From assembly GCA_000996085.1 (NCBI GenBank), contig LBYG01000002.1, positions 1 through 58,820 on the forward strand: 58,820 nucleotides of DNA, given 5' to 3'. The translations under genes were made by a program, and so were the position numbers. The notes beneath the pieces were generated by a model. The model was given only the letters and a program-made list of their open reading frames with translations, was not told where the DNA came from and did not search any database. The DNA comes from Parcubacteria group bacterium GW2011_GWB1_40_14. Lineage in GTDB: Bacteria > Patescibacteriota > Minisyncoccia > Terrybacterales > GWB1-40-14. Of this stretch, positions 1 through 58,820 are shown one piece after another; positions within the stretch are counted from its first letter, which is position 1; every line of letters begins with the position of its first letter.

Positions 1-1
1 A

Positions 2-121
2 GCAAAATTCGTATCTCTGGAAGCGGCGCAAATATTAAAAGATCACACTGCCGTGATAGGTAAGATGGCTCAACAGGAAGGAATATCGCAGGAAGAAGTT
101 TGGGAAGGATTGCTCAAATAA
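2..121 (+). CDS. 3' end of an unidentified CDS (partial at window edge)
   Basis: Open frame from the window edge to TAA 119-121 (..AKFVSLEAAQILKDHTAVIGKMAQQEGISQEEVWEGLLK*). No family recognised. Followed by a hairpin. Confidence 0.3.
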   Translation, partial: AKFVSLEAAQILKDHTAVIGKMAQQEGISQEEVWEGLLK

Positions 122-127
122 AAAACT

Positions 128-148
128 CCCGCATAAGATTTATGCGGG
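128..148. terminator. Hairpin CCCGCATA-N5-TATGCGGG between convergent genes
   Basis: 8-bp inverted repeat with flanking A/T runs, located between two 3' ends. Confidence 0.55.
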
Positions 149-163
149 TAGGCGTATAATTTT

Positions 164-764
164 TTAATTAAAAAAGATAAGAGGATCTATCCATTTTGAT
201 AGATCTTCTTCTGTATTTACGTAACCGCGTATATCAAGTTTATCTTGAGAGTTATAGGGCATTATAGAAAAATGCAGATGTTTGCGCGCGCCATCGGTTT
301 CGTGTGTGTGTCCATCGCCAAGAATTCCTATTTTTTGACCTAGTTCAACGTCAGTGCCTTCAGGCAGCATTTGTTCGGGGTCAAGATGCCCGTAAAGCGC
401 AACGAACGATTGATTATTTATTTCGTGTTTAATTACAATAACTCCTCCATAGCCGGATGCGTATCTGCTTAAAATAATAGCGCCGTTTGCTATTGCTCTT
501 ACCGGAACGTCTGTCGATACGTCGCCGTATTCTATATCCACGGCATTGTGGAAACCGGTAAATTTATCAGGTTGTACCGGAGAGGTTTGCGGCGTAATAA
601 AAATTCCATACGGTTTTTTCAGTCTCAGCGCTTAAAGCTTGAGCCTTTAAAACAGCAGATTGTGTATCGGCAGAATTATTTTTTATAATAAAAAAAGACA
701 ATCCGCCGGCAATTGCAGACAGACTCATAAACGCCAATATAAGGATAAAACTCTTGAACAGCAT
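164..764 (-). pseudogene. M23 (LytM-type) metallopeptidase with an N-terminal membrane anchor, split into two frames
   Basis: The ORF 567..764 encodes a TM anchor (FILILAFMSLSAIAGGLSFFII). The second frame is open from 631 down to 164. It contains the M23 HxxxD motif (FTGFHNAVD) upstream of the listed GTG start and a downstream HLHF motif. The two frames overlap over 567-631, which contains a T6/A6 run at 614-619. Confidence 0.65.
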
Positions 765-799
765 AGACTAATGATAACATATTTTTATGATTTAGTCAA

Positions 800-832
800 T
801 CAGCTCTGATTTTTTCCGAAAATTAGGGCTGG
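800..832 (+). repeat. 32-nt hairpin repeat (second copy inverted at 14324-14355)
   Basis: CAGCTCTGATTTT-N5-AAAATTAGGGCTG. The reverse complement of 14324-14355 is nearly identical. Confidence 0.6.
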
Positions 833-865
833 TCATTAATTCTAAAAAGAATATAATTAAAAGAT

Positions 866-2491
866 ATGATAAATATTTTAATCTCAGTAAGCATTTTTTT
901 AAGCGCATTTTTTATATCGGCACCGACTGTTTTTGCTCATGGTGAAATAGACATTACACAGATAGGACTACATGAGGGAGATATTGTACGTGCTAGTGAT
1001 GTGGCAGATCCCGACATCTTTATTATTAATCAGCAGGGATATAAGCGACTTTTTTTATCTCCTGCTATTTTTGGTTTATATGCTCATTTACGTTGGGATA
1101 ACGTAAAAGCAATTCCAAAAGCGTTATTGGATGCGATGCCCACATCAGGATTATTTCGTAACTGTGAAATAAATGATTATAAAGTACATGCGTTAGCGAC
1201 AACCGGAGAAGATGAAGCGTCTCTGCATTGGGTAAATGTAAGCGGCGATAACGCAGCAGAAGCCGATGACGATTTTTTTGAGAAAGTTTTTTGTATAAAT
1301 ACACGGGAATTCCAACATTATATATCCGCTTCAGCATATAGTTCTTTGTCGCAGATACCTTCTTATTCCCGCGCATCTGTTTTACCCGGAGGCGTTAATT
1401 TAACTACTATGCCCTTGGTACTTCCTGATGGTTATAGTATTTCTTTATTTACGCCACAAGCAGTAGGCCCGTTGCGTTTTATGGCTTTTTCACCGGACGG
1501 TATTTTGTTTGTAAGTATGTCAAGTTCCGCGGGTTTGTATTCATCGCAAAGTCAGGATGACGGAAAAATTTTTGCTATCCCTGATAAAAATAAGGATGGT
1601 GTTGCGGATCAGGCAACCGCAGTATTGACAAATTTACACCTTCCGCATGGCATTGCATTTTATAACAATTATTTATATGTAGCCGAAGAAGGGAAAGTAG
1701 TGCGTTACGCGTATCTTGGTGACTCAAATTTAGGAGCGAGAGAAGTAATTGTAACAGATCTTCCGACTGCCGGAGAACATCTTTCGCGTACAATAGGTTT
1801 TAGTCCTTCGGGTAAAATGTATATTTCGATGGGTTCTTCGTGTAATGTGTGCGAACAAAGCAATTCACATTTTGCTACTGTTCGTGAATATAATGCGGAC
1901 GGGACAGGCGGTCGGGTTTTTGCTACAGGATTAAGAAACACGGTAGGCTTTACTTTTAACCCGTCAACGGCAGAAATATGGGGAACGGATAATGGAAGAG
2001 ATTATCTTGGAGACAATCTTCCGCCGGACGAAATAAATATAATTAAAGATGGGGGAAATTATGGGTGGCCCAATTGTTACGGAAAGAATATCCATGACAC
2101 GGATTTTGATAAGAACATCTATATCCTGCTTTATCCGCCGCTTCCTTGTGGCGACAAAGAGCCTTCACTCTTCGATCTTCAAGCGCATTCTGCCGCATTG
2201 GGTTTGCGCTTTATAACGGCGCAGTTTTCAAGTTTATGGCAGGGAGATCTTTTGGTTGCGTATCACGGTTCTTGGAACAGAAGCCAATATACAGGATATA
2301 AAGTTGTAAGGCTTGATGTTGAGGGTAACAGCGTTATTGGAGAATACGATTTTATTTCTGGTTGGTTACGGCCTGATGCTTCACGTTTAGGCAGGCCGGT
2401 TGATGTTATTTTTGATAGTGACGGCGTCTTATATATTTCTGATGATAGAGCCAACGTTATATATCGCGTTTCGAAGATTAATCCCGTTTAG
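866..2491 (+). CDS. Secreted PQQ-dependent sugar (glucose/sorbosone) dehydrogenase-like beta-propeller protein with an extra N-terminal module
   Basis: Signal peptide. GSDH-family motif GLRNTVGFTFNP..IWGTDNGRDYLGDNLPPDEINIIKDGGNYGWPNCYG. TATAAT at 852-857 lies 8 nt upstream of the ATG. Confidence 0.75.
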   Translation: MINILISVSIFLSAFFISAPTVFAHGEIDITQIGLHEGDIVRASDVADPDIFIINQQGYKRLFLSPAIFGLYAHLRWDNVKAIPKALLDAMPTSGLFRNCEINDYKVHALATTGEDEASLHWVNVSGDNAAEADDDFFEKVFCINTREFQHYISASAYSSLSQIPSYSRASVLPGGVNLTTMPLVLPDGYSISLFTPQAVGPLRFMAFSPDGILFVSMSSSAGLYSSQSQDDGKIFAIPDKNKDGVADQATAVLTNLHLPHGIAFYNNYLYVAEEGKVVRYAYLGDSNLGAREVIVTDLPTAGEHLSRTIGFSPSGKMYISMGSSCNVCEQSNSHFATVREYNADGTGGRVFATGLRNTVGFTFNPSTAEIWGTDNGRDYLGDNLPPDEINIIKDGGNYGWPNCYGKNIHDTDFDKNIYILLYPPLPCGDKEPSLFDLQAHSAALGLRFITAQFSSLWQGDLLVAYHGSWNRSQYTGYKVVRLDVEGNSVIGEYDFISGWLRPDASRLGRPVDVIFDSDGVLYISDDRANVIYRVSKINPV

Positions 2492-2611
2492 AGGCAATCT
2501 CATCGTCTCTTATTATTATCGAATTTAAAAACAAATTATTTTTTTTGCTAGATTTACGCTTGATTTACGGAAATGCTTTAATAAAGTATTTCCTGCCTCT
2601 AACGGGATTAA
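2478..2611. repeat. Inverted-arm element, family 2, copy X1
   Basis: Arms TTAATCCCGTTTAGAGGCA and TGCCTCTAACGGGATTAA. Internal hairpin at 2569-2593. Confidence 0.7.
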
Positions 2612-2623
2612 TCCTTAAATATT

Positions 2624-4105
2624 ATGCTTAAAATTATGGATTCGAATAAGCTCACCATGACTCCGAGTAAGATCGAACGGGTCAAAGCAAAATATATTGT
2701 ACGCTTTGTTCTGGGGCTTGTTGTATCTGTTATATTAATAAATAATCTGGCAGAAGTTCTCAGCAATTCCCGCAATAAAAGCTTTTATCTCACTGCGGAT
2801 TTGGTACGCGCTATAGGCGATACGCGTGTTTATTATTTAGAGGAAGGTAAAAAGCGATGGGTAGAATCTTTTGAAAGTTTTCAAGCGCAAGGTTTTTCCT
2901 GGGATGCTGTGCGCACCATCGCTCCAGAGGAGCTGATGAGTCTGCCTGAAGGAGACAAGATAACATCTGCTTCACCGGTAATTCTTGCGGGTGAAGAAAC
3001 AAGACTTCCGGATCTTGTACCGCTATCCGCAGAAGAAATTCAATATGATACTTTAAATGGCAGAAAAATACTGCGTTTTACTTCTGTATTTTTAAATCAA
3101 GGGGGCGGATTTCTTGAAGTTGTAGCAAAACCCCTTACTTTATCAACAGATGCATTAAAAGAAGTATTTCAACGAGTAGTTAACACAAACGGAACGGAAC
3201 GTTTGCGCCTTACCGGTTATTTTCTCTGGCACGCCATGCACGGGCATTATCATGTTACTAATGTTATGGGTTATATGTTGGAGCCGGCAGATTCAAAAGG
3301 CACAGTTATATCCGCAAAAGAGAAAGTTAGTTTTTGTTTGCGTGACGATCGTATTGAAAATAGTTCTGTTTCCGCCGCAACGAGAACTTTCAGTACATGC
3401 ACCAGCACACGTCAAGGAGTTTCTGTCGGATGGGCGGATGTGTATAGTTATTCACTTCCGGACCAATATCTTGACGTACATGGTTTAACACCCGCTACGT
3501 ACCGTCTTCTTCTGGACAGTAATCCAAAAGGATCCATATTGGAGAATAGATTAGATAACAACCGGAGTATTGTGATTGCGTATATGGATCCTGCAAACAA
3601 TATATTTAATGTTTTGGGTAAGGCAGTACCCTTGCCGGGATTTTCTTCATTTCCTGACGGTACTACAATAAGATCGCAAAGCGATAACGTTGCCTATGTA
3701 ATGTTCCATAATAAAAAGCGTTTGTTTCCTCCGGGAATCAGCACCACAACAAGAGGCATTGTATTGCCAAACAGCATAATTGAAACAATATTTACAAATA
3801 ATCTAATAAAAAATTCTAACGGTGTGATATATGCGCTTAACGATAAAGGTTACAGACGTCTATTTCCTTCGCCTGATGCGTATAATTCATATGGATTTAA
3901 TTTTGCCGATATCGCGTTAATTTCAGAACATGAACTTGTATTATACCCTGAAGCAAAATATATTCGTCAGACAGGAAGCGATATTATATATGAAATTAGC
4001 GGCAATACTAAGAAAATCGTAAATAATATTTCAGCAATATCGCCTGATATGGTTCATGTTATAAATATAATAGATTTTAATTCATATACTACAGTAGCCA
4101 ATTAA
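2624..4105 (+). CDS. Membrane-anchored lysyl-oxidase-like copper amine oxidase domain protein
   Basis: LOX signatures: WHAMHGHYH (compare WHSCHQHYH), KVSFCLRD (compare KASFCLED), and QGVSVGWADVYSYSLPDQYLDV (compare [22 protein letters not shown]). N-terminal TM helix. Flanked by ~40-aa repeat modules. Confidence 0.75.
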   Translation: MLKIMDSNKLTMTPSKIERVKAKYIVRFVLGLVVSVILINNLAEVLSNSRNKSFYLTADLVRAIGDTRVYYLEEGKKRWVESFESFQAQGFSWDAVRTIAPEELMSLPEGDKITSASPVILAGEETRLPDLVPLSAEEIQYDTLNGRKILRFTSVFLNQGGGFLEVVAKPLTLSTDALKEVFQRVVNTNGTERLRLTGYFLWHAMHGHYHVTNVMGYMLEPADSKGTVISAKEKVSFCLRDDRIENSSVSAATRTFSTCTSTRQGVSVGWADVYSYSLPDQYLDVHGLTPATYRLLLDSNPKGSILENRLDNNRSIVIAYMDPANNIFNVLGKAVPLPGFSSFPDGTTIRSQSDNVAYVMFHNKKRLFPPGISTTTRGIVLPNSIIETIFTNNLIKNSNGVIYALNDKGYRRLFPSPDAYNSYGFNFADIALISEHELVLYPEAKYIRQTGSDIIYEISGNTKKIVNNISAISPDMVHVINIIDFNSYTTVAN

Positions 4106-4112
4106 TTTTATG

Positions 4113-4250
4113 CCAGGTAGTGAAAATTCGACTGTTCGCTAAGCGAACAAGGCTACTTAGAGCAATATTATAGTTTTAATCTATTACTTTTTAAATATTA
4201 ACTATTAGAAAGAAGTTCGATAGTTTGAATGTCGAATTTCTACTACCTGG
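4113..4250 (+). repeat. Inverted-arm element, family 1, copy A (between TATG flanks)
   Basis: Arms CCAGGTAGTGAAAATTCGAC and GTCGAATTTCTACTACCTGG. Hairpin GTTCGC-taa-GCGAAC. TATG at 4109-4112 and 4251-4254. Confidence 0.8.
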
Positions 4251-4251
4251 T

Positions 4252-4971
4252 ATGGAGTTTGATATTTTCAAAAAATATCCCAACTTAAAATACGGTATTT
4301 CAAAAAAGAGGCACGGTTCGTTAAAAAAAATTACCGCAGATTTTAATTCTGCGGATATTTTTAGAAGAAATGAAAAGGATTTTTTAACCAGAGAGGGGAT
4401 TAAAGATTCAAAAATATATGAGCTCAAGCAAGTTCACGGAAATAAAGTTTTGAATTCAGAGAATATAACCGGTAACGCTACTTTTGTTGCCGATGCTTTG
4501 GTTACCAATGCACCAAATAAAGTTTTAACTATTACCGTTGCCGATTGTTATCCAATTTATCTTTTTGATCCTACCCGCAAGATCGTTGCCATTGCTCACG
4601 CGGGTTGGCGGGGCATAACGAAAGATATTTTATGCAATGTTATAGATTATTTTGTTTTAAAGTTTTCTTCTGATCCGCAAGATATTTTAGTCGGCATAGG
4701 TCCCGGGCTGGGCAAATGCCATTTTGAGGTCAAGGAAGATGTTTTGGACAATTTTACTGCATATCCTGAAGAAATCGAACATAAAAATGGGAAAATTTTC
4801 GTTGATTTGCCCGCTATTTTGGAGAAAAAAATGCTTGAACGAGGGTTAAAGCGGGAAAATATAGAATTTTCCGGTTTGTGTACTTATTGCGAGAACGGAA
4901 AATTTTTTTCCCGGCGCAGAGATAAGAATTCCGACGAGGTAATGATGGCTTATATTGGAATGACCGTTTAA
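4252..4971 (+). CDS. pgeF: Peptidoglycan editing factor PgeF / YfiH (DUF152, laccase-domain) protein
   Basis: Motifs AHAGWRG, CHFEV and CTYC..FFSRRRD. ATG 4252 is preferred over the TTG at 4225, which lies inside the repeat arm. Confidence 0.85.
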   Translation: MEFDIFKKYPNLKYGISKKRHGSLKKITADFNSADIFRRNEKDFLTREGIKDSKIYELKQVHGNKVLNSENITGNATFVADALVTNAPNKVLTITVADCYPIYLFDPTRKIVAIAHAGWRGITKDILCNVIDYFVLKFSSDPQDILVGIGPGLGKCHFEVKEDVLDNFTAYPEEIEHKNGKIFVDLPAILEKKMLERGLKRENIEFSGLCTYCENGKFFSRRRDKNSDEVMMAYIGMTV

Positions 4972-5008
4972 ATCAAATATTAAAAATCAAACATTAAAAT
5001 TTTGGTGA

Positions 5009-5055
5009 TTCGCCCTGCGTTTGCAGGGCGAAATTATAATCCCGCCTTCGGCGGG
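5009..5055 (+). terminator. Two tandem GC hairpins downstream of pgeF
   Basis: TTCGCCCTGC-N4-GCAGGGCGAA at 5009-5032 and CCCGCC-ttc-GGCGGG at 5041-5055. Confidence 0.6.
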
Positions 5056-5221
5056 GTACATTTATTTTGATATTTTATATTTAATTTTTGATATGACTTG
5101 TGGATAACCTGTGTAGGTCAAAGTTCGTTTAAAAACATGCTATAATATAAGGGTTATTTTAATTATTTATTGGTTTATTTTAAGCCAATTTGCGTGTTAT
5201 TAACCTAAAACAAATCAATAT

Positions 5222-8200
5222 ATGTACAGTTTAATTCTTTCTAAGCAAAAACGGGTTGTTCCGGCTTTTGTTGTCGCCGTTCTTATAAGCGCGGCTTTTA
5301 TTTTTGGTATTATCTTTAATGCCAAGGGTGCTACTTTTAATATCACCTCACCTTCAGGAGGAACGTGTTATGTTTACGGAACATCTATTCCGATCTCCTG
5401 GACAGCTTCTACGTTACCAGGCGTAAATCATTACGCTGTTTATTACACAACCAATGACGGATCAACTAAAACTTTGATTCCCGGAGGCCATCCTGTGACC
5501 GGAAATTCGATTTCTTGGACTCCGGAAACTTCTGTTATTGGTTTTCCGATAAAAATTGTAATTGATGGACACGATTCTGCTCACACTACTCTTGAGTCAG
5601 CAATGTCTTCTACATCTTTCGGCGTAAGTACATCTTGCGGCGGAGGATCAAGTGCGCCTCCTGTTCCCGGTACAATTGCCGGAGCGCCAAGCGGAACTGT
5701 TGGAACTTCTTATAATTTTTCTGTAATACTTTATTCTGATCCTGACGGTCAGCAAGTGCAGGCAGTTTTTGATTGGGGTGACGGTTCATCTTTCGGTTAT
5801 TCAACTTTTATTACTCCTTCAGGCGGAGGAACTTCTACAACTCCGATTGGGCACGTTTGGAATACATCGGGAACTTATTATGTAAAAGCTAAAGCAAAAG
5901 ATTCGGGTGGTGCAGAATCCGGGTGGACTTCAACTTGGGCAATAACTATAAGCGGTGCCACCGGTTGCAGTAGCGTTCCACCCGCACCTTCAAGTTTGAC
6001 AGCGACCCCTTCATCAAGTCAGGTAGCATTGAGTTGGCCGGTCGTAACATGTGCGGATAAATATAATATTTATCGCCGCAGTCCTGCCAGCACGGGAACA
6101 TGGTCTTATGTACTGCAAGTAACTACAACGTCGCACTCTGATAGTTCTTCGATATCTCCCGGCTCCTCTTATGATTATAAAGTTGAATCTTGTTTAAGTG
6201 GTTATGGTTGTTCCGGCAATTCCGATAATTATGCTTATGCGTACAATGTACTTATTCCTGGTGGTACTGATACTACTGCGCCGACTGCACCAACCGGACT
6301 TACCGCGACCCCGTATTCTGTTTCACGGATAGATTTATCCTGGAACGCATCTACAGATAATGTGGGGGTTACAAATTATAAAATTTTCCGCAACAGCGCT
6401 TTTTGGTATCAAACCTCAGCGCTTTCTTATGCAGATACGGGCTTAACAAGTAATACGACTTATTCTTATTACATTAAGGCTGTTGATGCGGCAGGAAATG
6501 AGTCTACTGCCAGCGCTACGGCTTCGGCTGTTACGCCAAGCGGTACCGCATCATGTACCGGTTTATCGCTTACATTTGCAAACAATGACACCTCTTATGT
6601 CATCGGGGATATGGTTACATATACCTATATCTGTATTCCTGGAGGAACTGCGCCTAACGTTACGGTTCAGGTGGTTAGTCCCGGTGGTACTGCGACAACA
6701 TATAATACAGCAACCAATGTAAGCCAAAATACTCTAGGTTTTAGCACTTCAAATCTTTCTGCGGGCGACTACACATTGCGTGCTTGTTTTACCTCAAGTT
6801 GTTCTCCGGTTACGGTAAGCGCTGTGTTTTCTGTTGTGTCCGGCACTACAGGTGATAATACAGCTCCTGTTATTTCTAATTTAGGGGAACAGGATATTAT
6901 CGGCATGGGCGCAAAAGTAAAATGGCTTACCGATGATCCGTCTGATTCTTTTGTCGAATACGGTACCAGTTTTGGCAATTACACCAATAATTCAAGTTCC
7001 TATTGTTATGGTTCAGGTTTGGTTACAGATCATTGTTTGTATCTGACAAATCTTACTCTTAATACGACATATTTTTATCGGGTAAGATCTGTTAATGCGG
7101 CAGGACTTCAAATTCAGGCTACCGGCGATTTTCAATCTGCATCAGGAACAGATACTTCGGGCGTGCCACCTACACCGACCAATTTTCGTTTAGAGCCGGC
7201 TCCGGTGTCTTCGCCGACTCCGACCATATATTTAAAATGGAATGTTTCAACGGATGCGGATAAATATAATTTAAGCCGCAGTCAGCACGGACTTAACAAT
7301 TGGACGTATTTCCCGCAGTTGATGGGCAACACAAATACTTCATACGCCGATTCAAGCGTTGGAGTGAGCGTTTATTATGATTATCGGGTAGAGGCATGTC
7401 ATTCGGGTTATGGTTGCTCTACATCAAGCGCATACCTTACGAATGTTTCTGTCGGTGGTACCTCAACTACAACAACACAAAACGGTTCGGTCTCAGGGAC
7501 TGTTAAAACTTCAAGTGGCGTTGCTGTTGCGGGAGCTAATATAAATATAAGGAGTTCTGACAATGTTTATAATTTTTACACAACCGCAGCTTCGGATGGT
7601 ACATATCATTTTAATAATTTGTTCCCTTATTCTTATATTTTAACCGCATATCCTCCGTCTAATAGAACCGATCTTTCTCCTTCAAGCGCTCAAAGTGTTT
7701 CTATTGCAGCCGACCAAAATACCGTACGTGATTTGCAGTTAATTTCCGGAACAAAGATTTTGACAGGAAAAGTTTTAAGAAACGATGGACGCGCTGTAAC
7801 ATATGCTGAGGTTGGGGCTTGGCGCGCCGATGGTCAGCCTGGAGGCGGTATGGCAGCAACTGATTCAAACGGTAATTATTCTATTACTTTAAGCGGCGGC
7901 AAATGGAATGTTTCGGTTCATCCTTCTTCCGCTTCTGTCTCAAGCGCCGACTGGTTTTATAATTCTGAACCGACGCTTATAGAGTTTATTGCAGACAGTA
8001 CGACCGAAAACAAAAGCGTTAATTTTACTGTTGCATCCCAGAGTTCATTTATAATTGGTTCCGTAAGATATCCCGACGGCAGTATCCCTCCTGCTTCTTT
8101 GAGCAGTGTCGGTTTCTTTAACTCAACTACACGTATTGGCGCAGTAAGTTCAATAGCCGCAGACGGGACTTTTAAGGTTGCTATTGCCGCGGGAACATAT

Positions 8201-11149
8201 CAAGTCGATGTTTATATTACCGATCCGACATTATATGCTCCTATTTTGGGTTCGGTTTCTGTTTCTGACGGTCAAACTAAAGATTTGGGAATAATCACGT
8301 TGAAAAAGAAAAGCGAACTTATCCGCGGTCGTGTTTACGGACCAAACGGTGAAGGTGTCGGTGGCGCAGAAGTTAAAGGTTATTTGTCAGGGACGACTAA
8401 TTCTATTGTAGCGCTTACCAAATCAGACGGATCATATGAACTCAATGTTACAGCTGGTACTTGGAACATAGGTTTGAATCCCAATACCTTGGGTGGTTAT
8501 GCGTATAATGGAGCAGCGCGTAGTATTGCTGTTGCTGCGGGATCAACCGTTTCTTCTGTTGATTTCGCTTTGAGTAAAGCCGGTTCAGTTTTATCCGGTA
8601 ACGTTGTTGATGCATCCGGACAAATAATCACGGGTTTTTATGGGCATGTTGGTGTAATGCCGCAGGATGGATTCGGGACCTCTACTCAAGGTTATTACGG
8701 ATATGCGGAATTCGGCGCATTTACAATTGCGCTTCCTCCGGGAAATTATAACGTACAGGTATATCCTGCTTACGGTTCAAATTATTCTCCAAGCGCTTCG
8801 GTGCCTGTAACTGTTTTATCGGGAACAACCGCTAAGGTTTTAGTAAAGATAAACGCCGGAAACAGTATTATACAGGGCACCATTAGAAATTCTGCCGGCA
8901 GTCCAATAAGCGGAGTAAAGATGAAAGTATTTGTTTCAAATAATAAAGGTGTTTGGAATGAGACAGATGTTAATACGACAAGCGGAACATATAAACTTTC
9001 ACTTTTTGCTGATTCTTGGCAGTTGGGTTTGAGAGTTGACGGTTCAGGATATATTCCCGGTTCACTTTTATCTGTGAATCTTATTTCGGGTCAGACACTT
9101 ACTCAGGATATTGCTGTTAGTGCCGCAAGCTCAACGATAATTGGGAAAATAACTTCTCCTTTGGGTGCGGGGGTAGCCAATGTTCAGGTTTCAGCTGATT
9201 ACAATAGTTTTAGTCAGCCGTTAACTACATCTTCTTTCATAAATTCTTTCAGAGCTACAACTGACGCGAGCGGAAATTATAAAATTGCTTTGTTGCCGGG
9301 GACTTATTATCTGCATACTTATGTAAGTTCGGGCGGCGAATTTATAGGTTCTGAAGAGAAAACCGTTATGGTGGTAGCAGGAGAAACCAAAACGGTGGAT
9401 TTGGTTTTGAGATCACCAAATCTCACGATATCCGGAAAAGTATTTGAGGGCGGGCAAGGCAGGCCGGCATTTGTATGGGCATGGGGTGAAAGCGGTGGTG
9501 GTTTTAGTACTACTGCATCTTCAGACGGCTCATACGTGTTGAAATTAAGTCCGGGAAAATGGAAGGTCGGAGCCTCTTATGAACGCGATCAAATATTATT
9601 TAAAGCGTCCGAAATCGCAATAGAACTATTTTCCGGAGAGAATAAATCATTAGATATATTCTTAATTGATTCACGGATTTTCTTGTCTGCTCCTATAGTT
9701 AAAACGGGCACTACGTCTACCGATCAGGTTGTTACAAATGAAACAGGCGTAAGCATTAATATTCCATCAAACTCTATTGCTGTGACAGGATCTGTAACAG
9801 TAACCCTTTCTTCATCGACAGATGCGCCTTCGCAGGGTACTGCTAACGTTATTGGTGTTGCGTATGAAGTTGAAGTTAAGGATGAAAATGGTCAGGCAGT
9901 TACAACTCTTAATGTTCCGGCAACCGTAAGTATTCCTTACAATGAAACATTAATAAGCGCAGGCGAAGAAGCATTTTTGGATCTGGCTTTTTGGGATGAA
10001 GCGCTGGGCGCTTGGCAAGATGTTACTTCTACCGTGGTAGATACAAATAACAATATTATTACCGGTTCAGTAACTCATTTGACTAGATTTGCTATTGTGC
10101 GTCCGGCCGATATCACTCCTCCTGCGTCGCCTTCTACTGTTCGCGCTCAAGTGTCTGCCGATAAAATAACTTTCAGTTGGATCAATCCAAGTGCTGATTT
10201 CCATAGCGCTAAAGTTTATCGCTCCACGGTTGCGGGAGAAAAAGGCAGCAAGGTTGCCGAAAATATTACACTTGCAAATTGGTCCGATTCTTCGGTGCAG
10301 AATGGCACGAAGTATTATTACAACATTAAATCAGTAGACTTAGCCGGAAATGAATCTACGAGTCTTGCACAAACCGCTGTAATAGCTGGAGAAATTTCTT
10401 CATCACAAACAGTTGGTCCTTATCCTTCAGGCACTTTGTTCAAAGTCGGAAGTAATCCTACGGTTTGGTATGTCGATAACGGTAAACGTCGTGGTATTCC
10501 ATCACTAGGGGTTTTTGAATCAAGATTTGATTGGAAGAACGTAAAAAATATTACAGACGCTACTCATACTGAACTTTATACCGAAGATTCCGCAATAGGT
10601 TATCCTGACGGCCTGCTTATTAAGGGTAGCGCTCCGACAGTTTATATTATTGCTGATGGCAAAAAACTACCCGTTACAACAGCCGAAGCATTCAATGCTT
10701 TGGGATATAAGTGGGAAAATATCCGTACCGTAAATGATTCAGAATTAAGCCTGCATTCGACCGGAGCCAGCTTATCGACAGCCGTAAGTTATCCAAGCGG
10801 ATCATTAATACAGAAAGAAGGGGATCCAACAGTATGGTTTGTAGATAATGGTGTTCGAAGAGGCATTCCGACGCTCGATGTATTCAATATACGGAAGCTT
10901 GATTTCAAGAGAGTCATTAAAGTCCTTTCTTCTGTGCTGGAAAGCATTCAAATAGGCAACGCGCTGGCATATCCGGATTATACTTTGATTAAGGGCTCCG
11001 CTCCCGAAGTTTATTTTGTTGAGGGCGGAAAGAAGCGCCACATTACTTCCGGTGAAATATTTAATACCAACCAATTTGATTGGGCGGCAATAAGAAATGT
11101 ACCAGATAGCGTATTGAATCTGATGGTCACAGGCAGCAATTTGGAATAA
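5222..11149 (+). CDS. Giant (1975 aa) secreted surface protein with PKD-like, several FN3, ~12 CarboxypepD_reg-like Ig/beta-sandwich repeats and 4 C-terminal ~40-aa modules
   Basis: Signal/anchor VVAVLISAAFIFGIIF. PKD-like FDWGDGSS..HVWNTSGTYYVKAKAKDSGGAES. FN3 LSWNASTDNVGVTNYKIFRN..YSYYIKAVDAAGNES. Repeated G.V....G..V.GA.V motifs. Confidence 0.85.
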   Translation: MYSLILSKQKRVVPAFVVAVLISAAFIFGIIFNAKGATFNITSPSGGTCYVYGTSIPISWTASTLPGVNHYAVYYTTNDGSTKTLIPGGHPVTGNSISWTPETSVIGFPIKIVIDGHDSAHTTLESAMSSTSFGVSTSCGGGSSAPPVPGTIAGAPSGTVGTSYNFSVILYSDPDGQQVQAVFDWGDGSSFGYSTFITPSGGGTSTTPIGHVWNTSGTYYVKAKAKDSGGAESGWTSTWAITISGATGCSSVPPAPSSLTATPSSSQVALSWPVVTCADKYNIYRRSPASTGTWSYVLQVTTTSHSDSSSISPGSSYDYKVESCLSGYGCSGNSDNYAYAYNVLIPGGTDTTAPTAPTGLTATPYSVSRIDLSWNASTDNVGVTNYKIFRNSAFWYQTSALSYADTGLTSNTTYSYYIKAVDAAGNESTASATASAVTPSGTASCTGLSLTFANNDTSYVIGDMVTYTYICIPGGTAPNVTVQVVSPGGTATTYNTATNVSQNTLGFSTSNLSAGDYTLRACFTSSCSPVTVSAVFSVVSGTTGDNTAPVISNLGEQDIIGMGAKVKWLTDDPSDSFVEYGTSFGNYTNNSSSYCYGSGLVTDHCLYLTNLTLNTTYFYRVRSVNAAGLQIQATGDFQSASGTDTSGVPPTPTNFRLEPAPVSSPTPTIYLKWNVSTDADKYNLSRSQHGLNNWTYFPQLMGNTNTSYADSSVGVSVYYDYRVEACHSGYGCSTSSAYLTNVSVGGTSTTTTQNGSVSGTVKTSSGVAVAGANINIRSSDNVYNFYTTAASDGTYHFNNLFPYSYILTAYPPSNRTDLSPSSAQSVSIAADQNTVRDLQLISGTKILTGKVLRNDGRAVTYAEVGAWRADGQPGGGMAATDSNGNYSITLSGGKWNVSVHPSSASVSSADWFYNSEPTLIEFIADSTTENKSVNFTVASQSSFIIGSVRYPDGSIPPASLSSVGFFNSTTRIGAVSSIAADGTFKVAIAAGTYQVDVYITDPTLYAPILGSVSVSDGQTKDLGIITLKKKSELIRGRVYGPNGEGVGGAEVKGYLSGTTNSIVALTKSDGSYELNVTAGTWNIGLNPNTLGGYAYNGAARSIAVAAGSTVSSVDFALSKAGSVLSGNVVDASGQIITGFYGHVGVMPQDGFGTSTQGYYGYAEFGAFTIALPPGNYNVQVYPAYGSNYSPSASVPVTVLSGTTAKVLVKINAGNSIIQGTIRNSAGSPISGVKMKVFVSNNKGVWNETDVNTTSGTYKLSLFADSWQLGLRVDGSGYIPGSLLSVNLISGQTLTQDIAVSAASSTIIGKITSPLGAGVANVQVSADYNSFSQPLTTSSFINSFRATTDASGNYKIALLPGTYYLHTYVSSGGEFIGSEEKTVMVVAGETKTVDLVLRSPNLTISGKVFEGGQGRPAFVWAWGESGGGFSTTASSDGSYVLKLSPGKWKVGASYERDQILFKASEIAIELFSGENKSLDIFLIDSRIFLSAPIVKTGTTSTDQVVTNETGVSINIPSNSIAVTGSVTVTLSSSTDAPSQGTANVIGVAYEVEVKDENGQAVTTLNVPATVSIPYNETLISAGEEAFLDLAFWDEALGAWQDVTSTVVDTNNNIITGSVTHLTRFAIVRPADITPPASPSTVRAQVSADKITFSWINPSADFHSAKVYRSTVAGEKGSKVAENITLANWSDSSVQNGTKYYYNIKSVDLAGNESTSLAQTAVIAGEISSSQTVGPYPSGTLFKVGSNPTVWYVDNGKRRGIPSLGVFESRFDWKNVKNITDATHTELYTEDSAIGYPDGLLIKGSAPTVYIIADGKKLPVTTAEAFNALGYKWENIRTVNDSELSLHSTGASLSTAVSYPSGSLIQKEGDPTVWFVDNGVRRGIPTLDVFNIRKLDFKRVIKVLSSVLESIQIGNALAYPDYTLIKGSAPEVYFVEGGKKRHITSGEIFNTNQFDWAAIRNVPDSVLNLMVTGSNLE

Positions 11150-11187
11150 TTTTACCGTAAGGTCTTAGCGTTGTCATAATAGAGTTA

Positions 11188-11221
11188 AAGTCCCGGCTCG
11201 GATTATACGGGACGGGACTTT
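11188..11221 (+). terminator. Hairpin AAAGTCCCG..CGGGACTTT followed by a T/A run
   Basis: Inverted repeat directly after the giant gene. Confidence 0.5.
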
Positions 11222-11227
11222 TAAAAA

Positions 11228-12025
11228 ATGAATATTATCGGAAAATTAAAATATAAGATACTTGTCGCAGTTTTTGTTGTGCTTTTCGTTGCGGGCGGGA
11301 TCTTGTCTTTGAGGATATCTTTTGTAGCGGAACATCCTTTAATTAAAACTTTTTTATTTTCCAAGACTGATTTAAAATTTAAATCAGATAAACTACATTA
11401 TTATGACAATCCAAATATTTCTTTGGAGCGCGTGCATGTGCAGGCGTTTTATTTAGTGCCGCGTAAATCTTTAAATGACTTTACTTTATCGTGGAAAGAA
11501 GATTTTACCGGAGCATTGGAAGAATTAAAAAAATTTCATGAAAGCCAGTTTGGCAACAGTTCGGAATTAACTTTTTCTTTGTTGGATATTCCGGTAGTCG
11601 CTCCTAATGAATTTGTTGATTCATTGCCGACAGGATTGAGGCGCGCAACTCTAGTTGATCTGGAACCAATTGATAAGTTTATTGAGGATAATATCACCAA
11701 ATCAAGCGCGCCTTTTTATCGTAAGGCATTTGTAGATATTCCTAATAACGCCTATGCAGTTAAAGTAATTTTTGTTGAAGGAGTTTCTGCTGTAGGTAGC
11801 GAAGGAATGCTTCTTTTATCGCGTAATTATATTACCGACCCAGCTATAGGATACGGCACCTCTGTTTTAGCTCACGAGTTCGGACACACTTTGGGCATGC
11901 CGGATTTATATGATTATGAAACATACGAAGATTATTCAGATGACTTAATGGGATCCGGTCGTTACCGCGCAATTAACTATGTTTATTTCAGTGATGATAT
12001 AAAAAGAAGAATGGGCATAAAATAA
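11228..12025 (+). CDS. Membrane-anchored Zn metalloprotease, M6 (immune inhibitor A)-like motif
   Basis: N-terminal TM helix. HEFGHTLGMPDLYD..DDLMGSG (HExxH at 11872-11886). The same motif architecture is found in the 1605-aa protein. Confidence 0.6.
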   Translation: MNIIGKLKYKILVAVFVVLFVAGGILSLRISFVAEHPLIKTFLFSKTDLKFKSDKLHYYDNPNISLERVHVQAFYLVPRKSLNDFTLSWKEDFTGALEELKKFHESQFGNSSELTFSLLDIPVVAPNEFVDSLPTGLRRATLVDLEPIDKFIEDNITKSSAPFYRKAFVDIPNNAYAVKVIFVEGVSAVGSEGMLLLSRNYITDPAIGYGTSVLAHEFGHTLGMPDLYDYETYEDYSDDLMGSGRYRAINYVYFSDDIKRRMGIK

Positions 12026-12026
12026 A

Positions 12027-14093
12027 TTGGATATTATGAAATTTTTAAAGAAAAAAGAAATTACTATAGAACAAGAACATCTACATCCGTCCAAAGGAAG
12101 TATTAGGCGTAAATTCGTGAGAATTTTCATTATTTTGGGTATTTTGCCGATAATTGCTTTGGGTATTGCGGGTATAGTTTTTTTAACTATTTCACGACAG
12201 CAAAGCATAGAAGAGACGGAAACGCTTCTTTTGAGACAGAAGACTGAAGAAACGGCCCGTTTCATTGATGAAACGCTTGATACGTTTGAAATACAAGTTA
12301 GTTATACATCACAAGTTCCGCCGTGGCCGGGATTTCAATCGGTTGATGCTATTAAGCTTTCAAACGGTTATACCTGCAATTCGCCGTATGATAATTTGTG
12401 CGATGAACAGCTGTTCTTTTTGGAGGGGTTATTGGCTGCTAATCGTAATTTAGTGGAAGTAGCTTTTATTAATACAATTCTTCCCACAGCCCAGACAAAT
12501 GTCCCTCCGGCAGGAAAGGAGACAAAAAGATTGTCTCGTTTTTATGATATACCTACAGATTGCGGGTTAGAATCTAGTCCGCAAACCGTAGAGGAATGTG
12601 AATATTACGCATACTATCCGAATTCAGATTTATTCCGTGCCGTTTCTTCAGGGAAAAACTATATAGGAAAACCGTATAAAACCCTTGATGGTTATTACAT
12701 AACCATAGCGGCTCCTGTGTACAGTAATACAATTAAAAATGATAAAGGGGAGATAATTGAGGGCGGTTATATTGTTTCGGGTTTACGCGGTGAACTTTCG
12801 CTTAAACCGCTGAATAATATTTTTGCTTCAGCAATACTTGGCGAAGCCGGTTATGCCTATCTTGTTGATGAGTTCGGCTCACCAATTGCCTCAAGTGTGG
12901 GCAAGGATTTTCCGCAAGGTCTTCTTATCACTAATCCGTTAACCGAAAAATTAAATAATAATGTTTCTGTAACCGGAATCAGCGTGTATAAGAACCTTTT
13001 TGGCGAGACGGTTGTTGCTTCGGCAAAGCCGGTAGGCCGGCTTAATTTAGGCGTTGTAGTTGAATGGCCATATTCCGATGCGTATTCAATAGTTTATTCA
13101 ATAGCTAATCAGGTAGTTTTTTTCATGATCTTGATACTGGTTGCAATTATTGTATTGAGTAGAACTCTTGCGCGACAAATAACAAAACCTATTTCGATAT
13201 TGCAGTTTGCCGCTTCACGCATAGGAAAGGGTTCTTTTGACCCGATATCCGAAATAAAAACAGGAGATGAATTGGAACTTTTGGCGCATTCGCTAAATGA
13301 TATGTCGCATGAACTTAGGGATTTGGATGAATTGAAACGTAAGGCGGGGGAGGCTAAGCTTTTGGAGTTGAGTTTAGCTAAAGAAAAAGAGCTTGTCGAT
13401 ATAAAAGATTCTTTTTTGGATACCGCCTCGCATCAGTTGCGTACTCCTATTTCAGCCATAAAGTGGCAACTGGAATTGTTGTTGGGCGAAGATATTCCGC
13501 CCACAGATAAAGAGTTGGTTGCGGGAGCTTACGAACATGCCGAATTTTTATCCGAAATTTCCACTGATCTTATTAACGCGGCAAGTTATGGCATCGGATA
13601 TAAAGCAAAGGACATGGTTGAAGTATCCATATCTAAACTTTTAACTGAAATTTGCGAGCATTTTGCTGGCGCTATTGAAAAAAATAAGATCAAGTTTGTT
13701 AATACGCCCCTGCCGGAAGATATTAAAATTAAAGCAAGCTATCCGGCTTTAAGGGTTCTTTTTGAAAATATCTTAGGGAATGCGATCAGGTATACAAAAC
13801 CTGAAGGACAAATAACAATTACAGTAATTAAACAGGAAAATTCTGTGGAAATTAGAGTTGCCGATACAGGAATAGGTATACCATCCGAAGAACATAAAAT
13901 GGTATTTACGCAGTTTTTCCGCGCGGTGAATGCGATAGATACAAGAAATGTCGGGACTGGTCTTGGATTATATATATCTAGGAATATTGTTTGGGGGCAC
14001 GAAGGCAACATTTGGTTTACATCTGAGCTAGGTAAAGGCTCAACTTTTTTTGTGGGTTTGCCTATAAATAAAGCTCCGATTGTTGCGCAGTAA
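12027..14093 (+). CDS. Sensor histidine kinase (extracytoplasmic sensor domain, HAMP, HisKA, HATPase_c)
   Basis: H-box SHQLRTPISAI. N/G boxes GNAIRYT, DTGIGIP and GTGLGL. Two TM helices. The start could be ATG 12036 instead. No response regulator adjacent. Confidence 0.85.
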   Translation: MDIMKFLKKKEITIEQEHLHPSKGSIRRKFVRIFIILGILPIIALGIAGIVFLTISRQQSIEETETLLLRQKTEETARFIDETLDTFEIQVSYTSQVPPWPGFQSVDAIKLSNGYTCNSPYDNLCDEQLFFLEGLLAANRNLVEVAFINTILPTAQTNVPPAGKETKRLSRFYDIPTDCGLESSPQTVEECEYYAYYPNSDLFRAVSSGKNYIGKPYKTLDGYYITIAAPVYSNTIKNDKGEIIEGGYIVSGLRGELSLKPLNNIFASAILGEAGYAYLVDEFGSPIASSVGKDFPQGLLITNPLTEKLNNNVSVTGISVYKNLFGETVVASAKPVGRLNLGVVVEWPYSDAYSIVYSIANQVVFFMILILVAIIVLSRTLARQITKPISILQFAASRIGKGSFDPISEIKTGDELELLAHSLNDMSHELRDLDELKRKAGEAKLLELSLAKEKELVDIKDSFLDTASHQLRTPISAIKWQLELLLGEDIPPTDKELVAGAYEHAEFLSEISTDLINAASYGIGYKAKDMVEVSISKLLTEICEHFAGAIEKNKIKFVNTPLPEDIKIKASYPALRVLFENILGNAIRYTKPEGQITITVIKQENSVEIRVADTGIGIPSEEHKMVFTQFFRAVNAIDTRNVGTGLGLYISRNIVWGHEGNIWFTSELGKGSTFFVGLPINKAPIVAQ

Positions 14094-14150
14094 GTAATTA
14101 TGCTAAATATTTAGCCGGTTCTAGTTTTCAATAAAGCCAGGATTGGCTTT

Positions 14151-14279
14151 GCCTCGTTAGAAATTTACAAAATTATTAGAATCGATTGGAAATATTTTAT
14201 AGAAGATGTGCTTGCTTTAGCGAGAAAAAGCCGTGGCTTTTTCTCGCTATTAACTTTAAACGTAAATTTCTAACGGGGC
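14151..14279. repeat. Inverted-arm element, family 2, copy X3
   Basis: Arms GCCTCGTTAGAAATTTAC and GTAAATTTCTAACGGGGC. Internal hairpin AGCGAGAAAAAGCC-gt-GGCTTTTTCTCGCT at 14219-14248. Confidence 0.7.
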
Positions 14280-14280
14280 T

Positions 14281-14310
14281 TTGACTTTTTGGCCTTTTGG
14301 GTATTACAAT
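14281..14310 (+). promoter_or_regulatory. Candidate sigma-70 promoter TTGACT-N18-TACAAT upstream of secD
   Basis: Hexamers at 14281-14286 and 14305-14310. The -35 abuts the right arm of X3. Confidence 0.4.
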
Positions 14311-14323
14311 AGGGAAGGCTTGT

Positions 14324-14355
14324 CCAGCCCTGATTTCAGTAAAAATCAGAGCTGG
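14324..14355 (-). repeat. 32-nt hairpin repeat, inverted copy of 800-832
   Basis: CCAGCCCTGATTT-N6-AAATCAGAGCTGG. Confidence 0.6.
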
Positions 14356-14369
14356 ATTTAATTTGGTTT

Positions 14370-16151
14370 ATGGAATTACCAAAAATAATTAATAAATTTG
14401 GCTTTTTAAAGCGAGTATTTATAGTTTTTTACCCGATAAGATGGGTTTTTAGAATTGGAAAGAAGTTGGTTTTGCGGGTTCTTATTAAACCGCTGAGAAT
14501 TGTTTTAAAGCTGCTTAAGTGGATTTTTAGGGGCGTTTTTGGGTTTTTGTGGTCTATATCTTCACCCGTAAGAGCACCCGTTAAAAAGGTATTTGTTTTG
14601 GTTGCTCGTGGCGTTGAAGGTGTGGGTAGTAGTACTATTTGGGCGGGTAAATTTACGTTTGGTATAGTTTTTTGGCCATTTAAGAAGTTATGGTTATTTT
14701 CTCCTTTACGCAAAGGAATCGAGAAAAGAAAACAGAGGCGCAATATTTTGGTGTTGATTTTTTTGTTCACTTTCTTATCTTTGTTTGTTATTTATCCGCA
14801 AATTTGGAATTATCCCTATGATCAGGTGCAGCCTAAATTGTGGGGTGGTATAGAATACTTATCTTCAAAATATAACCAACCGCAGTTTAAAGAATGGGCT
14901 TCTAAAATAAAAATAACTAAAATTGACGAATCGCCCTTTCTTTTGGGATTAGATTTGCAGGGCGGCACGCAATTAGTATATGAAGCTGATCTAACCAATA
15001 TTTCCTCTGAAGATCAGAAAAGTGCTTTGGAATCTTTACGCGATGTTATAGAACGGCGCGTAAATAGTTTCGGAGTACGTGAGCCGCAAGTGCAATTGGA
15101 AAAAACCGGCGATTCAAATCGTCTTATGGTTGAATTAGCCGGCGTAAAGGATATTAATCAGGCTATTCAGTCTATAGGCAAAACTCCGTTTCTTGAATTT
15201 CGTGAGGAGAGGAGCGAAGAGGAGCTTGATGCGATAAGGCAAGGACCGGGAGGGGGCGTGCAATTATCTGAAGAGCAATTAAATACCGCCGAACTTTTAT
15301 TTAAACCGGCTAAACTCACCGGACAATATCTTAGTCGTGCTGAACTTACTTTTGATCCAACAACAAATCAGCCTACTGTTGCGCTCCGCTTTAACGATGA
15401 AGGCAAAGAAATTTTCAGAGAAATCACAGCAGCCAATGTGGGCAAGCGTCTCGCTATTTTTTTGGATGGCCAGATAGTAAGCGCCCCGACAGTTCAACAG
15501 GAGATTCCTTCGGGAGAAGCTATCATTAGCGGAAGTTTTTCTATACCTGAGGCCGAGGCTTTAGTTAAGGATTTGAATGCAGGAGCCTTACCGGTTCCAA
15601 TTAATCTTATTTCCCAACAAAGCGTTGGAGCAACTCTGGGTCAGGAATCTTTGAGCAATATAATTTTTGCAGGCACCATAGGTTTGCTTGGGGTTATTAT
15701 TTTTATGCTGTTGTTATACCGCATACCCGGTATTATTGCGGTTTTGGCTCTTACGATCTATGCAGTTTTAACTTTGACTATATTTAAATTATTGCCCGTA
15801 ACCTTTACTTTACCCGGCATTGCCGGATTTATTCTTTCTGTTGGTATGGCTGTCGACGCCAACATTCTTATTTTTGCGCGCATGCGCGAAGAACGCCAAT
15901 GGGGCCGTTCAGTAGAAGAGAGTATTGAAGCCGGATTTTTGAGAGCCTGGCCCTCAATTCGAGATTCAAATATTGCCACTTTGATTACAACCTTCGTACT
16001 TTATTTTTTAACCACAAGCTTTATACGCGGATTTGCTTTGACCCTTGGTATAGGCGTTTTAATGTCAATGTTTTCAGCCGTATTTATATCAAGATTGCTT
16101 CTTTTACAGATCGTACATACCCGTTTATCTAAATTACAAAAGTTATGGTAA
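14370..16151 (+). CDS. secD: Protein translocase subunit SecD (with a ~125-aa unusual basic/hydrophobic N-terminal extension if ATG 14370 is used)
   Basis: SecD periplasmic and TM regions (LGLDLQGG, FLDGQIVSAPTVQQEI, GMAVDANILIFARMREE). Confidence 0.85.
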   Translation: MELPKIINKFGFLKRVFIVFYPIRWVFRIGKKLVLRVLIKPLRIVLKLLKWIFRGVFGFLWSISSPVRAPVKKVFVLVARGVEGVGSSTIWAGKFTFGIVFWPFKKLWLFSPLRKGIEKRKQRRNILVLIFLFTFLSLFVIYPQIWNYPYDQVQPKLWGGIEYLSSKYNQPQFKEWASKIKITKIDESPFLLGLDLQGGTQLVYEADLTNISSEDQKSALESLRDVIERRVNSFGVREPQVQLEKTGDSNRLMVELAGVKDINQAIQSIGKTPFLEFREERSEEELDAIRQGPGGGVQLSEEQLNTAELLFKPAKLTGQYLSRAELTFDPTTNQPTVALRFNDEGKEIFREITAANVGKRLAIFLDGQIVSAPTVQQEIPSGEAIISGSFSIPEAEALVKDLNAGALPVPINLISQQSVGATLGQESLSNIIFAGTIGLLGVIIFMLLLYRIPGIIAVLALTIYAVLTLTIFKLLPVTFTLPGIAGFILSVGMAVDANILIFARMREERQWGRSVEESIEAGFLRAWPSIRDSNIATLITTFVLYFLTTSFIRGFALTLGIGVLMSMFSAVFISRLLLLQIVHTRLSKLQKLW

Positions 16152-17080
16152 TTAAAGAATTCCCCATAATTAAATTTCGTTGGCTATTTCTAGCGGTTTC
16201 GGGAGTATTGATTGTCTCAAGCATAGTTGCCTTAGTTATCTGGGGTTTGCATTTTGGCGTTGAATTTACCGGGGGTTCATTAATGAATGTAAATTTTGAG
16301 GAAAGGGTGCCCACACGGGAAGAAATTATTTCTAAATTATCCGATCAAGATTTAGGAGATATAGCCATTCAAAATGCGGATGAGAAAAATTTAATTTTGC
16401 GTTTCAAGGCGGTTGATGAAAATAAACATCAGGAAATATTAAATAAAATAAAAGAGATAGCTCCCGCGCAAGAAGAACAGTTTACTTCTATCGGCCCGGT
16501 TATAGGAAGTGAATTGAAACAGAAAGCGGCATGGGCTATAGGTTTGGCTATAGTGGGCATAATGATATATATAGCATGGGCATTCCGGAGAGTTTCAAAG
16601 CCTGTTTCTTCGTGGCAATACGGATTTATAGTTTCTTTAGTCGCATTGTTGCATGATGTTATAATTCCTTTGGGCGTTTTCTCTGCGTTGGGACATTATA
16701 TGGGCATTGAAATAAACGTCGCTTTTATAGCCGCGATTCTTACGATTTTAGGTTTTTCGGTTCATGACAGTATTGTAGTATTTGATAGAACTCGCGAGAA
16801 TTTAAGGAGAATATTTGATAAATCTTTTGCTGAGATAGTAAACACGAGCCTTAATCAAACGCTGGGTCGTTCGTTGGCTACTTCCACAACGGTTCTTTTG
16901 ACGATAGCGGCTATTGCTGTTTTTGGCGGACCAGCCGTATTTGATTTTGCTTTAGCTTTATTTATCGGTATTGCTATAGGCACTTATTCATCTATTTTCG
17001 TAGCAGGACCATTGCTTATAGAGTTTCAAAAAATATCTTCTAATTTCAATAATTTAAGACGAGGAAAGCGGAGAAAATAG
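16145..17080 (+). CDS. secF: Protein translocase subunit SecF
   Basis: GVEFTGG, HDVIIPLG and FSVHDSIVVFDRTREN. 7-nt overlap with secD. Confidence 0.85.
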   Translation: MVIKEFPIIKFRWLFLAVSGVLIVSSIVALVIWGLHFGVEFTGGSLMNVNFEERVPTREEIISKLSDQDLGDIAIQNADEKNLILRFKAVDENKHQEILNKIKEIAPAQEEQFTSIGPVIGSELKQKAAWAIGLAIVGIMIYIAWAFRRVSKPVSSWQYGFIVSLVALLHDVIIPLGVFSALGHYMGIEINVAFIAAILTILGFSVHDSIVVFDRTRENLRRIFDKSFAEIVNTSLNQTLGRSLATSTTVLLTIAAIAVFGGPAVFDFALALFIGIAIGTYSSIFVAGPLLIEFQKISSNFNNLRRGKRRK

Positions 17081-17146
17081 TTCTAAACGGGATTGACCAT
17101 AAAGGATTATTAAGGTAGTCTATAATTCGTTAATTACTTAAAGCTT

Positions 17147-17572
17147 ATGCAACTTGCAGTTATTAAAACCGGTGGAAAACAATACGTAATAAGCAGAGGA
17201 CAGCGTATCGCTGTTGAGAAACTTCCTTATAATGAAGGAGATGAATTTGATTTTAATGAAGTTTTGGCTTTGGTGTATGCGGGGCAGGTTAAGGTGGGGT
17301 CGCCGTATGTTTCCGGAGCAAAAGTTCGCGGTAAGGTATTGTCTCATGCGTTGCACGATAAAGTTATTGTTTTTAAATTTAAACCCAAAAAACGTCAGAA
17401 ACGCAAAAGAGGACATCGTCAGGCATATACTTTAGTTGAGATTCTGGATATAAAAGATAAAGATGTTAAGGTGTCGGATAATGTTCAAGATACAGAAAAA
17501 AAGCCCGCAGCAGTTTTGCTTCCAAGAAAGGTTGCCCTAAAGCGAGTAACAAAAAAATCAAGCGAAAAATAA
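17147..17572 (+). CDS. rplU: Ribosomal protein L21 with a lysine-rich C-terminal extension
   Basis: MQLAVIKTGGKQY..KFKPKKRQKRKRGHRQ. Confidence 0.9.
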   Translation: MQLAVIKTGGKQYVISRGQRIAVEKLPYNEGDEFDFNEVLALVYAGQVKVGSPYVSGAKVRGKVLSHALHDKVIVFKFKPKKRQKRKRGHRQAYTLVEILDIKDKDVKVSDNVQDTEKKPAAVLLPRKVALKRVTKKSSEK

Positions 17573-17601
17573 AACATCCCGCTATAATAGCGGGATGTTT
17601 T
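17571..17601. terminator. Bidirectional terminator AAAACATCCCGCT-N5-AGCGGGATGTTTT
   Basis: 13-bp stem with A/T flanks between convergent rplU and recR. Confidence 0.75.
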
Positions 17602-17619
17602 GTAAATAGTTAATTAAAA

Positions 17620-18231
17620 TTAATTTCTGTTTTCTAATGCGCCCCGTAATGTTTCTTCGTCGGCGTATTCTATTTCTCCGCCTGAGGGCATGCCAATGCC
17701 TAAGCGGGTTATTTTTATTTGCGCAGTATTATCTGAAGCAGATAAAATTTCTTGTTTTAGCCAAAGAAAGGCAGCATTACCTTCGGCTGTGGGACTCATG
17801 GCCATTATTATCTCTTTTAAATCTTTATCTTTAAGTGCTCGTTGTTTAAGTTCGTTGATACGTAATGCGCGCGGATCCTGGTTTAGGGATAATCTTCCCC
17901 CAAGTACAAAATATTGTCCACCGAATGCGCCGGCTTTCTCAAGTTGTTCAAGATCGACATCTTCTTCTACGACACATAAAGAATTTTTATCTCTTTCTAT
18001 ATCACGACAGATGGAACAGGTAGAATCTGCGGCATTGGGTGAGAGATGTATATAGCGGAAGCAAATAGAACAATTTTTTACGGATTCAATTTTATCCAAA
18101 ACAAGTTTAAGATCCTGTCTTATTGCGGGATTGCGCAAAATATAAAAAGCGCATCGAAGCGCTTGACGCGGTCCAATGCCGGGTAATTTTTTTATAATAT
18201 CCGCGGTTTCGCGTATTGGAGAGGGCAACAT
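17620..18231 (-). CDS. recR: Recombination protein RecR
   Basis: HhH motif LPGIGPRQA, zinc finger CSIC..CSIC, Toprim domain. Confidence 0.9.
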   Translation of the reverse strand: MLPSPIRETADIIKKLPGIGPRQALRCAFYILRNPAIRQDLKLVLDKIESVKNCSICFRYIHLSPNAADSTCSICRDIERDKNSLCVVEEDVDLEQLEKAGAFGGQYFVLGGRLSLNQDPRALRINELKQRALKDKDLKEIIMAMSPTAEGNAAFLWLKQEILSASDNTAQIKITRLGIGMPSGGEIEYADEETLRGALENRN

Positions 18232-18440
18232 ACGTTCGCGTTTAAAGAAGTAGCTGTTTTGTGAGTGACATCCGAAGAGATGGAAGTTGGCGTCATGAAG
18301 AGGTCGCCGAAGGTGCTGTTTGACAAACGAGCTCTAATTTCGAAAAATTTGGGCTGGGGAGGAGTTCATCGAGAGGCGACCGGTTTCGCGACATGCCAAC
18401 AATTTTCCCCGCAGGCAGTCACGAACAAAATTGCTAATTC
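18232..18440 (-). ncRNA. Candidate structured RNA or long irregular hairpin (class unknown) between dnaB and recR
   Basis: 209 nt with no credible ORF. Visibly more GC-rich than its surroundings. Nested long-range complements: GTGAC/GTCAC, GTTGGC/GCCAAC and GGTCGCC/GGCGACC. Confidence 0.3.
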
Positions 18441-19865
18441 TTATACTTCAAAGTGTTTTTCTATATTCCAGAACATTGCACGTTCAGGATCAAAGCGCAG
18501 AGTAATTTCACCTACCGGACCATTTCTGTGTTTGGCAACATGTATTTTGGCTATATTTTTTACGCCCGAGTCCTTTTTAACCATATCTTCGCGCCAGATC
18601 AACATAACCACATCCGCGTCTTGTTCTATTGCGCCTGATTCGCGCAGATCTGAAAGTTTGGGTCTTTGGTCGGGTCTTGCTTCAACAGCGCGGGAAAGCT
18701 GAGAAACGGCTATAACAGGCACGTTTAGTTCGCGGGCCAATGCTTTCAATGAACGCGATATTTCAGTGACCTGTTGGACCATATTGTCTGTATTTGTATG
18801 CGAGGTTATTAATTGCAGATAGTCTACGATAATAAGAGAAAGATCGTGTTTGGCTTGCAGACGGCGTGCCATAGCGCGCATTTGGAGCACTGTTGAAGAA
18901 ACCGCGTCATCAATAAAAATAGGAGCGTCTGCCAATTGGTCTAATGCATCACGCAAACGGTCAAAATCTTCTGTAGATAATCTTCCCGTACGCATTCGCC
19001 ACAGATCAACATTGGCTTGAGCCGCTAATAATCTGTCGACAACCTGTTCTTTGGACATTTCTAAACTGAATATTCCGACGGATTTTTTTTCATTGACCGC
19101 AACATGGCGCGCGATACTTAAGGCTAAAGAAGTTTTACCGATTGACGGTCTTGCGGCAATAACGATCATATCGGAAGGTTGCAGACCGGAAAGCATATTA
19201 TCCATATCAGTAAAACCTGTTGCGACCCCGCGTATAGATCCTTCGTGGTGCGATAATTGTTCTAATCTGTCAAAAGTTTTTGCTAATTCATCTTTAACCG
19301 GGCCGAATTCTTGCGTCATGGCGTGCTGTGAAATAGAGAATATTTTTTGTTCGGCTTCGTCTAAAAGTTCGTCCATGTGTCTTGTCTCATTCCAGCCAAG
19401 TTGTGCGATATGCCATGAAGCATCGATAAGATCGCGTAATAATCTTTTTTTCTGAATTATTTTTGCATAGTGTACTACGTGGGAAGAGGTTGGTACCATA
19501 TTCACCAGACTAGCCAAATATGTACGACCGCCGATATCTTCAAGTACGTTGCCGTCTTTTAATCGTGTTGAAACAGAAAGTATATCAATCGGTTCGTGAT
19601 GAGTAAAAAGATCAAGCATTGCCTGATATATAACCCTGTGTTGTTTGCGATAAAAGTCTTCTGTGCGTAAAAAATCAACAACGCGAATAATAGCGTTGTT
19701 ATCCAAAAGCATGCTTCCAAGCAAAGATTGTTCCGCGTCAATGTCCTGGGGCGGTATACGGCCGGATGGAACCGCTAAAGAAAGATCTGTTTCCGGCATT
19801 GCCAGGAGATCTTTGAGAGTTAAAGCTTCATTTTTTGATTTTTTAGCAAAGGTTTTCTTGGCCAT
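18441..19865 (-). CDS. dnaB: Replicative DNA helicase DnaB
   Basis: Walker A ARPSIGKTS plus the DnaB N- and C-terminal domains. The start is taken at MAKKTF (ATG 19863-19865), not the upstream ATG inside the hairpin element. Confidence 0.9.
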   Translation of the reverse strand: MAKKTFAKKSKNEALTLKDLLAMPETDLSLAVPSGRIPPQDIDAEQSLLGSMLLDNNAIIRVVDFLRTEDFYRKQHRVIYQAMLDLFTHHEPIDILSVSTRLKDGNVLEDIGGRTYLASLVNMVPTSSHVVHYAKIIQKKRLLRDLIDASWHIAQLGWNETRHMDELLDEAEQKIFSISQHAMTQEFGPVKDELAKTFDRLEQLSHHEGSIRGVATGFTDMDNMLSGLQPSDMIVIAARPSIGKTSLALSIARHVAVNEKKSVGIFSLEMSKEQVVDRLLAAQANVDLWRMRTGRLSTEDFDRLRDALDQLADAPIFIDDAVSSTVLQMRAMARRLQAKHDLSLIIVDYLQLITSHTNTDNMVQQVTEISRSLKALARELNVPVIAVSQLSRAVEARPDQRPKLSDLRESGAIEQDADVVMLIWREDMVKKDSGVKNIAKIHVAKHRNGPVGEITLRFDPERAMFWNIEKHFEV

Positions 19866-19932
19866 GCCGTGGTTGTCCCTGAGCAAAGCGAAGGATACAA
19901 CTACGTGCATCCTGAGCGAAGTCGAAGGATTA
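19863..19932 (-). promoter_or_regulatory. Two-hairpin start-codon-proximal element, dnaB copy
   Basis: Homologous to 23564-23640 and 24128-24196, with compensatory substitutions in both stems. Confidence 0.5.
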
Positions 19933-20016
19933 CTTTAATTATTACCAGCTTATCGTTTAAAACCAACACAGGCAATGGTGGATAAAGTGGAGAAAATGTG
20001 GATTGTTGATAGTAGA

Positions 20017-20160
20017 GGACTTCTGCGCGTGCCATCTTTTCGCTCATTCTCGCCCGCCAACGCGGGCTCCGAGGCCTCGGCCATTTTGGATCCGATGGGC
20101 GCATCGGACACCATGCCAAAATGGCCGCGGAAACTGCTCAAAGATGCACGCACGAAGTCC
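20017..20160 (-). ncRNA. Candidate ~144-nt multi-helix structured RNA (class unknown)
   Basis: About 21-bp closing helix (GGACUUC GUGCGUG CAUCUUU / AAAGAUG CACGCGC GAAGUCC). 11-bp helix GGCCAUUUUGG/CCAAAAUGGCC. 7-bp UCCGAUG/CAUCGGA. 6-bp GCCCGC/GCGGGC. GC-rich island in an AT-rich spacer. Confidence 0.35.
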
Positions 20161-20202
20161 TATCTTTTTTTGAGGAGTTTTTTGGCGCCAACTTCTATCT
20201 CT

Positions 20203-21618
20203 TCAGATTATTCTTTTTAACTTTGGTCCTTGCGGCGTATCTTCAACGACCCAGCCAAGTTCCGAGAGCTGTTTTCTGGTTTGGTCTGCTTCTGCCCAGC
20301 GTTTTTCTTTGCGAAAAAGTTCTCTTTCTTTAGCAAGATCTTTTATTTCCCGGGGCGCGGTTTGTTTGGTGCGTTTTTTGATGATTCCAAAAACTTCGTT
20401 TATTTCTTCAAGTAAATTTATTACGGATTTAGTTTCTCTTTCGGAAAGACTAGAATTATCAAGTAAGGGGTTTATATCTTTAACAAAAGAAAAAAGTATT
20501 GCAAATGCTACCGGTGTATCAAAATCATTGCCGACTGCACGCCAAAAATTTTCCCGGGTATTTTTAATTTTTTCTGCTAAATGATTATTTTCAGAAGAAT
20601 TTCTTTTATTTTGTTTAACACGTTCGTAAAATTCAGCTAATCTTTCCGAAGTTGCTTCTGCCTGTTTAATAAGATCTTCATCGTAATCAATAGGGGAACG
20701 ATAGTGGGCTTGAAGTATCATTAAACGGAAGCTTTCCGCAGAATAATTTTTCAATAGATCGCGAAGCACAATAATATTCCCGATGGATTTTGACATTTTT
20801 TCTCCGCGTACAGTTAAGAATCCTCCGTGGAGCCACATATTTACATATGGTTTTTTATTGCTTATTGCTTCGATCTGGGCAATTTCACATTCGTGATGCG
20901 GGAATATAAGATCTAAAGCGCCGCCATGCATATCATATTGTTGCCCGAAATATTTTTCGGCAATTGCCGTATCTTCAATATGCCAACCCGGTCGGCCCAT
21001 ACCCCACGGGCTAGGCCAAGAGGGTTCGGATTTTTTATCCTGAGCTTTGTCGAAGGATGATCTTTTCCAAAGCGCAAAATCTTTTTGATTTTTCTTTTCC
21101 GGATCGTGTTCTACCCGTTCAGTATGGAATTTGTCTTCAAGTTTTTGTCCGGAAAGTTTGCCGTAGTCATCAAATTTGTTCACTTCAAAATATATTCCTG
21201 AAGAAGCTATATAAGCAAAACCTTTTTCCAGCAGTCTTTCGATTTGGCTTATTATTTCGGCTATGTGGTCGCTGGCTCGAGCATAAATATCTACCGAGTC
21301 TATTTTTAACGCTTTCATGTCTTTTAAGTATTCTTTTTCAAATTCCCGGGCCAACGCTTTAGGCGTTTTATTTGTTAGACGTGCGCGATCAATTATCTTG
21401 TCGTCAACATCCGTTATATTTTGCAGATATCTGACCCTAAGACCGTTTTTTTTGAACGTTTTAACAATTGAATCGAAAACAACATAAATACGTCCATGGC
21501 CTATATGCGATAAGTCATATACAGTCGGGCCGCACACAAAAACATCCAATTTATCTTTCTTAAGCGGTTTTAATTCTTCCTTTTTGCGTGTAAGGGTATT
21601 ATAAAAAACAAACTTCAT
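20203..21618 (-). CDS. cysS: Cysteine--tRNA ligase
   Basis: HIGH motif (SHIGHGR) and KMSKS motif present. Full-length class I architecture. Confidence 0.92.
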   Translation of the reverse strand: MKFVFYNTLTRKKEELKPLKKDKLDVFVCGPTVYDLSHIGHGRIYVVFDSIVKTFKKNGLRVRYLQNITDVDDKIIDRARLTNKTPKALAREFEKEYLKDMKALKIDSVDIYARASDHIAEIISQIERLLEKGFAYIASSGIYFEVNKFDDYGKLSGQKLEDKFHTERVEHDPEKKNQKDFALWKRSSFDKAQDKKSEPSWPSPWGMGRPGWHIEDTAIAEKYFGQQYDMHGGALDLIFPHHECEIAQIEAISNKKPYVNMWLHGGFLTVRGEKMSKSIGNIIVLRDLLKNYSAESFRLMILQAHYRSPIDYDEDLIKQAEATSERLAEFYERVKQNKRNSSENNHLAEKIKNTRENFWRAVGNDFDTPVAFAILFSFVKDINPLLDNSSLSERETKSVINLLEEINEVFGIIKKRTKQTAPREIKDLAKERELFRKEKRWAEADQTRKQLSELGWVVEDTPQGPKLKRII

Positions 21619-21627
21619 ATTATTATT

Positions 21628-22542
21628 TTAAACCCAACGTTTAAATTTGAAGAAAAAGAAAGTTATAACCGTTGAGATTACAACTATAGATGTGACAACC
21701 GCAAAACCATCCGGGTTTTCGCTGAACGGAATATTTTTCAGGTTCATACCGAAAAGAGCGGGAATTATAGAGGGGATCAGCAGAAGAGTAGCATATACGG
21801 CAAGTAAGCGGATATTTTCATTGGTTTTTGTTGATAGAAGGGAATAATTTGTTTGTTCAAGAGTTGACATTGTTTCTTTCTGAGTAACTAAAATATTAAT
21901 TAATCGTGAGTGGGATTCGGCAACGTATTCAAGATAAGGACGCGCGTCTTTTCCCAATAGGGTAGGGCCGGAAACCAATAGATCCTTAAATAAAATTTGC
22001 ATTGGCTCAAGTGTGCGCATGAAATCAATTATTTTTCTTCTTATCTGAGAAATAACCAAAACTATATTTTGCTCTCGGCCTCGGAATATTTCATCTTCAA
22101 TAAAAGCTATTTGCTCTTCAATATTATCAAGTTCTGCGTTTACATTTTCAAATAGTCCGGCAATAAGTCCTTGTATTACCGCTGCCGGTCCGGCTTCAAA
22201 ATATTCCCTTCTGGTTTCTTGTGAGGCCATGCATTTTCCAAAAAAATCACTGACAAAAGGTAATCGGCTCGTGTGACTGGTAATAAGCCAATTTGCGCTT
22301 ATTACCAAATCCAGTTCTTCTATTCTTAATGTTGTACCGGCGCCGTCTTTTTCAATAGGTATTTGTAAGGCTACAAAAATATAATTTCCAAAAACATCTA
22401 TTTTTGGATGACGTGTAGGCAAATTAATATCTTTTATGACCAGAGGATGTAGATTAAATTCTTTTTGTAACCAGGCAATATCGTCTGAACTCGGATTGTC
22501 CAGGTTAACCCACGTCAGATCAGGGTCACGAAGTATTTTCAT
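21628..22542 (-). CDS. corA: CorA-family magnesium/cobalt transporter
   Basis: C-terminal two TM helices with the GMN signature (ALFGMNLKNIP). Confidence 0.8.
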   Translation of the reverse strand: MKILRDPDLTWVNLDNPSSDDIAWLQKEFNLHPLVIKDINLPTRHPKIDVFGNYIFVALQIPIEKDGAGTTLRIEELDLVISANWLITSHTSRLPFVSDFFGKCMASQETRREYFEAGPAAVIQGLIAGLFENVNAELDNIEEQIAFIEDEIFRGREQNIVLVISQIRRKIIDFMRTLEPMQILFKDLLVSGPTLLGKDARPYLEYVAESHSRLINILVTQKETMSTLEQTNYSLLSTKTNENIRLLAVYATLLLIPSIIPALFGMNLKNIPFSENPDGFAVVTSIVVISTVITFFFFKFKRWV

Positions 22543-22683
22543 CCCGTTAGAGACAGGAAGCGCTTTTTACGGAAGAGATTAAAGCGCTTCCGTAATATTG
22601 CGTTTGATCCTGTAAAAAATTTACTATCTACAAATAATTATTAAAAAATTTATAATTTCCCGTTAATTTGTCTCTAACGGGAT
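22541..22683. repeat. Inverted-arm element, family 2, copy X2
   Basis: Perfect 15-nt arms ATCCCGTTAGAGACA and TGTCTCTAACGGGAT. Internal hairpin 22556-22591 with an alternative pairing. Confidence 0.7.
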
Positions 22684-22739
22684 TCGTGATTTTATTATAT
22701 CATTCTGATGAATTTGGGACAGCGTTTATGGGTACGGGA

Positions 22740-22767
22740 TTGACACCTTACCCTATTTTTATATAAT
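22740..22767 (+). promoter_or_regulatory. Near-consensus sigma-70 promoter TTGACA-N16-TATAAT for the hrcA operon
   Basis: Hexamers at 22740-22745 and 22762-22767. Confidence 0.6.
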
Positions 22768-22775
22768 GCCTTGTA

Positions 22776-22802
22776 TTAGCAGTCTTACTACTTGAGTGCC
22801 AA
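22776..22802 (+). promoter_or_regulatory. CIRCE-like HrcA operator TTAGCAGTC-N9-GAGTGCCAA
   Basis: Matches the CIRCE consensus TTAGCACTC-N9-GAGTGCTAA at 16 of 18 positions. Lies between the promoter and the hrcA ATG. Confidence 0.65.
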
Positions 22803-22809
22803 AACATAT

Positions 22810-23547
22810 ATGTTTATTTTAACGCCCAGACAACAGAATATTCTTGATGCTATTGTAGAAAAATATATAAATGGCGCCTTACCGATAAGTTCTGATTTTT
22901 TGCGTCGTGAAGGTGGATTTGATTTTAGCGGAGCAACGATAAGAGCAGAAATGGCCGAACTTGAAGCGAGAGGCTTTTTGGTTCAACCCCATACTTCTGC
23001 CGGAAGAACGCCGACTGAAAACGCATATCGTCTTTTTGTTGAACAGCATTCTAATAAGTGGGGTCTTTCTGAAAAGATACGCGAAAAATTCGGGCAAATT
23101 TCCAGATTATGGTCCAAAAATAAACTTGCCGCTTTGGAAACTGCCGCCGATGATATTGCCGGATTTTCTCAAGTAACAAGCATGGTTACATTGACATGGA
23201 ACGATCAGGCTGTTTTTTTGCAACGATTTAGAGATTTTCGTCTTCAGCCCGAATTTTCTTCTCCGGATATCGTCGGTGAGATGTTGTCTGCAATTGAAAT
23301 ATTGGAAAAGAGGCGTAATGAAATTTTGAATTCCGCAGACGCTAATAGAACTTCGGTATTTATCGGAAAAGATATCAAGTTTGGAAAGTTTAATTTTTTG
23401 AGTTTAGTGATACGACCATGGCGGAATAGAAATTCTAGAGCTTCCGGTTTTATCGCAACGGTTGGTCCTTTGCGTATGCATTATGAACGGGCTATTCCCA
23501 CCATAGACTATCTGGGTTCAGTGTTATCTGAGTTTACGGAGGAATAA
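22810..23547 (+). CDS. hrcA: Heat-inducible transcription repressor HrcA (short, ~245 aa)
   Basis: N-terminal winged helix (LTPRQQNILDAIVEKY..ELEARGFLVQPHTSAGRTPT). ATG 22810 is preferred because the TTG at 22792 lies inside CIRCE. Confidence 0.8.
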   Translation: MFILTPRQQNILDAIVEKYINGALPISSDFLRREGGFDFSGATIRAEMAELEARGFLVQPHTSAGRTPTENAYRLFVEQHSNKWGLSEKIREKFGQISRLWSKNKLAALETAADDIAGFSQVTSMVTLTWNDQAVFLQRFRDFRLQPEFSSPDIVGEMLSAIEILEKRRNEILNSADANRTSVFIGKDIKFGKFNFLSLVIRPWRNRNSRASGFIATVGPLRMHYERAIPTIDYLGSVLSEFTEE

Positions 23548-23563
23548 GTATACATTAATTAAG

Positions 23564-23640
23564 TCCGCCTTCGCCTAAGGCTTTGGCGGATGCACATCGT
23601 TGCATCCGCTCTTCGCAGAAGCGAATCGCGGGCAACGATG
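23564..23640 (+). promoter_or_regulatory. Two-hairpin start-codon-proximal element, grpE copy
   Basis: H1 is TCCGCC..GGCGGA. H2 is CATCGTTGC..GCAACGATG, and its 3' arm contains the grpE ATG (23638-23640). Confidence 0.5.
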
Positions 23641-24105
23641 GCAGAAGACAACAATATAAACAATAGCGGAAACGCAGAACCATCTTCCCTCGACTATGAG
23701 GGTCGTTGGAAAAGAGCATTGGCTGATTATGAAAACTATAAAAAAGATGAAATAAAGCGTTTTGCGGCTTTTTCAAAGTTCAGCAAAATGGAAGCTATAC
23801 GTAATCTTTTGCCGCTAATCGATATGCTGGAAAGAGCCTTGAAAAATGTTCCTTCGGAGATAGAAAAATCATCTTGGACTGAAGGCATTCGTCTTATTTA
23901 TGAAGAGTTTTTAAAGCTTTTGAATAAAGAAGGTATTAGAAAGATAGAAACAATCGGAAGAGAGCTTGATCCAAAATATCATGAAGCCGTAGGCAGAACA
24001 GATGAAGACGGGGAAGAAGTTGTAGAAGAAGTAAGATCGGGTTTTATAACCGAAGACGACTTTATTGTGCGTCCTGCACAAGTTAAAATAGGAAAACAAA
24101 AATAA
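23638..24105 (+). CDS. grpE: Nucleotide exchange factor GrpE
   Basis: GrpE coiled-coil and beta-domain (RALADYENYKKD.., LDPKYHEAV). Operon context. Confidence 0.9.
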   Translation: MAEDNNINNSGNAEPSSLDYEGRWKRALADYENYKKDEIKRFAAFSKFSKMEAIRNLLPLIDMLERALKNVPSEIEKSSWTEGIRLIYEEFLKLLNKEGIRKIETIGRELDPKYHEAVGRTDEDGEEVVEEVRSGFITEDDFIVRPAQVKIGKQK

Positions 24106-24127
24106 ATAATTTTATCTAATTCTAGTA

Positions 24128-24196
24128 ATCCCTCGACTTCGCTCGGGATGCACATTGTTGCAACCGCTCTCGAAGTTCGCGGGCAACAATGGCATG
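24128..24196 (+). promoter_or_regulatory. Two-hairpin start-codon-proximal element, dnaK copy
   Basis: H1 is ATCCC..GGGAT. H2 is CATTGTTGC..GCAACAATG and ends 2 nt before the dnaK ATG at 24194. Confidence 0.5.
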
Positions 24197-26098
24197 TCAA
24201 AAGTATTAGGTATCGATCTTGGCACAACCAATTCTGCTATGGCGGTAATGGAAAATGGAGAGCCTAAGATTCTAGAAAATTCTGAAGGCGTAAGAACCAC
24301 TCCTTCTATTGTTTCTATAAATAAATCCGGCGAAAGAGCTGTTGGTGTTTTAGCTAAGCGTCAGGCTGTGACTAACGCTGAAAACACAATTTTTTCAGCT
24401 AAAAGACTCATCGGCAGGAGGTTTTCGGATATTGAAGTTCAAAGAGATAAAGAATGGCTTCCTTATACTATTCGTGAATCATCGAACGGTGGAGTTGAAA
24501 TAAAAATGGGAGATAAGTGGTATGCTCCTCAGGAAATCTCCGCAATGATTTTGTCGAAACTCAAAGCTAACGCTGAAGCAAGATTAGGAACCACAATAAC
24601 CGATGCGGTTATCACTGTACCGGCTTATTTTGATGATGCTCAAAGAAAATCAACTAAGGAAGCGGGAGAAATTGCAGGTTTTAATGTTAGACGGATAATT
24701 AATGAGCCCACAGCCGCTGCTTTGGCATATGGATTAGAAAAGAAAAAGAATGAAAAAATTGTAGTTTATGATTTTGGCGGAGGAACATTTGATGTTTCGG
24801 TCCTTGAAATTTCTGAAAATACCGTTGAAGTTAAAGCCACAGGCGGTGATACGCATTTGGGCGGAGACGATCTTGATAAGAAGATTATTGGCTGGCTGAT
24901 TGATGAATTTAAAAAAGATCAGGGTATAGATCTATCTAAAGACAAATTAGCCTTACAACGACTCAAAGAAGGAGCTGAACGCGCCAAACTTGAACTCTCG
25001 AGTACAAATGAAACCGAAATCAATATACCTTTTATTACTTCGGACGCTCAGGGACCGAAACATCTTTTGCTTAAATTAAGTCGCGCTCAATTTGAAGAAT
25101 TGGTTCATGATTATATAGAGAGATCCGTACAGATAGTAAAAGATGTCGTTGGTGAAGCTAAATTTTCATTATCGGATATTAATGAAGTGGTAATGGTTGG
25201 TGGGCAGACTAGAATGCCGGCCATTCAAGAGGCGGTAGGCAAACTTTTTGGCAAGGAGCCTCATATGGGGATTAATCCTGATGAGGTTGTGGCTATTGGA
25301 GCTGCTGCGCAAGGTGGTATTATGGAAGGAGAGGTACACGATGTTCTTTTACTCGATGTTACACCCTTATCTTTGGGCATTGAAACGTTGGGTAACGTGA
25401 TGACCCCTATTATTGAGAAAAATACAACGATTCCTGTCTCAAAAGCCCAAGTTTTTTCAACTGCAGCCGATAATCAACCCTCTGTAGAGATACATGTTTT
25501 GCAGGGCGAAAGAACATTAGCCAACGACAATAAAACATTGGCCAGATTCATACTGGATGGTCTTCCGCCTTCTCCAAGAGGGGTGCCTCAAGTTGAAGTT
25601 ACATTTGATATTGATGCTAACGGTATTTTGAACGTTACAGCTAAGGATAAAGCTACAGGTAAGGCTCAAACTGTTCGTGTAGAAGCATCAACCGGACTAT
25701 CAAAAGAAGAGGTAGAAAGAATGAAAAAAGATGCAGAAATGCACGCAGATGAAGACCGCAAAAAGAAGGAAACTGTTGAAGCTCGTAATACATCAGACGC
25801 ACTGATATATTCTACAGAACGTGTTTTGCGTGAAAATTCCGAAAAAATTTCTCAGGATATCCGAAAAGATGTCGAAGATAAATTAAAAACCTTGAAAGAG
25901 GTTAAAGATAAAGATGATATAGCTGCAATTCGAAGAGCTATGGAAGATCTATCCCAAGCCGCTCAAAAAATCGGCTCTACGTTGTATAGCAAAGAGCAGA
26001 GCGCGGGACCTCAAGATTCTTCGCAGAGTGATTCAGCTGAGAAGCCTGCCGATGTTGAAGACGGGCAAACCGAAGAGTCAGGAGACAATAAAGCATAA
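24194..26098 (+). CDS. dnaK: Chaperone DnaK (Hsp70)
   Basis: [19 protein letters not shown] and full-length Hsp70. Start at [10 protein letters not shown]. Confidence 0.95.
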
Positions 26099-26104
26099 AT
26101 TATG

Positions 26105-26241
26105 CCAGGTAGTGAAATTCGACCGTTCCGCTAAAAGCGGAACAAAAGTATCTGGCAAACAATACAATAAAATTAATAAATAAAAGTTTAAACACGAAAT
26201 TCGTTAATTAAAAATGTAAAAGTCGAATTTCTACTACCTGG
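26105..26241 (+). repeat. Inverted-arm element, family 1, copy B
   Basis: Arms CCAGGTAGTGAAATTCGAC and GTCGAATTTCTACTACCTGG. Hairpin GTTCCGC-taaaa-GCGGAAC. TATG flanks at 26101-26104 and 26242-26245. Confidence 0.8.
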
Positions 26242-26242
26242 T

Positions 26243-27202
26243 ATGAATAAGATAAAAGCTATTTTTCCTGTTTTTGTTTTAATGGCATTGTTTGTTTTGA
26301 CCATGGTGGGTGTTTGGACCGCGGCAGGACAAATGTTATCGGGCGACGGAGGAAGAACATTGAATTTATTCGGTTTTGAATTGCCGGTCACTTCTTTTGT
26401 ATCCGTATATACTTTAATTGTAGTTTCAGCTGTATTTTATTCTCTTATCGTGTTAGTTGAGGGTAAACTTATTTTTATAGCGATTGGTTCTTTGGCGGCG
26501 CTAATTCTATCTTTGCCGATTCTTTTTGGTCAGGTGTCGATATATATAATAGCTATTATCCCGTGTTTAGGTTTGTGGATATTTTCTGCGTGGCGCATGA
26601 AAGAAATTATTAAGGATTTGCTGCCGTGGAAACCTTCTTGGGCTTTACATGCCGGGCTACCGCTTTATTTTACAGCTTTAAGTATTATTTTTACGGCTGC
26701 GATATTGGCCTCTCCCTCTGCCGAAAAGTTTTTAAGCGAGCCACTACCCAAAGAGGTGGTATTTTTTGGTTTATCTTATATTGAAAAACCCATTGAAAGG
26801 TTTGCGAATCTTAATATAAATCATACGGTTGACCAAGCTATAGAAATTTCAAGTGAAGGCAAAATTAAAGATCCTCGGCTTTTGGCGCAAGCTCGCGCGG
26901 AACTTAGTAAATCTTTGGGAGCGGTTCTTTCAGGTGAAGAGACCGTTAAAGATGTTATTTTTCAGATAGTAAATCGAGAGATCAATAAAGTAAAAGATCA
27001 GGCGGGGGATCTTTTCTTGATTATTTTTGCAGTAAGCTCATTTTTTATGTTTCAACTTTTGGCTTGGCCTGCAAAAATTATTGCCAATATGGCTACACGA
27101 TTTATGCTATTTACATTTGAGGCCGGCGGAGTAATAGTTGTTGAAGACAGGTCTGCGAGAAAATATTTCGCGCATTGGAAATCTTCTCCGCCAATCATAT
27201 AA
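26243..27202 (+). CDS. Polytopic membrane protein of unknown function inserted between dnaK and dnaJ
   Basis: Multiple hydrophobic helices. No recognised family. Confidence 0.6.
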   Translation: MNKIKAIFPVFVLMALFVLTMVGVWTAAGQMLSGDGGRTLNLFGFELPVTSFVSVYTLIVVSAVFYSLIVLVEGKLIFIAIGSLAALILSLPILFGQVSIYIIAIIPCLGLWIFSAWRMKEIIKDLLPWKPSWALHAGLPLYFTALSIIFTAAILASPSAEKFLSEPLPKEVVFFGLSYIEKPIERFANLNINHTVDQAIEISSEGKIKDPRLLAQARAELSKSLGAVLSGEETVKDVIFQIVNREINKVKDQAGDLFLIIFAVSSFFMFQLLAWPAKIIANMATRFMLFTFEAGGVIVVEDRSARKYFAHWKSSPPII

Positions 27203-27223
27203 AAAGATAATTTTGATTTAACT

Positions 27224-28300
27224 ATGGCCAAAGATTATTATAAAATTTTAGGTGTTGCATCCGGCGCCTCATCGGATGAGATTAAGAATGCATATCGTAA
27301 GCTTGCGCACAAATATCATCCCGATAAATCAGGAGGAGATGAGTCTAAGTTTAAGGAAATTAACGAGGCCTATTCTATTCTGAGTGATCCTGAAAAAAAG
27401 AAGCGTTACGATAGTTTCGGTTCAGCTTTTGGTCCGGGTACAGGCGGCGCTGCTTGGGGTCCGGAAGATTTCGGCTATCAAGGAGCCGGCTTTGAAGATT
27501 TGGGAGAAATATTTGAAGAATTTTTTGGATTTGGAAGACCAAAACGTAGAGCCTCACAAGGACGCGGAAAAGATATTATTGTTGATATAGAGCTTTCTTT
27601 AGAAGAAGTTTTTGCCGGACAAAGCAAAGAAGTTGTTATAACTAAGTTTGCAAATTGCGAAAGATGCAGCGGTAAAGGCGCTGAACCCGGGACACCGTTG
27701 TCTACGTGTAAAACTTGCCAGGGCAGGGGCGGATTAGAAAGGATGGAGCAAACATTTTTTGGAACGTTTACACGTTTAACTACGTGCCCAAATTGTCATG
27801 GCAGAGGAGAAATTCCTGAAAAGCCTTGTACCACTTGTCGTGGAGAAGGAAGGATGAAGAGATCCGTAAAAATGGATATTTCTATTCCTCCGGGCGTGGC
27901 AGACGGCGAAACGCTTAAGGTTTCAGGTGCGGGGGAGGCGGGTAAGCAGGGGTCTTCAGCCGGAGATTTGTTTTTGAACATTCACATTAAGCCTCATGTC
28001 GTATTTCAGCGAAAAGGAAATGATTTATGGAATCGTGTCGAAGTTTCTTTTCCACAAGCTGTTATGGGAACAAAATTGGATGTTCCGATGATCGACGGTT
28101 CTATTAAATTAACTGTTCCGGCGGGTACGCCTTCCGGTAAAATTCTTAGAATAAAAGGTAAGGGCATGCCTATCGTGGGCGGACGAGGCAGAACGGTAGT
28201 TTCACGGGGAGATTCGTACGTTACGATCGTTGTTCGAGTGCCGCAAAAAATATCCAAAAAAGGTCAGGAATTACTCGAAGATCTGGAAGAAGAACTATAA
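27224..28300 (+). CDS. dnaJ: Co-chaperone DnaJ
   Basis: J-domain HPD (KYHPDK), G/F region, four CxxCxGxG repeats. Confidence 0.95.
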
Positions 28301-28413
28301 GCGCTGTCACGGCGCATGAAATTGCGTCGTTCGTCCCAAACGAAAGCAAGCCTTCGCTTGCGGGCTCGCCAGCAATTATAAAATAATTTATTTTAAATCC
28401 TTAAGATTAAATC

Positions 28414-28938
28414 TTGGAAAATATTCCGCAATTTTCTTCTAGTTTAACGCTATCCGGATTAAGCTGGGATATCGCGGCTATATTTTTTGTTGCCATTTTA
28501 ATTTTTCTTTTCGGATTAACTTCAGGAAGAGACCGTCTATTAGCTTTGCTGTTGTCTTTGTATGCAGCTTCTACCATTGCAAGTACCAGCCCTCAAGTAC
28601 TCTCTGTTTTTGTGGAATACGGTATACGCGTTTCATCATTTACTAAACTCGAAGTTTTTATAGTTCTATTTTTATTGTTGAGTTTTTTATTGTCGGGAAA
28701 AATATTTTTGAACATTTTTCAGTTTTCTGCCGAGGGTTTGAAAAGTTTGTGGCAGGTTATAGTATTAAGTTTATTAATAGCAGGGCTTTTCATTAGTTTG
28801 TTTTTGCAGTTTTTACCGTATAATACTCTTGCTATTTCTTCTGGAGTCGCTTATATTTTTAGAGACGGTTTAGCCCCATTTTTATGGGCGGCAGTGCCGG
28901 TTTTGTTTCTGATTTTTTTGCGCGTAGAAGGGGAGTGA
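28414..28938 (+). CDS. Small polytopic membrane protein (TTG start, start uncertain)
   Basis: Five hydrophobic segments. No family recognised. Confidence 0.45.
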   Translation: MENIPQFSSSLTLSGLSWDIAAIFFVAILIFLFGLTSGRDRLLALLLSLYAASTIASTSPQVLSVFVEYGIRVSSFTKLEVFIVLFLLLSFLLSGKIFLNIFQFSAEGLKSLWQVIVLSLLIAGLFISLFLQFLPYNTLAISSGVAYIFRDGLAPFLWAAVPVLFLIFLRVEGE

Positions 28939-28940
28939 GT

Positions 28941-29151
28941 GAATATTTTGGTTTTACTTAACGCTACAGCATTAGGCAAAAAGAGGTTTCGTGCCTACGC
29001 GAATTTGCGAAGCAGGCCGCCCTAAGACGACTAATGCTTCGCTGGGCTCAGCAAAGTCGTCTTAAGGTGCGTTTCCTTTTTCGATAAATTCGCTGGCACT
29101 TAGTTCTTTTTTGCGCTAATGCCTTCGCTAAGTCGTAAAACCAAAATATTC
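28941..29151. repeat. 211-nt near-perfect long palindrome
   Basis: Perfect 17-nt termini GAATATTTTGGTTTTAC and GTAAAACCAAAATATTC. Complementarity continues to the centre (CCCTAAGACGAC / GTCGTCTTAAGG). Confidence 0.7.
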
Positions 29152-29239
29152 GCTTATGGAAATAAAGATGTAATCCCGATCATATATCGGGATACCAAAA
29201 TTTTGATTTTTGAATTTTGCATTTTGACTTTATTATAAT

Positions 29240-29312
29240 GCCCCCATAGCTCAATTGGCAGAGCAGCTCCCTTTTAAGGAGAAGGTTGAAGGTTCGATTC
29301 CTTCTGGGGGCA
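29240..29312 (+). tRNA. tRNA-Lys (anticodon UUU)
   Basis: Cloverleaf. Acceptor GCCCCCA/TGGGGGC. D arm GCTC-AATTGGCA-GAGC. Anticodon loop CTTTTAA. T arm GAAGG-TTCGATT-CCTTC. No encoded CCA. Confidence 0.9.
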
Positions 29313-29382
29313 CAAAGCTGTGCAGGGTTCTGGAGACCGCGATTCCCGCCTTGCATGAGCGACCGACATGGTCGCAGCAAAT

Positions 29383-29426
29383 AAAAAAAACAACGCGATG
29401 GAATTTTTCTCTCGCGTTGTTTTTTG
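29383..29426. terminator. Bidirectional terminator A8-AACAACGCGA..TCGCGTTGTT-T6
   Basis: 10-bp stem flanked by A and T runs, just 3' of the recombinase gene. Confidence 0.7.
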
Positions 29427-29438
29427 TTGCTTCCGTGA

Positions 29439-30782
29439 CTACCGGCTTCCTTGCCGTTCAAGCGCGATTATTTTGTCCTTGAGAATCAGCCGGCTTCTCA
29501 GATTCGCGAGCAGTTCGCGTTTTTCGGATATCGTTCCCTCGGTGAGAAGATATATTGCATAGGATTTTGCGTCGAATTCTTCGGGCTCGATATGTTCCTT
29601 GTTTTTCCCGAGCGCTATCCTCCTGAACTTGTTATACCGCGTGATCTCTTCTTTGAACTTATGTCTGACGCCAAGCTCGTCTATGTCCAGCGCGTCAAGA
29701 AGCGTTATGATCTGGACAATGATTTCTTCTTCTCTGATGTAGCTTACCTTGCAATATGGATCTTTGGCCTTGGTGCAGGAGTAATACACATAGCGGTGCG
29801 TGTTCCCATTCTTCTGATGCTTGTATTTCTCTCCAGCCGTTATTCCCGAGCCGCAGAGTCCGCAGGAGATGAGCTTCGTGAACGCGAATTCCTTGTTGTT
29901 TTTACGTATCTCGCTGCGGACTACTTGTGCCTGCACTCGGTCGAACAGCTCTTTAGCGATGATGGGTTCATGCCGTCCAGTGTACCAATTGCCGCTTCCG
30001 TCGGGATATTCAAAGACGCCGTAGTAGAACGGCTTCTTGAGGATCATATAGATATTGCTTAGGGAAAGGGATTTGCCGTACTTCGTTTTGAATTTCATCT
30101 CGTATTTGAGCCATTGGTAGATCTTTCTGCCGGACCAGCTTTCATTTGCCACCTTCTCGAACATTTGTTTGACGATCGGGCCCCGTATCGGGTCCACGAT
30201 CACTTCGCATGGCCTGTCCGTGCGTTTTTCGTTCAGATATCCCGTGGGAGCCACGGATGGCCGCAGCCCTTGCTCGCATCTCGTCCGAAGTCCCCGTTTT
30301 ACGTTTTCGCTCTTGTTGTCGTTTTCGAGTTTCGCTGTTGAGCAGAGAATCATCAGCATGAATTTTTCGCTCGGGTTGTTCGTAAATTTCTGGCTGAAGG
30401 TGCGTATCTCGATTAATAGCTTTTGGTCCATGAGATCGACCAGCGATCCCAAGTCTCCGGCGTTGCGCGAGAGGCGGTCAGGCGCCCACGTCAGGATGCC
30501 GTTGAATTTGGCAGAGCGGATATCAGCAAGGAGGGAGTTGAATATTTCCCGCTGGCCGACCGCTTTTGCCGAGTGGCTTTCTTTTCTGATCTCCGCTATC
30601 TCAAGTCCGTCCCGTTCCGCTATCTTGGTCATTTCATTGATCTGGCTGTCTATCGAGAGGATCTGCTGTTCCTCGCTCTCGGTCGACTTCCGGGCGTAGA
30701 GGCAATATTTAACTTTTGCTGGGAGTTGTTCCTTTGTTTGGGTCCTAGCTCCCTTGGACTCCGTAATGGTTGTGTTGTTCAT
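29439..30782 (-). CDS. Large serine recombinase (resolvase/invertase catalytic domain, recombinase domain, zinc ribbon, coiled coil)
   Basis: Catalytic motif YARKSTESEEQQILSIDSQ. Zinc ribbon CGLCGS..YYSC..C. Start taken at MNNTT (30780-30782); the listed ORF extends to 30896. GC content is visibly higher than in the flanks. Confidence 0.85.
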   Translation of the reverse strand: MNNTTITESKGARTQTKEQLPAKVKYCLYARKSTESEEQQILSIDSQINEMTKIAERDGLEIAEIRKESHSAKAVGQREIFNSLLADIRSAKFNGILTWAPDRLSRNAGDLGSLVDLMDQKLLIEIRTFSQKFTNNPSEKFMLMILCSTAKLENDNKSENVKRGLRTRCEQGLRPSVAPTGYLNEKRTDRPCEVIVDPIRGPIVKQMFEKVANESWSGRKIYQWLKYEMKFKTKYGKSLSLSNIYMILKKPFYYGVFEYPDGSGNWYTGRHEPIIAKELFDRVQAQVVRSEIRKNNKEFAFTKLISCGLCGSGITAGEKYKHQKNGNTHRYVYYSCTKAKDPYCKVSYIREEEIIVQIITLLDALDIDELGVRHKFKEEITRYNKFRRIALGKNKEHIEPEEFDAKSYAIYLLTEGTISEKRELLANLRSRLILKDKIIALERQGSR

Positions 30783-30887
30783 ACAACACATTGGATGACG
30801 CAAAGGCTCAAGTGAGTCCAGACCAATAGTAATCTTTACGGGGTTTGTTAAAACGAGTCGGTTCAGTTTGTGATAGAATGAATTTAT

Positions 30888-33800
30888 ATGGCACATAAAA
30901 TATCAATTTCAAATTTAGTTATTAAATTCGGCGCCATCTTTTTTGGCGTGTTTTTGTTTTTACCGTTCACCCACGCTTCTGCTTTTGAAGACGATATATT
31001 TCATGTACCCGGCAGTGTTTCTGGTATCGATACCCATTTTGAAGTTATCGATAGCGCTTATCTCAACCTTGTTCTTGACAGTTCAGAAGAAATTAAAGTT
31101 AGTTTGGATTCAATACCGCAGATGATTTTACTAAATATTGAACCAACCACTACAGCCACTAGCACAAATATTTCATTTTCGGGTTTAGAACCCAACCACA
31201 CCTATTATAAATACCAAGACGACTATCACAACGAAACCATTATACAAACCACCGCTTCGGGCCAATATTCATACACCCAAGACATTTCTACGCCTCACTT
31301 TATCTTCATCCAGCCAACCACTGGCACAAAATTCATTAGTGATAACGCAACAGGAGGCGATTGCGTCACTATTGGTAATTGGAATTCCGCAACAAAAACT
31401 TGCACGCTTACAGGTAATATTAATCAAACCATTCAAATCGACAGCAATGGCATAACCTTAGATGGCGCGGGTTTCACCAACAGCGGTTCAAACAGTTTTG
31501 GCGTGTATATTTATCAGAAATCCGCAATTACGATACAAAACGTTACTATTTCTGGATTTAGTATCGGAATATTCACTAATGATGCCACTAATATCACGAT
31601 AACAGAAAACCAGATTGTATCAGGCAGCCATGGAATAGTCATACAAGATAGCTATGGCGCTGTTATAACGCACAATGCCACTTCCGGGTTTTGCAGCGGA
31701 ATAACAATTGATACTTCAGGCAGTATTATTACAGACAATAACTTTACCTCTTTTGGGGGATGCGCTGGAATGATAATTCTCGGCTTTAATCACAATATTC
31801 AAAACAATATAAGCATAAGCGAAGGGGTGGGTAATGGCGGCTCTTTCAATATCCGCGGAAATACGACTATCAAGAATAACGTGTTTAAAGCGGGCGATGG
31901 CTATGCTGATATGTTTATTGACGCCGGTACCGATGCCGATTGTCGTAACGCCACAATTGAAAACAACAATGGCACAGACAACGCGCCTCTTGTCTTTGTA
32001 AACAGTTTGTCTTCCATCACCAATCAAACCTTTTCAGAGCTCATACTTTGCGACGCGGACGGCTCTCATATAAGCAATGTACAAATAGAATCTTCAGGAC
32101 ACAGAAACGGCATATTTTTACAACATACAGACAATACCACGATAGAAAATACCATTTCGTCTAATAATCTCCATGGTATATTTGTGAACTACTCGCACAA
32201 TAACCGTTTTATTAACAATACGTTTTCAGATAATCTCGATAATGGCATACGCATGCACAATTCAGAAGGCGCCGCTATTAACGGAAATAGTATTGTCGGA
32301 AACACGAAGAACGGCATTTTTTCGCATTCGTCCTCCAGTTTAAATCTTTTAGTGCCTAATGAAATTTATAACAACACTATTACAAATAACGTCGTAGGTA
32401 TAGACTTAACGTCTACGTCAGCAAATATATACAACAATAATCTTGTAAATAACCACACAGGAATTCTAGCGCAATATCATTTAGGGGTCGGCTCATATAC
32501 CGTATATAACAATAATTTTATTCAGAATGCCGTTCAGGCTGTCGTTTTCGGCGGTTCTGCCACCTTTAACCTTAGCCAGCCTACCGGAGGCAATTATTGG
32601 AGCAATTATGATACTCCTGCTGAAGGCTGCAATGACGCAAACAGCGATAACTTTTGCGACGCGCCTTATATTTTCTCCGGAGATCAGGATAATCTTCCCT
32701 GGATTATACAGGATGGTTGGACACAAACTACACCTACGCTTTCTAATTTAAACCAATACAAGTCAGACGGAATAACAACCATACCAGAAGAAGATATAAC
32801 TATAGAAGATATAATAACCTTCAAAGCAACCCTAAATAGTCCTCAGGACCTAAACCTTAAGCTACAAGTAGAACTGCGCCAAATAACCGAATCCTTTACC
32901 GGAACCTTTGACGGAGGAATAATTGAGTCCCCGTTTGTACCTTCAGGACAAGAAGTAGCCATTACACGCTTTGGCCTAGTAGACGCACAATATCACTGGC
33001 GCGCACGCGCAGTTGACACAAACGGCAATATCTCCGACTGGCAAGAGTTTGAAGTAGGAGGGAATGTTGATTTTGAGATTAAAAAAACAATACCAATAGA
33101 CATAGCTGTTATTTTGACTGAACCATCTAATGTGCCTCACGAATCAAGCGAAATAACAGCACAACCCTGTAAATTAATACCTGAAAAAATATACCCGAAT
33201 GGCCATAACATAGATTACTTCCAGGATCTTGCCTTTTGTGTTGAGGATTATCATAGAGAGAACTCTTTTGGAATTGTGGACCTTAATTTTGAGTTTTTTG
33301 ATAATGGTGGAGAGTGGTTTAAATTAACTACACTGCCATCTTCAGCAAAGCAATTGGTATTAGATACAGTGAGTGTAAGCGGCTTAGACTTAAATCAATT
33401 TGACATTGCGGGTATCATATATGCAGGCGACGAATCACTTTTTGGAGCTTTAACATGGACGCCAATTAATCAACCCTTTCAACCAATTGACGACAACCCT
33501 TTTGTTTTTGTTGCCGCAGAAACAAGGTTCACCGGAACGTGGGCTCATGAATTCGGTCATATAATAGGAGAATTAGTTATACCACCTCCAGATAACACCA
33601 TGCTGCCCGATCTATATGAAATGGGAAATGTGGGCAATTGGGATCTTATGGCAAGTGGTTCCCGAAATGAAAATGGGGGCAACCCGCCGCATATGAGCTC
33701 TTACCTTAAAGAGTTTTTGCAATGGATGCGTTACGACATTCACGCAAAATCAGATTTCGGCGAATTTTGGATAAATTCTCTTGATTCAAGCAAATTGGGC

Positions 33801-35705
33801 GATTCTATATTTAGGTATAATCTTAAAGACAACAATTCTCCTTCGACACAGGAGTACTATATTTTAGAGGCAAGGAACAGGAATTTAAAAACTTGGGATA
33901 CTTCATTGCCTAAGGAAAAGGCCTTGATTCTCTATCATATTGATGAGAATAATGAGCCCGAGTATGGTTATAACCAGAAGGGCAAAATTAATAATTCTTT
34001 GCGTGAAGTTACGATACCTACGGTCAATGAATCAGGTCAAGACGGCATTCTTGATCCCGCGACAAATGAATTTTATAGGGACTGGGATAATATGGTTAAG
34101 TTTGCTGCTAAATCGGACGGACTTTCAAATGGCCAATACCGTATTTTAGCAGAAGTTAAACAGCTTAATTCTGCTGAAAATTTCCCTTTTATAAATTTAG
34201 CCGGTGTTATTCTAAAACCAAATTCAATATTTAGAAATAAAATTAGCTTCAACCAGTTGGCCGAGCCTGTTCCGACTAAATATAATAAAGTTATAGCAGA
34301 AATTTTAGCAATAGATGTTTCGCCAACAGAAGTAACGCAATCTGAGTTGGTTCAGGATAATCTTTCCTCTTACCCCATTATTAAAGTTCGGATTCTGGAA
34401 TCGCAGCCGATTGATAATAAAGCTAAAGTTGAAGATCTAGATGGAAAGGAGATATATGTTGTTATATATCCACATACTAAAATTTATGGCGAACTTGATG
34501 TCGGAAAAATAATTGATGCAAATTTGAGATGGGGCGGCGATCCTGATCTGGGGGGATATGTGGGCTTTGATTTGCAAGAGACCTCGATTGTACAAGATCT
34601 GTCGAATGAAAAAGATCATTTTGACCCATCAGATAAAGAGGATGCTGCAAGCGAAGGTCAACAACCTAAAAAGAAAACAACAGCCGTTGTACTGTTTGCG
34701 GCAGCCGTCAGTATCATCATGGCGGGATACCTTCTATTGCGTTATTCGGGCTTAAAGCTTTTTAGTATAGTTTTATTTATACTCATTTCTTTGTCCATTA
34801 ATTATGTATCTGAACCGAATTTAAATAAAAATAATAAGTTTATAGATTTGCAACAAACAACCTCTAATGAATTGAAAGAAGTTCCTGTACCGTTACCTGT
34901 TAAGCCAGACCTCGACCTCCACTTATTCTGCGATGATGGCAGGCATGTAGGTCCGAATTACGAAACGGGGGAATATGACATACAGGTTATGGATGCCATA
35001 GTGTCCGGAGACAACTCAAACTCCCCCGAATGGATATTAATTCCCGAAAATAACGACAACTGCGACTTCAAGGTTTTCGCCCGCGATAACAAAGTTTTTT
35101 TGGAAGAAAATCCTGAATCAGGCGAGGGAATTGAGGACCTTTTAGACAGTTATGATATCTATGCCCGCTTTATAGACCCGGATACGGGTATATTTACATC
35201 ATCCATATTGGAGGAGAACACAATAAACCCCGGTGAAACTTACATTCACCGCATTTCAGGGACTTCAGATATATCAGTATCCGAAGGCGCGCTTGAGGTT
35301 CAAATTAGAATTGAACCCGAAACCCTAAACCTTACACAAAAAGGTCAATTTACCGTTTTCTTAAGCATAGATAATGGTTTCCAGGTTAACATAGAAGATA
35401 TTGATACAAATTCCATTATTTTAGCTGGTGCAAGCGCCAGAAGCGCAATAATAAATAAAGGGAAAAACGAGATTATTCTGAAATTCAATACCCAAGAGCT
35501 TGTCGGTGTTCCCGCTGGTGAAGAAGTCGCTTTAACCATCACGGGCAGATTATTTGATAACACTTCATTTGAAGGGAGTGATGTTATTAGAGTTATCAAG
35601 AAGGATGGGTTCGTTGCAAGTATTCTGAACACTTTCTCTGCCAGGGTAGATCTATTTACGAGTATGTTCGCAAAGATAATCGCTATTTTCATCAATGGTT
35701 ATTAG
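30888..35705 (+). CDS. 1605-aa secreted protein: parallel beta-helix (PbH1/NosD-like) repeats, Ig/FN3-like domain, M6-like metalloprotease domain, TM hairpin and ~300-aa C-terminal domain
   Basis: Signal peptide ..FTHASA. Repeated N..I..N......GI motifs. YHWRARAVDTNGNISDWQEF. HEFGHIIGE..PDLYEMGNVGNWDLMASGS (33546-33560). TM pair at about 34675-34815. Confidence 0.8.
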   Translation: MAHKISISNLVIKFGAIFFGVFLFLPFTHASAFEDDIFHVPGSVSGIDTHFEVIDSAYLNLVLDSSEEIKVSLDSIPQMILLNIEPTTTATSTNISFSGLEPNHTYYKYQDDYHNETIIQTTASGQYSYTQDISTPHFIFIQPTTGTKFISDNATGGDCVTIGNWNSATKTCTLTGNINQTIQIDSNGITLDGAGFTNSGSNSFGVYIYQKSAITIQNVTISGFSIGIFTNDATNITITENQIVSGSHGIVIQDSYGAVITHNATSGFCSGITIDTSGSIITDNNFTSFGGCAGMIILGFNHNIQNNISISEGVGNGGSFNIRGNTTIKNNVFKAGDGYADMFIDAGTDADCRNATIENNNGTDNAPLVFVNSLSSITNQTFSELILCDADGSHISNVQIESSGHRNGIFLQHTDNTTIENTISSNNLHGIFVNYSHNNRFINNTFSDNLDNGIRMHNSEGAAINGNSIVGNTKNGIFSHSSSSLNLLVPNEIYNNTITNNVVGIDLTSTSANIYNNNLVNNHTGILAQYHLGVGSYTVYNNNFIQNAVQAVVFGGSATFNLSQPTGGNYWSNYDTPAEGCNDANSDNFCDAPYIFSGDQDNLPWIIQDGWTQTTPTLSNLNQYKSDGITTIPEEDITIEDIITFKATLNSPQDLNLKLQVELRQITESFTGTFDGGIIESPFVPSGQEVAITRFGLVDAQYHWRARAVDTNGNISDWQEFEVGGNVDFEIKKTIPIDIAVILTEPSNVPHESSEITAQPCKLIPEKIYPNGHNIDYFQDLAFCVEDYHRENSFGIVDLNFEFFDNGGEWFKLTTLPSSAKQLVLDTVSVSGLDLNQFDIAGIIYAGDESLFGALTWTPINQPFQPIDDNPFVFVAAETRFTGTWAHEFGHIIGELVIPPPDNTMLPDLYEMGNVGNWDLMASGSRNENGGNPPHMSSYLKEFLQWMRYDIHAKSDFGEFWINSLDSSKLGDSIFRYNLKDNNSPSTQEYYILEARNRNLKTWDTSLPKEKALILYHIDENNEPEYGYNQKGKINNSLREVTIPTVNESGQDGILDPATNEFYRDWDNMVKFAAKSDGLSNGQYRILAEVKQLNSAENFPFINLAGVILKPNSIFRNKISFNQLAEPVPTKYNKVIAEILAIDVSPTEVTQSELVQDNLSSYPIIKVRILESQPIDNKAKVEDLDGKEIYVVIYPHTKIYGELDVGKIIDANLRWGGDPDLGGYVGFDLQETSIVQDLSNEKDHFDPSDKEDAASEGQQPKKKTTAVVLFAAAVSIIMAGYLLLRYSGLKLFSIVLFILISLSINYVSEPNLNKNNKFIDLQQTTSNELKEVPVPLPVKPDLDLHLFCDDGRHVGPNYETGEYDIQVMDAIVSGDNSNSPEWILIPENNDNCDFKVFARDNKVFLEENPESGEGIEDLLDSYDIYARFIDPDTGIFTSSILEENTINPGETYIHRISGTSDISVSEGALEVQIRIEPETLNLTQKGQFTVFLSIDNGFQVNIEDIDTNSIILAGASARSAIINKGKNEIILKFNTQELVGVPAGEEVALTITGRLFDNTSFEGSDVIRVIKKDGFVASILNTFSARVDLFTSMFAKIIAIFINGY

Positions 35706-36474
35706 AAAGAAAACAATTCTCATTATTTTCGTTGGGATTGCCATAGGTGCTGGATATGCTTTTTTCTTTCTACGATCCAGGCAAATCCTCCCCGCCCCAC
35801 CTCATGAAAGGGTTGTTGGTGAAGTGATTCGGACTGAGGAAATACGATGTAATGCTGAGACGTATATTTTTGAAACGGTTTTAACAGAAGACCAGACGGG
35901 CTATTTTAATAATATCTATCGAGGCACTAATTCAGCGGAAGATTTTGCCACGAGCATAAAAGCTCCGCCGATGGGTGGAAATACTTTTTTCATTCTTGCC
36001 GCGCCTCAAGAGAACTGTAACAGAATATATTTGACCGTAGCTCTCTATGAAACAGACGCTCCCCGCAAGGGAATTTTTGCGTGGCACGTCGCTGATGCAA
36101 CGCTACAAGAATTATCAGTGAGCGAAAACTTTCGATCAGATTTAGCTGTTAGCTATCCCCAGGATTTGACCAGTGTAGTTTCTCACGATGGAGAGAAAGT
36201 TCTAGTTGCGCAAGCAAGCGAACCTTATTCTCAAGAAAACTATTGCAATTTGCGCATATTAGCGCTTCTTCATTTACGTGAAGACGAGAAGGAAGTATTA
36301 GTTCAATTGCCGGACGGGGAGACATTGACCGATTTCAATGAGAGTGCTGTTGGGCAGTGTTCGGGCCTTAATCTTGGCTGGATCGACAACTCAACAATTT
36401 ATTATGATGTTTACGATGCAACAGTTACGGGGGTCCGCCCATTTATTGAACGAAGAAAGTTGTCCATTAAATGA
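35695..36474 (+). CDS. Membrane-anchored hypothetical protein, 11-nt overlap with the upstream giant gene
   Basis: N-terminal TM helix (ILIIFVGIAIGAGYAFFFL). No family recognised. The overlap suggests co-translation. Confidence 0.55.
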   Translation: MVIRKKTILIIFVGIAIGAGYAFFFLRSRQILPAPPHERVVGEVIRTEEIRCNAETYIFETVLTEDQTGYFNNIYRGTNSAEDFATSIKAPPMGGNTFFILAAPQENCNRIYLTVALYETDAPRKGIFAWHVADATLQELSVSENFRSDLAVSYPQDLTSVVSHDGEKVLVAQASEPYSQENYCNLRILALLHLREDEKEVLVQLPDGETLTDFNESAVGQCSGLNLGWIDNSTIYYDVYDATVTGVRPFIERRKLSIK

Positions 36475-36753
36475 GGCGTCTTGGAGGCACAGTGCATTCT
36501 GTGAGACAGTCCGAAAACGGTCTTTCGGTGTCTCATTTGTCTCATTTTGATTCAAAAAGTTACACGTCAATGTATCGTTTTGGTGTAACGTTTGTAACTT
36601 TTTGTACCAAAAGGAAGCGCAAGAATGGAACACGGAACACCCTTTTATAGTGTTCCGTTTGTTCCATTTTCGGTTTTCGACCCAGACCGAGAGGCCTCAG
36701 TTCTTCGCGGGAAAATCATCCGTAAAATCGCCTTATAATGTTTAGTAACTATA

Positions 36754-36810
36754 GGTTCTAGACCGTGTAGGGGCATAACGCTGAGTGCGGTTCAAGACCA
36801 TGTAGGGACA
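36754..36810 (+). repeat. Two 22-nt direct repeats with a 35-nt period
   Basis: GGTTCTAGACCGTGTAGGGGCA at 36754-36775 and GGTTCAAGACCATGTAGGGACA at 36789-36810. 18 of 22 positions identical. Confidence 0.6.
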
Positions 36811-36894
36811 CAAAAAATTTCGTATTTGAGGCGATTTATTTTATAAAAGAGTCGCTTTGCGGATACAGGTTCTTTACAAGTTTTTTGGGAGCTC

Positions 36895-36924
36895 TTGACG
36901 TAGTTTATCCTTAGTGCTTATATA
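36895..36924 (+). promoter_or_regulatory. Candidate promoter TTGACG-N18-TATATA (alternative: TTGACA 36975-36980, N17, TATAAA 36998-37003)
   Basis: Hexamer matches upstream of the 37009 gene. Confidence 0.35.
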
Positions 36925-37008
36925 TTTATGGCACGCTTTACCCAATTTTCATAATCTATGTGGTGTCAAAAACCTTGACATCAAATATGATACGTGCTAT
37001 AAAAAATT

Positions 37009-38073
37009 GTGGAACAAAATTATCAAAAAACAGTCAATTCACTTTTAAAAACTCTTCCTGACAGGGGCAAGGAAGTATTGGAAAGACGTTACGGTATTGT
37101 TAGTGGCGAGGCCGAAACTCTCGAAGCCATAGGAGAGGATTTTGGCGTTACCCGCGAAAGAGTAAGACAAATTGAAGAGGCGGCTTTCGGACAATTACGA
37201 AAGAGCGACAGCATAAAAGATATAGAGGATATTTTTAAATATTTATACAAACATTTGTCCGATCACGGTGAACATCGCAGAGAAGAGCGGTTTTTATCTG
37301 ATTTTGCGTATCAGAAGAGTTCTCCGGCCATGTTATTTTTATTGGATCTTTCAAGTTATTTTAGTCGTCGTAATGAAACAAAAAAACACCACACTTTTTG
37401 GACGGTTAATACTGATAGAATAAACCATTTGGAAAAGTTTGTTGATACTGTTGAGGATTATTTAGCAGACATTTCAAAACCTTTGGATAGTGTTACCTTC
37501 TGGAAAGAAATGGAACGTTTAGCCCGAAGAGAAAAGTTATCTCTTTCAAAGAAAGCTTTAGAATCTTGGCTGGATATTTCAAAAGCAATAATTCATAATC
37601 GTTTTAATGAATGGGGTTTAGCAGAGTGGCCGGAAATTGTTCCGCGCAGTGTTGGCGATAAAGCTTATATTGTCTTGCAGAAAGAAACTAAACCATTGCA
37701 TTTTGTTGATATAGTTGAGAGAATGAATAAAGTACACTTTATTCCGGGTGAGAATTTATCAAAGAATTACCAAAGAGCAACCCGCCCAGCGCATGTACAA
37801 ACCGTACATAATGAACTCATAAAAGATAAAAGGTTTGTATTGGTGGGACGGGGTATATATGCACTTGCCGAATGGGGTTATGAACCAGGAACAGTAAAAG
37901 AAGTTTTGTCTAAAATTTTGAAAGATGCCGGTTCGCCCTTGCCTATAAATAAAATCATGGCACAGGTTGCTAAAGTAAGAGTTGTAAAGCCAAATACCAT
38001 TTTGCTTAATTTGCAGAATAAAAGATTGTTTACTAGAACTTCTCGCGGTGAATATACCGTAAGGAGAGCATAA
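37009..38073 (+). CDS. Sigma-70 region-4-like HTH protein with C-terminal HARE-HTH-like domains
   Basis: LPDRGKEVLERRYG..TLEAIGEDFGVTRERVRQIEEAAFGQLRK (region 4). C-terminal ..RFVLVGRGIYALAEWGY. GTG start. Confidence 0.65.
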   Translation: MEQNYQKTVNSLLKTLPDRGKEVLERRYGIVSGEAETLEAIGEDFGVTRERVRQIEEAAFGQLRKSDSIKDIEDIFKYLYKHLSDHGEHRREERFLSDFAYQKSSPAMLFLLDLSSYFSRRNETKKHHTFWTVNTDRINHLEKFVDTVEDYLADISKPLDSVTFWKEMERLARREKLSLSKKALESWLDISKAIIHNRFNEWGLAEWPEIVPRSVGDKAYIVLQKETKPLHFVDIVERMNKVHFIPGENLSKNYQRATRPAHVQTVHNELIKDKRFVLVGRGIYALAEWGYEPGTVKEVLSKILKDAGSPLPINKIMAQVAKVRVVKPNTILLNLQNKRLFTRTSRGEYTVRRA

Positions 38074-38255
38074 ATTACTTTAAAAACACTGATGGTTTTC
38101 AGATAGCCTGTCCCATTTATTTTTGGGAACAGGAACACTGATTCTTTTGGACGCTTGGCGTTCAAACGGAAAAGCATAATCCTTTCCGCAATAGGCGGAT
38201 CCCGTTATCATTTATTTTATATAATTGAAGCGGGAAAACCATAGAAGCACACGAA

Positions 38256-39542
38256 ATGGAGATATTAAAATATTTTTTTCCAGTAGATACGTTTAGAGAT
38301 GTACTCAGTGTTTTCCAATCTTTTTATGGAGACTGGTGGTGGATTGTTACGCCCCCGGTTCTTTTTTTTGTTTTACGAGATCTTTGGCTTTTATACCTTC
38401 GCTGGAAAAAGTTTTTATCAACCGAACATATTTTGCTTGAAATTAGAATACCCAAAGTAGTTGATCGCACGCCCAAGGCAATGGAGCAGGTTTTTTCAGG
38501 TTTGCATGCTTTATTTGACCAACCCAGGTTTATTGAGAAATATTTTCAGGGTAAATATCAGCAGTGGGCTTCGGTTGAAATGGTTAGTATTGAGGGCGCT
38601 ACTCATTTTTATATTCATGTTCCGCGCGCACATAAAAATTTAGTTCAATCTCACGTTTGGGCACAATATCCCGAAGCCGAAATAAGCGAAGCGGAGGATT
38701 ACGTGAAAAAAGTTCCTATGGATATTCCGAACAAAAATTGGGATGTATGGGGAGCAGAATTAATTTTAAATAAACCGGATGCTTATCCTATACGTACTTA
38801 TCCCGCGTTTGAAGAAATTGTCGAAGAGAAACGTTTGGATCCGTTAGCGGCACTTCTTGAACTTTTTGGCTCTTTAGGGCCAGGTGAACAAATGTGGTTT
38901 CAGTGGTTGATCGAGCCGACTTTAACGCAGTGGCATGATGCCGGAAAAGAGTTGGTGGATGATCTGATAAGCCGCAGAAAAGATAAAAAACAAGACGGTT
39001 TGAGTAAATTTTTATCCGAAACCGTCGGAGGTTTTAGTACGGTTTTTAGTCCTACTACCGCAGCGATACAGGTTAAAAAAGAAAAACCTCAAGACCCCCC
39101 CTCACTGATGATGCACATGACTCCGGGTGAGAGAGAATCGATCGCGGCCATTGAAATGAAATTGGGCAAAATAGGATTTTTGACCGGAGCGCGCGTTGTT
39201 TACGTGGGTCGCAGAGAAACTTTTAATAAATCAAATATTGCCGCTTTCTTTGGAGCGATACGGCAATTTAATACACAAAATTTGAATAGTTTGCGTCCAA
39301 ATATTTCAGTAATGCCCAAAACGCTTTATATTATGGGCAAACAGCGCAATTATTTCCGTAAGCGCAGACTTATGCGTTTATATAGATTAAGATTTTTTGT
39401 AAAAAAGAAATTTATTTTTAATACAGAAGAATTAGCCACGGTGTATCATTTCCCGGGTTCTATGGTAGCAATGGCGCCTATGGTTTCACGTATTGACGCA
39501 AAGAAAGGTGAGCCTCCGTCAACTCTACCTATAACAGGATAG
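38256..39542 (+). CDS. Membrane protein of unknown function, upstream partner of the P-loop ATPase
   Basis: N-terminal TM segment (WWWIVTPPVLFFVL). No family recognised. Confidence 0.6.
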   Translation: MEILKYFFPVDTFRDVLSVFQSFYGDWWWIVTPPVLFFVLRDLWLLYLRWKKFLSTEHILLEIRIPKVVDRTPKAMEQVFSGLHALFDQPRFIEKYFQGKYQQWASVEMVSIEGATHFYIHVPRAHKNLVQSHVWAQYPEAEISEAEDYVKKVPMDIPNKNWDVWGAELILNKPDAYPIRTYPAFEEIVEEKRLDPLAALLELFGSLGPGEQMWFQWLIEPTLTQWHDAGKELVDDLISRRKDKKQDGLSKFLSETVGGFSTVFSPTTAAIQVKKEKPQDPPSLMMHMTPGERESIAAIEMKLGKIGFLTGARVVYVGRRETFNKSNIAAFFGAIRQFNTQNLNSLRPNISVMPKTLYIMGKQRNYFRKRRLMRLYRLRFFVKKKFIFNTEELATVYHFPGSMVAMAPMVSRIDAKKGEPPSTLPITG

Positions 39543-39576
39543 AAATAATAATTTTAATCAGGTCCTTTAAATTATC

Positions 39577-41427
39577 ATGAGCGAAATCGTACCTTTTGCG
39601 GAAACAGATTTTCGCAATCAAAAAATTAAATTCGGTATTAAAGCAGATGATCGTCGCAGACATATGTATGTCATCGGGAAAACCGGTATGGGTAAAACAA
39701 CCATGCTTGAAAACATGGTCATTTCGGATATGCAGTCAGGTAAAGGGGTTGCGGTTGTTGATCCTCACGGTGAATTTGCTGAAAAAATGATCGATTTTGT
39801 GCCGCGTGAACGTATAGATGATGTTATATATTTTGATCCGGGCGATCAGGATTTTCCAATTGCTTTCAATGCCATAGAACACGTTGAACCGAAATATCGT
39901 CATCTTATTGCCGATGGTTTAGTCGGGGTCTTTCAAAAATTATGGGCGGAAACCTGGGGACCGCGTCTGGAATATGTTTTGCGAAATGCCATTTTAGCGC
40001 TTATGGAATATCCGGATTCCACTCTGCTTGGAATTATGCGTATTCTTGTTGATAAAGAATATAGAAAAGTGGTTGTGGCCAGCATTAAAGACCCGGTTGT
40101 CAGATCTTTCTGGGTAGATGAATATTCCCGTTATCCGGATAAATTCCAGGCAGAAGCTATTGCTCCTATACAAAATAAAGTTGGACAGTTTTTAACCAGC
40201 CCCTTGATTCGTAATATAGTTGGCCAGGCAAAAACCGCAATTAATTTGCGTGACGTAATGGATAACCAGAAAATTCTTATTTTGAACTTATCCAAAGGTA
40301 AGGTTGGTGAGGCTTCAAGCCGTCTTTTGGGCGCGATGATGATAACCAAACTACAGCTTGCGGCTATGTCGCGTATAGATACACCGGAAAATGAAAGAAA
40401 GGATTTTTATCTTTATGTTGATGAGTTTCAGAATTTCGCCACGACTTCATTTATTAATATTTTGTCTGAAGCCAGAAAATATAGGTTAAATCTTATTTTG
40501 GCCCATCAATATATCGAGCAATTGGATGAAACGGTTAGCGCCGCAGTCTTTGGCAATATTGGAACATTGGCTGTTTTTCGCGTTGGAGCCGCCGATGCTG
40601 AAGTGTTGGAACCTGAATTTATGCCCGGATTTACAAAAGAGGATTTGGTTAATTTGGGCAAATATCGTATCTATCTTAAATTAATGATAGATGGTTTGGC
40701 GTCTAAACCATTTTCAGCCATTACTTTAAATCCAATGCCAAAGCCGTCTGAGAGTTATCGCGAGGAAATAATCCGTAAAACGCGGGAACGTTATGGTACG
40801 CCACGCGAAGAAGTGGAAGCCGGCATAATTGAATGGGCCGGACATATTCCGGGCATAAGCGCACAAACTTCTGTTGAAAGCGATCGAGCTGAAAAAACAC
40901 CTGAAAGTTCTCAAGATGCCGAAACAAAGACAAGAAAACTTTTCAGCGGTCCGATTAAAGAAGATGAGAATAAGATAGTTGCTAATTGTTGGGTTTGTGG
41001 CATAGAAACCCAAGTTCCTTTTGAGCCTGACGGAGTACGTCCGATTTATTGTAAAAATTGTCTTGCGGATATTCGATCGGGCAAAAGAGAACCTATTAAG
41101 GTTAAGGCCAAAATCTCTGACCGTTCAACGGAGCAAGTTTTATCCGGGCAAATAACAAAAAACAGAGGAAAGAAATTTATTGGATCTCCCGGCGCGGGAA
41201 GAGTATCTCCGGCACCTCCTCCTTTGCCCAAGAAGATAGGTGAAATTGTTGCCAGACCTTTGGGTAAACCCGTTTCTTTATCGGTATTAAATAGTTCTAA
41301 AAACTCCCCACAAAGCACTATTCAAGAAGAAAAAAAAGAACGTAAGGCTCCGGATATTGTAGGATTGCGCGAGATATTGGAAAGCGCGATGAAACAGGAA
41401 GACGGTAACAATAATTCTAAAGAATAA
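39577..41427 (+). CDS. VirD4/TraD/HerA-like (FtsK-HerA superfamily) P-loop ATPase with a C-terminal zinc ribbon
   Basis: Walker A GKTGMGKTT. Walker B FYLYVDEFQNF. C-terminal CWVCG..FEPDGVRPIYCKNC. Confidence 0.75.
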   Translation: MSEIVPFAETDFRNQKIKFGIKADDRRRHMYVIGKTGMGKTTMLENMVISDMQSGKGVAVVDPHGEFAEKMIDFVPRERIDDVIYFDPGDQDFPIAFNAIEHVEPKYRHLIADGLVGVFQKLWAETWGPRLEYVLRNAILALMEYPDSTLLGIMRILVDKEYRKVVVASIKDPVVRSFWVDEYSRYPDKFQAEAIAPIQNKVGQFLTSPLIRNIVGQAKTAINLRDVMDNQKILILNLSKGKVGEASSRLLGAMMITKLQLAAMSRIDTPENERKDFYLYVDEFQNFATTSFINILSEARKYRLNLILAHQYIEQLDETVSAAVFGNIGTLAVFRVGAADAEVLEPEFMPGFTKEDLVNLGKYRIYLKLMIDGLASKPFSAITLNPMPKPSESYREEIIRKTRERYGTPREEVEAGIIEWAGHIPGISAQTSVESDRAEKTPESSQDAETKTRKLFSGPIKEDENKIVANCWVCGIETQVPFEPDGVRPIYCKNCLADIRSGKREPIKVKAKISDRSTEQVLSGQITKNRGKKFIGSPGAGRVSPAPPPLPKKIGEIVARPLGKPVSLSVLNSSKNSPQSTIQEEKKERKAPDIVGLREILESAMKQEDGNNNSKE

Positions 41428-41437
41428 AAAAGAAAAT

Positions 41438-41466
41438 AAAACCGCCCGCAATATACGGGCGGTTTT
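41438..41466 (+). terminator. Intrinsic terminator AAAACCGCCCG-N7-CGGGCGGTTTT
   Basis: GC stem followed by a T run. Confidence 0.8.
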
Positions 41467-41515
41467 GTTGTATGAGCCAATTATTTATGGTTTGCCAAAT
41501 GAATAAACTTGTGTT

Positions 41516-42847
41516 ATGGTTTTGATAAAATCCTTGAACTTTGACAAGAGCGGAGCGCAAAAAATGTCTGTTAAATCAGATGATTCAATAAGCGTTTCTT
41601 TTGTAACCCGTTTACGTAATCGGATAGCCGGAACAGATTTCTTTTATTTGGCAGGTCCAATCGAATCTAAAAAAGCCAAACAGCAAAGCGGTGAATGGCG
41701 TGAGCAATACGCATCAGATCTTGAAGAGCTTGGCAACGAAGTCGGTTTTAAGTTAAGAACGTTTGATCCGTCAAAGGAAGAACCAGATTTACTGGGTTAT
41801 TCTTTTGAAGGTTGGGGTAATCTCAAAACTGCTTTGCGTATTAAGAAAGATTTCAAAACCTTCCGAAGAATGATGAGCGCGGTAATACATTTGGATCTAA
41901 AAAAAGTAACAAGAAGCCGCATGCTCATCATAAGATGGAAAAATGAGATCCCGGCGGTTGGAACCATGCATGAACTATTGTATGCGCGAGATCTGGGCAT
42001 ACCAACGGTTATTATTTTTGAAGATAAACGCGAGGAAATGAATCCTTGGTTAGATTGTCTTACCGCAGAGTTGAATATAAATATTTTTTACTCTTGGCCT
42101 GAATTTCTTGCAGACCTGCACGATAAATATAATCATATGTTGGCCCCCCGGCCGTTTTCCAATTTTAGCGGAAAAAGGTCTTCAAGGGTTTATGATTCTA
42201 AGTTTCCTGAAGAGTCGGCCAAAAGACGCATTATTTTTTTGATCGGGCCTCCTCTTTACGGCAAGACCACGCAGGCTGAAGAATTGGCTAAGCTTTTGAA
42301 CTTGCGTCATATCGAAACCAGCCAGCTTATACGCGAAGCGATAAGTATGGTTCCGGATAATATGCCCGAAGGTATTGATAGAGGGATCAATCTTTACGGC
42401 CATTATTATTCTCTTGTTGAAGAGAAGCGAAAATACGACGCTAAAGAATTAAACGACAGCAATTTCGTTTTTGGACTTATTACGCATGCTTTGGAAGAAG
42501 CGCGCGCAGCCAACGATGGGGTTGTTTTTAGCGGTTCTCCACGCAAGATACAGGAAGCCGATAAGCTTATTCCTATTTTAAGAGAAATGTTTCCCGACGC
42601 TCTTTTTAGTGCGTTTGAGCTTACTAACTTACCCAAGAAGGTTTTGCTTCAAAGGGCGGCTGCCCGCCAAAGAGCTTTGGGTTTTGATACCCCCGAAGCA
42701 ATTGCGCACCGTATGGAAATTTTTGAAGAGCAAACGCGCCCTGTCATTAAGCACGTTGAAAATCAGCACGGGATATCTGTGAAGAAAATAAAAGCTAATC
42801 AGTCGATAGCTCACGTTACACGACTGATATTACAAGAAATAGAATAA
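41516..42847 (+). CDS. Fusion protein: N-terminal nucleoside 2-deoxyribosyltransferase-like domain and C-terminal adenylate-kinase-like domain
   Basis: N-terminal FFYLAGPIE and PAVGTMHELLYARDLGIPTVII (NDT-fold motifs). C-terminal LIGPPLYGKTTQAEELA..IETSQLIREA, FSGSPRKIQEADKL and RMEIFEEQTRPVI (Adk motifs). The start may be ATG 41564. Confidence 0.7.
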   Translation: MVLIKSLNFDKSGAQKMSVKSDDSISVSFVTRLRNRIAGTDFFYLAGPIESKKAKQQSGEWREQYASDLEELGNEVGFKLRTFDPSKEEPDLLGYSFEGWGNLKTALRIKKDFKTFRRMMSAVIHLDLKKVTRSRMLIIRWKNEIPAVGTMHELLYARDLGIPTVIIFEDKREEMNPWLDCLTAELNINIFYSWPEFLADLHDKYNHMLAPRPFSNFSGKRSSRVYDSKFPEESAKRRIIFLIGPPLYGKTTQAEELAKLLNLRHIETSQLIREAISMVPDNMPEGIDRGINLYGHYYSLVEEKRKYDAKELNDSNFVFGLITHALEEARAANDGVVFSGSPRKIQEADKLIPILREMFPDALFSAFELTNLPKKVLLQRAAARQRALGFDTPEAIAHRMEIFEEQTRPVIKHVENQHGISVKKIKANQSIAHVTRLILQEIE

Positions 42848-42849
42848 CC

Positions 42850-42871
42850 AAACTCCACAAAAGTGGAGTTT
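42850..42871 (+). terminator. Terminator AAACTCCAC-aaaa-GTGGAGTTT plus T run
   Basis: Hairpin directly after the stop codon. Confidence 0.7.
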
Positions 42872-42915
42872 TATTTTTATTGCTAAAAAGCTTAAATTAT
42901 TGTAAAATATAGTTT

Positions 42916-44040
42916 ATGGGAAAATATGCAGATAAAAAAGTTTATACTGAGCAGGGTCGAAGTGTATTTGTGGGTTTGTCCGGAGGGGTAGACAGTTCTG
43001 TATCCGCAGCTTTGCTTAAGGAACAGGGATATCAAGTTACGGGTGTTTTTTTAAAATGTTGGTCCAGTGAATTTGCGGGCTTTTCCGCCGAAGGCGGATC
43101 CGCCTCTGGCGGAGGTGAATGGGATTGTCCGTGGGAGCGTGATCAAGCCGATGCACAAGCGGTTGCTGAAAAATTAGGGATACCGTTCCGTTCTTTAAAT
43201 TTGGAGCAGGAATATTGGCAAAATGTTTCAAAGCCAATGATCGACGGATATGCTAAGGGTTTAACCCCAAACCCCGATGTTTTATGTAATAAGGAAATAA
43301 AATTTGGTTTGTTTCTAGAATATGCCCTGGCACAAGGAGCCGATTTTATCGCAACAGGTCATTACGTTAGAAAATCTCAAAATAATGAGTTGTTAAGAGG
43401 TTCGGATCCGAACAAAGACCAGTCTTATTTTTTGTGGATGTTAACTAAAGAGCAGGTTGCGCATAGTCTTTTTCCGATAGGCGAATATAAGAAATCAGAA
43501 GTTCGTAGTTTAGCTAAAAAATTTAATTTGCCAACCGCTGAAAAACCGGATAGCCAGGGAATATGTTTTGTGGGGAATATTACAATAAGAGAATTTCTTA
43601 AACACTATATCAAAGAGAAACCAGGAGAAGTACTTACAACTCAAGGAAAAATTGTAGGTAAGCACGAAGGTGCGGCTTTTTACACTAAAGGTCAACGTAA
43701 GGGCGTGGGTGTATATGGAGCAGGTACGCCTTATTATGTTGCAAGGAAAGATATGACCACAAATACGGTTGTTGTGGTGCCGCCATCTGATATAGAGGAG
43801 CTTTATCAAAAAGAAGCAAGCATTAAAGGTATCAATTGGTTATCAGGCGATCAGCCAAAATTACCGTTTAAATGCTTATGCCGTATACGATATAGACAGG
43901 AGTTGCAGAATTGTACTGTGACTGAGATTAAAGACGGCATAGCCTATTTAAAGTTTGATAAACCTCAAAAAGCTGTAACCGAAGGACAGTCAGTTGTCTT
44001 TTATCTGGATGACCTTGTTATTGGCGGGGGAATTTTATAG
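42916..44040 (+). CDS. mnmA: tRNA 2-thiouridine(34) synthase MnmA (with a Gly-rich insertion)
   Basis: PP-loop GLSGGVDSS, NPDVLCN, GICF. Insert SEFAGFSAEGGSASGGGEW. Confidence 0.9.
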   Translation: MGKYADKKVYTEQGRSVFVGLSGGVDSSVSAALLKEQGYQVTGVFLKCWSSEFAGFSAEGGSASGGGEWDCPWERDQADAQAVAEKLGIPFRSLNLEQEYWQNVSKPMIDGYAKGLTPNPDVLCNKEIKFGLFLEYALAQGADFIATGHYVRKSQNNELLRGSDPNKDQSYFLWMLTKEQVAHSLFPIGEYKKSEVRSLAKKFNLPTAEKPDSQGICFVGNITIREFLKHYIKEKPGEVLTTQGKIVGKHEGAAFYTKGQRKGVGVYGAGTPYYVARKDMTTNTVVVVPPSDIEELYQKEASIKGINWLSGDQPKLPFKCLCRIRYRQELQNCTVTEIKDGIAYLKFDKPQKAVTEGQSVVFYLDDLVIGGGIL

Positions 44041-44078
44041 AATCAAAATAAAATCAAAGCGCTAATTAAGGAAGTCCA

Positions 44079-44729
44079 ATGGATCCTCCCGAGATTCAGC
44101 ATCTAAAAGACCGTTTCTTTGAAATAAAAAAAACATACGTAGATCCGGCATGGCTGAGCCCAAATGCGCACAGGAAACTTACGGATTATGCCGTCAGAGC
44201 TCGACAACTCAAAGCTTTTATTTTAGCTGCGCAAATATATATTTTTATCGGCGAAAAAAGAGAAATCGAAAAAATGATCTATGAGATTTTTAAGAATGAT
44301 GAATTTGCTTTGGGTTCATATTTGGTTGTGAATTATGCAGAATCTGAAAATAAGTATAAATTCGCTAAAATATTGGAGTCAGGCTATGACGAATGGTACT
44401 GGGCTGCAGCAATCTGGCATGCAATCGCGGATGAGCGAAAACTATTTTGTTTTGGTATTAGAGCGTATCTTGCAGCGATCAAATATTCTCAAGAAGAAGA
44501 ATTTAGTTTAGCAAAAGATGCTTTCGGGGAGTCTATATATGCATTTTCAAAATTAAAATTTTCTTCAGTCTTTAGTCTTGGCGAAAATCCTGAACATATC
44601 GTAAGGCGCATAATATCAGTGATGGGACAATTTCTTCCTGATGAACACGCGAACTATGTTGCTCGTTATATAGAAACAAACGAAGATAATAATGATTATT
44701 TTGGCGATGAATTCGCCGGAACTTTATAA
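44079..44729 (+). CDS. Hypothetical soluble protein
   Basis: Long ORF with the only clear SD-like sequence seen in the window (AAGGAAG). No family recognised. Confidence 0.5.
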   Translation: MDPPEIQHLKDRFFEIKKTYVDPAWLSPNAHRKLTDYAVRARQLKAFILAAQIYIFIGEKREIEKMIYEIFKNDEFALGSYLVVNYAESENKYKFAKILESGYDEWYWAAAIWHAIADERKLFCFGIRAYLAAIKYSQEEEFSLAKDAFGESIYAFSKLKFSSVFSLGENPEHIVRRIISVMGQFLPDEHANYVARYIETNEDNNDYFGDEFAGTL

Positions 44730-44754
44730 CCCCTGCGCTAATATGGCGCAGGGG
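44730..44754 (+). terminator. Terminator CCCCTGCGC-N7-GCGCAGGGG plus T run
   Basis: GC stem immediately after the stop codon. Confidence 0.8.
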
Positions 44755-44783
44755 TATTTTTATTGTTATTATGCATTTTAGAT

Positions 44784-46625
44784 ATGAATTCTAAAGAAAT
44801 ACGCGAAAAATTCCTGAAATTTTTTGAAGATAAAGGACATACTATAGTCCCTTCTTCTTCACTTGTGCCTGAGGATCCTTCGGTTCTTTTGACCACTGCC
44901 GGCATGCAACAATTTAAGTCTTATTACGGTGAATTGGATCCGGATAAAACCATTCATTCTAATCTCGGGAAACCTGTAGGGAAAAACGCTGTTTCAATAC
45001 AAAAGTCTTTTAGAACCTCCGATATTGATGAGGTTGGTGACGAAAGCCATCTTACTTTTTTTGAAATGATGGGCAATTTTAGCTTTGGAGGATATTTTAA
45101 GGAAAAAGCAATTGAATTAGCCCACGAATTCCTTACTAAAGAGCTTGGATTGAAAATTTCTTATGTAACTGTCTTTGAGGGCAATAATTCTATTGGCGTT
45201 CCCGAAGATAAAGATTCTGCGGCAATATGGCAAAAGATCGATCCATCCATAAGGATTGAAAAACAAGGAATGGAAGATGTTTTTTGGGGACCGACAGGAA
45301 ATTCAGGACCATGTGGTCCGACCACTGAGGTTTATTTTGAAAATGCACAAGGGCAGGACGTAGAAACTTGGAATCTTGTTTTCAATGAATATTTTTATCC
45401 CGGTTCACGCGAAGAACTTTTAAGCGGAGTTTCAGAAAAAAAACTGGAGAAATTAAAAACGCCGGGAGTTGATACTGGAATGGGCCTTGAGCGAATTATG
45501 ATGGCGGTTCAAAATACAAAAAATATTTTTGAAACGGATTTGTTTACAGTTCCTTTTCCAAATTTAATCGAAGGAGTCGATGTAAAAAGTTATAGAATAA
45601 TCGCGGATCATTTACGAGGAAGCGTATTCTTAATTGCTGATGGAGTGAAGGTATCTAATAAGGGAGCGGGATACATACTTCGAAGGTTAATCCGTAGAAC
45701 AATAGTACAAGCAAAAACTGTTTCTTTGCCAGCAGAAGCTTTAGAGGTGCTTTTCAATAATGCTATAGATTTTTATGGAGGTTTTTATAAGGGACTTTTA
45801 GATCAAAAAAATAATATTCTTAGTATTTTTTTGGAAGAACAAAAGAGATTTAATAAAACACTTGATGTAGGATTAAAAGAATTTTTAAAAAAATATCCAG
45901 AACTCGAAGCTCAATTTATTGAACCAGGAAAACCGTTAAAAGTTCATCAAGCTAATAAAATATCAGGTGAGGATGCCTTTTATTTCCATCAAACTTATGG
46001 ATTTACATTAGATACAATAAGAGATTTAGCTAGGCGAGGTCTACACGAGATAGATATAGATGAAAAAGCTTTTGAAGAGGCATTTAAAAAACATCAAGAA
46101 ATTTCTAGAGCGGGCATAGAAAGAAAATTCGGCGGACACGGATTGCTTTTAGATACCGGAGAATTAAAGGCCGCCGATGAAGAAGAGCTTAAAAAGGTTA
46201 CCCGTCTTCACACCGCAACGCATATGTTACAGGCCGCTTTAAGACAGGTTTTGGGGCCAGAAGTGCATCAAATGGGTTCTGATATTACAGCAGAACGTCT
46301 GCGTTTTGACTTTACTTTTCCGCGGAAAGTAACACCCGAGGAAATAAGTTCAGTAGAGGATTTGATAAATCAAAAAATAAAAGAGGATTTAACTGTGAAT
46401 ATTATTGAGGTGCCAATTGAGGAAGCAAAAGCTTCGGGGGCTCTTACGGTTGAGCGTGCAAAATATGCGCCCATGGTTAAAGTGTATTCTATTGAAAATT
46501 TTTCAAAAGAAGTATGCGGAGGACCGCATGTTGCTCATACCGGCGAGGTGGTAAACTTCAAAATTACAAAAGAAGAGGCATCTTCTGCTGGAGTTAGACG
46601 CATACGCGCACAAGTGGCTGATTAA
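44784..46625 (+). CDS. alaS: Alanine--tRNA ligase, short form (catalytic and editing domains, no C-Ala domain)
   Basis: FFEMMGNFSFGGYFK. Editing motifs HTATHML and CGGPHV. ATG 44784 (MNSKEIREKF) preferred over the TTG at 44763. Confidence 0.9.
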   Translation: MNSKEIREKFLKFFEDKGHTIVPSSSLVPEDPSVLLTTAGMQQFKSYYGELDPDKTIHSNLGKPVGKNAVSIQKSFRTSDIDEVGDESHLTFFEMMGNFSFGGYFKEKAIELAHEFLTKELGLKISYVTVFEGNNSIGVPEDKDSAAIWQKIDPSIRIEKQGMEDVFWGPTGNSGPCGPTTEVYFENAQGQDVETWNLVFNEYFYPGSREELLSGVSEKKLEKLKTPGVDTGMGLERIMMAVQNTKNIFETDLFTVPFPNLIEGVDVKSYRIIADHLRGSVFLIADGVKVSNKGAGYILRRLIRRTIVQAKTVSLPAEALEVLFNNAIDFYGGFYKGLLDQKNNILSIFLEEQKRFNKTLDVGLKEFLKKYPELEAQFIEPGKPLKVHQANKISGEDAFYFHQTYGFTLDTIRDLARRGLHEIDIDEKAFEEAFKKHQEISRAGIERKFGGHGLLLDTGELKAADEEELKKVTRLHTATHMLQAALRQVLGPEVHQMGSDITAERLRFDFTFPRKVTPEEISSVEDLINQKIKEDLTVNIIEVPIEEAKASGALTVERAKYAPMVKVYSIENFSKEVCGGPHVAHTGEVVNFKITKEEASSAGVRRIRAQVAD

Positions 46626-46708
46626 AAGGTTTAAATCGATGAAAAAAATTAATCCACAGATGTAAATGAATTGAAAGAGATGAATAAAAATCATATAATA
46701 GAGTGGTA

Positions 46709-47929
46709 ATGCGGTTTTCCAACTTTTTAGATTCTTCACCTAAATATACGCGATTGCTTATAGCTCCCGATGGTTTAAAATCCAATGTTTTTGGCCTAGA
46801 CACAGAACAAAAATTGCATCGTTCAACAATTACTCTTGATGTTGCGCAGAACAATGCAGATAATTATGCCTTTGCTCCTTGGTTAAACCAAGAAGAGCAA
46901 ATTTTTTATAAAATCAAGGAACAATTCGGAAAGATATCTGATTCATGGCTGACTGTAGCCTTTCCTGCCGGCGTTTGCCGTTTTATTCCGATGACTTTTC
47001 ATTTAAATCGTTCACGTCCTTCGGATAAAATTGATGAACGCGAGATTCAAAATGAAGTTTATCAGATACTACAAAACGCAAGAGAAAACTTACGGAAAGA
47101 ATTATTGCGAGAGGGGGGCGGCAGTTTTGTTTTGGTGGATGCCATAATGGCTGATTTTAAAATTGATGGTTATTCGGTTTATAATCCTGTGGGTTTGAAG
47201 GGCGCGACTATCGAGGCGAAACTTTTAGCTGTTTTTTCTTTTGCTGAAGCCGTTAATTTTGCTCAAAAACTTGCAAAGAAATTAGAAGTTAATTATTTGC
47301 ACCAAACTGCTTTTGCGGCCCTGGTTGCACCGACCATCTCTCCAATGTTGCGTACCGATCGTGTTGGCTGCGGAATATTTTTGCGCAATGACGCTACAGA
47401 TATTTTACTTTTTAATTCCGGCGCGCTCAGTTCCGTATTTACAATTTCTGTTGGAAGAGATATTTTTACTCATTTACTTGCAGAAGCTTTTGTTCTGCCC
47501 GCGCAAGAAGCTGAGCGAGTTTTGGTTGCGGATGCCCAGGGAGTTTTAAGCCGAAGCATGAACACAAGAATAAGAAAAATACTCACTCCCGCTATGCGCC
47601 ATTGGTTGAGCGCACTCGAACTTATTTTTAACGAAAGGATCTATAAAAATAATTTAATGCCATCAAGAATGGTTCTTTCAGGCAGCGTTCCTTATCCAAA
47701 AGATATAATGGTTAATTTTGGATTGTATTCCCAAGAAATTAAAAATTCGCGTGCTGTAATTCAACCCGATAATCTATTTTCTTCAATTGCGACGAAAGAA
47801 TTAGCCGAATATAATTTATCTAATCTTATTTATCCCTGGATAGTAAATAAGGTTAAACCTCAAAAAGCTATTATCGGTCCGGCACTAACATTAAAGGTCT
47901 TTCCCGTAGCGCATCCCTTAAAAAGTTGA
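46709..47929 (+). CDS. Divergent FtsA/actin-fold-like protein
   Basis: FtsA-like segments LVDAIMADFKIDGYSVYNPVGLKG and GCGIFLRNDATDILLFNSGAL..ISVGRDIFTHLLAEAF. The canonical phosphate-binding DxGxGTT motifs are not conserved. Confidence 0.45.
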   Translation: MRFSNFLDSSPKYTRLLIAPDGLKSNVFGLDTEQKLHRSTITLDVAQNNADNYAFAPWLNQEEQIFYKIKEQFGKISDSWLTVAFPAGVCRFIPMTFHLNRSRPSDKIDEREIQNEVYQILQNARENLRKELLREGGGSFVLVDAIMADFKIDGYSVYNPVGLKGATIEAKLLAVFSFAEAVNFAQKLAKKLEVNYLHQTAFAALVAPTISPMLRTDRVGCGIFLRNDATDILLFNSGALSSVFTISVGRDIFTHLLAEAFVLPAQEAERVLVADAQGVLSRSMNTRIRKILTPAMRHWLSALELIFNERIYKNNLMPSRMVLSGSVPYPKDIMVNFGLYSQEIKNSRAVIQPDNLFSSIATKELAEYNLSNLIYPWIVNKVKPQKAIIGPALTLKVFPVAHPLKS

Positions 47930-47931
47930 TT

Positions 47932-49611
47932 ATGATAACTATATCAATTTCTCAAGACGAAGAATTATTGTCTGTTATAGATAAAATAGTGACCTCTACC
48001 CAGCCGGAAATTCGGCTGGTTGTTCCAAACGGAGCTCGGATTTTAGAAAGCGTTGAAAACTTCTCTTTAATTAAGCGTGAAGCTGAAGCCGCGGGTAAGA
48101 CGGTTTCTGTGGCTACCGGGGATCCGCGAGCCCGTTCTTTTGCTCAAGCTGCCGGTTTGGCGGTTTTCGCCGTATCTTTGCAGTCATATGAAGAGAATGA
48201 ATTGAATTATTTCCGGCCTCGTATGTCTGATATATTGCCACCTTCGGCTTTTATAAAACACTCTCAACCGCCAGATCAGGAAGTCGCCCCAACAATGCAT
48301 TTTATAAAAGAACCCAAGGTTCAGCGTGCGCCCGCAAAACTGGAAGAAATTAAGGAAGAACATGAAATTTTGGATAGAAAAGAATTTTTTCCAAAAACTG
48401 AAGTTACTCAAATTAAGAATGATGAAGAAGAAAAAATCCCTGTTGCCGCAAAAATTTCTTTTCGCGCCGTAGTTCATAAGCTGGAATCATGGCCCATTTT
48501 ACTTGTCATAGGCGGAGCTTTGGCTGCGGTGGTTGTGGCTTATGCTTTGTTTTTTTCGCCCAGAGCAGAACTTTCAATAGTTCCACGTAGCGATGACTTT
48601 TCATCTAATTTTACTTTTAATGTTGCTGTTAATCCCGGAGCCGAAGATATCGCAGGACAATCCGTAGAAATTGAAAAAGAAGGAGTGGGAGAAGTTTCAG
48701 CTTCCGGCTCTGCCGTTGTTGAAGATAAAGCTACCGGAACAGTTAAAATTTTTAACGCATATAGTTCAGCCCCTCAAACACTTGTTGATACAACCAGATT
48801 AGTATCTCAAGACGGAAAACTTTTTAGAACTTCTGCAACCGTTGTTATTCCGGGAGCAACTATTGAGGACGGCGAAATAATTCCTTCGTCAATTGATGTT
48901 CCCGTTATAGCCGGTGAACCCGGTTCGGAATACAACATAGGCCCGGCAACTTTTTCTATTCCCGGCTTTCAAGGTACGCCCAAATATACCAAGTTTTATG
49001 GACGTTCAAGTGTCGCAATGTCCGGTGGAGCCAAGGGAACCGTAAAAGTTATTACTGCTGAAGATGTAAAGAAAGCTGAAGAGGCGGCAACAAAGGATGT
49101 GTTGGCGCAAGCTGAAAAGGAATTTGCAGAAAAAATTCCTGACGGTTTTCTTCTTTTGGATGACGCTAAATTTATGAATCAGGAAACACTTTCGAATCAA
49201 GAAACAGATGACAAGGCCGATTCAGTGAAGGCTGTTTCAAAAGTTAAGATAAGAGCTCTACTTTTCCGGGAAGAAGATATACACGTTAAAATAAATGCAA
49301 TGTTGAGCGAACAATTTTCTGCACAGGTTGAGCCGGTTGCCGATAGCGTTAAAATAGATTATACGGTGCCCAGCCTTGATTTAGATAAAGGCACAATGAA
49401 ACTTGCTGTTAATGTTAATGAAAAGGTGGCCTGGAAGGTGGATGTTGAGGATATAAAACAGCAAATTGCCGGGAAGTCTGAAGAGGAGATTAAAAAAATA
49501 ATCGGATCAAGAAGCGATATTGCTTCAGGAGTAGTGACTTTCAGGCCAGGCTGGGCAGATACAGCGCCTGAAGATATTTCACGCATTACTATCAAGTTAC
49601 TGTCAAATTAA
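47932..49611 (+). CDS. Bitopic membrane protein of unknown function, tightly coupled to the FtsA-like gene
   Basis: Cytoplasmic N-terminal region, TM helix WPILLVIGGALAAVVVAYALFF, large extracytoplasmic domain. The start overlaps or abuts the upstream stop codon. Confidence 0.55.
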   Translation: MITISISQDEELLSVIDKIVTSTQPEIRLVVPNGARILESVENFSLIKREAEAAGKTVSVATGDPRARSFAQAAGLAVFAVSLQSYEENELNYFRPRMSDILPPSAFIKHSQPPDQEVAPTMHFIKEPKVQRAPAKLEEIKEEHEILDRKEFFPKTEVTQIKNDEEEKIPVAAKISFRAVVHKLESWPILLVIGGALAAVVVAYALFFSPRAELSIVPRSDDFSSNFTFNVAVNPGAEDIAGQSVEIEKEGVGEVSASGSAVVEDKATGTVKIFNAYSSAPQTLVDTTRLVSQDGKLFRTSATVVIPGATIEDGEIIPSSIDVPVIAGEPGSEYNIGPATFSIPGFQGTPKYTKFYGRSSVAMSGGAKGTVKVITAEDVKKAEEAATKDVLAQAEKEFAEKIPDGFLLLDDAKFMNQETLSNQETDDKADSVKAVSKVKIRALLFREEDIHVKINAMLSEQFSAQVEPVADSVKIDYTVPSLDLDKGTMKLAVNVNEKVAWKVDVEDIKQQIAGKSEEEIKKIIGSRSDIASGVVTFRPGWADTAPEDISRITIKLLSN

Positions 49612-49625
49612 CGGCTGACGGGTTG

Positions 49626-49750
49626 ACCCTGTTAGAAGTTTGCGGGAGTTTAGTAAAGGACGATATAGTTAAAGTAATAATCATCTATTAAAATAGAGAA
49701 AAAGACGTAGTCTTTTTCTAATTGATTTACTCGCAAAGTTCTAACGGGGT
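49626..49750. repeat. Inverted-arm element, family 2, copy X4
   Basis: Arms ACCCTGTTAGAAGTTTGCG and CGCAAAGTTCTAACGGGGT. Internal hairpin AGAAAAAGAC-gta-GTCTTTTTCT at 49696-49718. Confidence 0.7.
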
Positions 49751-49777
49751 TGACAGTAAAGGCCTAAATATGATAAT
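49750..49777 (+). promoter_or_regulatory. Candidate promoter TTGACA-N16-GATAAT upstream of infA
   Basis: Hexamers at 49750-49755 and 49772-49777. The -35 abuts the right arm of X4. Confidence 0.4.
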
Positions 49778-49780
49778 CTC

Positions 49781-49809
49781 GGTTTTGTTGCCTCTTTGGC
49801 AGCAAAACC
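49781..49809 (+). terminator. 12-bp hairpin GGTTTTGTTGCC-N5-GGCAGCAAAACC followed by ATTTTATTTATTT
   Basis: Shape of an intrinsic terminator. Its position just after the candidate promoter makes the role ambiguous. Confidence 0.45.
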
Positions 49810-49851
49810 ATTTTATTTATTTGCATAACAGTTTAGACATTCAATTTATAT

Positions 49852-50064
49852 ATGGGAGTTAAAGGTTTACGTAAGTCCGGAATGGTGGCAGAAGCATTAC
49901 CTGCGACACTTTTTAAAGTTTTACTGGATGATGGAACACATATTTTGGCGCATCTTTCCGGTAAAATGCGCGTAAATTTTATAAGAATTATGCCAGGCGA
50001 CCGGGTTGTAGTAGAAATGCCCGACGAGAATTCTGCTCGTGGTCGTATTGTTTACCGCGAATAA
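49852..50064 (+). CDS. infA: Translation initiation factor IF-1
   Basis: VAEALPATLFKVLLDDGTHILAHLSGKMRVNFIRIMPGDRVVVEM..RGRIVYR. Confidence 0.9.
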   Translation: MGVKGLRKSGMVAEALPATLFKVLLDDGTHILAHLSGKMRVNFIRIMPGDRVVVEMPDENSARGRIVYRE

Positions 50065-50071
50065 ATCTATG

Positions 50072-50199
50072 CCAGGTAGTGAAAATTCGACCGTTTCGCG
50101 TAGCGAAACAAAATTATCTGGTAATTTGTTAAAGTTAGTATTATATTTTTATCAAAAAGTTCGATGATTAAGTTTTAAAGTCGAATTTCTACTACCTGG
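50072..50199 (+). repeat. Inverted-arm element, family 1, copy C
   Basis: Arms CCAGGTAGTGAAAATTCGAC and GTCGAATTTCTACTACCTGG. Hairpin GTTTCGC-gta-GCGAAAC. TATG flanks at 50068-50071 and 50200-50203. Confidence 0.8.
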
Positions 50200-50200
50200 T

Positions 50201-50314
50201 ATGAAAGTAAGAGCATCAGTTAAAAAAATGTGTCGAGATTGCAAAATCGTCCGAAGAAGGGGACGAGTTGCTGTTATTTGCAAGAATCCTAAACATAAAC
50301 AACGACAAGGATAA
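50201..50314 (+). CDS. rpmJ: Ribosomal protein L36 (not in the ORF track because it is under 60 aa)
   Basis: Hand translation: [37 protein letters not shown]. Confidence 0.9.
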
Positions 50315-50429
50315 ACGACCTTATAGCCTAAGCTAAAAAGTAAAAACGAAAAATTAAAAAGTAATGTTAGTCGCCTTCGACGACTCATCAAAATTTTACA
50401 CTTTTCATTTTAAATTTTAAATTTGAAAC

Positions 50430-50816
50430 ATGCCTCGTATCGCCGGAATAAATATTCCAGAAAATAAGAATATAGGGATCTCTCTTTGTTCTATATACGG
50501 TATCGGAAGAAACCGAGCTTTAAGTATTTTAAAAGCTACTCAGGTTAATCCCCAAAAACACGCCGGAGATCTATCTGCCGATGAGGTAGGCCGCATACGT
50601 GATTATATAGAAAAGAATTTCAGGGTTGAGGGGGAGTTAAGACAGGAAAGACTTACAAATATAAAATTACTCAGAGATATAGGCGCATACCGCGGCATTC
50701 GTCATGCTAAGCGTTTACCTGTCAGGGGACAGAGGACAAAAACTAATTCACGTACCATAAGAGGTAATGTTCGAAAAACCGTAGGAAGCGGAAGAAGAAA
50801 ATTAGAAAAGACATAA
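50430..50816 (+). CDS. rpsM: Ribosomal protein S13
   Basis: MPRIAGINIPENK..GIGRNRA.. Confidence 0.95.
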   Translation: MPRIAGINIPENKNIGISLCSIYGIGRNRALSILKATQVNPQKHAGDLSADEVGRIRDYIEKNFRVEGELRQERLTNIKLLRDIGAYRGIRHAKRLPVRGQRTKTNSRTIRGNVRKTVGSGRRKLEKT

Positions 50817-50842
50817 AATATAGAGATTTCTTTATTTAGATT

Positions 50843-51301
50843 ATGGGTAAGAAACATATAATATTAAAAACATCGGATGAACTGATTCGCGAACGCGAAG
50901 CGGTTGAGGCGCAAGTACAGAAAGCAGGAACAATTACTAAATCCGCAGCAAGAAAGACATCTAATGCGCAGGTGCATATTCTAGCTTCCTATAATAACGT
51001 TATTATTTCTCTTTCAGATGAGAACGGAAATGTTTTAGCGTGGTCTTCTTCCGGAACTCTAGGATTTCGCGGATCAAAAAAGGCTACGCCTTTTGCTGCC
51101 TCAAGAGTTGCCGAAGCAGTAGCTGAGAAGGGCAAAACTATGGGCGTTATAGGCGTCTCGGTTTTTGTAAAAGGTATCGGAAGCGGTAGAGAGTCGGCTA
51201 TAAGATCTTTGGCTTCGCATGGCTTGGATATACTATCTATCCATGACGTAACGCCTATACCTCATAATGGCCCTCGACCAAGAAAACCCAGAAGAGTATA
51301 A
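50843..51301 (+). CDS. rpsK: Ribosomal protein S11 (with an N-terminal extension)
   Basis: HILASYNNVIISLSDENGNVLAWSSSGTLGFRGSKKATPFAA. Confidence 0.95.
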   Translation: MGKKHIILKTSDELIREREAVEAQVQKAGTITKSAARKTSNAQVHILASYNNVIISLSDENGNVLAWSSSGTLGFRGSKKATPFAASRVAEAVAEKGKTMGVIGVSVFVKGIGSGRESAIRSLASHGLDILSIHDVTPIPHNGPRPRKPRRV

Positions 51302-51319
51302 TTTTAAGACCATTTAAGT

Positions 51320-51952
51320 ATGCCAGGACCAAAATGTAAAATTTGCAGACGAGCAGGACAAAAACTCTTCCTAAAAGCAGAGAGATGTTCCGGTGCAAAA
51401 TGTGGAGCTGTTAGACGTCCGTATCCTCCCGGTGTGCATGGGCAGAAATCACGTCGTTCAAATTCGGAATTCGGCAAACAGCTTGCGGAAAAATATAAAC
51501 TTGAAGCCGTTTATCAGATAGATGAGAAAGACTTGAAACATATTGTTGCGGTTGACCCGGTTAATTTAGCCAAGAAAAAAATGGAAATAACTGATGTGAT
51601 AGTAAATAGTTTAGAGTCGCGTCTTGATAATGTTGTTTTCAGATTAGGTATGGCCCCATCTAGAATTGTTGCGCGCCAGTATGTTTCTCATGGTCATATT
51701 TATGTAAATAACCGACGTGTTGATATTCCGTCCTCTAAAGTTAGATCCGGAGATGTGGTTTCCATAAGGCCGTCGAGCATGAAGCGCGGTCCATTCCAAA
51801 ATCTGTCTGCGCGGCTGGACAAACATACGCCGCCCGCATGGTTGGAAGTAGATAAACAAAGCTTAAAAGGAAAAGTCATCGGCATTCCAAGCAAGGAAAA
51901 TTTTGACGCCCCCGTAGATTTAAGTATGATAGTCGCATTTTATTCACGTTAA
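51320..51952 (+). CDS. rpsD: Ribosomal protein S4
   Basis: N-terminal Cys cluster CKICRR..C..C, S4 domain RLDNVVFRLG. Confidence 0.95.
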   Translation: MPGPKCKICRRAGQKLFLKAERCSGAKCGAVRRPYPPGVHGQKSRRSNSEFGKQLAEKYKLEAVYQIDEKDLKHIVAVDPVNLAKKKMEITDVIVNSLESRLDNVVFRLGMAPSRIVARQYVSHGHIYVNNRRVDIPSSKVRSGDVVSIRPSSMKRGPFQNLSARLDKHTPPAWLEVDKQSLKGKVIGIPSKENFDAPVDLSMIVAFYSR

Positions 51953-52029
51953 TTAAAAAGTGTTTAGTTTTGGGTGTTTAGTAATGTAACCAATTTACCT
52001 CTAAACACAGAATTCTAAATGCTAAAAAT

Positions 52030-52785
52030 ATGATATCTCTACCAACAAAACCAGTAATAATAAGTGAAGAGGGCAACAGCGCCATTTTTGAAATTACACA
52101 ACTTTATCCGGGATACGGCGTTACTTTAGGAAATGTTTTACGCCGCATATTATTGTCATCACTGCCGGGTGCAGCTGTTACAGAAGTAAAAATAAGGAAC
52201 GTCGAACATGAATTTACTACAATTCCGGGCGTAAAAGAAAATATTGTAGATATTTTACTTAATGTGAAAAAACTGAGATTTCGTGTACAGGGAGATGAAC
52301 CGCAAATCGTTAAAATTCAAGCAAAAGGAGAAGGAGCGGTTGCGGGAAAAGATATTGATTCGCCTAGTCAGATTACGGTTGTATCCAAAGATCAGCATAT
52401 CGCAACATTAACCGACAAAAAAGCAGAATTTTATATGGAATTAATTGTTGAAAACGGTATAGGTTATTTACCTGTTGAAATGAGAAAAAAAGAGAAACTT
52501 TCTGTTGGCACTATTGCAATTGATTCTATTTTTACTCCTGTGCGTAATGTTAATTTCTCGGTAGAAAATATGCGCGTAGGTGAGAGAACAGATTTTAATC
52601 GTTTGCGTTTAGAAATACAAACAGACGGAACCATTTCACCTCAAGATGCTGTAACGGAAGCAGCAACCATTTTAACGGAACAGGCAGCCACTATTGCCGG
52701 CTTGCAATTGCCTCCTAAGGAAGATGCAGCTGAAAACCTCAAAGTGACTTCGGTAAAAGAGAAAAAAGTTAAAAATAAAAAATAA
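52030..52785 (+). CDS. rpoA: RNA polymerase alpha subunit, N-terminal domain only (251 aa)
   Basis: Alpha-NTD motifs (GYGVTLGNVLRRILLSSLPGAA..). Ends in a Lys-rich tail with no HhH C-terminal domain. rplQ starts 2 nt later. Confidence 0.9.
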   Translation: MISLPTKPVIISEEGNSAIFEITQLYPGYGVTLGNVLRRILLSSLPGAAVTEVKIRNVEHEFTTIPGVKENIVDILLNVKKLRFRVQGDEPQIVKIQAKGEGAVAGKDIDSPSQITVVSKDQHIATLTDKKAEFYMELIVENGIGYLPVEMRKKEKLSVGTIAIDSIFTPVRNVNFSVENMRVGERTDFNRLRLEIQTDGTISPQDAVTEAATILTEQAATIAGLQLPPKEDAAENLKVTSVKEKKVKNKK

Positions 52786-52786
52786 T

Positions 52787-53134
52787 ATGCGTAAACGAAA
52801 AAGCGGAAGAAAATTTGGTCGGGAGAAAGATCAAAGGAACGCTCTCATGACACATTTGGCCGGCGCTTTGATCGCTAACGGTAAGATAAGAACGACCGAA
52901 GCTAAAGCTCGGGAATTGCGCCCCTATGTTGAGCGTTTAATTACTAAAGCAAGAAAAGGAAATTTGGCTACGCGTCGTGATCTTGGAAGATCTTTAACTC
53001 CCAGACAGGTTAAGGTTTTAGTGGATGATATTGCCCCAAAATTTACATCACGTCCGGGAGGTTATACACGTATAATTAAATTACCTTCACGCAAGAGTGA
53101 TGGAGCCAAACAAGCCATAATTGAACTTTTATGA
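52787..53134 (+). CDS. rplQ: Ribosomal protein L17
   Basis: RKFGREKDQRNALMTHLAGALI..TTEAKARELRPYVERLITKAR. Confidence 0.95.
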   Translation: MRKRKSGRKFGREKDQRNALMTHLAGALIANGKIRTTEAKARELRPYVERLITKARKGNLATRRDLGRSLTPRQVKVLVDDIAPKFTSRPGGYTRIIKLPSRKSDGAKQAIIELL

Positions 53135-53499
53135 TTAAGCAAAGAAAATCTGTTAAAATTGATGCAAGCGGAAGAGCTTTAGGACGGGTAGCTGTTGAGG
53201 CGGCAATGTTTTTGCGCGGAAAAGATGTCGCGGACTTTGCTCCACATTTAGATAACGGTGCTACGGTCGAAATAATAAATGCCGAAAAAATAGAATTTTC
53301 CAAAGAAAAACGCAGAGAAAAAAGTTACTGGCGCCATTCAGGTCATCTTGGCGGTATAAAATTTACTTCTGCAGAATATTTATGGGAAAAAGATCCCACA
53401 GATGTTTTAAGACGAGCTATTTATGGCATGTTGCCGGGTAATCGTTTGCGGGCAAATATGATGCGCCGATTAAAAATATATACAGGAGAGAATAAATAA
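53131..53499 (+). CDS. rplM: Ribosomal protein L13 (short N-terminus)
   Basis: IDASGRALGRVAVEAAMFLRGK..YWRHSGHLGGIK. ATGA overlap with rplQ. Confidence 0.9.
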   Translation: MIKQRKSVKIDASGRALGRVAVEAAMFLRGKDVADFAPHLDNGATVEIINAEKIEFSKEKRREKSYWRHSGHLGGIKFTSAEYLWEKDPTDVLRRAIYGMLPGNRLRANMMRRLKIYTGENK

Positions 53500-53504
53500 T
53501 AACT

Positions 53505-54029
53505 ATGGTTAAAAAAACCGTTACAACCAAAACCGTAAAACGAGCTAAGCCAACTTCAGTTAAAGCGAAAAAGGCTAAGTTAAAAAGCGAGACAGAAGAG
53601 ATTCTGCCCGTAGAAGTAAGTAAAGAAACAGAAGAAAATAAGGTTTTAGGCGAAGATAAAGCAAAGGAAAGATATTTTGCTGCTGTTGGAAGGAGAAAGA
53701 CAGCTATAGCTCGGGTTCGTTTATATACAAAAGGGGATAAAAATATAACAATAAATGACAAGGCTATAGGCGATTATTTTAACAGAAATATGGAGTTTTC
53801 TACTTTGGCCTCTGCCGCTTTAAATCGCATGAAAGTTATGGATAAATTCAGAGCAGTTATCAGGGTTTCCGGTGGGGGACTTCATTCACAGGCTGAAGCT
53901 GTAAGACATGCTACAGCTCGCGCTTTAGTAGAATTTAATCCTGATTTTCGCAAGCGTCTCAAGCGCGCTGGATTTTTGACACGCGATTCCCGTATGGTTG
54001 AGCGCAAAAAATATGGAATTTTATTTTAG
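53505..54029 (+). CDS. rpsI: Ribosomal protein S9 with a ~45-aa Lys-rich N-terminal extension and a truncated C-terminal tail
   Basis: GRRKTAIARVRL..GGGLHSQAEAVRHATARAL..GFLTRDSRMVERKKYG, then ILF* in place of the KARR..QFSKR tail. Confidence 0.85.
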   Translation: MVKKTVTTKTVKRAKPTSVKAKKAKLKSETEEILPVEVSKETEENKVLGEDKAKERYFAAVGRRKTAIARVRLYTKGDKNITINDKAIGDYFNRNMEFSTLASAALNRMKVMDKFRAVIRVSGGGLHSQAEAVRHATARALVEFNPDFRKRLKRAGFLTRDSRMVERKKYGILF

Positions 54030-54041
54030 GGATATAAAGCC

Positions 54042-54072
54042 AAAGAACCCCGACGTAACGTCGGGGTTCTTT
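54042..54072. terminator. Bidirectional terminator AAAGAACCCCGACG-taa-CGTCGGGGTTCTTT
   Basis: 14-bp stem between convergent rpsI and the PEGA-domain gene. Confidence 0.8.
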
Positions 54073-54086
54073 TTATTTTTTAAACT

Positions 54087-55493
54087 TTAAAAAGATAACA
54101 ATCCGCTTATTTTTGGGATAGAAAATAAGAACAATCCTTGACTGTTAAGCGCGATAATTTCTCTGTTACTTTTAGTTTCTTGGACTTTAATATAATTATT
54201 CAATAATAATCCGCCGTTTCGTTTCACTTCATTATTTAATTCTATTATTTGCAGAGAAGCGTCATACTCAAATAATAAATGTTCGTTTTGGGGATGCCAC
54301 CAAGAATTGGAAATGCGGCCGCTTAATCTGGTAATTAATTCTAGTGTTTTGGCTTCCCGTTTGGGCGCAAAAGTTTCTTTTATAAAATATACATATATTT
54401 CATTTGGGGAAATAAGCATTAATTTTTCACTATCGGGAGAGAATTGCGCGGACAATACATTTTGAGCTATATGGTCAAAAGATTGAGTTTGTGGGTTGAA
54501 TATCCATAGAGTTTCTGCGTCTATTTCACGTATCGCGAAGGAGTCTTCCGAATTGTCCGTTATTAGTTCTATATTGCCGTCCGTCTCTAGGGATAAAGAA
54601 GATTTAGATATTTGTCTCAGACCGGAACCATCTGGCTTTATTCTCCAAAGAATATATTGTTGATCAATGAAATAAACATTGTCTTGGCTTATCGCAAATG
54701 TTTTAATTTTGCGGACCAATTCACGTGTTTTGGTTGAGGCATCTGTTTTATTTGTAAGCTCCACGCTTATTAATGTGGAGAGATTATCAATATTTTTGTT
54801 GATGGTGCCGATTATAAATTTTTCATTATCGATCAAGATCTTAGGATTATTCAGTGTCGGAATATTAATGCCCGAAGTGGGCTGCTCTTCGTTCATATTC
54901 ATAAATACTACAAGGTTGTTGCTTTGCGGCGTTTGTTTGGTTAGAACAATACTATTATCACCGGACCAAGCAAAGGGGAGAATTAAAAGTTTGTTCTCTA
55001 TCATTTTTCCTTTTTGGCGATTCCATAGGTTAATTTTTTTATCTTTTTGCTGTATAGCTATAATATTTCCGTCTGGGGAAGCAAAAAAATCTGTTATTCC
55101 ACCGAATTGTTCGCTAAATAAAAGATAGTTCGTTTTTATTTCTTTGGGCAGAAGAAGTATGTTTAGGAAGCGGTTTGTTTGCTGCGGTTCTACGCGCATT
55201 TCTTTTTCCCAGAATAAAAAACCGTCCTTTTCAATTCGTATTTTTTTAATACCCGGTAAAATATTGTTTATGAGTACGCTTGAGGATATAGGCGAGGTTG
55301 TTTTTTGGAGTTCGTTATTAATAAATATTTTAGCTTCGCGTACGTTCATGTTTAAAAAAATAGCTCCGGTCTGGACCAGCTTTTTTTCAGAAAAAGAAAA
55401 GCGCCATCCATTCGCATATAGCACCATTGTCGAGGCTGCTATTGTAAAAATGAAGATGAATACGCCAAGTAGTATAAATCTTATACGGGACAT
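54087..55493 (-). CDS. Membrane-anchored PEGA-domain and beta-propeller-like protein
   Basis: N-terminal TM helix. PEGA-like segment AKIFINNELQKTT..LPGIKKIRIEKDGFLFWEKEMRV. The TolB/WD40-like C-terminus is an inference. Confidence 0.6.
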   Translation of the reverse strand: MSRIRFILLGVFIFIFTIAASTMVLYANGWRFSFSEKKLVQTGAIFLNMNVREAKIFINNELQKTTSPISSSVLINNILPGIKKIRIEKDGFLFWEKEMRVEPQQTNRFLNILLLPKEIKTNYLLFSEQFGGITDFFASPDGNIIAIQQKDKKINLWNRQKGKMIENKLLILPFAWSGDNSIVLTKQTPQSNNLVVFMNMNEEQPTSGINIPTLNNPKILIDNEKFIIGTINKNIDNLSTLISVELTNKTDASTKTRELVRKIKTFAISQDNVYFIDQQYILWRIKPDGSGLRQISKSSLSLETDGNIELITDNSEDSFAIREIDAETLWIFNPQTQSFDHIAQNVLSAQFSPDSEKLMLISPNEIYVYFIKETFAPKREAKTLELITRLSGRISNSWWHPQNEHLLFEYDASLQIIELNNEVKRNGGLLLNNYIKVQETKSNREIIALNSQGLFLFSIPKISGLLSF

Positions 55494-55655
55494 GTTTTTA
55501 ATTATATCTTGTTAATAGCTTTTTAAGCCAGTATTAAATGTATCTTAGTAACCTTTAGCGCGCTGATTCTATTTTTGTATCATATGGCTTAACTTGTCAA
55601 AAACCCTTAATTAAGTTATCATTTTTGATGTTAAGTCAACTTAAAATATTAATGC

Positions 55656-56924
55656 ATGGCAGGACGTTTTATCATAAAAGGCGGGAAACCTCTAAATGGG
55701 GATATTTCTGTTTGGGGTTCTAAAAATTCAGCAACTAAATTAATAGCTGCCTGTCTTCTTACAGCGGAAACTTGTTATATTGAAAATGTTCCCAAAATAG
55801 CAGATGTTCTGACAATGATAAAGATTTTGGAAGAATTAGGCGCTGAAGTAAAATGGACTTCGGAACGTTCACTTGAAATTACTGCAGCCAATATTGACCC
55901 GTCAAAATTAAATAAAGAATTGGTCGGACATCTGCGTTCGTCTATTGTTTTATTGGGTCCTCTTTTTGCACGATTTGGAGAGGTTAAATCTACTTATCCG
56001 GGCGGTGACAGGATAGGGGCGCGACCCATAACCACGCATTTAAATGTTTTCCGGGCATTCGGTGCGGAAATTACCGAGGAATCGGACGGTATAACTATTA
56101 AAAAAGTTAAAGAGCCCGGGAACACAAAAATAGTTTTGCGGGAATTATCTGTTACGGCTACTGAAAATGCGTTGATGGCTGCCAGCGGCAATCTGGAAGA
56201 AACAAAAATTCATATTGCTGCCGCGGAACCAAGCGTTCAAGACCTTATTTCTTTTTTGAGAAGTATGGGAGTTCAAATTTCCGGCGAAGGCACGCATACG
56301 CTTGTTGTCCGAGGAAAGAAAGATCTTGGAGGCGGACGGTTAAAAGTAAGCCCGGATTATCTGGATGCTGCGACTTTTGTTATTGCCGCAGTAGCAACCA
56401 AAGGAAATGTCCGTATTTACGATGCGCAACCCGAACATCTTTTGTTGGTTTTTGAAAAATTAAAAGAAATGGGCGCAAATATATCTATAGAAAACGAGGT
56501 TATAGAAATTCATCCCACTTCGGCGCCACTGCGCGCTTTAAATATACAGGCTATGGTTTATCCCGGTATCCCTACCGATTTACAATCTATTTTCGGGGTG
56601 CTAGCTACACAGAATATAGGTACCACCTTGATTCATGACCCGCTTTTTGAAGGTCGATTTCGTTATATTGAAGAATTAAATCGTATGGGTGCTAATGCCT
56701 TTGTTATAGATCCGCACCGTGCTTTAATTAATGGGCCAACAGCTTTAATTGGCGTACCGATAAATAGCCTTGATATAAGAAGCGGGGCCGCATTGGTAAT
56801 AGCCGGATTGGTTGCAAATGGCGAAACTTTGATTAATGATACTTATCAGGTGGACAGAGGATATGAAAGAATGGATGAAAGATTAAAATCTTTAGGCGCA
56901 GATATAGAAAGAATAAAAGAATAA
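55656..56924 (+). CDS. murA: UDP-N-acetylglucosamine 1-carboxyvinyltransferase MurA (Asp at the catalytic Cys position)
   Basis: GSKNSATKLIAACLLT. Loop YPGGDRIGARPITTHL. Full-length EPSP-synthase fold. Confidence 0.92.
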   Translation: MAGRFIIKGGKPLNGDISVWGSKNSATKLIAACLLTAETCYIENVPKIADVLTMIKILEELGAEVKWTSERSLEITAANIDPSKLNKELVGHLRSSIVLLGPLFARFGEVKSTYPGGDRIGARPITTHLNVFRAFGAEITEESDGITIKKVKEPGNTKIVLRELSVTATENALMAASGNLEETKIHIAAAEPSVQDLISFLRSMGVQISGEGTHTLVVRGKKDLGGGRLKVSPDYLDAATFVIAAVATKGNVRIYDAQPEHLLLVFEKLKEMGANISIENEVIEIHPTSAPLRALNIQAMVYPGIPTDLQSIFGVLATQNIGTTLIHDPLFEGRFRYIEELNRMGANAFVIDPHRALINGPTALIGVPINSLDIRSGAALVIAGLVANGETLINDTYQVDRGYERMDERLKSLGADIERIKE

Positions 56925-56943
56925 CAATCAAGTTTAAAATTTT

Positions 56944-57998
56944 ATGTTTATTAAGAAAATAGGAATAGACCTCGGAACAACCAATTCGTTAGTATTTGTC
57001 CCCGGACGCGGGATCATTTTGAATGAACCTACGGTGGTTGCTATCTCCACATCAGATAATACTGTTTTGGCTGTTGGCGCTGAGGCAAAAGATATGATCG
57101 GTCGCACTCCAGATACTATAGTTGCTCATCGTCCTATGAAAGACGGAGTGATTTCGGATTATCGTATCACGGCAGCCATGCTTAGATATTTTATAGGTAA
57201 GGCAACGGGCTCTTTTAGGATTTTGAGACCGGACGTAATGGTTTCAGTTCCTGCCGGTTTAGGATTTTGAGACCGGACGTAATGGTTTCAGTTCCTGCCG
57301 GTATTACCTCTACAGAACGTCGAGCAGTTACCGAAGCTGCGGTACATGCCGGAGCCAAAGGAGCCTATGTCGTTAAAGAGCCCATATTGGCTGCTATAGG
57401 GGCTGGTTTGCCTATTAATTCAGCATCTGGAAATATGATCGTAAATATCGGTGGCGGTACAAGTGAAGTGGCGGTCATAGCATTGGGAGGAATAGTTAGT
57501 TGGGCTTCGGTTCGTGTTGCGGGAAATAAGATCGATCATGCCATAACCGACTATATTAAGAAAAAACATAATTTGGCTATAGGTGAGCGTACCGCCGAGT
57601 ATATTAAAGTAACCATAGGCAGCGCAGTATCTGAGAAAGGAAAAGAAGATAGTATGGAGATCCGTGGTCGGGATTTATTAAACGGTTTGCCTCGTACTAT
57701 AGTGATCAAATCAAGTGAAATTACTGATGCGATAGCCGAAACCCTTCGTGAAATAATTCAAGCAGTTAAAGCTGTTTTACGGGAAACTCCTCCTGAATTA
57801 GCCGCAGATATAATAGAACGCGGCATGACTATTTCAGGCGGCACTGCGCTTTTACGTAATTTAGACCAGCTAATAACCTCATCTACAGGCGTTCAGGCTA
57901 TAGTTGCAGAAGAGCCGCTGCTTTGTGTCGCAAAAGGAACGGGTGTTGCCCTGGAAAACTTAGATGTTTATAAAAAGAGTATAATTACCAGAAAATAG
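56944..57998 (+). pseudogene. mreB: Rod-shape protein MreB interrupted by a 44-bp tandem duplication
   Basis: GIDLGTTNS.. and ..NIGGGTSEVAVI... The ORFs 56944..57270 and 57267..57998 rejoin into one 336-aa MreB if one 44-bp unit is removed. Confidence 0.85.
57214..57301 (+). repeat. Perfect 44-bp tandem duplication (2 units)
   Basis: TTTAGGATTTTGAGACCGGACGTAATGGTTTCAGTTCCTGCCGG at 57214-57257 and again at 57258-57301. Confidence 0.95.
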
Positions 57999-58004
57999 TT
58001 CATC

Positions 58005-58820
58005 ATGACTATTGGTATTCATGCCGAAGCTGATTTGCTTGCCCAGCGTACAGGTGTGAGCGATATTTTTAGTAAAAAAGAATTAAAATGGCCCATGGTA
58101 TGGACACAGATCAGGTTGGCCTTTGAGTGTTTAATATATCCTCCGGATATTCTATTTGTTCCGGCGCAAATCCCGCCGTTTTTTTCTAACGTCAAAACGG
58201 TTATTACCGTTCACGGGTTGGAATTTTTGCGATATCCGGCTAAGTACCCTTTGTTCAAAAGAAAGTATCTTTATTGGGGAACTAAAATTGCCTGTAAAAG
58301 AGCAGCTGCAATAATTGCCGTATCTGAATCAACAAAAAAAGACTTGATGCATTATCTTGATGTGCCAGAAAATAAGATTACAGTTATTTATCATGGTTTT
58401 TCTGGGTCTTCGAACGATATAGCGGTTAAATCTATTTTTGAGTGGCCATATTTTATTTATATAGGCAGGGTTGAAACCAAAAAAAATATAGACGGATTAA
58501 TAAAAAGCTTTACTCTTTTTAAAGCAAAGACCGGATATGCGCATAAATTAGTTTTGGCCGGCAAACGAGGTTTCGGTTTTGAGAAAATATCGTCAATTGT
58601 TGCTAAATCGGAATATAAAGACGATATAATTTTTACGGGCTATGTAGACGAAAAAACCAAATTTGATCTTTTAAAACATGCTGCGGCTTTAGTATTTCCT
58701 TCATGGTATGAAGGTTTCGGATTTCCTATTTTAGAAGCGCAAAGTACGGGGACCGCAGTAATTACCAGCGATGTTTCCAGTATGGGTGAAGTTTCCGGAG
58801 ATGGTGCTATACTGATTAAT
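58005..58820 (+). CDS. Glycosyltransferase family 4 (GT-B), partial at window edge
   Basis: Hand translation from ATG 58005 is open to the window end and finishes ..EGFGFPILEAQSTGTAVITSDVSSMGEVSGDGAILIN (GT1/GT4 C-terminal motif). Confidence 0.8.
   Translation, partial: MTIGIHAEADLLAQRTGVSDIFSKKELKWPMVWTQIRLAFECLIYPPDILFVPAQIPPFFSNVKTVITVHGLEFLRYPAKYPLFKRKYLYWGTKIACKRAAAIIAVSESTKKDLMHYLDVPENKITVIYHGFSGSSNDIAVKSIFEWPYFIYIGRVETKKNIDGLIKSFTLFKAKTGYAHKLVLAGKRGFGFEKISSIVAKSEYKDDIIFTGYVDEKTKFDLLKHAAALVFPSWYEGFGFPILEAQSTGTAVITSDVSSMGEVSGDGAILIN

Follow-up and report, generated by a model that had tools for sequence, protein, structure and literature searches.

The window analysed here, 58,820 nucleotides of contig LBYG01000002.1 from Parcubacteria group bacterium GW2011_GWB1_40_14, contains four copies (X1 to X4) of a repeat that we call family 2. 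X1 lies in the last codons of a dehydrogenase gene, which ends in SKINPV-stop in the window versus SKLNP-stop in a relative. X2 lies in the -35 box of the secD promoter (TTGACT-N18-TACAAT), X3 on the start codon of corA, and X4 in the -35 box of the infA promoter (TTGACA-N16-GATAAT). The copies are 123-141 bp long and their terminal inverted repeats (TIRs) end in common termini, (T/C)CCCGTTAGA...TCTAACGGG(A/G). The exact 9-mer TCTAACGGG has five matches on the two strands of the window, each at an arm, where shuffled sequences predict 0.33; none of 100 shuffled windows reached five. Three copies of a second repeat, family 1, are also present (Table 1).

The initial annotation had proposed four elements of one architecture, with inverted arms, a hairpin beside one arm and AT-rich filler. 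These do form a true repeat family at the positions proposed, and with four family-2 and three family-1 copies the suggestion of seven or more elements was sound. The resemblance noted between the arms of the two families is plausible: both begin with CC, have TAGAAATT, generate 4-bp duplications and occupy start-codon sites. In X1, the TAG stop within the left arm and the hairpin at 2569-2593 were correctly placed, as was the 12-nt distance to ATG 2624, counted from the right duplication. However, the context of this hairpin does not match X2 (14151), as had been stated, and instead matches copy 22541-22683 (X3) in inverted orientation; covariance model R1 matches X1 at 2566-2607 (E = 2e-8) and X3 at 22542-22594 on the minus strand (E = 1e-9). 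Nor do we count as a copy the solo right arm proposed at 17081-17097, which reads TCTAAACGGG, with an extra A. The surrounding stretch (ACGGGATTGACCATAAA...) contains a promoter-like TTGAC box and is shared with a relative, where it forms the secF-rplU interval; the proposed arm is probably just promoter sequence.

Table 1. Positions in the window of the probable MITE copies and of their associated features
Feature	Position	Strand	Remarks
X1, T..A-ended family-2 copy, 126 bp	2482..2607	+	Site empty in L149
X1 left TIR	2482-2496		1-nt T bulge creates the TAG stop at 2489-2491
X1 right TIR	2594-2607		
X1 left target-site duplication, TTAA	2478..2481		Single TTAA in L149
X1 right target-site duplication, TTAA	2608..2611		Single TTAA in L149
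X1 subterminal hairpin, GGAAATGCTTTA-a-TAAAGTATTTCC	2569..2593	+	Adjoins the TIR toward the downstream lysyl-oxidase-like gene (ATG 2624)
X2, C..G-ended family-2 copy, 127 bp	14152..14278	+	18-nt arms, one C>T in left arm
X2 internal hairpin	14218-14249		
X2 left duplication, CTTTG, 5 bp	14147..14151		
X2 right duplication, CTTTG	14279..14283		Overlaps -35 box TTGACT (14281-14286)
X3, T..A-ended family-2 copy, 141 bp	22542..22682	-	X1 subfamily, inverted
X3 subterminal hairpin, stem GGAAGCGCTTT / AAAGCGCTTCC	22556..22591	-	14 nt upstream of corA ATG
X3 gene-side duplication, TTCA (corA strand TGAA)	22538..22541		Reads ATGAA with the terminal base of the element
X3 distal duplication, now TTCG	22683..22686		L022 retains TTCA
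X4, C..G-ended family-2 copy, 123 bp	49627..49749	+	18-nt arms, two uncompensated left-arm changes
X4 hairpin	49697-49719		
X4 left duplication, TTGA	49623..49626		
X4 right duplication, TTGA	49750..49753		First four bases of infA -35 box TTGACA (49750-49755)
Family-1 copy, CCAGGTAGTG...CTACTACCTGG	4113..4250		TATG duplications 4109-4112 and 4251-4254; on start codon (4252) of Cu-oxidase_4 gene; site empty in L149
Family-1 copy	26105..26241		TATG duplications; on start codon of ORF 26243
Family-1 copy	50072..50199		TATG duplications; on rpmJ start codon (50201)

Anatomy and inverted arms of family 2

The family-2 TIR comprises 13 bp, N-CCCGTTAGA-RRY, with T..A or C..G as the outermost pair. 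A typical copy is about 115-140 bp long and has an AT-rich, unconserved interior, with a stem-loop adjoining one end. Scanning of metagenomes for the family yielded at least 119 loci, and in the 133 elements that were scored the two cores span 60-166 bp from outer end to outer end. The hosts are Terry-, Nomura-, Azam- and Kaiserbacteria, the first represented by the window and the other three assigned by exact protein look-up. Two matches in viral contigs were both the same GC-rich sequence without duplications and were taken as the noise level. A point that fits less well with transposition is that copies from a single genome mostly share just 50-70% identity and yet have intact ends, which is partly a matter of ascertainment since intact ends were used in the search.

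The arms differ between copies and yet pair within each copy, as the initial annotation had observed. Self-complementarity is not complete, however: a 1-nt bulge interrupts the pairing in X1, and there is one mismatch in X2 and there are two in X4. TIR positions 2-10 were set by our search pattern, whereas positions 1 and 11-13 were free to vary. Across the 133 elements, the free positions are complementary within a copy in 86-95% of cases, against 45-56% when arms of different copies are paired, and 18 distinct perfect arm combinations occur at these covarying positions. The covariation claimed for the closing helix is thus real, while its reading as a conserved RNA structure is not retained: the arms are the TIRs of mobile DNA.

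Could X1 to X4 instead represent a family of structured, non-mobile RNAs, either cis-regulatory leaders or small RNAs, in which the arms form a functional closing helix? The predicted fold of X1 is strong (-35.3 kcal/mol, z = -5.75), and the covariation of the arms and of the hairpin, together with a constant orientation toward the downstream gene, would fit such a view. However, the interiors are unconserved, the contexts are unrelated (a coding 3' end, -35 boxes, start codons) and arm mismatches in the population are uncompensated. Wobble tolerance at the RNA level finds no support either, as the mismatched arm positions, read on the strand that is sense for the downstream gene, include six A-C against one G-U, albeit in small numbers. 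A scan of the whole window against Rfam at the gathering threshold returned tRNA-Lys as its sole match, and X1 produced only chance matches at E <= 10, far under threshold, consistent with the earlier failure to assign a named RNA family. Precise empty sites, site-dependent 4-bp duplications and nested or tandem copies, presented below, already contradict this view as the sole explanation, and we regard it as highly improbable.

Empty sites and target duplications

Precise empty sites exist for all four window copies in close relatives (60-84% protein identity). X1 is absent from L149, where the site reads ..AAGCTTAATCCTTAAATTATG.., and both X2 and X3 are absent from L027 (SecD 84% identical) and L029, the X2 site in L027 reading ..CCGGCTTTGACTTTTT... 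At the X4 locus, L155 is empty, L154 is filled and L156 retains a 26-nt palindromic remnant. Insertions may also be nested or in tandem, as seen in L022 and L154. The corA site of L022 reads TTCA-[E_a with E_b nested inside]-TTCA-[E_c]-TTCA, in which E_c is the copy that matches X3 at the same site, and a further copy with a TATG duplication lies between secD and secF. X3 and its L022 counterpart are common to the window and a more distant relative, yet L027, which is closer, lacks them. On the MITE reading this requires that a copy was precisely excised or that insertion at a hot spot occurred more than once. Among species-representative genomes, of which the closest has a SecD 58% identical, the motif was found at none of the corresponding loci.

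For family 2, these presence/absence contrasts are between species; the contrast between strains comes from family 1, whose copies differ in presence between strains that are 98.5-99.6% identical (L159, L160). The family-1 copy on the rpmJ start codon is absent from strain L159, and also from L154 and L155. Strains inform us on the family-2 arms as well: the X2 arm is perfect over 18 bp in strain L003, as is the X4 arm in strain L159 (CCCCGTTAGAACTTTGCG, 18 bp), so that the mismatches now present in the X2 and X4 arms arose recently and have not been compensated. The initial annotation had taken mismatches of this kind to mean plain MITE decay, and this is what the two copies display.

Target-site duplications recur across the family. 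Identical 4-bp flanks surround 78 of the 133 copies, where 10.7 are expected from shuffled flanks, and identical 5-bp flanks surround four (0.17 expected). The target consensus is TNNA, with T and A as the outer bases of the duplication in 90%. An asymmetric element with a 5- or 6-bp duplication was considered and excluded, since the C..G copies located at start codons have ATGAA on one flank but GTGAA on the opposite flank. A transposase encoded elsewhere would bind both ends of the element and insert it at TNNA, where a cut with a stagger of 4 bp, or rarely 5 bp, would produce the direct duplication.

Such duplications bear on another possible reading, in which family 2 would be made of REPIN-like REP doublets moved by a RAYT transposase (HUH, single-strand), or of palindrome-associated elements of the IS200/IS605 type. 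Like REP sequences and REPINs, family 2 has short inverted conserved sequences, here about 100 nt apart, along with hairpins, intergenic abundance and arms that evolve in concert, as would be expected with a single-strand hairpin substrate; GTAG/CTAC also occurs inside family 1. However, REPINs depend on RAYT and HUH transposition proceeds without target duplication, whereas the flanks of family 2 vary by site and are the same on both sides in the 78 copies above, empty sites hold a single copy of the duplication, and we saw no RAYT or TnpA gene in the window. We consider this reading extremely improbable.

No transposase or autonomous partner was found in the window, where the search met only a serine recombinase. 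Our search for autonomous elements covered unpaired arms, arm pairs 600-3500 bp apart and adjoining ORFs. In about 1.3 Mb of DNA from the loci covered, no transposase was found beside unpaired arms or between distant arm pairs; the ORFs encountered there encode enolase, a dehydrogenase, a protein whose sequence resembles carbamate kinase by eye, and similar proteins.

The family-2 elements are thus small (123-141 bp in the window) and have no transposase coding capacity, carry 13-nt TIRs in the window arms and in the 133 copies, are flanked by duplications of fixed length and site-dependent sequence, and occupy loci that are filled in some genomes and empty, with a single duplication, in others. 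X1 to X4 are very probably copies of a non-autonomous DNA transposon family (MITE) of Parcubacteria. Given the empty sites in relatives, the target duplications, the nested and tandem insertions and the arm decay in the population, family 2 is mobile DNA rather than a fixed RNA gene. We found no paper in our literature search that describes MITEs in CPR/Parcubacteria.

Insertion sites and the subterminal hairpin

More than half of the copies (70 of 133) sit exactly on a start codon, the ORF beginning at the last base of the element. This concerns 55 of the 63 T..A copies, which give ATG, and 15 of the 64 C..G copies, which give GTG: the start codon is rebuilt from the last base of the element (A or G) and the duplicated TG. 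In X3, for example, the terminal base, at 22542, provides the A of the start codon of corA, which occupies 22542-22540 on the minus strand, and on the distal side the old copy of the start codon has changed from ATGAA to ACGAA on the corA strand. Among copies with a TGAA/TTCA duplication, 34 of 35 are on a start codon, whereas among TGAA sites outside ORF interiors only 11.7% fall at a predicted ORF start (binomial p about 1e-30, the copies not being independent). Family-1 copies also occupy start codons, in a different register from family 2.

Landing exactly on start codons and promoter boxes, and rebuilding them with the element's own end, is unusual for MITEs. Copies land, or survive, where the duplication and their own end restore the sequence that was cut. 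With a slash marking the cut, a terminal A or G remakes ATG or GTG at start-codon sites of the form A/TGNN (X3 at corA), and -35 boxes are restored at TTGA/C (X4 at infA; X2 at secD); in X1 the site is the 3' end of the dehydrogenase gene, with the altered last codons given above. At TTTA/C sites a -10 box stands at the right spacing in only 6 of 31 cases versus 9% of controls, so that their role as -35 boxes is not supported. TAAA sites coincide with stop codons in a few cases only.

Structure-type covariation does belong to one part of the element, the subterminal hairpin. Its stem is 97.5% paired and displays 62 two-sided changes versus 21.5 in shuffles, a number matched by none of 500 shuffles, as measured on a model alignment fitted to the structure. 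The hairpin-side motif is found at the gene-side end in 29 copies and at the far end in one. This orientation toward the downstream gene may mean that insertion itself is oriented, or else that the hairpin end plays a part in expressing the gene.

Have some copies been co-opted by their hosts? A tentative extension of the MITE reading, which adds a function and keeps the origin, would make the hairpin-bearing end an expression module. A short frame (MNPVR...) would begin at the old, far-side start codon, cross the element and terminate either within the near TIR, at the TAA of TC-TAA-CGGG-ATG, or in an ATGA overlap; ribosomes would re-start on the rebuilt start codon, and the hairpin would protect or position the mRNA. 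Of the 70 start-codon copies, 54 retain the far-side ATG, and in 23 of these 54 its frame is open across the entire element, compared with 16 of 162 antisense frames. The antisense frames serve as the control here; other frames do not qualify, since they are closed by the duplication and the TIR. In 15-16 copies the short frame stops 7 nt ahead of the rebuilt start; five copies show an overlap with it and three an in-frame fusion. The strong pairing and covariation of the hairpin and its 29:1 orientation fit this view, as does the corA site, where the arm and hairpin part of X3 is about 90% identical to that of E_c and the remainder has diverged. Shine-Dalgarno-like motifs are also rare at the insertion sites (6 of 69, versus 142 of 856 control gene starts).

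However, early stops interrupt the far-side frame in over half of the copies, and the far-side ATG has become ACG in X3 and in one family-1 copy (L159), where no short frame remains. Copies are related by descent, so the short-frame counts are not independent, and the hairpin alignment was fitted to the structure. The metatranscriptomes of the study are three tiny SOLiD sets, none of which contains the locus. Host co-option is possible on this evidence, and rather unlikely.

Many target genes look leaderless, their ATG being preceded at 5-11 nt by a -10 box. A further conjecture, which we also hold to be doubtful, is that family 2, and with it the seemingly unrelated family 1, is actively directed to sites of translation or transcription initiation and designed for their repair: a start codon would be remade by the terminal A or G, CGGG-N with the duplicated TTGA would remake the -35 context, and the hairpin end would act as a portable leader. 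If true, Parcubacteria would share a MITE that is site-directed and self-healing.

The genomes of CPR/Parcubacteria are very small and densely packed with genes, and are not known to carry much mobile DNA. That one MITE family, with a shared 9-bp core, occurs in four lineages of candidate phylum rank shows a transposition system that is long-lived or widely exchanged. With half of the copies rebuilding start codons in a single orientation, and with two families doing so, it becomes testable how compact genomes put up with insertions at initiation sites or make use of them, and how genes without Shine-Dalgarno sequences or leaders are expressed. On the practical side, family 2 offers a ready marker for tracking strains through groundwater time series. 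Annotation calls for care beside these elements, where start codons, small genes (infA, rpmJ) and promoters are easily miscalled.

Comparison with known mobile elements

IS1380 elements produce 4-5 bp duplications and end in CC. In piggyBac phylogenies IS1380 transposases form the prokaryotic outgroup; piggyBac elements duplicate 4 bp, TTAA or occasionally TAAA or TATG, and their inverted repeats begin with CCC, as in CCCTT, CCCTC and CCCAT (PMC10813416). Family 2, with a 4-bp duplication, T-N-N-A, and ends reading N-CCCG..., recalls these systems, although the two middle bases of its target are free and one variable base precedes CCC, unlike in piggyBac. No transposase of this or another family was found with these ends, so that the likeness is one of resemblance and not of membership. 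The enzyme that mobilizes family 2 is one that we infer, and a piggyBac/IS1380-like enzyme is a lead only.

Other small repeats are tolerated inside operons or genes since they leave reading frames usable. The MIRUs of mycobacteria carry short ORFs that overlap, at either end, with the stop or start codon of the adjoining gene, and form tandem direct repeats without inverted ends or target duplications; Rickettsia palindromic elements are inserted in frame inside proteins. As in MIRUs, a short frame may run through the family-2 element to the rebuilt start codon. Unlike MIRUs and the Rickettsia elements, however, family 2 has a duplicated start codon on one side and the gene on the other.

Correia elements (CREE/NEMIS) of Neisseria, ERIC and RUP are non-coding repeats of about 100-150 bp with TIRs and a short target duplication. 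MITEs of the Correia type have many intergenic copies near gene starts, form long hairpins when transcribed and can affect the expression of neighbouring genes. Family 2 is alike in its size, its non-coding nature, its TIRs with a short duplication and its intergenic location near gene starts. However, it combines a 4-bp TNNA duplication with a 13-bp repeat, where Correia elements have TA and 26-bp repeats. It differs also in that half of its copies lie on a start codon rebuilt by the terminal base, in the covarying hairpin at the end that faces the gene, and in its CPR/Parcubacteria hosts.

Filled and empty insertion sites

The four arm-bearing stretches X1 to X4 belong to a real MITE family without an earlier name, here called family 2. 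They carry terminal inverted repeats (TIRs, or arms) as the initial annotation described, and, counting both strands, the window has five exact matches to the 9-mer TCTAACGGG, each of them at an arm, while 0.33 are expected and none of 100 dinucleotide-preserving shuffles reached 5. The fold proposed for X1 was also recovered: the arm helix closes the molecule, with a hairpin at 2569-2593 (-35.3 kcal/mol, z = -5.75). Interiors sort the copies into two pairs, X1(+) with X3(-), sharing TTACGG-hairpin-CCTGyCTCTAACGGGA, and X2 with X4, sharing the hairpin GAGAAAAAG..CTTTTTCTC; the true partner of the X1 hairpin context is the inverted copy at 22541, not the copy at 14151 to which it had been matched. 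Searching Rfam with the window and with X1 gave no family match for the elements. The 'solo arm' reported at 17081 is not counted as a copy; it is best read as a piece of the secF-rplU spacer, which is also found in a relative and has a promoter-like TTGAC box. In the window and in L156, L027 and L155, -35 boxes frequently have GGG(A) just 5' (for example ACGGGATTGAC), and an element end CGGG(A/G) followed by a duplicated TTGA gives the same context, which is probably why an arm was seen there.

The contigs compared come from groundwater metagenomes, and the nearest relatives that bear a name belong to Candidatus Terrybacteria (Parcubacteria). Gene order is kept in relatives with SecD identities of 84%, 78-79% and 64%, so that a locus-by-locus comparison is possible (elements are bracketed below). 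At the X2 locus, a relative's contig, L027, reads ..CCGGCTTTGACTTTTTAACCC.. and the window ..GGCTTTG[CCTCGTTAGA...TCTAACGGGG]CTTTGACTTTTTGG..; L027 therefore has a single CTTTG, without element. L027 is also empty at the X3 locus (..TATTTTCATAATTTTATTATATC..), the element lying at the identical point in the window (TTTTCA[TCCCGTTAGA...TCTAACGGGA]TTCG..). The X1 locus is empty in L149 (..TCTAAGCTTAATCCTTAAATTATG..) and filled in the window (..TCGAAGATTAA[TCCCGTTTAGA...TCTAACGGGA]TTAATCCTTAAATATTATG..), where an extra T in the left arm provides the in-frame TAG of the dehydrogenase gene; the C-terminus is SKLNP* in L149 versus SKINPV* in the window. At the X4 locus, the infA promoter is unbroken in L155 (GGGTGTTGACATAC...TGATAATCTCGG) and the window reads TTGA[CCCTGTTAGA...TCTAACGGGG]TTGACAGT...; in L154 an element resembling X4 occupies this TTGA, with a second, partial element upstream. 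In L156 this site (about 1961-1994) holds a 26-nt perfect palindrome, TCCCACACATAAATTTATGTGTGGGA, flanked by two TTGA, which may be an internal-deletion remnant of an element with T..A as outermost pair, or an excision footprint.

Multiple insertions are found in L022 and L024, whose corA-hrcA spacer reads TTCA-[E_a, with E_b nested inside]-TTCA-[E_c, the X3 counterpart]-TTCA (E_a to E_c being element copies), and which have an additional copy between secD and secF with TATG on both sides. Strain variants L003 (X2) and L159 (X4) have perfect 18-bp arms where those of the window are mismatched; the window's mismatches are therefore recent and uncompensated. Empty sites, duplications and multiple insertions are the standard evidence for a TSD-making transposable element. 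The closing helix thus represents transposon ends, and its reading as part of an RNA gene is not supported. Family 2 is ordinary in kind; its behaviour and host range are unusual.

Ends, target and host range

Scanning metagenomes with the pattern CCCGTTAGA-N95-125-TCTAACGGGR retrieved at least 119 loci, and 133 elements were scored among the matches listed; in a viral collection the same pattern gave only two identical GC-rich matches, judged to be chance. By exact protein matches, some of the loci can be assigned to Nomurabacteria, Azambacteria and Kaiserbacteria. Among the matches listed, 78 of 133 copies have identical 4-bp flanks and 24 differ by one base (shuffled pairing, 10.7), four copies show 5-bp duplications where 0.17 are expected (X2 fits), and the duplication follows T-N-N-A in 90% of copies, A being weakly favoured before it and T after it. 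The outermost pair is T..A in 63 and C..G in 64 of the copies listed. Among these matches the inverted repeat measures 13 nt, ungapped complementarity being at background past position 13; arm positions 1 and 11-13 vary among copies and are matched within each copy (18 distinct perfect combinations), and arm mismatches, read on the sense strand of the gene, comprise six A-C and one G-U. The arm covariation noted initially is thus statistically real, but it belongs to transposon ends and lends no support to an RNA closing helix.

These results show that the elements, with their 13-bp inverted ends, insert through a 4-bp staggered cut at TNNA, that a site can be used again beside a copy already resident there, and that resident copies decay. 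To the right of the window, contig L160 of the same organism carries two clearly related copies (15596-15725 and 17394-17523) that differ concertedly at both terminal bases, T..A versus C..G. It seems that a correction process keeps their arms identical, perhaps by copying one arm onto the other.

Start codons and promoters as insertion sites

We scored a copy as lying at a start codon when its last base opened an ORF that ran for at least 50 codons or reached the contig end without a stop. This holds for 70 of the 133 copies among the matches listed: 55 of 63 T..A copies (ATG) and 15 of 64 C..G copies (GTG). From an original site A|TGNN, ATGNN stays on the left, and on the right the terminal A or G of the element joins the duplicated TG to restore the codon. 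C..G copies have ATGAA left and GTGAA right; the duplication is therefore 4 bp and the terminal base is the element's own. Rebuilt codons are the start of deposited proteins in four of six exact look-ups. Does selection for intact ORFs account for this position? As background we took the 1317 TGAA sites that these loci have outside the interior of ORFs: A|TGAA coincides with a predicted ORF start in 154 (11.7%), versus 34 of the 35 elements with TGAA/TTCA duplications among the matches listed (p ~1e-30, copies not being independent).

A second register, YATG, has the entire ATG within the duplication and is the one used by each of the window's three family-1 copies. Family-1 elements (CCAGGTAGTG...CTACTACCTGG) are likewise MITEs, each TATG-flanked and on a start codon, with empty sites in L149, L154, L155 and strain L159. 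The rpmJ start codon holds a family-1 copy in the window and a family-2 copy in L156; it is empty in L154 and L155, with 20-28 nt of free spacer upstream. Promoters are also hit: X4, the unrelated locus L081 and X2 (by 5 bp) occupy the first bases of -35 boxes, the box being restored on the gene side. A strong -10 box lies 5-11 nt before the ATG, a leaderless-type spacing, in 19 of 69 insertion-site genes versus 97 of 856 control starts (Fisher p = 4e-4). Shine-Dalgarno-like motifs are rare in both sets (17% of the controls), and the -10 box of controls, from loci among the matches listed, peaks 6-8 nt upstream of the ATG. Judging from L027 (about 8200-8220) and these control starts, a large number of Parcubacteria genes appear to lack a leader.

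From their positions, X1 would have split a 3-nt gene junction, altered the dehydrogenase-like C-terminus by one residue and set 130 bp in front of a lysyl-oxidase-like gene, 16 nt from it and with the hairpin end towards it; X2 and X4 would sit just 5' of intact secD and infA promoters, respectively, and X3 would have replaced the entire corA upstream region. The ATG of corA in the empty relative follows a TATAAT box by 6 nt, a leaderless arrangement; with this region lost, corA in the window would need a transcript crossing X3.

In T..A copies, a hairpin GGnnnnn-loop-nnnnnCC is followed by T-R-Y-Y and by the TIR abutting the ATG. A covariance model of this end matches only X1 and X3 in the window. 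On the model-fitted alignment, the stem is 97.5% paired over 39 distinct hits (slid controls, 34-59%), with 62 two-sided changes versus 21.5 in shuffles (0 of 500 as high). This hairpin is a genuine conserved structure. Its motif occupies the gene-side end 29 times and the far end once among the matches listed, and the hairpin faces the gene in all four window copies, X2 and X4 having a different hairpin beside the gene-side arm, terminator-like by simple scan.

Start codons and a single orientation could reflect targeting of initiation sites or, non-exclusively, selection for a geometry that leaves the gene translatable. Selection is favoured by the frame of the far-side ATG (MNPVR...), which has no stop across the element in 23 of 54 copies versus 16 of 162 antisense controls among the matches listed, and closes at the near-TIR TAA, in an ATGA overlap, or in frame. 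Early stops in more than half of the copies listed, and a far-side ATG that is now ACG in X3 and one family-1 copy, speak against a strict requirement. These last two, independent insertions suggest that, in this species, selection acts against a start codon left over on the far side. At corA, the arm and hairpin of X3 and E_c are ~90% identical and the remainder has diverged, which hints that this module is constrained where it stands; alternatively, the two copies may have inserted independently at a hot spot.

Neighbouring features and possible relation to known transposons

Features of the window and related contigs (window coordinates unless stated)
Feature	Position	Remarks
Family-1 copy	4113-4250	Cu-oxidase_4 gene; true start 4252, not TTG at 4225
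Family-1 copy	26105-26241	start codon of ORF 26243
Family-1 copy	50072-50199	rpmJ start at 50201
Third inverted-repeat element	28938-29154	arms AGTGAATATTTTGGTTTTAC / GTAAAACCAAAATATTCGCT, 20 nt, 95% complementary, 177 nt apart
tRNA-Lys	29240-29313	
Large serine recombinase	29439-30896	minus strand
Beta-helix/NosD-like protein		1605 aa; between serine recombinase and sigma-70 region-4 protein
Sigma-70 region-4 protein	37009-38073	
TraG/TrwB-like coupling protein	39577-41427	
hrcA promoter	22740-22767	perfect TTGACA-N16-TATAAT
infA promoter	from 49750	TTGACA-N16-GATAAT; hairpin 49781-49809 directly 3'
infA	about 49853-50068	small gene, absent from 80-aa ORF list
rpmJ	50201-50315	small gene, absent from 80-aa ORF list
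GGG(A)-preceded -35 boxes	17085-17098, 22733-22745, 49617-49628	also L156, L027, L155 promoters
Far-side start codon ATG to ACG	22683-22687	X3, corA
Far-side start codon ATG to ACG	L159 16612-16618	family-1, RRF gene

The third inverted-repeat element, between ORF 28414-28938 and tRNA-Lys, may represent another MITE family, and the region 29240-41427 looks like an integrated mobile element at tRNA-Lys. A CIRCE-like inverted repeat, TTAGCAGTC-N9-GAGTGCCAA, follows the hrcA promoter (22740-22810); in L022, CIRCE and the hrcA start are separated by a family-1 MITE. The infA hairpin is kept in L154, L155 and L156 and is probably a 5' leader structure rather than a terminator. Between infA and rpmJ (about 4240-4365), at the position of the window's family-1 copy, strain L159 contains ~130 nt of unrelated inserted sequence; downstream of rpsI it has an extra segment of ~140 nt repeating the rpsI 3' end (CCGCAATGGGCGAAACG). 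Some homologs of a 561-aa protein (47926-49611) have PF21110 and Baseplate_J (PF04865) domains; alaS appears to have a phage-tail-like or contractile-injection gene beside it (46703-49611).

A DDE-type transposase would be supplied in trans. No transposase was found in the window and fetched loci, so assignment to piggyBac/IS1380 is a lead only: family 2 resembles piggyBac in its CCC-type ends and TTAA-like 4-bp target, and the IS1380 family comprises prokaryotic relatives of piggyBac (PMC10813416).

Follow-up and report, generated by a model that had tools for sequence, protein, structure and literature searches.

The analysed window is a stretch of 58,820 nucleotides (contig LBYG01000002.1) of Parcubacteria group bacterium GW2011_GWB1_40_14. 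It contains three short repeats, called copies A, B and C, each lodged between the stop codon of one gene and the start codon of the next. Copy A separates a gene for a 493-aa lysyl-oxidase-like protein from a PgeF/Cu-oxidase_4 family gene, copy B lies between dnaK and the gene of a 319-aa protein that is followed by dnaJ, and copy C lies between infA and rpmJ. The 319-aa protein had been taken for a membrane protein in the preceding sequence-only reading, and it has no Pfam match. The coordinates of all features are collected in the table.

Features of the three repeats in the window
Feature	Position	Strand	Description
Upstream stop, copy A	4103-4105		TAA of the 493-aa lysyl-oxidase-like gene
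Copy A, left TATG	4109-4112	+	left copy of the 4-bp target duplication, 3 nt after the stop
Copy A, left arm	4113-4132	+	CCAGGTAGTGAAAATTCGAC, L type, GA at positions 10-11
Copy A, hairpin	4133-4149	+	arm-adjacent GC hairpin, TGTTCGC-TAA-GCGAACA
Copy A, interior	4150-4230	+	AT-rich; no detectable similarity to most other copies; subterminal TTCGAT motif near the right arm
Copy A, right arm	4231-4250	+	GTCGAATTTCTACTACCTGG, R type
Copy A, right TATG	4251-4254	+	right copy of the duplication; ATG 4252-4254 starts the PgeF/Cu-oxidase_4 gene (4252-4971)
Upstream stop, copy B	26096-26098		stop of dnaK
Copy B, whole	26101-26245	+	includes both TATG copies; ATG at 26243 starts the 319-aa protein gene
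Copy B, left TATG	26101-26104		
Copy B, left arm	26105-26123		1-nt deletion
Copy B, hairpin	26125-26143		
Copy B, right arm	26222-26241		
Copy B, right TATG	26242-26245		
Upstream stop, copy C	50062-50064		stop of infA
Copy C, whole	50068-50203	+	includes both TATG copies; ATG at 50201 starts rpmJ; polymorphic in the natural population
Copy C, left TATG	50068-50071		
Copy C, left arm	50072-50091		
Copy C, hairpin	50093-50109		
Copy C, right arm	50180-50199		
Copy C, right TATG	50200-50203		

The observation made in the sequence-only reading was confirmed in all its features. The two 20-nt arms pair through 18 Watson-Crick pairs, one G.T and one A.C, and the upstream TAA stops lie 2-3 nt before the left TATG. 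The arm 20-mer occurs five times in the window with up to three mismatches, against 0.00 expected in shuffled sequences; the shortened left arm of copy B is the sixth arm, and a looser motif search found no further copy in the window. The hairpin stems of the three copies differ by compensated changes. The genome is also SD-poor, as had been noted: GGAG or GAGG lies upstream of 1 of 39 genes, compared with 5.7% at random positions.

Insertion sites and target duplication in related elements

Related elements were retrieved from many Patescibacteria MAGs, and the L numbers below denote the retrieved loci, among which the window's own contig was not present. The gene-less elements are 67-157 nt long and were found in more than 100 genome stretches, which is a lower bound, with about 25 loci contributed by PEYL01 alone. 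To distinguish a target duplication from an element end, we recorded the flanks of the related copies, a check that the sequence-only reading had itself proposed. Canonical flanks are TATG/TATG in 33 elements and CATA/CATA in seven, but perfect 4-bp repeats also occur at non-ATG sites (TCAA, TTCA, CTTG, TTAG, CGTA, TATA) and as CATG and AATG, AAAA flanks elements nested in the L arm of another element, and a GAGG/GAGG pair was read by eye. The nested copies of 71 nt are 96-100% identical at five sites of one genome, and tandem arrays share one TATG. Three pairs of filled and empty orthologous sites were found, each with a single CATG or TATG in the empty site.

The three window sites were compared among contigs encoding identical neighbouring proteins. 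Copies A and B are fixed in the sampled population, while copy C is present in three and absent from six contigs whose flanks are 98-99.9% identical, mostly at least 99.6%. However, the alternative allele of copy C is not a clean empty site but an unrelated spacer of about 125 nt, which has no significant fold (z -1.1) and is not repeated in the window. A scan of viral contigs for the arm found no match, so carriage by phages is not shown.

Of 91 TATG-flanked elements, 83 have an ORF of at least 40 codons, or one that runs off the contig end, starting at that ATG, whereas only 26 of 70 non-genic TATG sites in the window (about 37%) are start codons. The association with start codons holds across about 150 elements, and insertions are almost always co-directional with the gene that follows. 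Beyond the TATG, C is enriched at the next two positions of the target. The proposal that the element aims at coupled stop/start junctions was not supported, as only about 20 of 147 elements, the three window copies among them, have an upstream stop within 13 nt; the rule is the start codon. Likewise, the proposed IS200/IS605-style insertion 3' of a tetranucleotide, with an element end that regenerates ATG, or a REP/RAYT-type equivalent, fits the tetranucleotide target, the hairpin structure at the ends and the biased orientation relative to genes. It is nevertheless very unlikely and already contradicted by the data, because both flanks change together at non-TATG sites, the ends are 20-nt terminal inverted repeats and no HUH gene was found between the arms.

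The GIY-YIG ORF, the arm stem and the hairpin

Full-length relatives of 311-333 bp carry one ORF of 87-91 aa between the same arms, which encodes a GIY-YIG protein (Pfam PF01541, E 1e-15). Such an ORF lies between the arms in loci L028, L032, L059 and L075 and in about 60 of the 80 best metagenome relatives, out of more than 489 found. Forty-eight unique ORFs have arms; in ORF orientation the flank is NATG-type and never CATA, and the ORF is always co-directional with the host gene. Across 45 diverged copies the ORF is under purifying selection, with a median dN/dS of 0.12. Residues Y4, R27, H31 and E63 are invariant, and Y6, Y17 and N32 are conserved at 90% or more. The AF2 model of the protein has a pLDDT of 91.6, and its closest matches are UPF0213 BH0048 and the nuclease domain of Slx1, which acts on branched DNA, while I-TevI is more distant. 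The profile E value to 1zg2 is 9e-7, and the Foldseek TMq to Slx1 is 0.57-0.68 with an rmsd of about 2 A for most chains. No such ORF lies in the window, but C-terminal ORF remnants occur inside the MITE-size copies L004 and L055.

The inferred cognate gene is neither an HUH nor a DDE transposase but this GIY-YIG nuclease. In about 190 arm-flanked elements from about 200 loci nothing but the GIY-YIG ORF lies between the arms, and in about 200 loci no arm pair further apart than about 350 nt and no transposase ORF between arms was seen. A search for a full-size IS with the same arms, allowing arm pairs up to several kb apart, led to candidate stretches in L044 and L059 that contained only ordinary genes or the small GIY-YIG ORF. 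It could still be argued that the ORF is a passenger, such as a homing endonuclease gene that invaded a MITE, and that a DDE transposase encoded elsewhere makes the duplication: inverted repeats with a target duplication of fixed length are the hallmark of DDE transposition, GIY-YIG enzymes are not known as transposases, and many ORF-less copies lack any trace of the ORF. We consider this unlikely. The ORF fits the element exactly, its ATG lying 27-34 nt after the left flanking triplet (30 nt in most copies) and its stop lying from within the right arm to roughly 35 nt before it, and arm subfamilies travel with the ORF and with their own duplication sequence, for example TGGA for CCGGG...ACTCGAC arms. 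Moreover, the compensatory changes in the arms described below point to pairing, which DDE ends do not need.

The arms covary as a stem around an invariant core (AGTGAAA / TTTCTACT) that holds a fixed G.T + A.C tandem mismatch. Of 20 arm pairs, 11 show compensatory double changes (54 cells), a value reached in 0 of 500 shuffles; positions 7-13 are invariant and position 14 nearly so, and the mismatch is present in 49 of 49 arm variants. Of 95 ORF-less elements, 64 have an arm-adjacent GC hairpin, against 2.7 in shuffled interiors, with 32 distinct stems. The hairpin lies at the gene-distal end in 34 of 39 informative ORF-less elements, also where the arm types are swapped.

The second explanation offered in the sequence-only reading, a selected RNA structure such as an RNase III processing site, is not excluded as an additional layer on a mobile element. 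In this view, the 24-bp stem formed by the arms plus UAUG/UAUG and the 5' hairpin would act on the host operon transcript as an RNase III site, as a 3'-end stabiliser of the upstream mRNA, or as a device coupling translation of the downstream gene to ribosomes that unwind the left arm. The predicted stem, with one A.C mismatch, exceeds about 20 bp of double-stranded RNA, and the sense RNA folds in silico with z -7 to -10 and sequesters the AUG. The arms are perfect in 45 of 56 non-ascertained cases, while the interiors are saturated, most mid-size ORF-less copies sharing no interior similarity (0.53 against 0.52 for shuffled). In orthologous diverged pairs the arms match at 117 of 120 positions and the interiors at 130 of 161. 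The lack of SD sequences in the genome, the position of the hairpin, the tolerance of insertions in front of rpmJ, an rpmH-like gene and the dnaK operon, and four elements (L020, L045, L049 and L056) that keep an intact right arm next to the start codon while the left arm is decayed or absent would also agree with a constraint at the RNA level.

However, this reading remains tentative and rests on sequence alone. Conservation and covariation of the arms are equally expected if the nuclease needs a DNA stem, the orientation bias can come from non-palindromic overhangs or from descent from co-directional full-length copies, and the antisense RNA folds about as well. A search of Rfam at the gathering thresholds returned only a tRNA in the window and nothing in 12 related loci of the TGGA subfamily. 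Scans for consensus promoters and terminators found nothing consistent in the three copies, and the hairpin is not a consensus terminator on either strand; the ideas that the hairpin is an intrinsic terminator or the right arm a promoter were dropped.

A small mobile element and its closest known systems

We interpret the three window repeats as non-autonomous, MITE-like derivatives of a family of very small mobile elements widespread in Patescibacteria, and we put the probability of the reading set out here at roughly 0.7. The interpretation of the sequence-only reading was partly supported, as the mobile element and the TATG target duplication held while the junction targeting and the IS200/IS605-style mechanism did not. 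The analysis itself establishes the 4-bp duplication (for this subfamily nearly always TATG), the almost constant and co-directional position at start codons, by which the right TATG keeps the ATG of the host gene, the full-length relatives with their conserved ORF, the covarying arms with their fixed mismatch, and the covarying hairpin at the upstream end of ORF-less copies. The mechanism, including mobilisation by the nuclease and its expression, is inferred, and RNase III cleavage is only a possibility. In the proposed model, the left TATG keeps the promoter and initiation region of the host, so that the promoter-less element is expressed from host signals. The Slx1/UPF0213-like nuclease would recognise the core and mismatch of the fold-back stem and cut at the stem base and at TATG(CC) targets with a 4-nt stagger, and the ends would then be joined by host ligase or repair. 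Non-palindromic overhangs of this kind would also explain why the duplicated sequence and the orientation are inherited. The window copies, having lost the ORF, would depend on a nuclease supplied in trans. Resolution by a Holliday-junction-type cut was considered as the excision route, but on paper it gives hairpin-capped breaks instead of excision and was rejected.

The left ATG is in frame with the ORF in 26 of 33 ATG-flanked full-length copies, and gene callers often report a form of 98-101 aa. It is worth noting that this count is not phylogenetically independent, and that 11 of 15 copies without an ATG flank keep the same 30-nt spacing. Moreover, GIY-YIG enzymes are not known to perform strand transfer, and characterised ones leave short 3' overhangs and not 4-nt staggers. 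The combination of near-perfect arms with unrelated interiors is not explained by a purely selfish, decaying MITE alone.

The window copies share with MITEs the terminal inverted repeats, a target duplication of fixed length, the small size without coding capacity, the high copy number and the evidence of movement. Longer elements with the same ends encode only a GIY-YIG nuclease; that this protein mobilises the element is inferred. Literature searches on GIY-YIG proteins with TIR/TSD, MITEs, CPR and Patescibacteria, UPF0213/YhbQ/COG2827 and selfish elements found no description, although the literature covered was incomplete, and the sequence-only reading had likewise named no described element with this behaviour.

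Correia/NEMIS elements of Neisseria are MITEs of about 100-150 bp with terminal inverted repeats and a short target duplication, scattered between genes and co-transcribed with them, and form a long RNA stem that is cleaved by RNase III. Their duplication is TA, however, their 26-bp repeats are unrelated to the arms found here (CCAGGTAGTGAAAATTCGAC), they show no start-codon targeting, no cognate gene is known, and copies within a family are similar to each other, in contrast to the unrelated interiors found here. MIRUs (mycobacterial interspersed repetitive units) lie between stop and start codons of genes in operons, with small ORFs overlapping both, but they are tandem direct repeats without inverted arms, duplication or a cognate nuclease.

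Free-standing GIY-YIG homing endonuclease genes (phage T4 seg/mobE type) and I-TevI likewise combine a selfish ORF carrying a GIY-YIG catalytic domain with a position between host genes and reliance on host transcription. A homing-like pattern was seen in copies L146, L148 and L156, which are 99-100% identical at one orthologous site although one or both flanks are only 81-85% identical. Homing genes, in contrast, have no inverted repeats, target duplication or non-autonomous derivatives, and they have one cognate site, spread by double-strand-break repair and carry extra DNA-binding domains, whereas here the protein is the bare 88-aa domain and the insertions lie in front of dozens of different genes.

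The eukaryotic piggyBac transposons have a 4-bp sequence-specific duplication (TTAA), short inverted repeats starting CCC and seamless excision that restores a single target through complementary 4-nt overhangs, which is the outcome inferred here. Their enzyme is a large DDE transposase and their target is palindromic, and for the present element there is no evidence for hairpin intermediates or for the actual cut positions. A DDE transposase gene between the repeats, as would be expected of DDE insertion sequences with a 4-bp duplication (IS5, IS701 and IS1380 groups), was not seen in about 200 loci. IS200/IS605 elements with their PATEs and REP/RAYT (REPIN) systems are also small, with ends recognised as DNA hairpins with conserved irregularities, a tetranucleotide target, abundant gene-less hairpin derivatives and a strand or orientation bias, but they use an HUH Y1 transposase, have subterminal hairpins instead of terminal inverted repeats, and make no target duplication, and each of these differences was tested here. 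The closest sequence and fold relatives of the encoded protein, UPF0213 (BH0048, EF2693 and probably E. coli YhbQ) and the structure-specific nuclease Slx1, which cuts branched and stem-loop DNA, are cellular proteins not known to be flanked by repeats or to be mobile, and Slx1 needs Slx4 and has a RING domain.

It is about as likely as not that the parent of these copies represents a new class of prokaryotic transposable element. At about 315 bp it would be the smallest autonomous one known, with an 88-aa nuclease in place of a DDE, HUH, serine or tyrosine enzyme or Cas1. If the GIY-YIG protein is the mobilising enzyme, this would add a nuclease-only mechanism to the known ways in which DNA transposes and set a new lower size limit for an autonomous element. 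In practice, the arms are a simple marker for annotating these elements, the left TATG causes gene callers to add 10 spurious residues to the nuclease, and the element breaks assemblies at repeats. Mobilisation by the GIY-YIG protein would also explain thousands of annotations as GIY-YIG nuclease family protein in Patescibacteria, which total at least 1980 clusters at 90% identity, and it may explain the non-intron GIY-YIG insertions reported in CPR rRNA genes (PMC11270868). Insertion at the start codon that preserves the host ATG is a neat way for a parasite to live in genomes that are about 89% coding, and it bears on how SD-less bacteria start translation next to a 24-bp stem.

Genomic context and distribution of the elements

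The three copies described in the sequence-only reading are present at the positions assigned to them, and the observation is therefore confirmed. Each copy consists of TATG, a 20-nt left arm CCAGGTAGTGAAAATTCGAC (19 nt in copy B), a short GC hairpin, an AT-rich interior, a right arm GTCGAATTTCTACTACCTGG and a second TATG. The arms give 18 Watson-Crick pairs, one G.T and one A.C. The 20-mer occurs five times in the window with up to 3 mismatches, against 0.00 expected, and a looser motif search of the window found no fourth copy. The right-hand ATGs are the starts of a PgeF/Cu-oxidase_4 gene, of a gene for a 319-aa protein located between dnaK and dnaJ, and of rpmJ, while the upstream genes end in TAA 2-3 nt before the left TATG. 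The 319-aa protein, previously taken for a membrane protein, gave no Pfam match. The earlier remark that the genome is SD-poor also holds, as GGAG/GAGG precedes 1 of 39 genes, against 5.7% at random positions. By our own count from the same gene starts, T precedes ATG in about half of the genes, so roughly half of all starts are potential TATG targets.

A scan of species-representative genomes with the arm (GTCGAATTTYYACTACCTGG) returned at least 103 stretches. Apart from one isolated arm in a Massilia genome (locus L010) and one hit in a Humimicrobiaceae MAG (locus L037), all are in MAGs, and those with informative names are Patescibacteria: Portnoy-, Yanofsky-, Lipton-, Nealson-, Gottesman- and Berkelbacteria and other Parcubacteria. 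The arm-like 20-mer of the betaproteobacterial Massilia genome has no partner arm and is probably a chance match. One Portnoybacteria genome contributes about 25 loci. Nearly every hit is an L-type arm (GA at positions 10-11) paired with an R-type arm (AG), and the sizes of the elements cluster at about 68 nt, at 105-157 nt and, in two cases, at about 315 nt. Moreover, other short palindromic elements in loci L007, L012 and L027 share only the terminal CCAGGTAGT...ACTACCTGG and have different inner arms, for example CCAGGTAGTCCTGCCTGCCGGCAGGCAGGACTACCTGG, which suggests further subfamilies that use the same termini.

Two further features of the window were recorded. A shared leader of about 65-75 nt with two GC hairpins around ATGCAC(A/G)T and the consensus ...TCGACTTCGCTC(R)GGATGCAC...GGGCAAC(N)ATGGC is a candidate heat-shock regulatory element (operator or RNA thermometer). 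There is also a perfect tandem duplication of a 44-nt unit (TTTAGGATTTTGAGACCGGACGTAATGGTTTCAGTTCCTGCCGG).

Positions of the features discussed in the text, in the window and in related genome and metagenome loci (L numbers)
Sequence	Position	Feature
Window	50065-50200	infA-rpmJ spacer with copy C
L184	about 1714-1840	Unrelated spacer in place of copy C
L185, L187, L188, L190, L191		Unrelated spacer in place of copy C
Window	23566-23640 (+), 24117-24195 (+), 19860-19941 (-)	Shared leader preceding grpE, dnaK and a minus-strand gene
Window	57214-57301	Tandem duplication of a 44-nt unit
L007	1-64	Short palindromic element with other inner arms
L012	78-165	Short palindromic element with other inner arms
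L027	1103-1199	Short palindromic element with other inner arms
L010	4827-4846	Isolated arm-like 20-mer (Massilia sp.)
L020	about 3660-3888	Left arm decayed or missing, right arm intact
L045	about 3640-3790	Left arm decayed or missing, right arm intact
L049	about 1050-1069	Left arm decayed or missing, right arm intact
L056	about 1740-1918	Left arm decayed or missing, right arm intact
L146	about 2474-2784	Full-length element at an orthologous site
L148	about 593-903	Full-length element at an orthologous site
L156	about 746-1056	Full-length element at an orthologous site

Target duplication and insertion sites

In canonical orientation, the flanks of the elements are TATG/TATG in 33 cases and CATA/CATA in 7. 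Elements at other sites carry perfect 4-bp direct repeats of other sequence, namely TCAA, TTCA, CTTG, TTAG, CGTA, TATA, CATG and AATG, as well as GAGG, which was read by eye. This rules out the idea that the repeat is merely two start-like sequences or an element end. In several loci, a 71-nt element flanked by AAAA sits inside the left arm of another element, and these nested copies are 96-100% identical at five sites of one genome. Likewise, tandem arrays share a single TATG. Searches with joined flanks gave three orthologous filled/empty pairs: locus L026 has one CATG where L095 has CATG-element-CATG, while L095 and L073 have single TATG starts where L026 and L096 are filled. The first of these pairs was read by eye because MAFFT misplaced the gap.

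Of the window copies, A and B are present and B is identical in all ten contigs that encode the same neighbouring protein. Copy C is present in three contigs, whereas in six others it is replaced by an unrelated ~125-nt spacer (TTTAGCCGACACGAAATACGAATGCG...TTTAGCATCGACTC), although the flanks are 98-99.9% identical (mostly at least 99.6%). The spacer has its own inverted repeat (CGAATGCGAATG / CATAATTCGCATTG) and AAAATTCG motifs, but its fold is not significant (z -1.1) and it is not repeated in the window. It could be a second element using the same junction.

Of 147 distinct elements, 83 have an ORF of at least 40 codons (or one running off the contig end) starting at the ATG of the right flank, 16 have one at the left flank and 3 at both. 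Among the 91 TATG-flanked elements, 83 are at such a start, and at least four of the eight exceptions are technical, as rpmJ is 37 aa long and three lie near contig ends. The window contains 455 TATG sites, of which 26 are start codons and 44 are otherwise intergenic; avoidance of gene disruption alone would therefore give about 37%, not above 90%. An upstream stop within 13 nt is present in only about 20 of the 147 elements surveyed (the three window copies among them), so the stop/start junction, which had been proposed as the target, is not the rule.

The two bases after TATG are enriched in C (43% and 38%), whereas by our own count C follows the ATG in about 18% of the window's gene starts. 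The preferred target therefore resembles the element's own left junction TATG|CC. However, a subfamily with CCGGG...ACTCGAC (CCGGGTAGTGAAAACTCGAC-type) arms always has TGGA duplications and is not at start codons, and target choice therefore belongs to the element lineage. In this subfamily, which includes full-length copies (L105, L123, L136, L158 and L178) and copies of about 72 nt (L133, L161, L167, L172 and L180), the flank reads TGGACCGG on both sides. Some of its elements lie just downstream of promoter-like TTGACT-N17-TATTAC, and no Rfam match was found nearby.

The GIY-YIG gene and the pairing of the arms

The two long genome elements, two more found by tblastn and about 60 of the 80 best of more than 489 metagenome relatives carry one ORF between the same arms. 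The ORF is 87-91 aa long and is a GIY-YIG domain (PF01541, E 1e-15). The fit is exact: the ATG lies 27-34 nt after the left flanking triplet (30 nt in most copies), and the stop lies from within the right arm to roughly 35 nt before it. Forty-eight unique ORFs have recognisable arms, and in ORF orientation the flank is NATG-type and never CATA, with the arms L to R in 44 and swapped in 4. The median dN/dS among 45 ORFs is 0.12; Y4, R27, H31 and E63 are invariant, and Y6, Y17 and N32 are conserved at 90% or more. The MITE-size copies in loci L004 and L055 still encode the last 15-23 residues next to an arm, so at least some short elements are deletion derivatives. No other gene was seen between arms in any of the loci examined, and the window has no homologue of the ORF.

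The protein family has at least 1980 clusters at 90% identity, named only 'GIY-YIG nuclease family protein' or 'putative endonuclease'. Its nearest solved relatives are UPF0213 proteins and the nuclease domain of Slx1, a structure-specific nuclease, while I-TevI is more distant. Close GIY-YIG relatives without recognisable arms lie directly downstream of a short TGGA-type element in loci L122, L126, L133, L161, L163, L166-L168, L172, L180 and L182, and may be immobilised or domesticated copies. Moreover, the full-length copies L146, L148 and L156 are 99-100% identical at one orthologous site although one or both flanks are only 81-85% identical. The element is thus younger than the divergence of its hosts, which suggests homing-like spread or repeated invasion of the same TATG.

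The analysis of 49 distinct arm pairs showed compensatory double changes at 11 of 20 positions (54 cells), and none of 500 shuffles and no slid register comes near this. Positions 7-13 (AGTGAAA opposite TTTCTAC) are invariant, pair 14 is unchanged in 47 of 49, and the G.T and A.C mismatches at positions 10-11 are present in 49 of 49. Ends that are bound separately as duplex DNA do not need to stay complementary, so this pattern points to a paired form, which could be single-stranded or cruciform DNA, or RNA, with a protein-read core about one helical turn from the stem base.

The expression logic of the element is inferred. The element has no room for a promoter, and none was found in the window copies. 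Because the start codon is duplicated, the left ATG retains the host gene's upstream region, and in 26 of 33 ATG-flanked full-length copies it is in frame with the nuclease ORF, giving MPGSENSTAI-MF... However, this statistic is weakened by the fact that copies without an ATG flank keep the same spacing. Gene callers often report the 98-101 aa form. The nuclease stop lies immediately before or within a few tens of nt of the right arm (by our estimate some 20-55 nt before the host ATG), so re-initiation is plausible. In the window copies, the left ATG opens mini-ORFs of 10, 10 and 32 codons, whose translation would unwind the left arm.

Short copies and relation to known systems

A GC-rich hairpin within 5 nt of an arm, usually followed by an A run, is present in 64 of 95 ORF-less elements, against 2.7 in shuffled interiors, and there are 32 different stems. 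The hairpin lies at the gene-distal end in 34 of 39 informative cases (35 of 40 counting window copy C), even where the L and R arm types are swapped, and it is absent from full-length copies. The interiors of mid-size copies are no more alike than shuffled sequence (0.53 against 0.52), yet the arm that was not used for ascertainment is perfect in 45 of 56. In three orthologous diverged pairs, the arms match at 117 of 120 positions and the interiors at 130 of 161. The arms are therefore constrained in place, and the cause could be dependence on the nuclease, for example one-sided cleavage being harmful, or an RNA role. The four elements in which only the right arm, next to the host start codon, is intact hint that this arm may be kept for the host gene's sake, although the numbers are too small to test. 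In the sense transcript, UAUG is predicted to pair with UAUG (two G.U), giving a 24-bp stem that includes the start codon, with z -7 to -10. The earlier suggestion of an RNase III site is thus physically reasonable on the predicted fold alone, and we keep it as a possible secondary layer.

The window copies fit the descriptive criteria of a MITE. They are not Correia/NEMIS elements, because the duplication and repeats differ, nor IS200/IS605 PATEs or REPINs, because a duplication and inverted repeats are present and no HUH gene was found between the arms. They are also not ends of a DDE IS, because none was found in about 200 loci. The parent differs from homing endonuclease genes in having inverted repeats, duplications, many target genes and non-autonomous derivatives. 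The outcome resembles piggyBac, with a sequence-specific 4-bp duplication and apparently seamless empty sites, but the enzyme is unrelated. Literature searches found no description of the element. One paper notes GIY-YIG proteins in non-intron insertions of CPR rRNA genes without describing ends (PMC11270868), and these may be the same element.

The interpretation offered by the sequence-only reading is thus partly supported: the mobile-element reading is right, although with a different and unexpected cognate enzyme, whereas the stop/start and IS200/IS605 details are wrong or incidental. The mobility of the family, the 4-bp target duplication, its association with start codons, the conserved GIY-YIG ORF between the arms and the covariation of the arms and hairpins rest directly on the data, while the mobilising role of the nuclease, its action on the fold-back structure, the cut positions, the 4-nt stagger, the joining step and the use of host expression signals are inferred, and RNA processing is only a possibility. 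We put the probability that the copies are non-autonomous derivatives of GIY-YIG-bearing mobile elements with a true 4-bp duplication at start codons at about 0.9, and that of the fuller mechanism, including the nuclease as the mobilising enzyme acting on the stem, at about 0.7 or lower. The inference that the nuclease works on the fold-back structure is based on the covariation of the arms together with the Slx1-like fold. Non-palindromic 4-nt overhangs would explain at once the lineage-specific duplication, the fixed orientation relative to the ATG strand and the clean single-copy empty sites.

Follow-up and report, generated by a model that had tools for sequence, protein, structure and literature searches.

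A palindromic element at the rpmJ start codon of a groundwater Parcubacteria genome and its longer relatives with a GIY-YIG nuclease gene

Results

An insertion at the infA-rpmJ junction

The 128-nt palindromic element (copy C) that separates infA from rpmJ in the window, that is, in the whole stretch of 58,820 nt analysed here, is best explained as a non-autonomous, MITE-like member of a palindromic family that inserts at start codons and whose full-length form bears a GIY-YIG nuclease gene. We put the probability of this explanation as a whole at about 0.6. The host, a member of the Parcubacteria from groundwater, is related to Candidatus Terrybacteria. The features of copy C are collected in Table 1, together with two further copies (A and B) of the window. 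The original prediction, made from the letters alone, had the layout of the junction (infA stop, atc, TATG, 128 nt, and a TATG leading into rpmJ) right to the base.

Table 1. Position and description of copy C and its neighbouring genes, and of copies A and B, in the window.
Feature	Position	Strand	Description or basis
Copy A: TATG, 138-nt element (4113-4250), TATG	4109..4254	+	Upstream lysyl-oxidase-like gene, stop 4103-4105; downstream Cu-oxidase_4 gene, ATG 4252
Copy B: TATG, 137-nt element (26105-26241), TATG	26101..26245	+	Upstream dnaK, stop 26096-26098; downstream 319-aa gene, ATG 26243
infA (IF-1, 70 aa)	49852..50064	+	TAA 50062-50064; ORF list; Pfam eIF-1a E = 2.1e-21
atc spacer between infA stop and left TATG	50065-50067		Sequence
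Left (T)ATG copy of the duplicated target	50068..50071	+	Sequence; single TATG in the L108 empty site
Copy C element, 128 nt	50072-50199	+	Sequence
Left terminal inverted repeat CCAGGTAGTGAAAATTCGAC	50072..50091	+	20 nt; codes PGSENST in full-length relatives
Relic mini-ORF, 32 codons (MPGSENSTVSRSETKLSGNLLKLVLYFYQKVR)	50069..50167	+	Stop TGA 50165-50167
G+C-rich hairpin GTTTCGC-GTA-GCGAAAC	50093..50109	+	Adjoins the left end; an A-run comes next
Internal motif ATCTGGTA (family consensus YCTGGYA)	50116..50123	+	Read from aligned copies
Subterminal TTCGAT	50160..50165	+	Incomplete repeat of the inner end sequence
Right terminal inverted repeat GTCGAATTTCTACTACCTGG	50180..50199	+	20 nt; complementary to the left end apart from a conserved tandem G.T + A.C mismatch
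Right (T)ATG copy	50200..50203	+	ATG 50201-50203 is the working rpmJ start codon
rpmJ (ribosomal protein L36, 37 aa)	50201..50314	+	Pfam Ribosomal_L36 E = 8.7e-22

Copy C is smaller than 300 bp and non-coding except for the 32-codon mini-ORF, which is now opened by the TATG at the original start position of rpmJ (50068-50071). Its ends are complementary at 18 of 20 positions. The hairpin that follows the left end displays compensatory changes among copies A, B and C (GTTCGC, GTTCCGC and GTTTCGC), the YCTGGYA motif is a repeat of the right end's outer portion and is able to pair with the left end, and TTCGAT corresponds to a GTCGAAAAA repeat that full-length elements have immediately internal to their right end. 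The lengths predicted for the mini-ORFs (32 codons for copy C and 10 for each of the other two) were correct. The predicted divergence after codon 5 holds only for copy B, owing to the loss of one A from its left end, but not for A against C, whose mini-ORFs are identical through codon 9 (MPGSENSTV). The related claim that the mini-ORF is not conserved as a peptide stands, conservation stopping at the part coded by the inverted end.

In L108, which is the closest relative, with 93% identity in ribosomal protein S4, the infA-rpmJ junction CGCGAATAATTTATGAAAGTC reads TAA-TT-TATG-AAAGTC, with a single TATG and no element, and the corresponding junction of the window reads TAA-ATC-TATG[128 nt]TATG-AAAGTA. 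The empty site that had been anticipated for a relative therefore exists, with two bases between TAA and the one TATG, and it bears out the proposal that the element is an insertion splitting an otherwise tight junction. The same pair of filled and empty sites reveals a target-site duplication of 3-4 bases, there being one TATG in L108 and two in the window. We regard it as almost certain that copy C is a mobile-element insertion accompanied by a duplication of the ATG.

The infA-rpmJ site is polymorphic among strains. Two with an IF-1 identical to that of the window (L119 and L122) carry the same element at this position, and four others, also with identical IF-1 and with flanks 99.6-99.8% identical (L117, L118, L120 and L121), carry a different palindromic insert of about 130 nt at the same junction. 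Two unlike palindromic inserts at one place mean that the junction has been struck at least twice recently. More distant Terrybacteria relatives (L110 and L115) present unrelated spacers of 27 and 20 nt. That all relatives carry an unrelated spacer of similar length, with rpmJ transcribed from a distant promoter of its own, had been named beforehand as the refuting outcome. Taken literally, the sister strains resemble the first part of it, but the empty site of L108 overrides the resemblance. Copies A and B were found in all strain contigs examined, assembly GCA_000993865.2 being one holder of copy A.

A family of elements with common ends and flanks

Within the window there are five occurrences of the 20-nt end motif, as compared with none in 100 shuffles. 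Copies A and B share the layout of C, with the left TATG located 2-3 nt past the upstream stop and the right ATG serving as the start of the next gene. In an exact scan of one genome per species, the motif was matched in at least 107 genome stretches. Among the matches listed, nearly all belonged to MAGs from a wide range of Patescibacteria classes (Portnoy-, Gottesman-, Yanofsky-, Lipton-, Terry- and Nealsonbacteria, Saccharimonadales and others), and non-CPR singletons were about as numerous as expected by chance. In three groundwater metagenomes, the depth over the inverted ends was 560-1280x versus about 15x over the flanks, and the homology between copies started at 50068 and stopped at 50203.

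Of 69 non-redundant short copies, 37 had flanks of the type TATG...TATG, and the remainder mostly departed from it by a single base. Some flanks covary on both sides (TATA/TATA, TTTG/TTTG, TACG/TACG) and, therefore, we consider that the target is duplicated and that these bases are not an end borne by the element. In the 52 copies that could be oriented, the left triplet was ATG in 41, and the T preceding the ATG was kept in 49 on the right versus 39 on the left. With regard to the ends, a set of 156 non-redundant elements showed compensatory changes at three positions, and the tandem G.T + A.C mismatch was present in 154 of them. A GA/AG swap at the ends was considered as a mark of two orientations and discarded, as the internal layout revealed merely two forms of one mismatch. 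A sub-family with CCGGGTAG ends has TGGA flanks, not ATG.

A hairpin with dG <= -5 kcal/mol follows the left end in 20 of 45 mid-size copies, and its stem sequence differs in each. This G+C-rich hairpin, which copies A, B and C also have, lies 2-3 nt past the left end, and the mean is -5.6 kcal/mol versus -2.6 in shuffles (p = 5e-5). A terminator role for this inner hairpin was rejected, as on the sense strand it is accompanied by an A-run and not a T-run, and on the other strand the order is wrong.

Interpretation as integron attC sites was also dismissed, because the copies are 22-24 kb apart between core genes, without array or integrase. The end motif had zero matches in IMG/VR viral contigs, and there is thus no sign of a phage vector. 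In Rfam, no family reached the gathering score in the whole window, and the search of the locus in E-value mode yielded only hits of chance level to miRNA precursors with long hairpins (E = 2.3 and 5.2). The only tRNA/tmRNA scan match in the window was a tRNA-Lys at 29240.

Start-codon sites and orientation

In 51 of 61 elements (84%), a frame of at least 50 codons begins at the start codon on the right, whereas start-codon TATGs make up 27% of the non-disruptive TATG sites in the same loci (binomial p = 5e-20; site availability was estimated with crude gene calls, ORFs of at least 80 aa). The ten downstream genes that were checked encode L31, S20, thioredoxin, YbaB, NDK, RecA, Sua5, a DksA-type protein, ferredoxin and SecE. 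Those with an N-terminal Pfam domain match it early (from residue 1 in L31, 3 in thioredoxin and 5 in S20), which fits with native start codons. Occupied sites had an excess of T at -1 (odds ratio 3.6, p = 1e-4) and of (C/G)C immediately following the ATG (odds ratio 5.4, p = 1e-6), so that the preferred target is approximately TATG(C/G)C, a sequence that mirrors the left junction of the element itself (TATG, then CC).

When the copies were oriented by the host gene, internal similarity linked 18 pairs in the same sense and one in the opposite sense. The orientation of the element relative to the host gene is thus fixed. Both this orientation and the placement at start codons could be due in part to selection after insertion. 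Two short copies (L056 and L090) read in frame into the host gene.

Full-length relatives with a GIY-YIG nuclease gene

No GIY-YIG gene was found in the 58,820 nt of the window. Elsewhere, full-length relatives of about 313-322 bp have the ends and flanks of the short copies and contain a single gene, which codes for a stand-alone nuclease of about 87-98 aa (up to 102 aa) with the catalytic domain only. This gene was recognized in a 314-nt copy (L051), in which the small ORF between the family ends is a GIY-YIG domain (PF01541, E = 1.2e-15), and a protein scan of metagenomes identified at least 428 relatives of this nuclease. Mean identity per column was 80% in an alignment of 29 of the proteins. 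A profile search of solved structures retrieved the UPF0213 proteins 1zg2 (8.8e-7) and 1ywl (5.3e-5) and, with less support, SLX1 (~1e-3; 1.2e-3), I-TevI being only marginal.

Both ends could be recognized in 57 non-redundant nuclease elements, and the flanks were counted in a subset of 55. The order is constant: (T)ATG, left end, a linker of about 7 nt (TGCGATT) plus an internal ATG, the ORF, its stop, 19-20 nt of right end, (T)ATG and the host gene. Nuclease and host genes always had the same direction in the elements with both ends, and the distance from nuclease stop to element end was 19-20 nt in 43 of 57. As in the short copies, flanks were frequently TATG...TATG (31/55), the start codon on the right flank opened at least 77 codons in 41/55, and variant ends covaried (CCAGGAAGT, CCGGGTAGT, CCCAGTAGT and CCAGGCAGT).

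In 45 of the 57 elements, the nuclease ORF shares its frame with the left ATG, which derives from the host, and the frame is open in 43 of these, with a predicted product that begins MPGSENSTAI-MFYYVY.... In three otherwise intact nuclease ORFs (L154, L177 and L187), ATA or ACG replaces the internal ATG, which leaves the flanking one as the only start available to them. We believe that the nuclease gene would make use of the captured host start codon. Among variants in linker length, 4 of 16 were in frame, which is the chance level and does not support frame selection, and the left ATG is kept to about the same extent in nuclease elements (~81%) as in MITEs (79%). The excess of in-frame elements may accordingly reflect the descent from one master copy and not selection.

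Several observations link the short and the long forms. One nuclease element with an internal deletion (L006) is MITE-sized, and tandem arrays in which the two forms share one TATG exist in both orders, MITE-nuclease element and the reverse. When neighbouring short and long elements bear rare end variants, six pairs share them and three differ. The usual MITE interior (hairpin and YCTGGYA) is not obviously derived from the nuclease ORF. On the whole, copy C is very probably a derivative of the GIY-YIG element family, and its mini-ORF reads as the remnant of a frame that, in the full-length relatives, runs into the nuclease gene. Copy C has every attribute of a MITE save a partner encoding a known transposase, for the longer partner with its ends carries only the GIY-YIG nuclease gene, which does not belong to a known transposase class.

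We consider unlikely the alternative that copy C is an ordinary MITE moved by a conventional transposase that duplicates 3-4 bp of (T)ATG, the GIY-YIG gene being a passenger or a selfish gene that colonized the loop, and the start-codon sites being only what a genome that is 90% coding tolerates. The inverted ends, the direct repeats on either side, the high copy number and the small size are all as expected for an ordinary MITE. The density of the genome (infA and rpmJ are 3 nt apart when the site is empty) also favours it, and the other palindromic insert in the sister strains suggests that the junction is one of few permissive spots. However, among more than 130 loci with these ends there was no longer form with any gene other than the nuclease, and the nuclease form is recurrent and of constant geometry. 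Moreover, the availability of non-coding TATGs predicts a proportion of 27% at start codons, versus the 84% observed, and a non-palindromic target plus a fixed orientation would be unusual for symmetric DDE transposition.

RNA folding and translation of rpmJ

For the sense-strand RNAs of copies A-C, the predicted folding energies ranged from -46 to -50 kcal/mol, with z-scores between -7.4 and -9.2. Sense folds were modestly more stable than antisense ones (inner part, 37 copies versus 15, p = 0.002), which hints at selection on the RNA. Alternatively, the element could be a host-beneficial cis-regulatory RNA, that is, a 5'-proximal stem-loop setting downstream translation, coupling or mRNA stability, spread by duplication and maintained by selection at the RNA level. 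The strong fold, the compensatory changes in the stem, the hairpin of variable sequence after the left end, the sense bias just described and a position that is always at a translation start would agree with this role. Nevertheless, the downstream genes are functionally unrelated, the closest relative has no insert at this site and a sister strain has another one, the family includes a selfish form that codes for a protein, Rfam gave no match, and covariation of the ends is equally expected from recognition at the DNA level. We thus judge a regulatory origin improbable.

Whatever its origin, the predicted fold lies over the start of rpmJ. The host does not use Shine-Dalgarno sites: motifs of this type precede only 2 of 45 genes (background, 10.6%), and TATG is found at 27 of the 45 gene starts. 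The promoter scan did not find any promoter-like site inside the element, the nearest being upstream of infA and upstream of rpsM, and an rpmJ promoter borne by the element is not supported on these grounds. The genes infA and rpmJ and the copy C between them would be carried on one transcript. The locus was absent from the three small SOLiD metatranscriptomes (2-3 Mb) that were examined. In the folded infA-rpmJ RNA, the computed probability of being unpaired was 0.07 for the rpmJ ATG and 0.02 for the left ATG, both of which would be hidden where a stem of about -46 kcal/mol closes. When the left arm was held single-stranded, mimicking a ribosome that ends infA 3 nt upstream or translates the mini-ORF, the value for the rpmJ ATG rose to 0.58, as compared with 0.27 in the empty site (L108). 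These models are compatible with a scheme in which ribosomes ending infA or starting at the left ATG would melt the left arm and expose the rpmJ ATG. We propose this unmasking as the route of rpmJ translation with reservations, its likelihood being in our opinion somewhat short of even. The processing at the base of the stem that was raised with the original prediction, and which might be of an RNase III type, is another possibility.

Discussion

The results can be arranged into the following mechanism. The element entered the rpmJ start site (...TAA-NN-TATG-AAAG...) and duplicated the (T)ATG, leaving one ATG at each of its edges, so that the host gene retains a start codon; copy C is tolerated because the start codon is regenerated. 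The full-length element would borrow the transcription and the translation start of the host gene and then hand the ribosomes back. Copy C has very probably lost the nuclease gene, the 32-codon mini-ORF being what is left of that frame. Both forms would be mobilized by the GIY-YIG nuclease, probably through recognition of the hairpin or cruciform of the ends. We hold this role of the nuclease at slightly below even odds, and we know of no GIY-YIG enzyme that transposes or makes 3-4-nt duplications. In its most general form, the mechanism would define an unrecognized class of prokaryotic transposons in which a minimal nuclease of the SLX1/UPF0213 type, as sole enzyme, acts on the hairpin or cruciform ends of its own element, is specific for TATG(C/G)C, duplicates the ATG, and captures and then returns the host start, with MITEs such as copy C as riders. 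This is a tentative proposal, which we would not yet back at even odds.

The closest solved relatives of the nuclease by profile are the UPF0213 proteins (BH0048, PDB 1zg2, and EF2693, PDB 1ywl) and SLX1, and a minimal stand-alone GIY-YIG domain is common to all of them. SLX1 cuts branched and stem-loop DNA, an activity that fits an enzyme acting on a palindrome. To our knowledge, neither mobility nor flanking inverted repeats have been described for UPF0213 proteins, and none was reported in the open-access literature searched. Only the nuclease family described here, as opposed to UPF0213, has the repeat-encoded PGSENST extension at its N-terminus.

GIY-YIG genes are also found as selfish genes between or within essential genes, as here, in the case of I-TevI and the phage T4 seg/mob genes. 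Furthermore, intron-encoded GIY-YIG ORFs are often in frame from the upstream exon, an arrangement comparable to the frame from the left ATG. However, homing enzymes have about 250 aa, a DNA-binding domain and one long cognate site, whereas the nuclease considered here is a bare domain of about 90 aa found at the start codons of dozens of unrelated genes. In addition, and in contrast to homing genes, the nuclease gene lies between 20-nt inverted repeats and is accompanied by numerous derivatives without coding capacity.

In size and structure, the short copies resemble the Correia elements of Neisseria, the enterobacterial ERIC/IRU and the pneumococcal RUP, which likewise have 100-150 nt, terminal inverted repeats, short direct repeats and many copies. 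They form part of operon transcripts and adopt long hairpin structures there, as copy C would. In those families, TA is duplicated or there is no fixed relation to coding signals, whereas here the site is a start codon, (T)ATG is duplicated, one orientation prevails and the ends are common with the nuclease form. Neither the TA duplication nor the family-specific ends of Correia and ERIC were found in our elements, which have (T)ATG flanks, CCAGGTAGTGAAAATTCGAC ends and no sequence similarity to them. Rickettsia palindromic elements (RPE) are also palindromic repeats tolerated in or at the edge of essential genes of reduced genomes. Those, however, insert inside the coding sequence and are translated within the protein, whereas the family described here sits at the initiation codon and regenerates it.

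A different kind of parallel is provided by the PATEs of IS200/IS605 and by REPIN/RAYT, which are likewise small, palindromic and non-coding, with a tetranucleotide target, specificity for strand and orientation, and a small cognate gene of nuclease type elsewhere. If copy C had moved by a single-strand, peel-and-paste mechanism of this kind, it would have inserted 3' of a TATG and brought its own right TATG, without target duplication. The non-palindromic target, the fixed orientation, the hairpin adjoining one end and the better conservation of the T on the right (49/52) than on the left (39/52) would be explained in this way. We nevertheless find it very improbable, because those systems lack terminal inverted repeats and target duplication and depend on Y1/HUH transposases, whereas the elements studied here have long terminal inverted repeats, flanks that covary on the two sides (TATA/TATA, TTTG/TTTG, TACG/TACG) and a GIY-YIG nuclease gene. 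Least probable of all is translational bypass, in which the initiator tRNA would start at the left ATG and hop over the hairpin to the right one (as in phage T4 gene 60 and mitochondrial byp): there are identical take-off and landing codons around a stable hairpin, but neither the stop right after the take-off codon nor the nascent peptide that gene 60 requires, the gap of 130-320 nt far exceeds those of known bypasses, and across that region the full-length forms are predicted to encode a real protein.

In the open-access literature on GIY-YIG, Patescibacteria/CPR, MITEs, start codons and UPF0213, we found no description of the element. A start-codon-seeking palindromic family with a minimal GIY-YIG nuclease is thus seemingly undescribed so far, although such a search leaves the novelty unproven. 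CPR genomes are tiny and gene-dense, and landing on a start codon that is then regenerated shows a route by which selfish DNA can multiply in them without killing the host, the tolerated sites including operons of ribosomal proteins and chaperones. If the nuclease is the mobilizing enzyme, an enzyme class would be added to those of prokaryotic transposable elements, and a function would be provided for part of the widespread and uncharacterized UPF0213 family. The arrangement is also a natural experiment on start-codon choice without Shine-Dalgarno sites. Finally, there is a consequence for annotation, in that elements of this family create spurious small ORFs. As a separate observation on gene calling, rpmJ was skipped by the gene callers in every relative locus examined.

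Alternative insert at the infA-rpmJ junction

Four strain loci (L117, L118, L120 and L121) encode an IF-1 identical to that of the window and share 99.6-99.8% identity with it in the flanks, whereas the insert at their infA-rpmJ junction is a different one. This second palindromic insert (Table) is laid out as TAATT-TA[ GCCGACACGAAATACGAATGCG...CGCATTGAGATTTAGCATCGACTC ]TA-TGAAAG, where the TA on either side may be a duplication. No further copy of it was found in any retrieved locus or in the window. At this junction, rpmJ was missing from the gene calls of every relative locus examined (gene tables L108, L110 and L114-L121), and in L111 and L113 spurious minus-strand ORFs had been called over the junction. 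Mis-annotation of these small genes and of the elements adjacent to them is systematic.

Table. Positions of the features described (window coordinates unless a locus is named)
Feature	Position or loci	Remark
Second palindromic insert, ~130 nt	L117:3214-3345; likewise L118, L120, L121	infA-rpmJ junction
Nuclease elements with CCGGGTAG/CTACCCGG ends	L124, L157, L171, L176, L186	around GIY-YIG gene
Second MITE sub-family, GAATTTCGACACGC ends	L001, L004, L019, L028, L038, L092, L101, L105	
Promoter-like site TTGACA-16-GATAAT, near-consensus, with hairpin	49750-49809	upstream of infA
rpmJ-rpsM spacer	50315-50429	depth peak 50392-50435
49-nt inverted repeat	19893-19941, 24117-24165	arms 84% complementary
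Split mreB, two ORFs	56944-57998	ORFs cover 2-103 and 93-325 of the Pfam MreB profile

Sub-families of the element

The nuclease elements ending in CCGGGTAG/CTACCCGG are not placed directly on an ATG, and their flanks read TGGA...TGGA(C) in place of TATG, which suggests that target specificity has changed in this sub-family. The MITEs with GAATTTCGACACGC ends, hosted mostly by Gottesmanbacteria-type genomes, carry a Shine-Dalgarno-like GAAAGGAG inside, about 50 nt upstream of the host ATG, and in several copies the left ATG is replaced by GGAG or AGGG.

Other features of the window

The promoter-like site is directly followed by a 12-bp hairpin and a T-run, with the infA start downstream at 49852; together, site and hairpin could be a leader or attenuator of infA. 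The rpmJ-rpsM spacer measures 115 nt here, about 100 nt in L110 (a more distant Terrybacteria relative) and 11 nt in L108 (the closest relative). Immediately upstream of the rpsM ATG, the AT-rich TTTTAAATTTTAAATTTGAAAC reached a contig depth of 620-2330x in groundwater metagenomes, as against ~15x, a signal due either to low complexity or to the motif being very common.

The 49-nt inverted repeat, which includes the hairpin ATCCCTCGACTTCGCTCGGGAT, has the appearance of one more repeated intergenic element. One of its arms overlaps the dnaB start (minus strand); the other separates grpE from dnaK within the hrcA-grpE-dnaK-dnaJ cluster. Finally, mreB is interrupted by a perfect 44-nt tandem duplication (repeat at 57214-57301); the duplication either causes a genuine frameshift or was introduced by the assembly.
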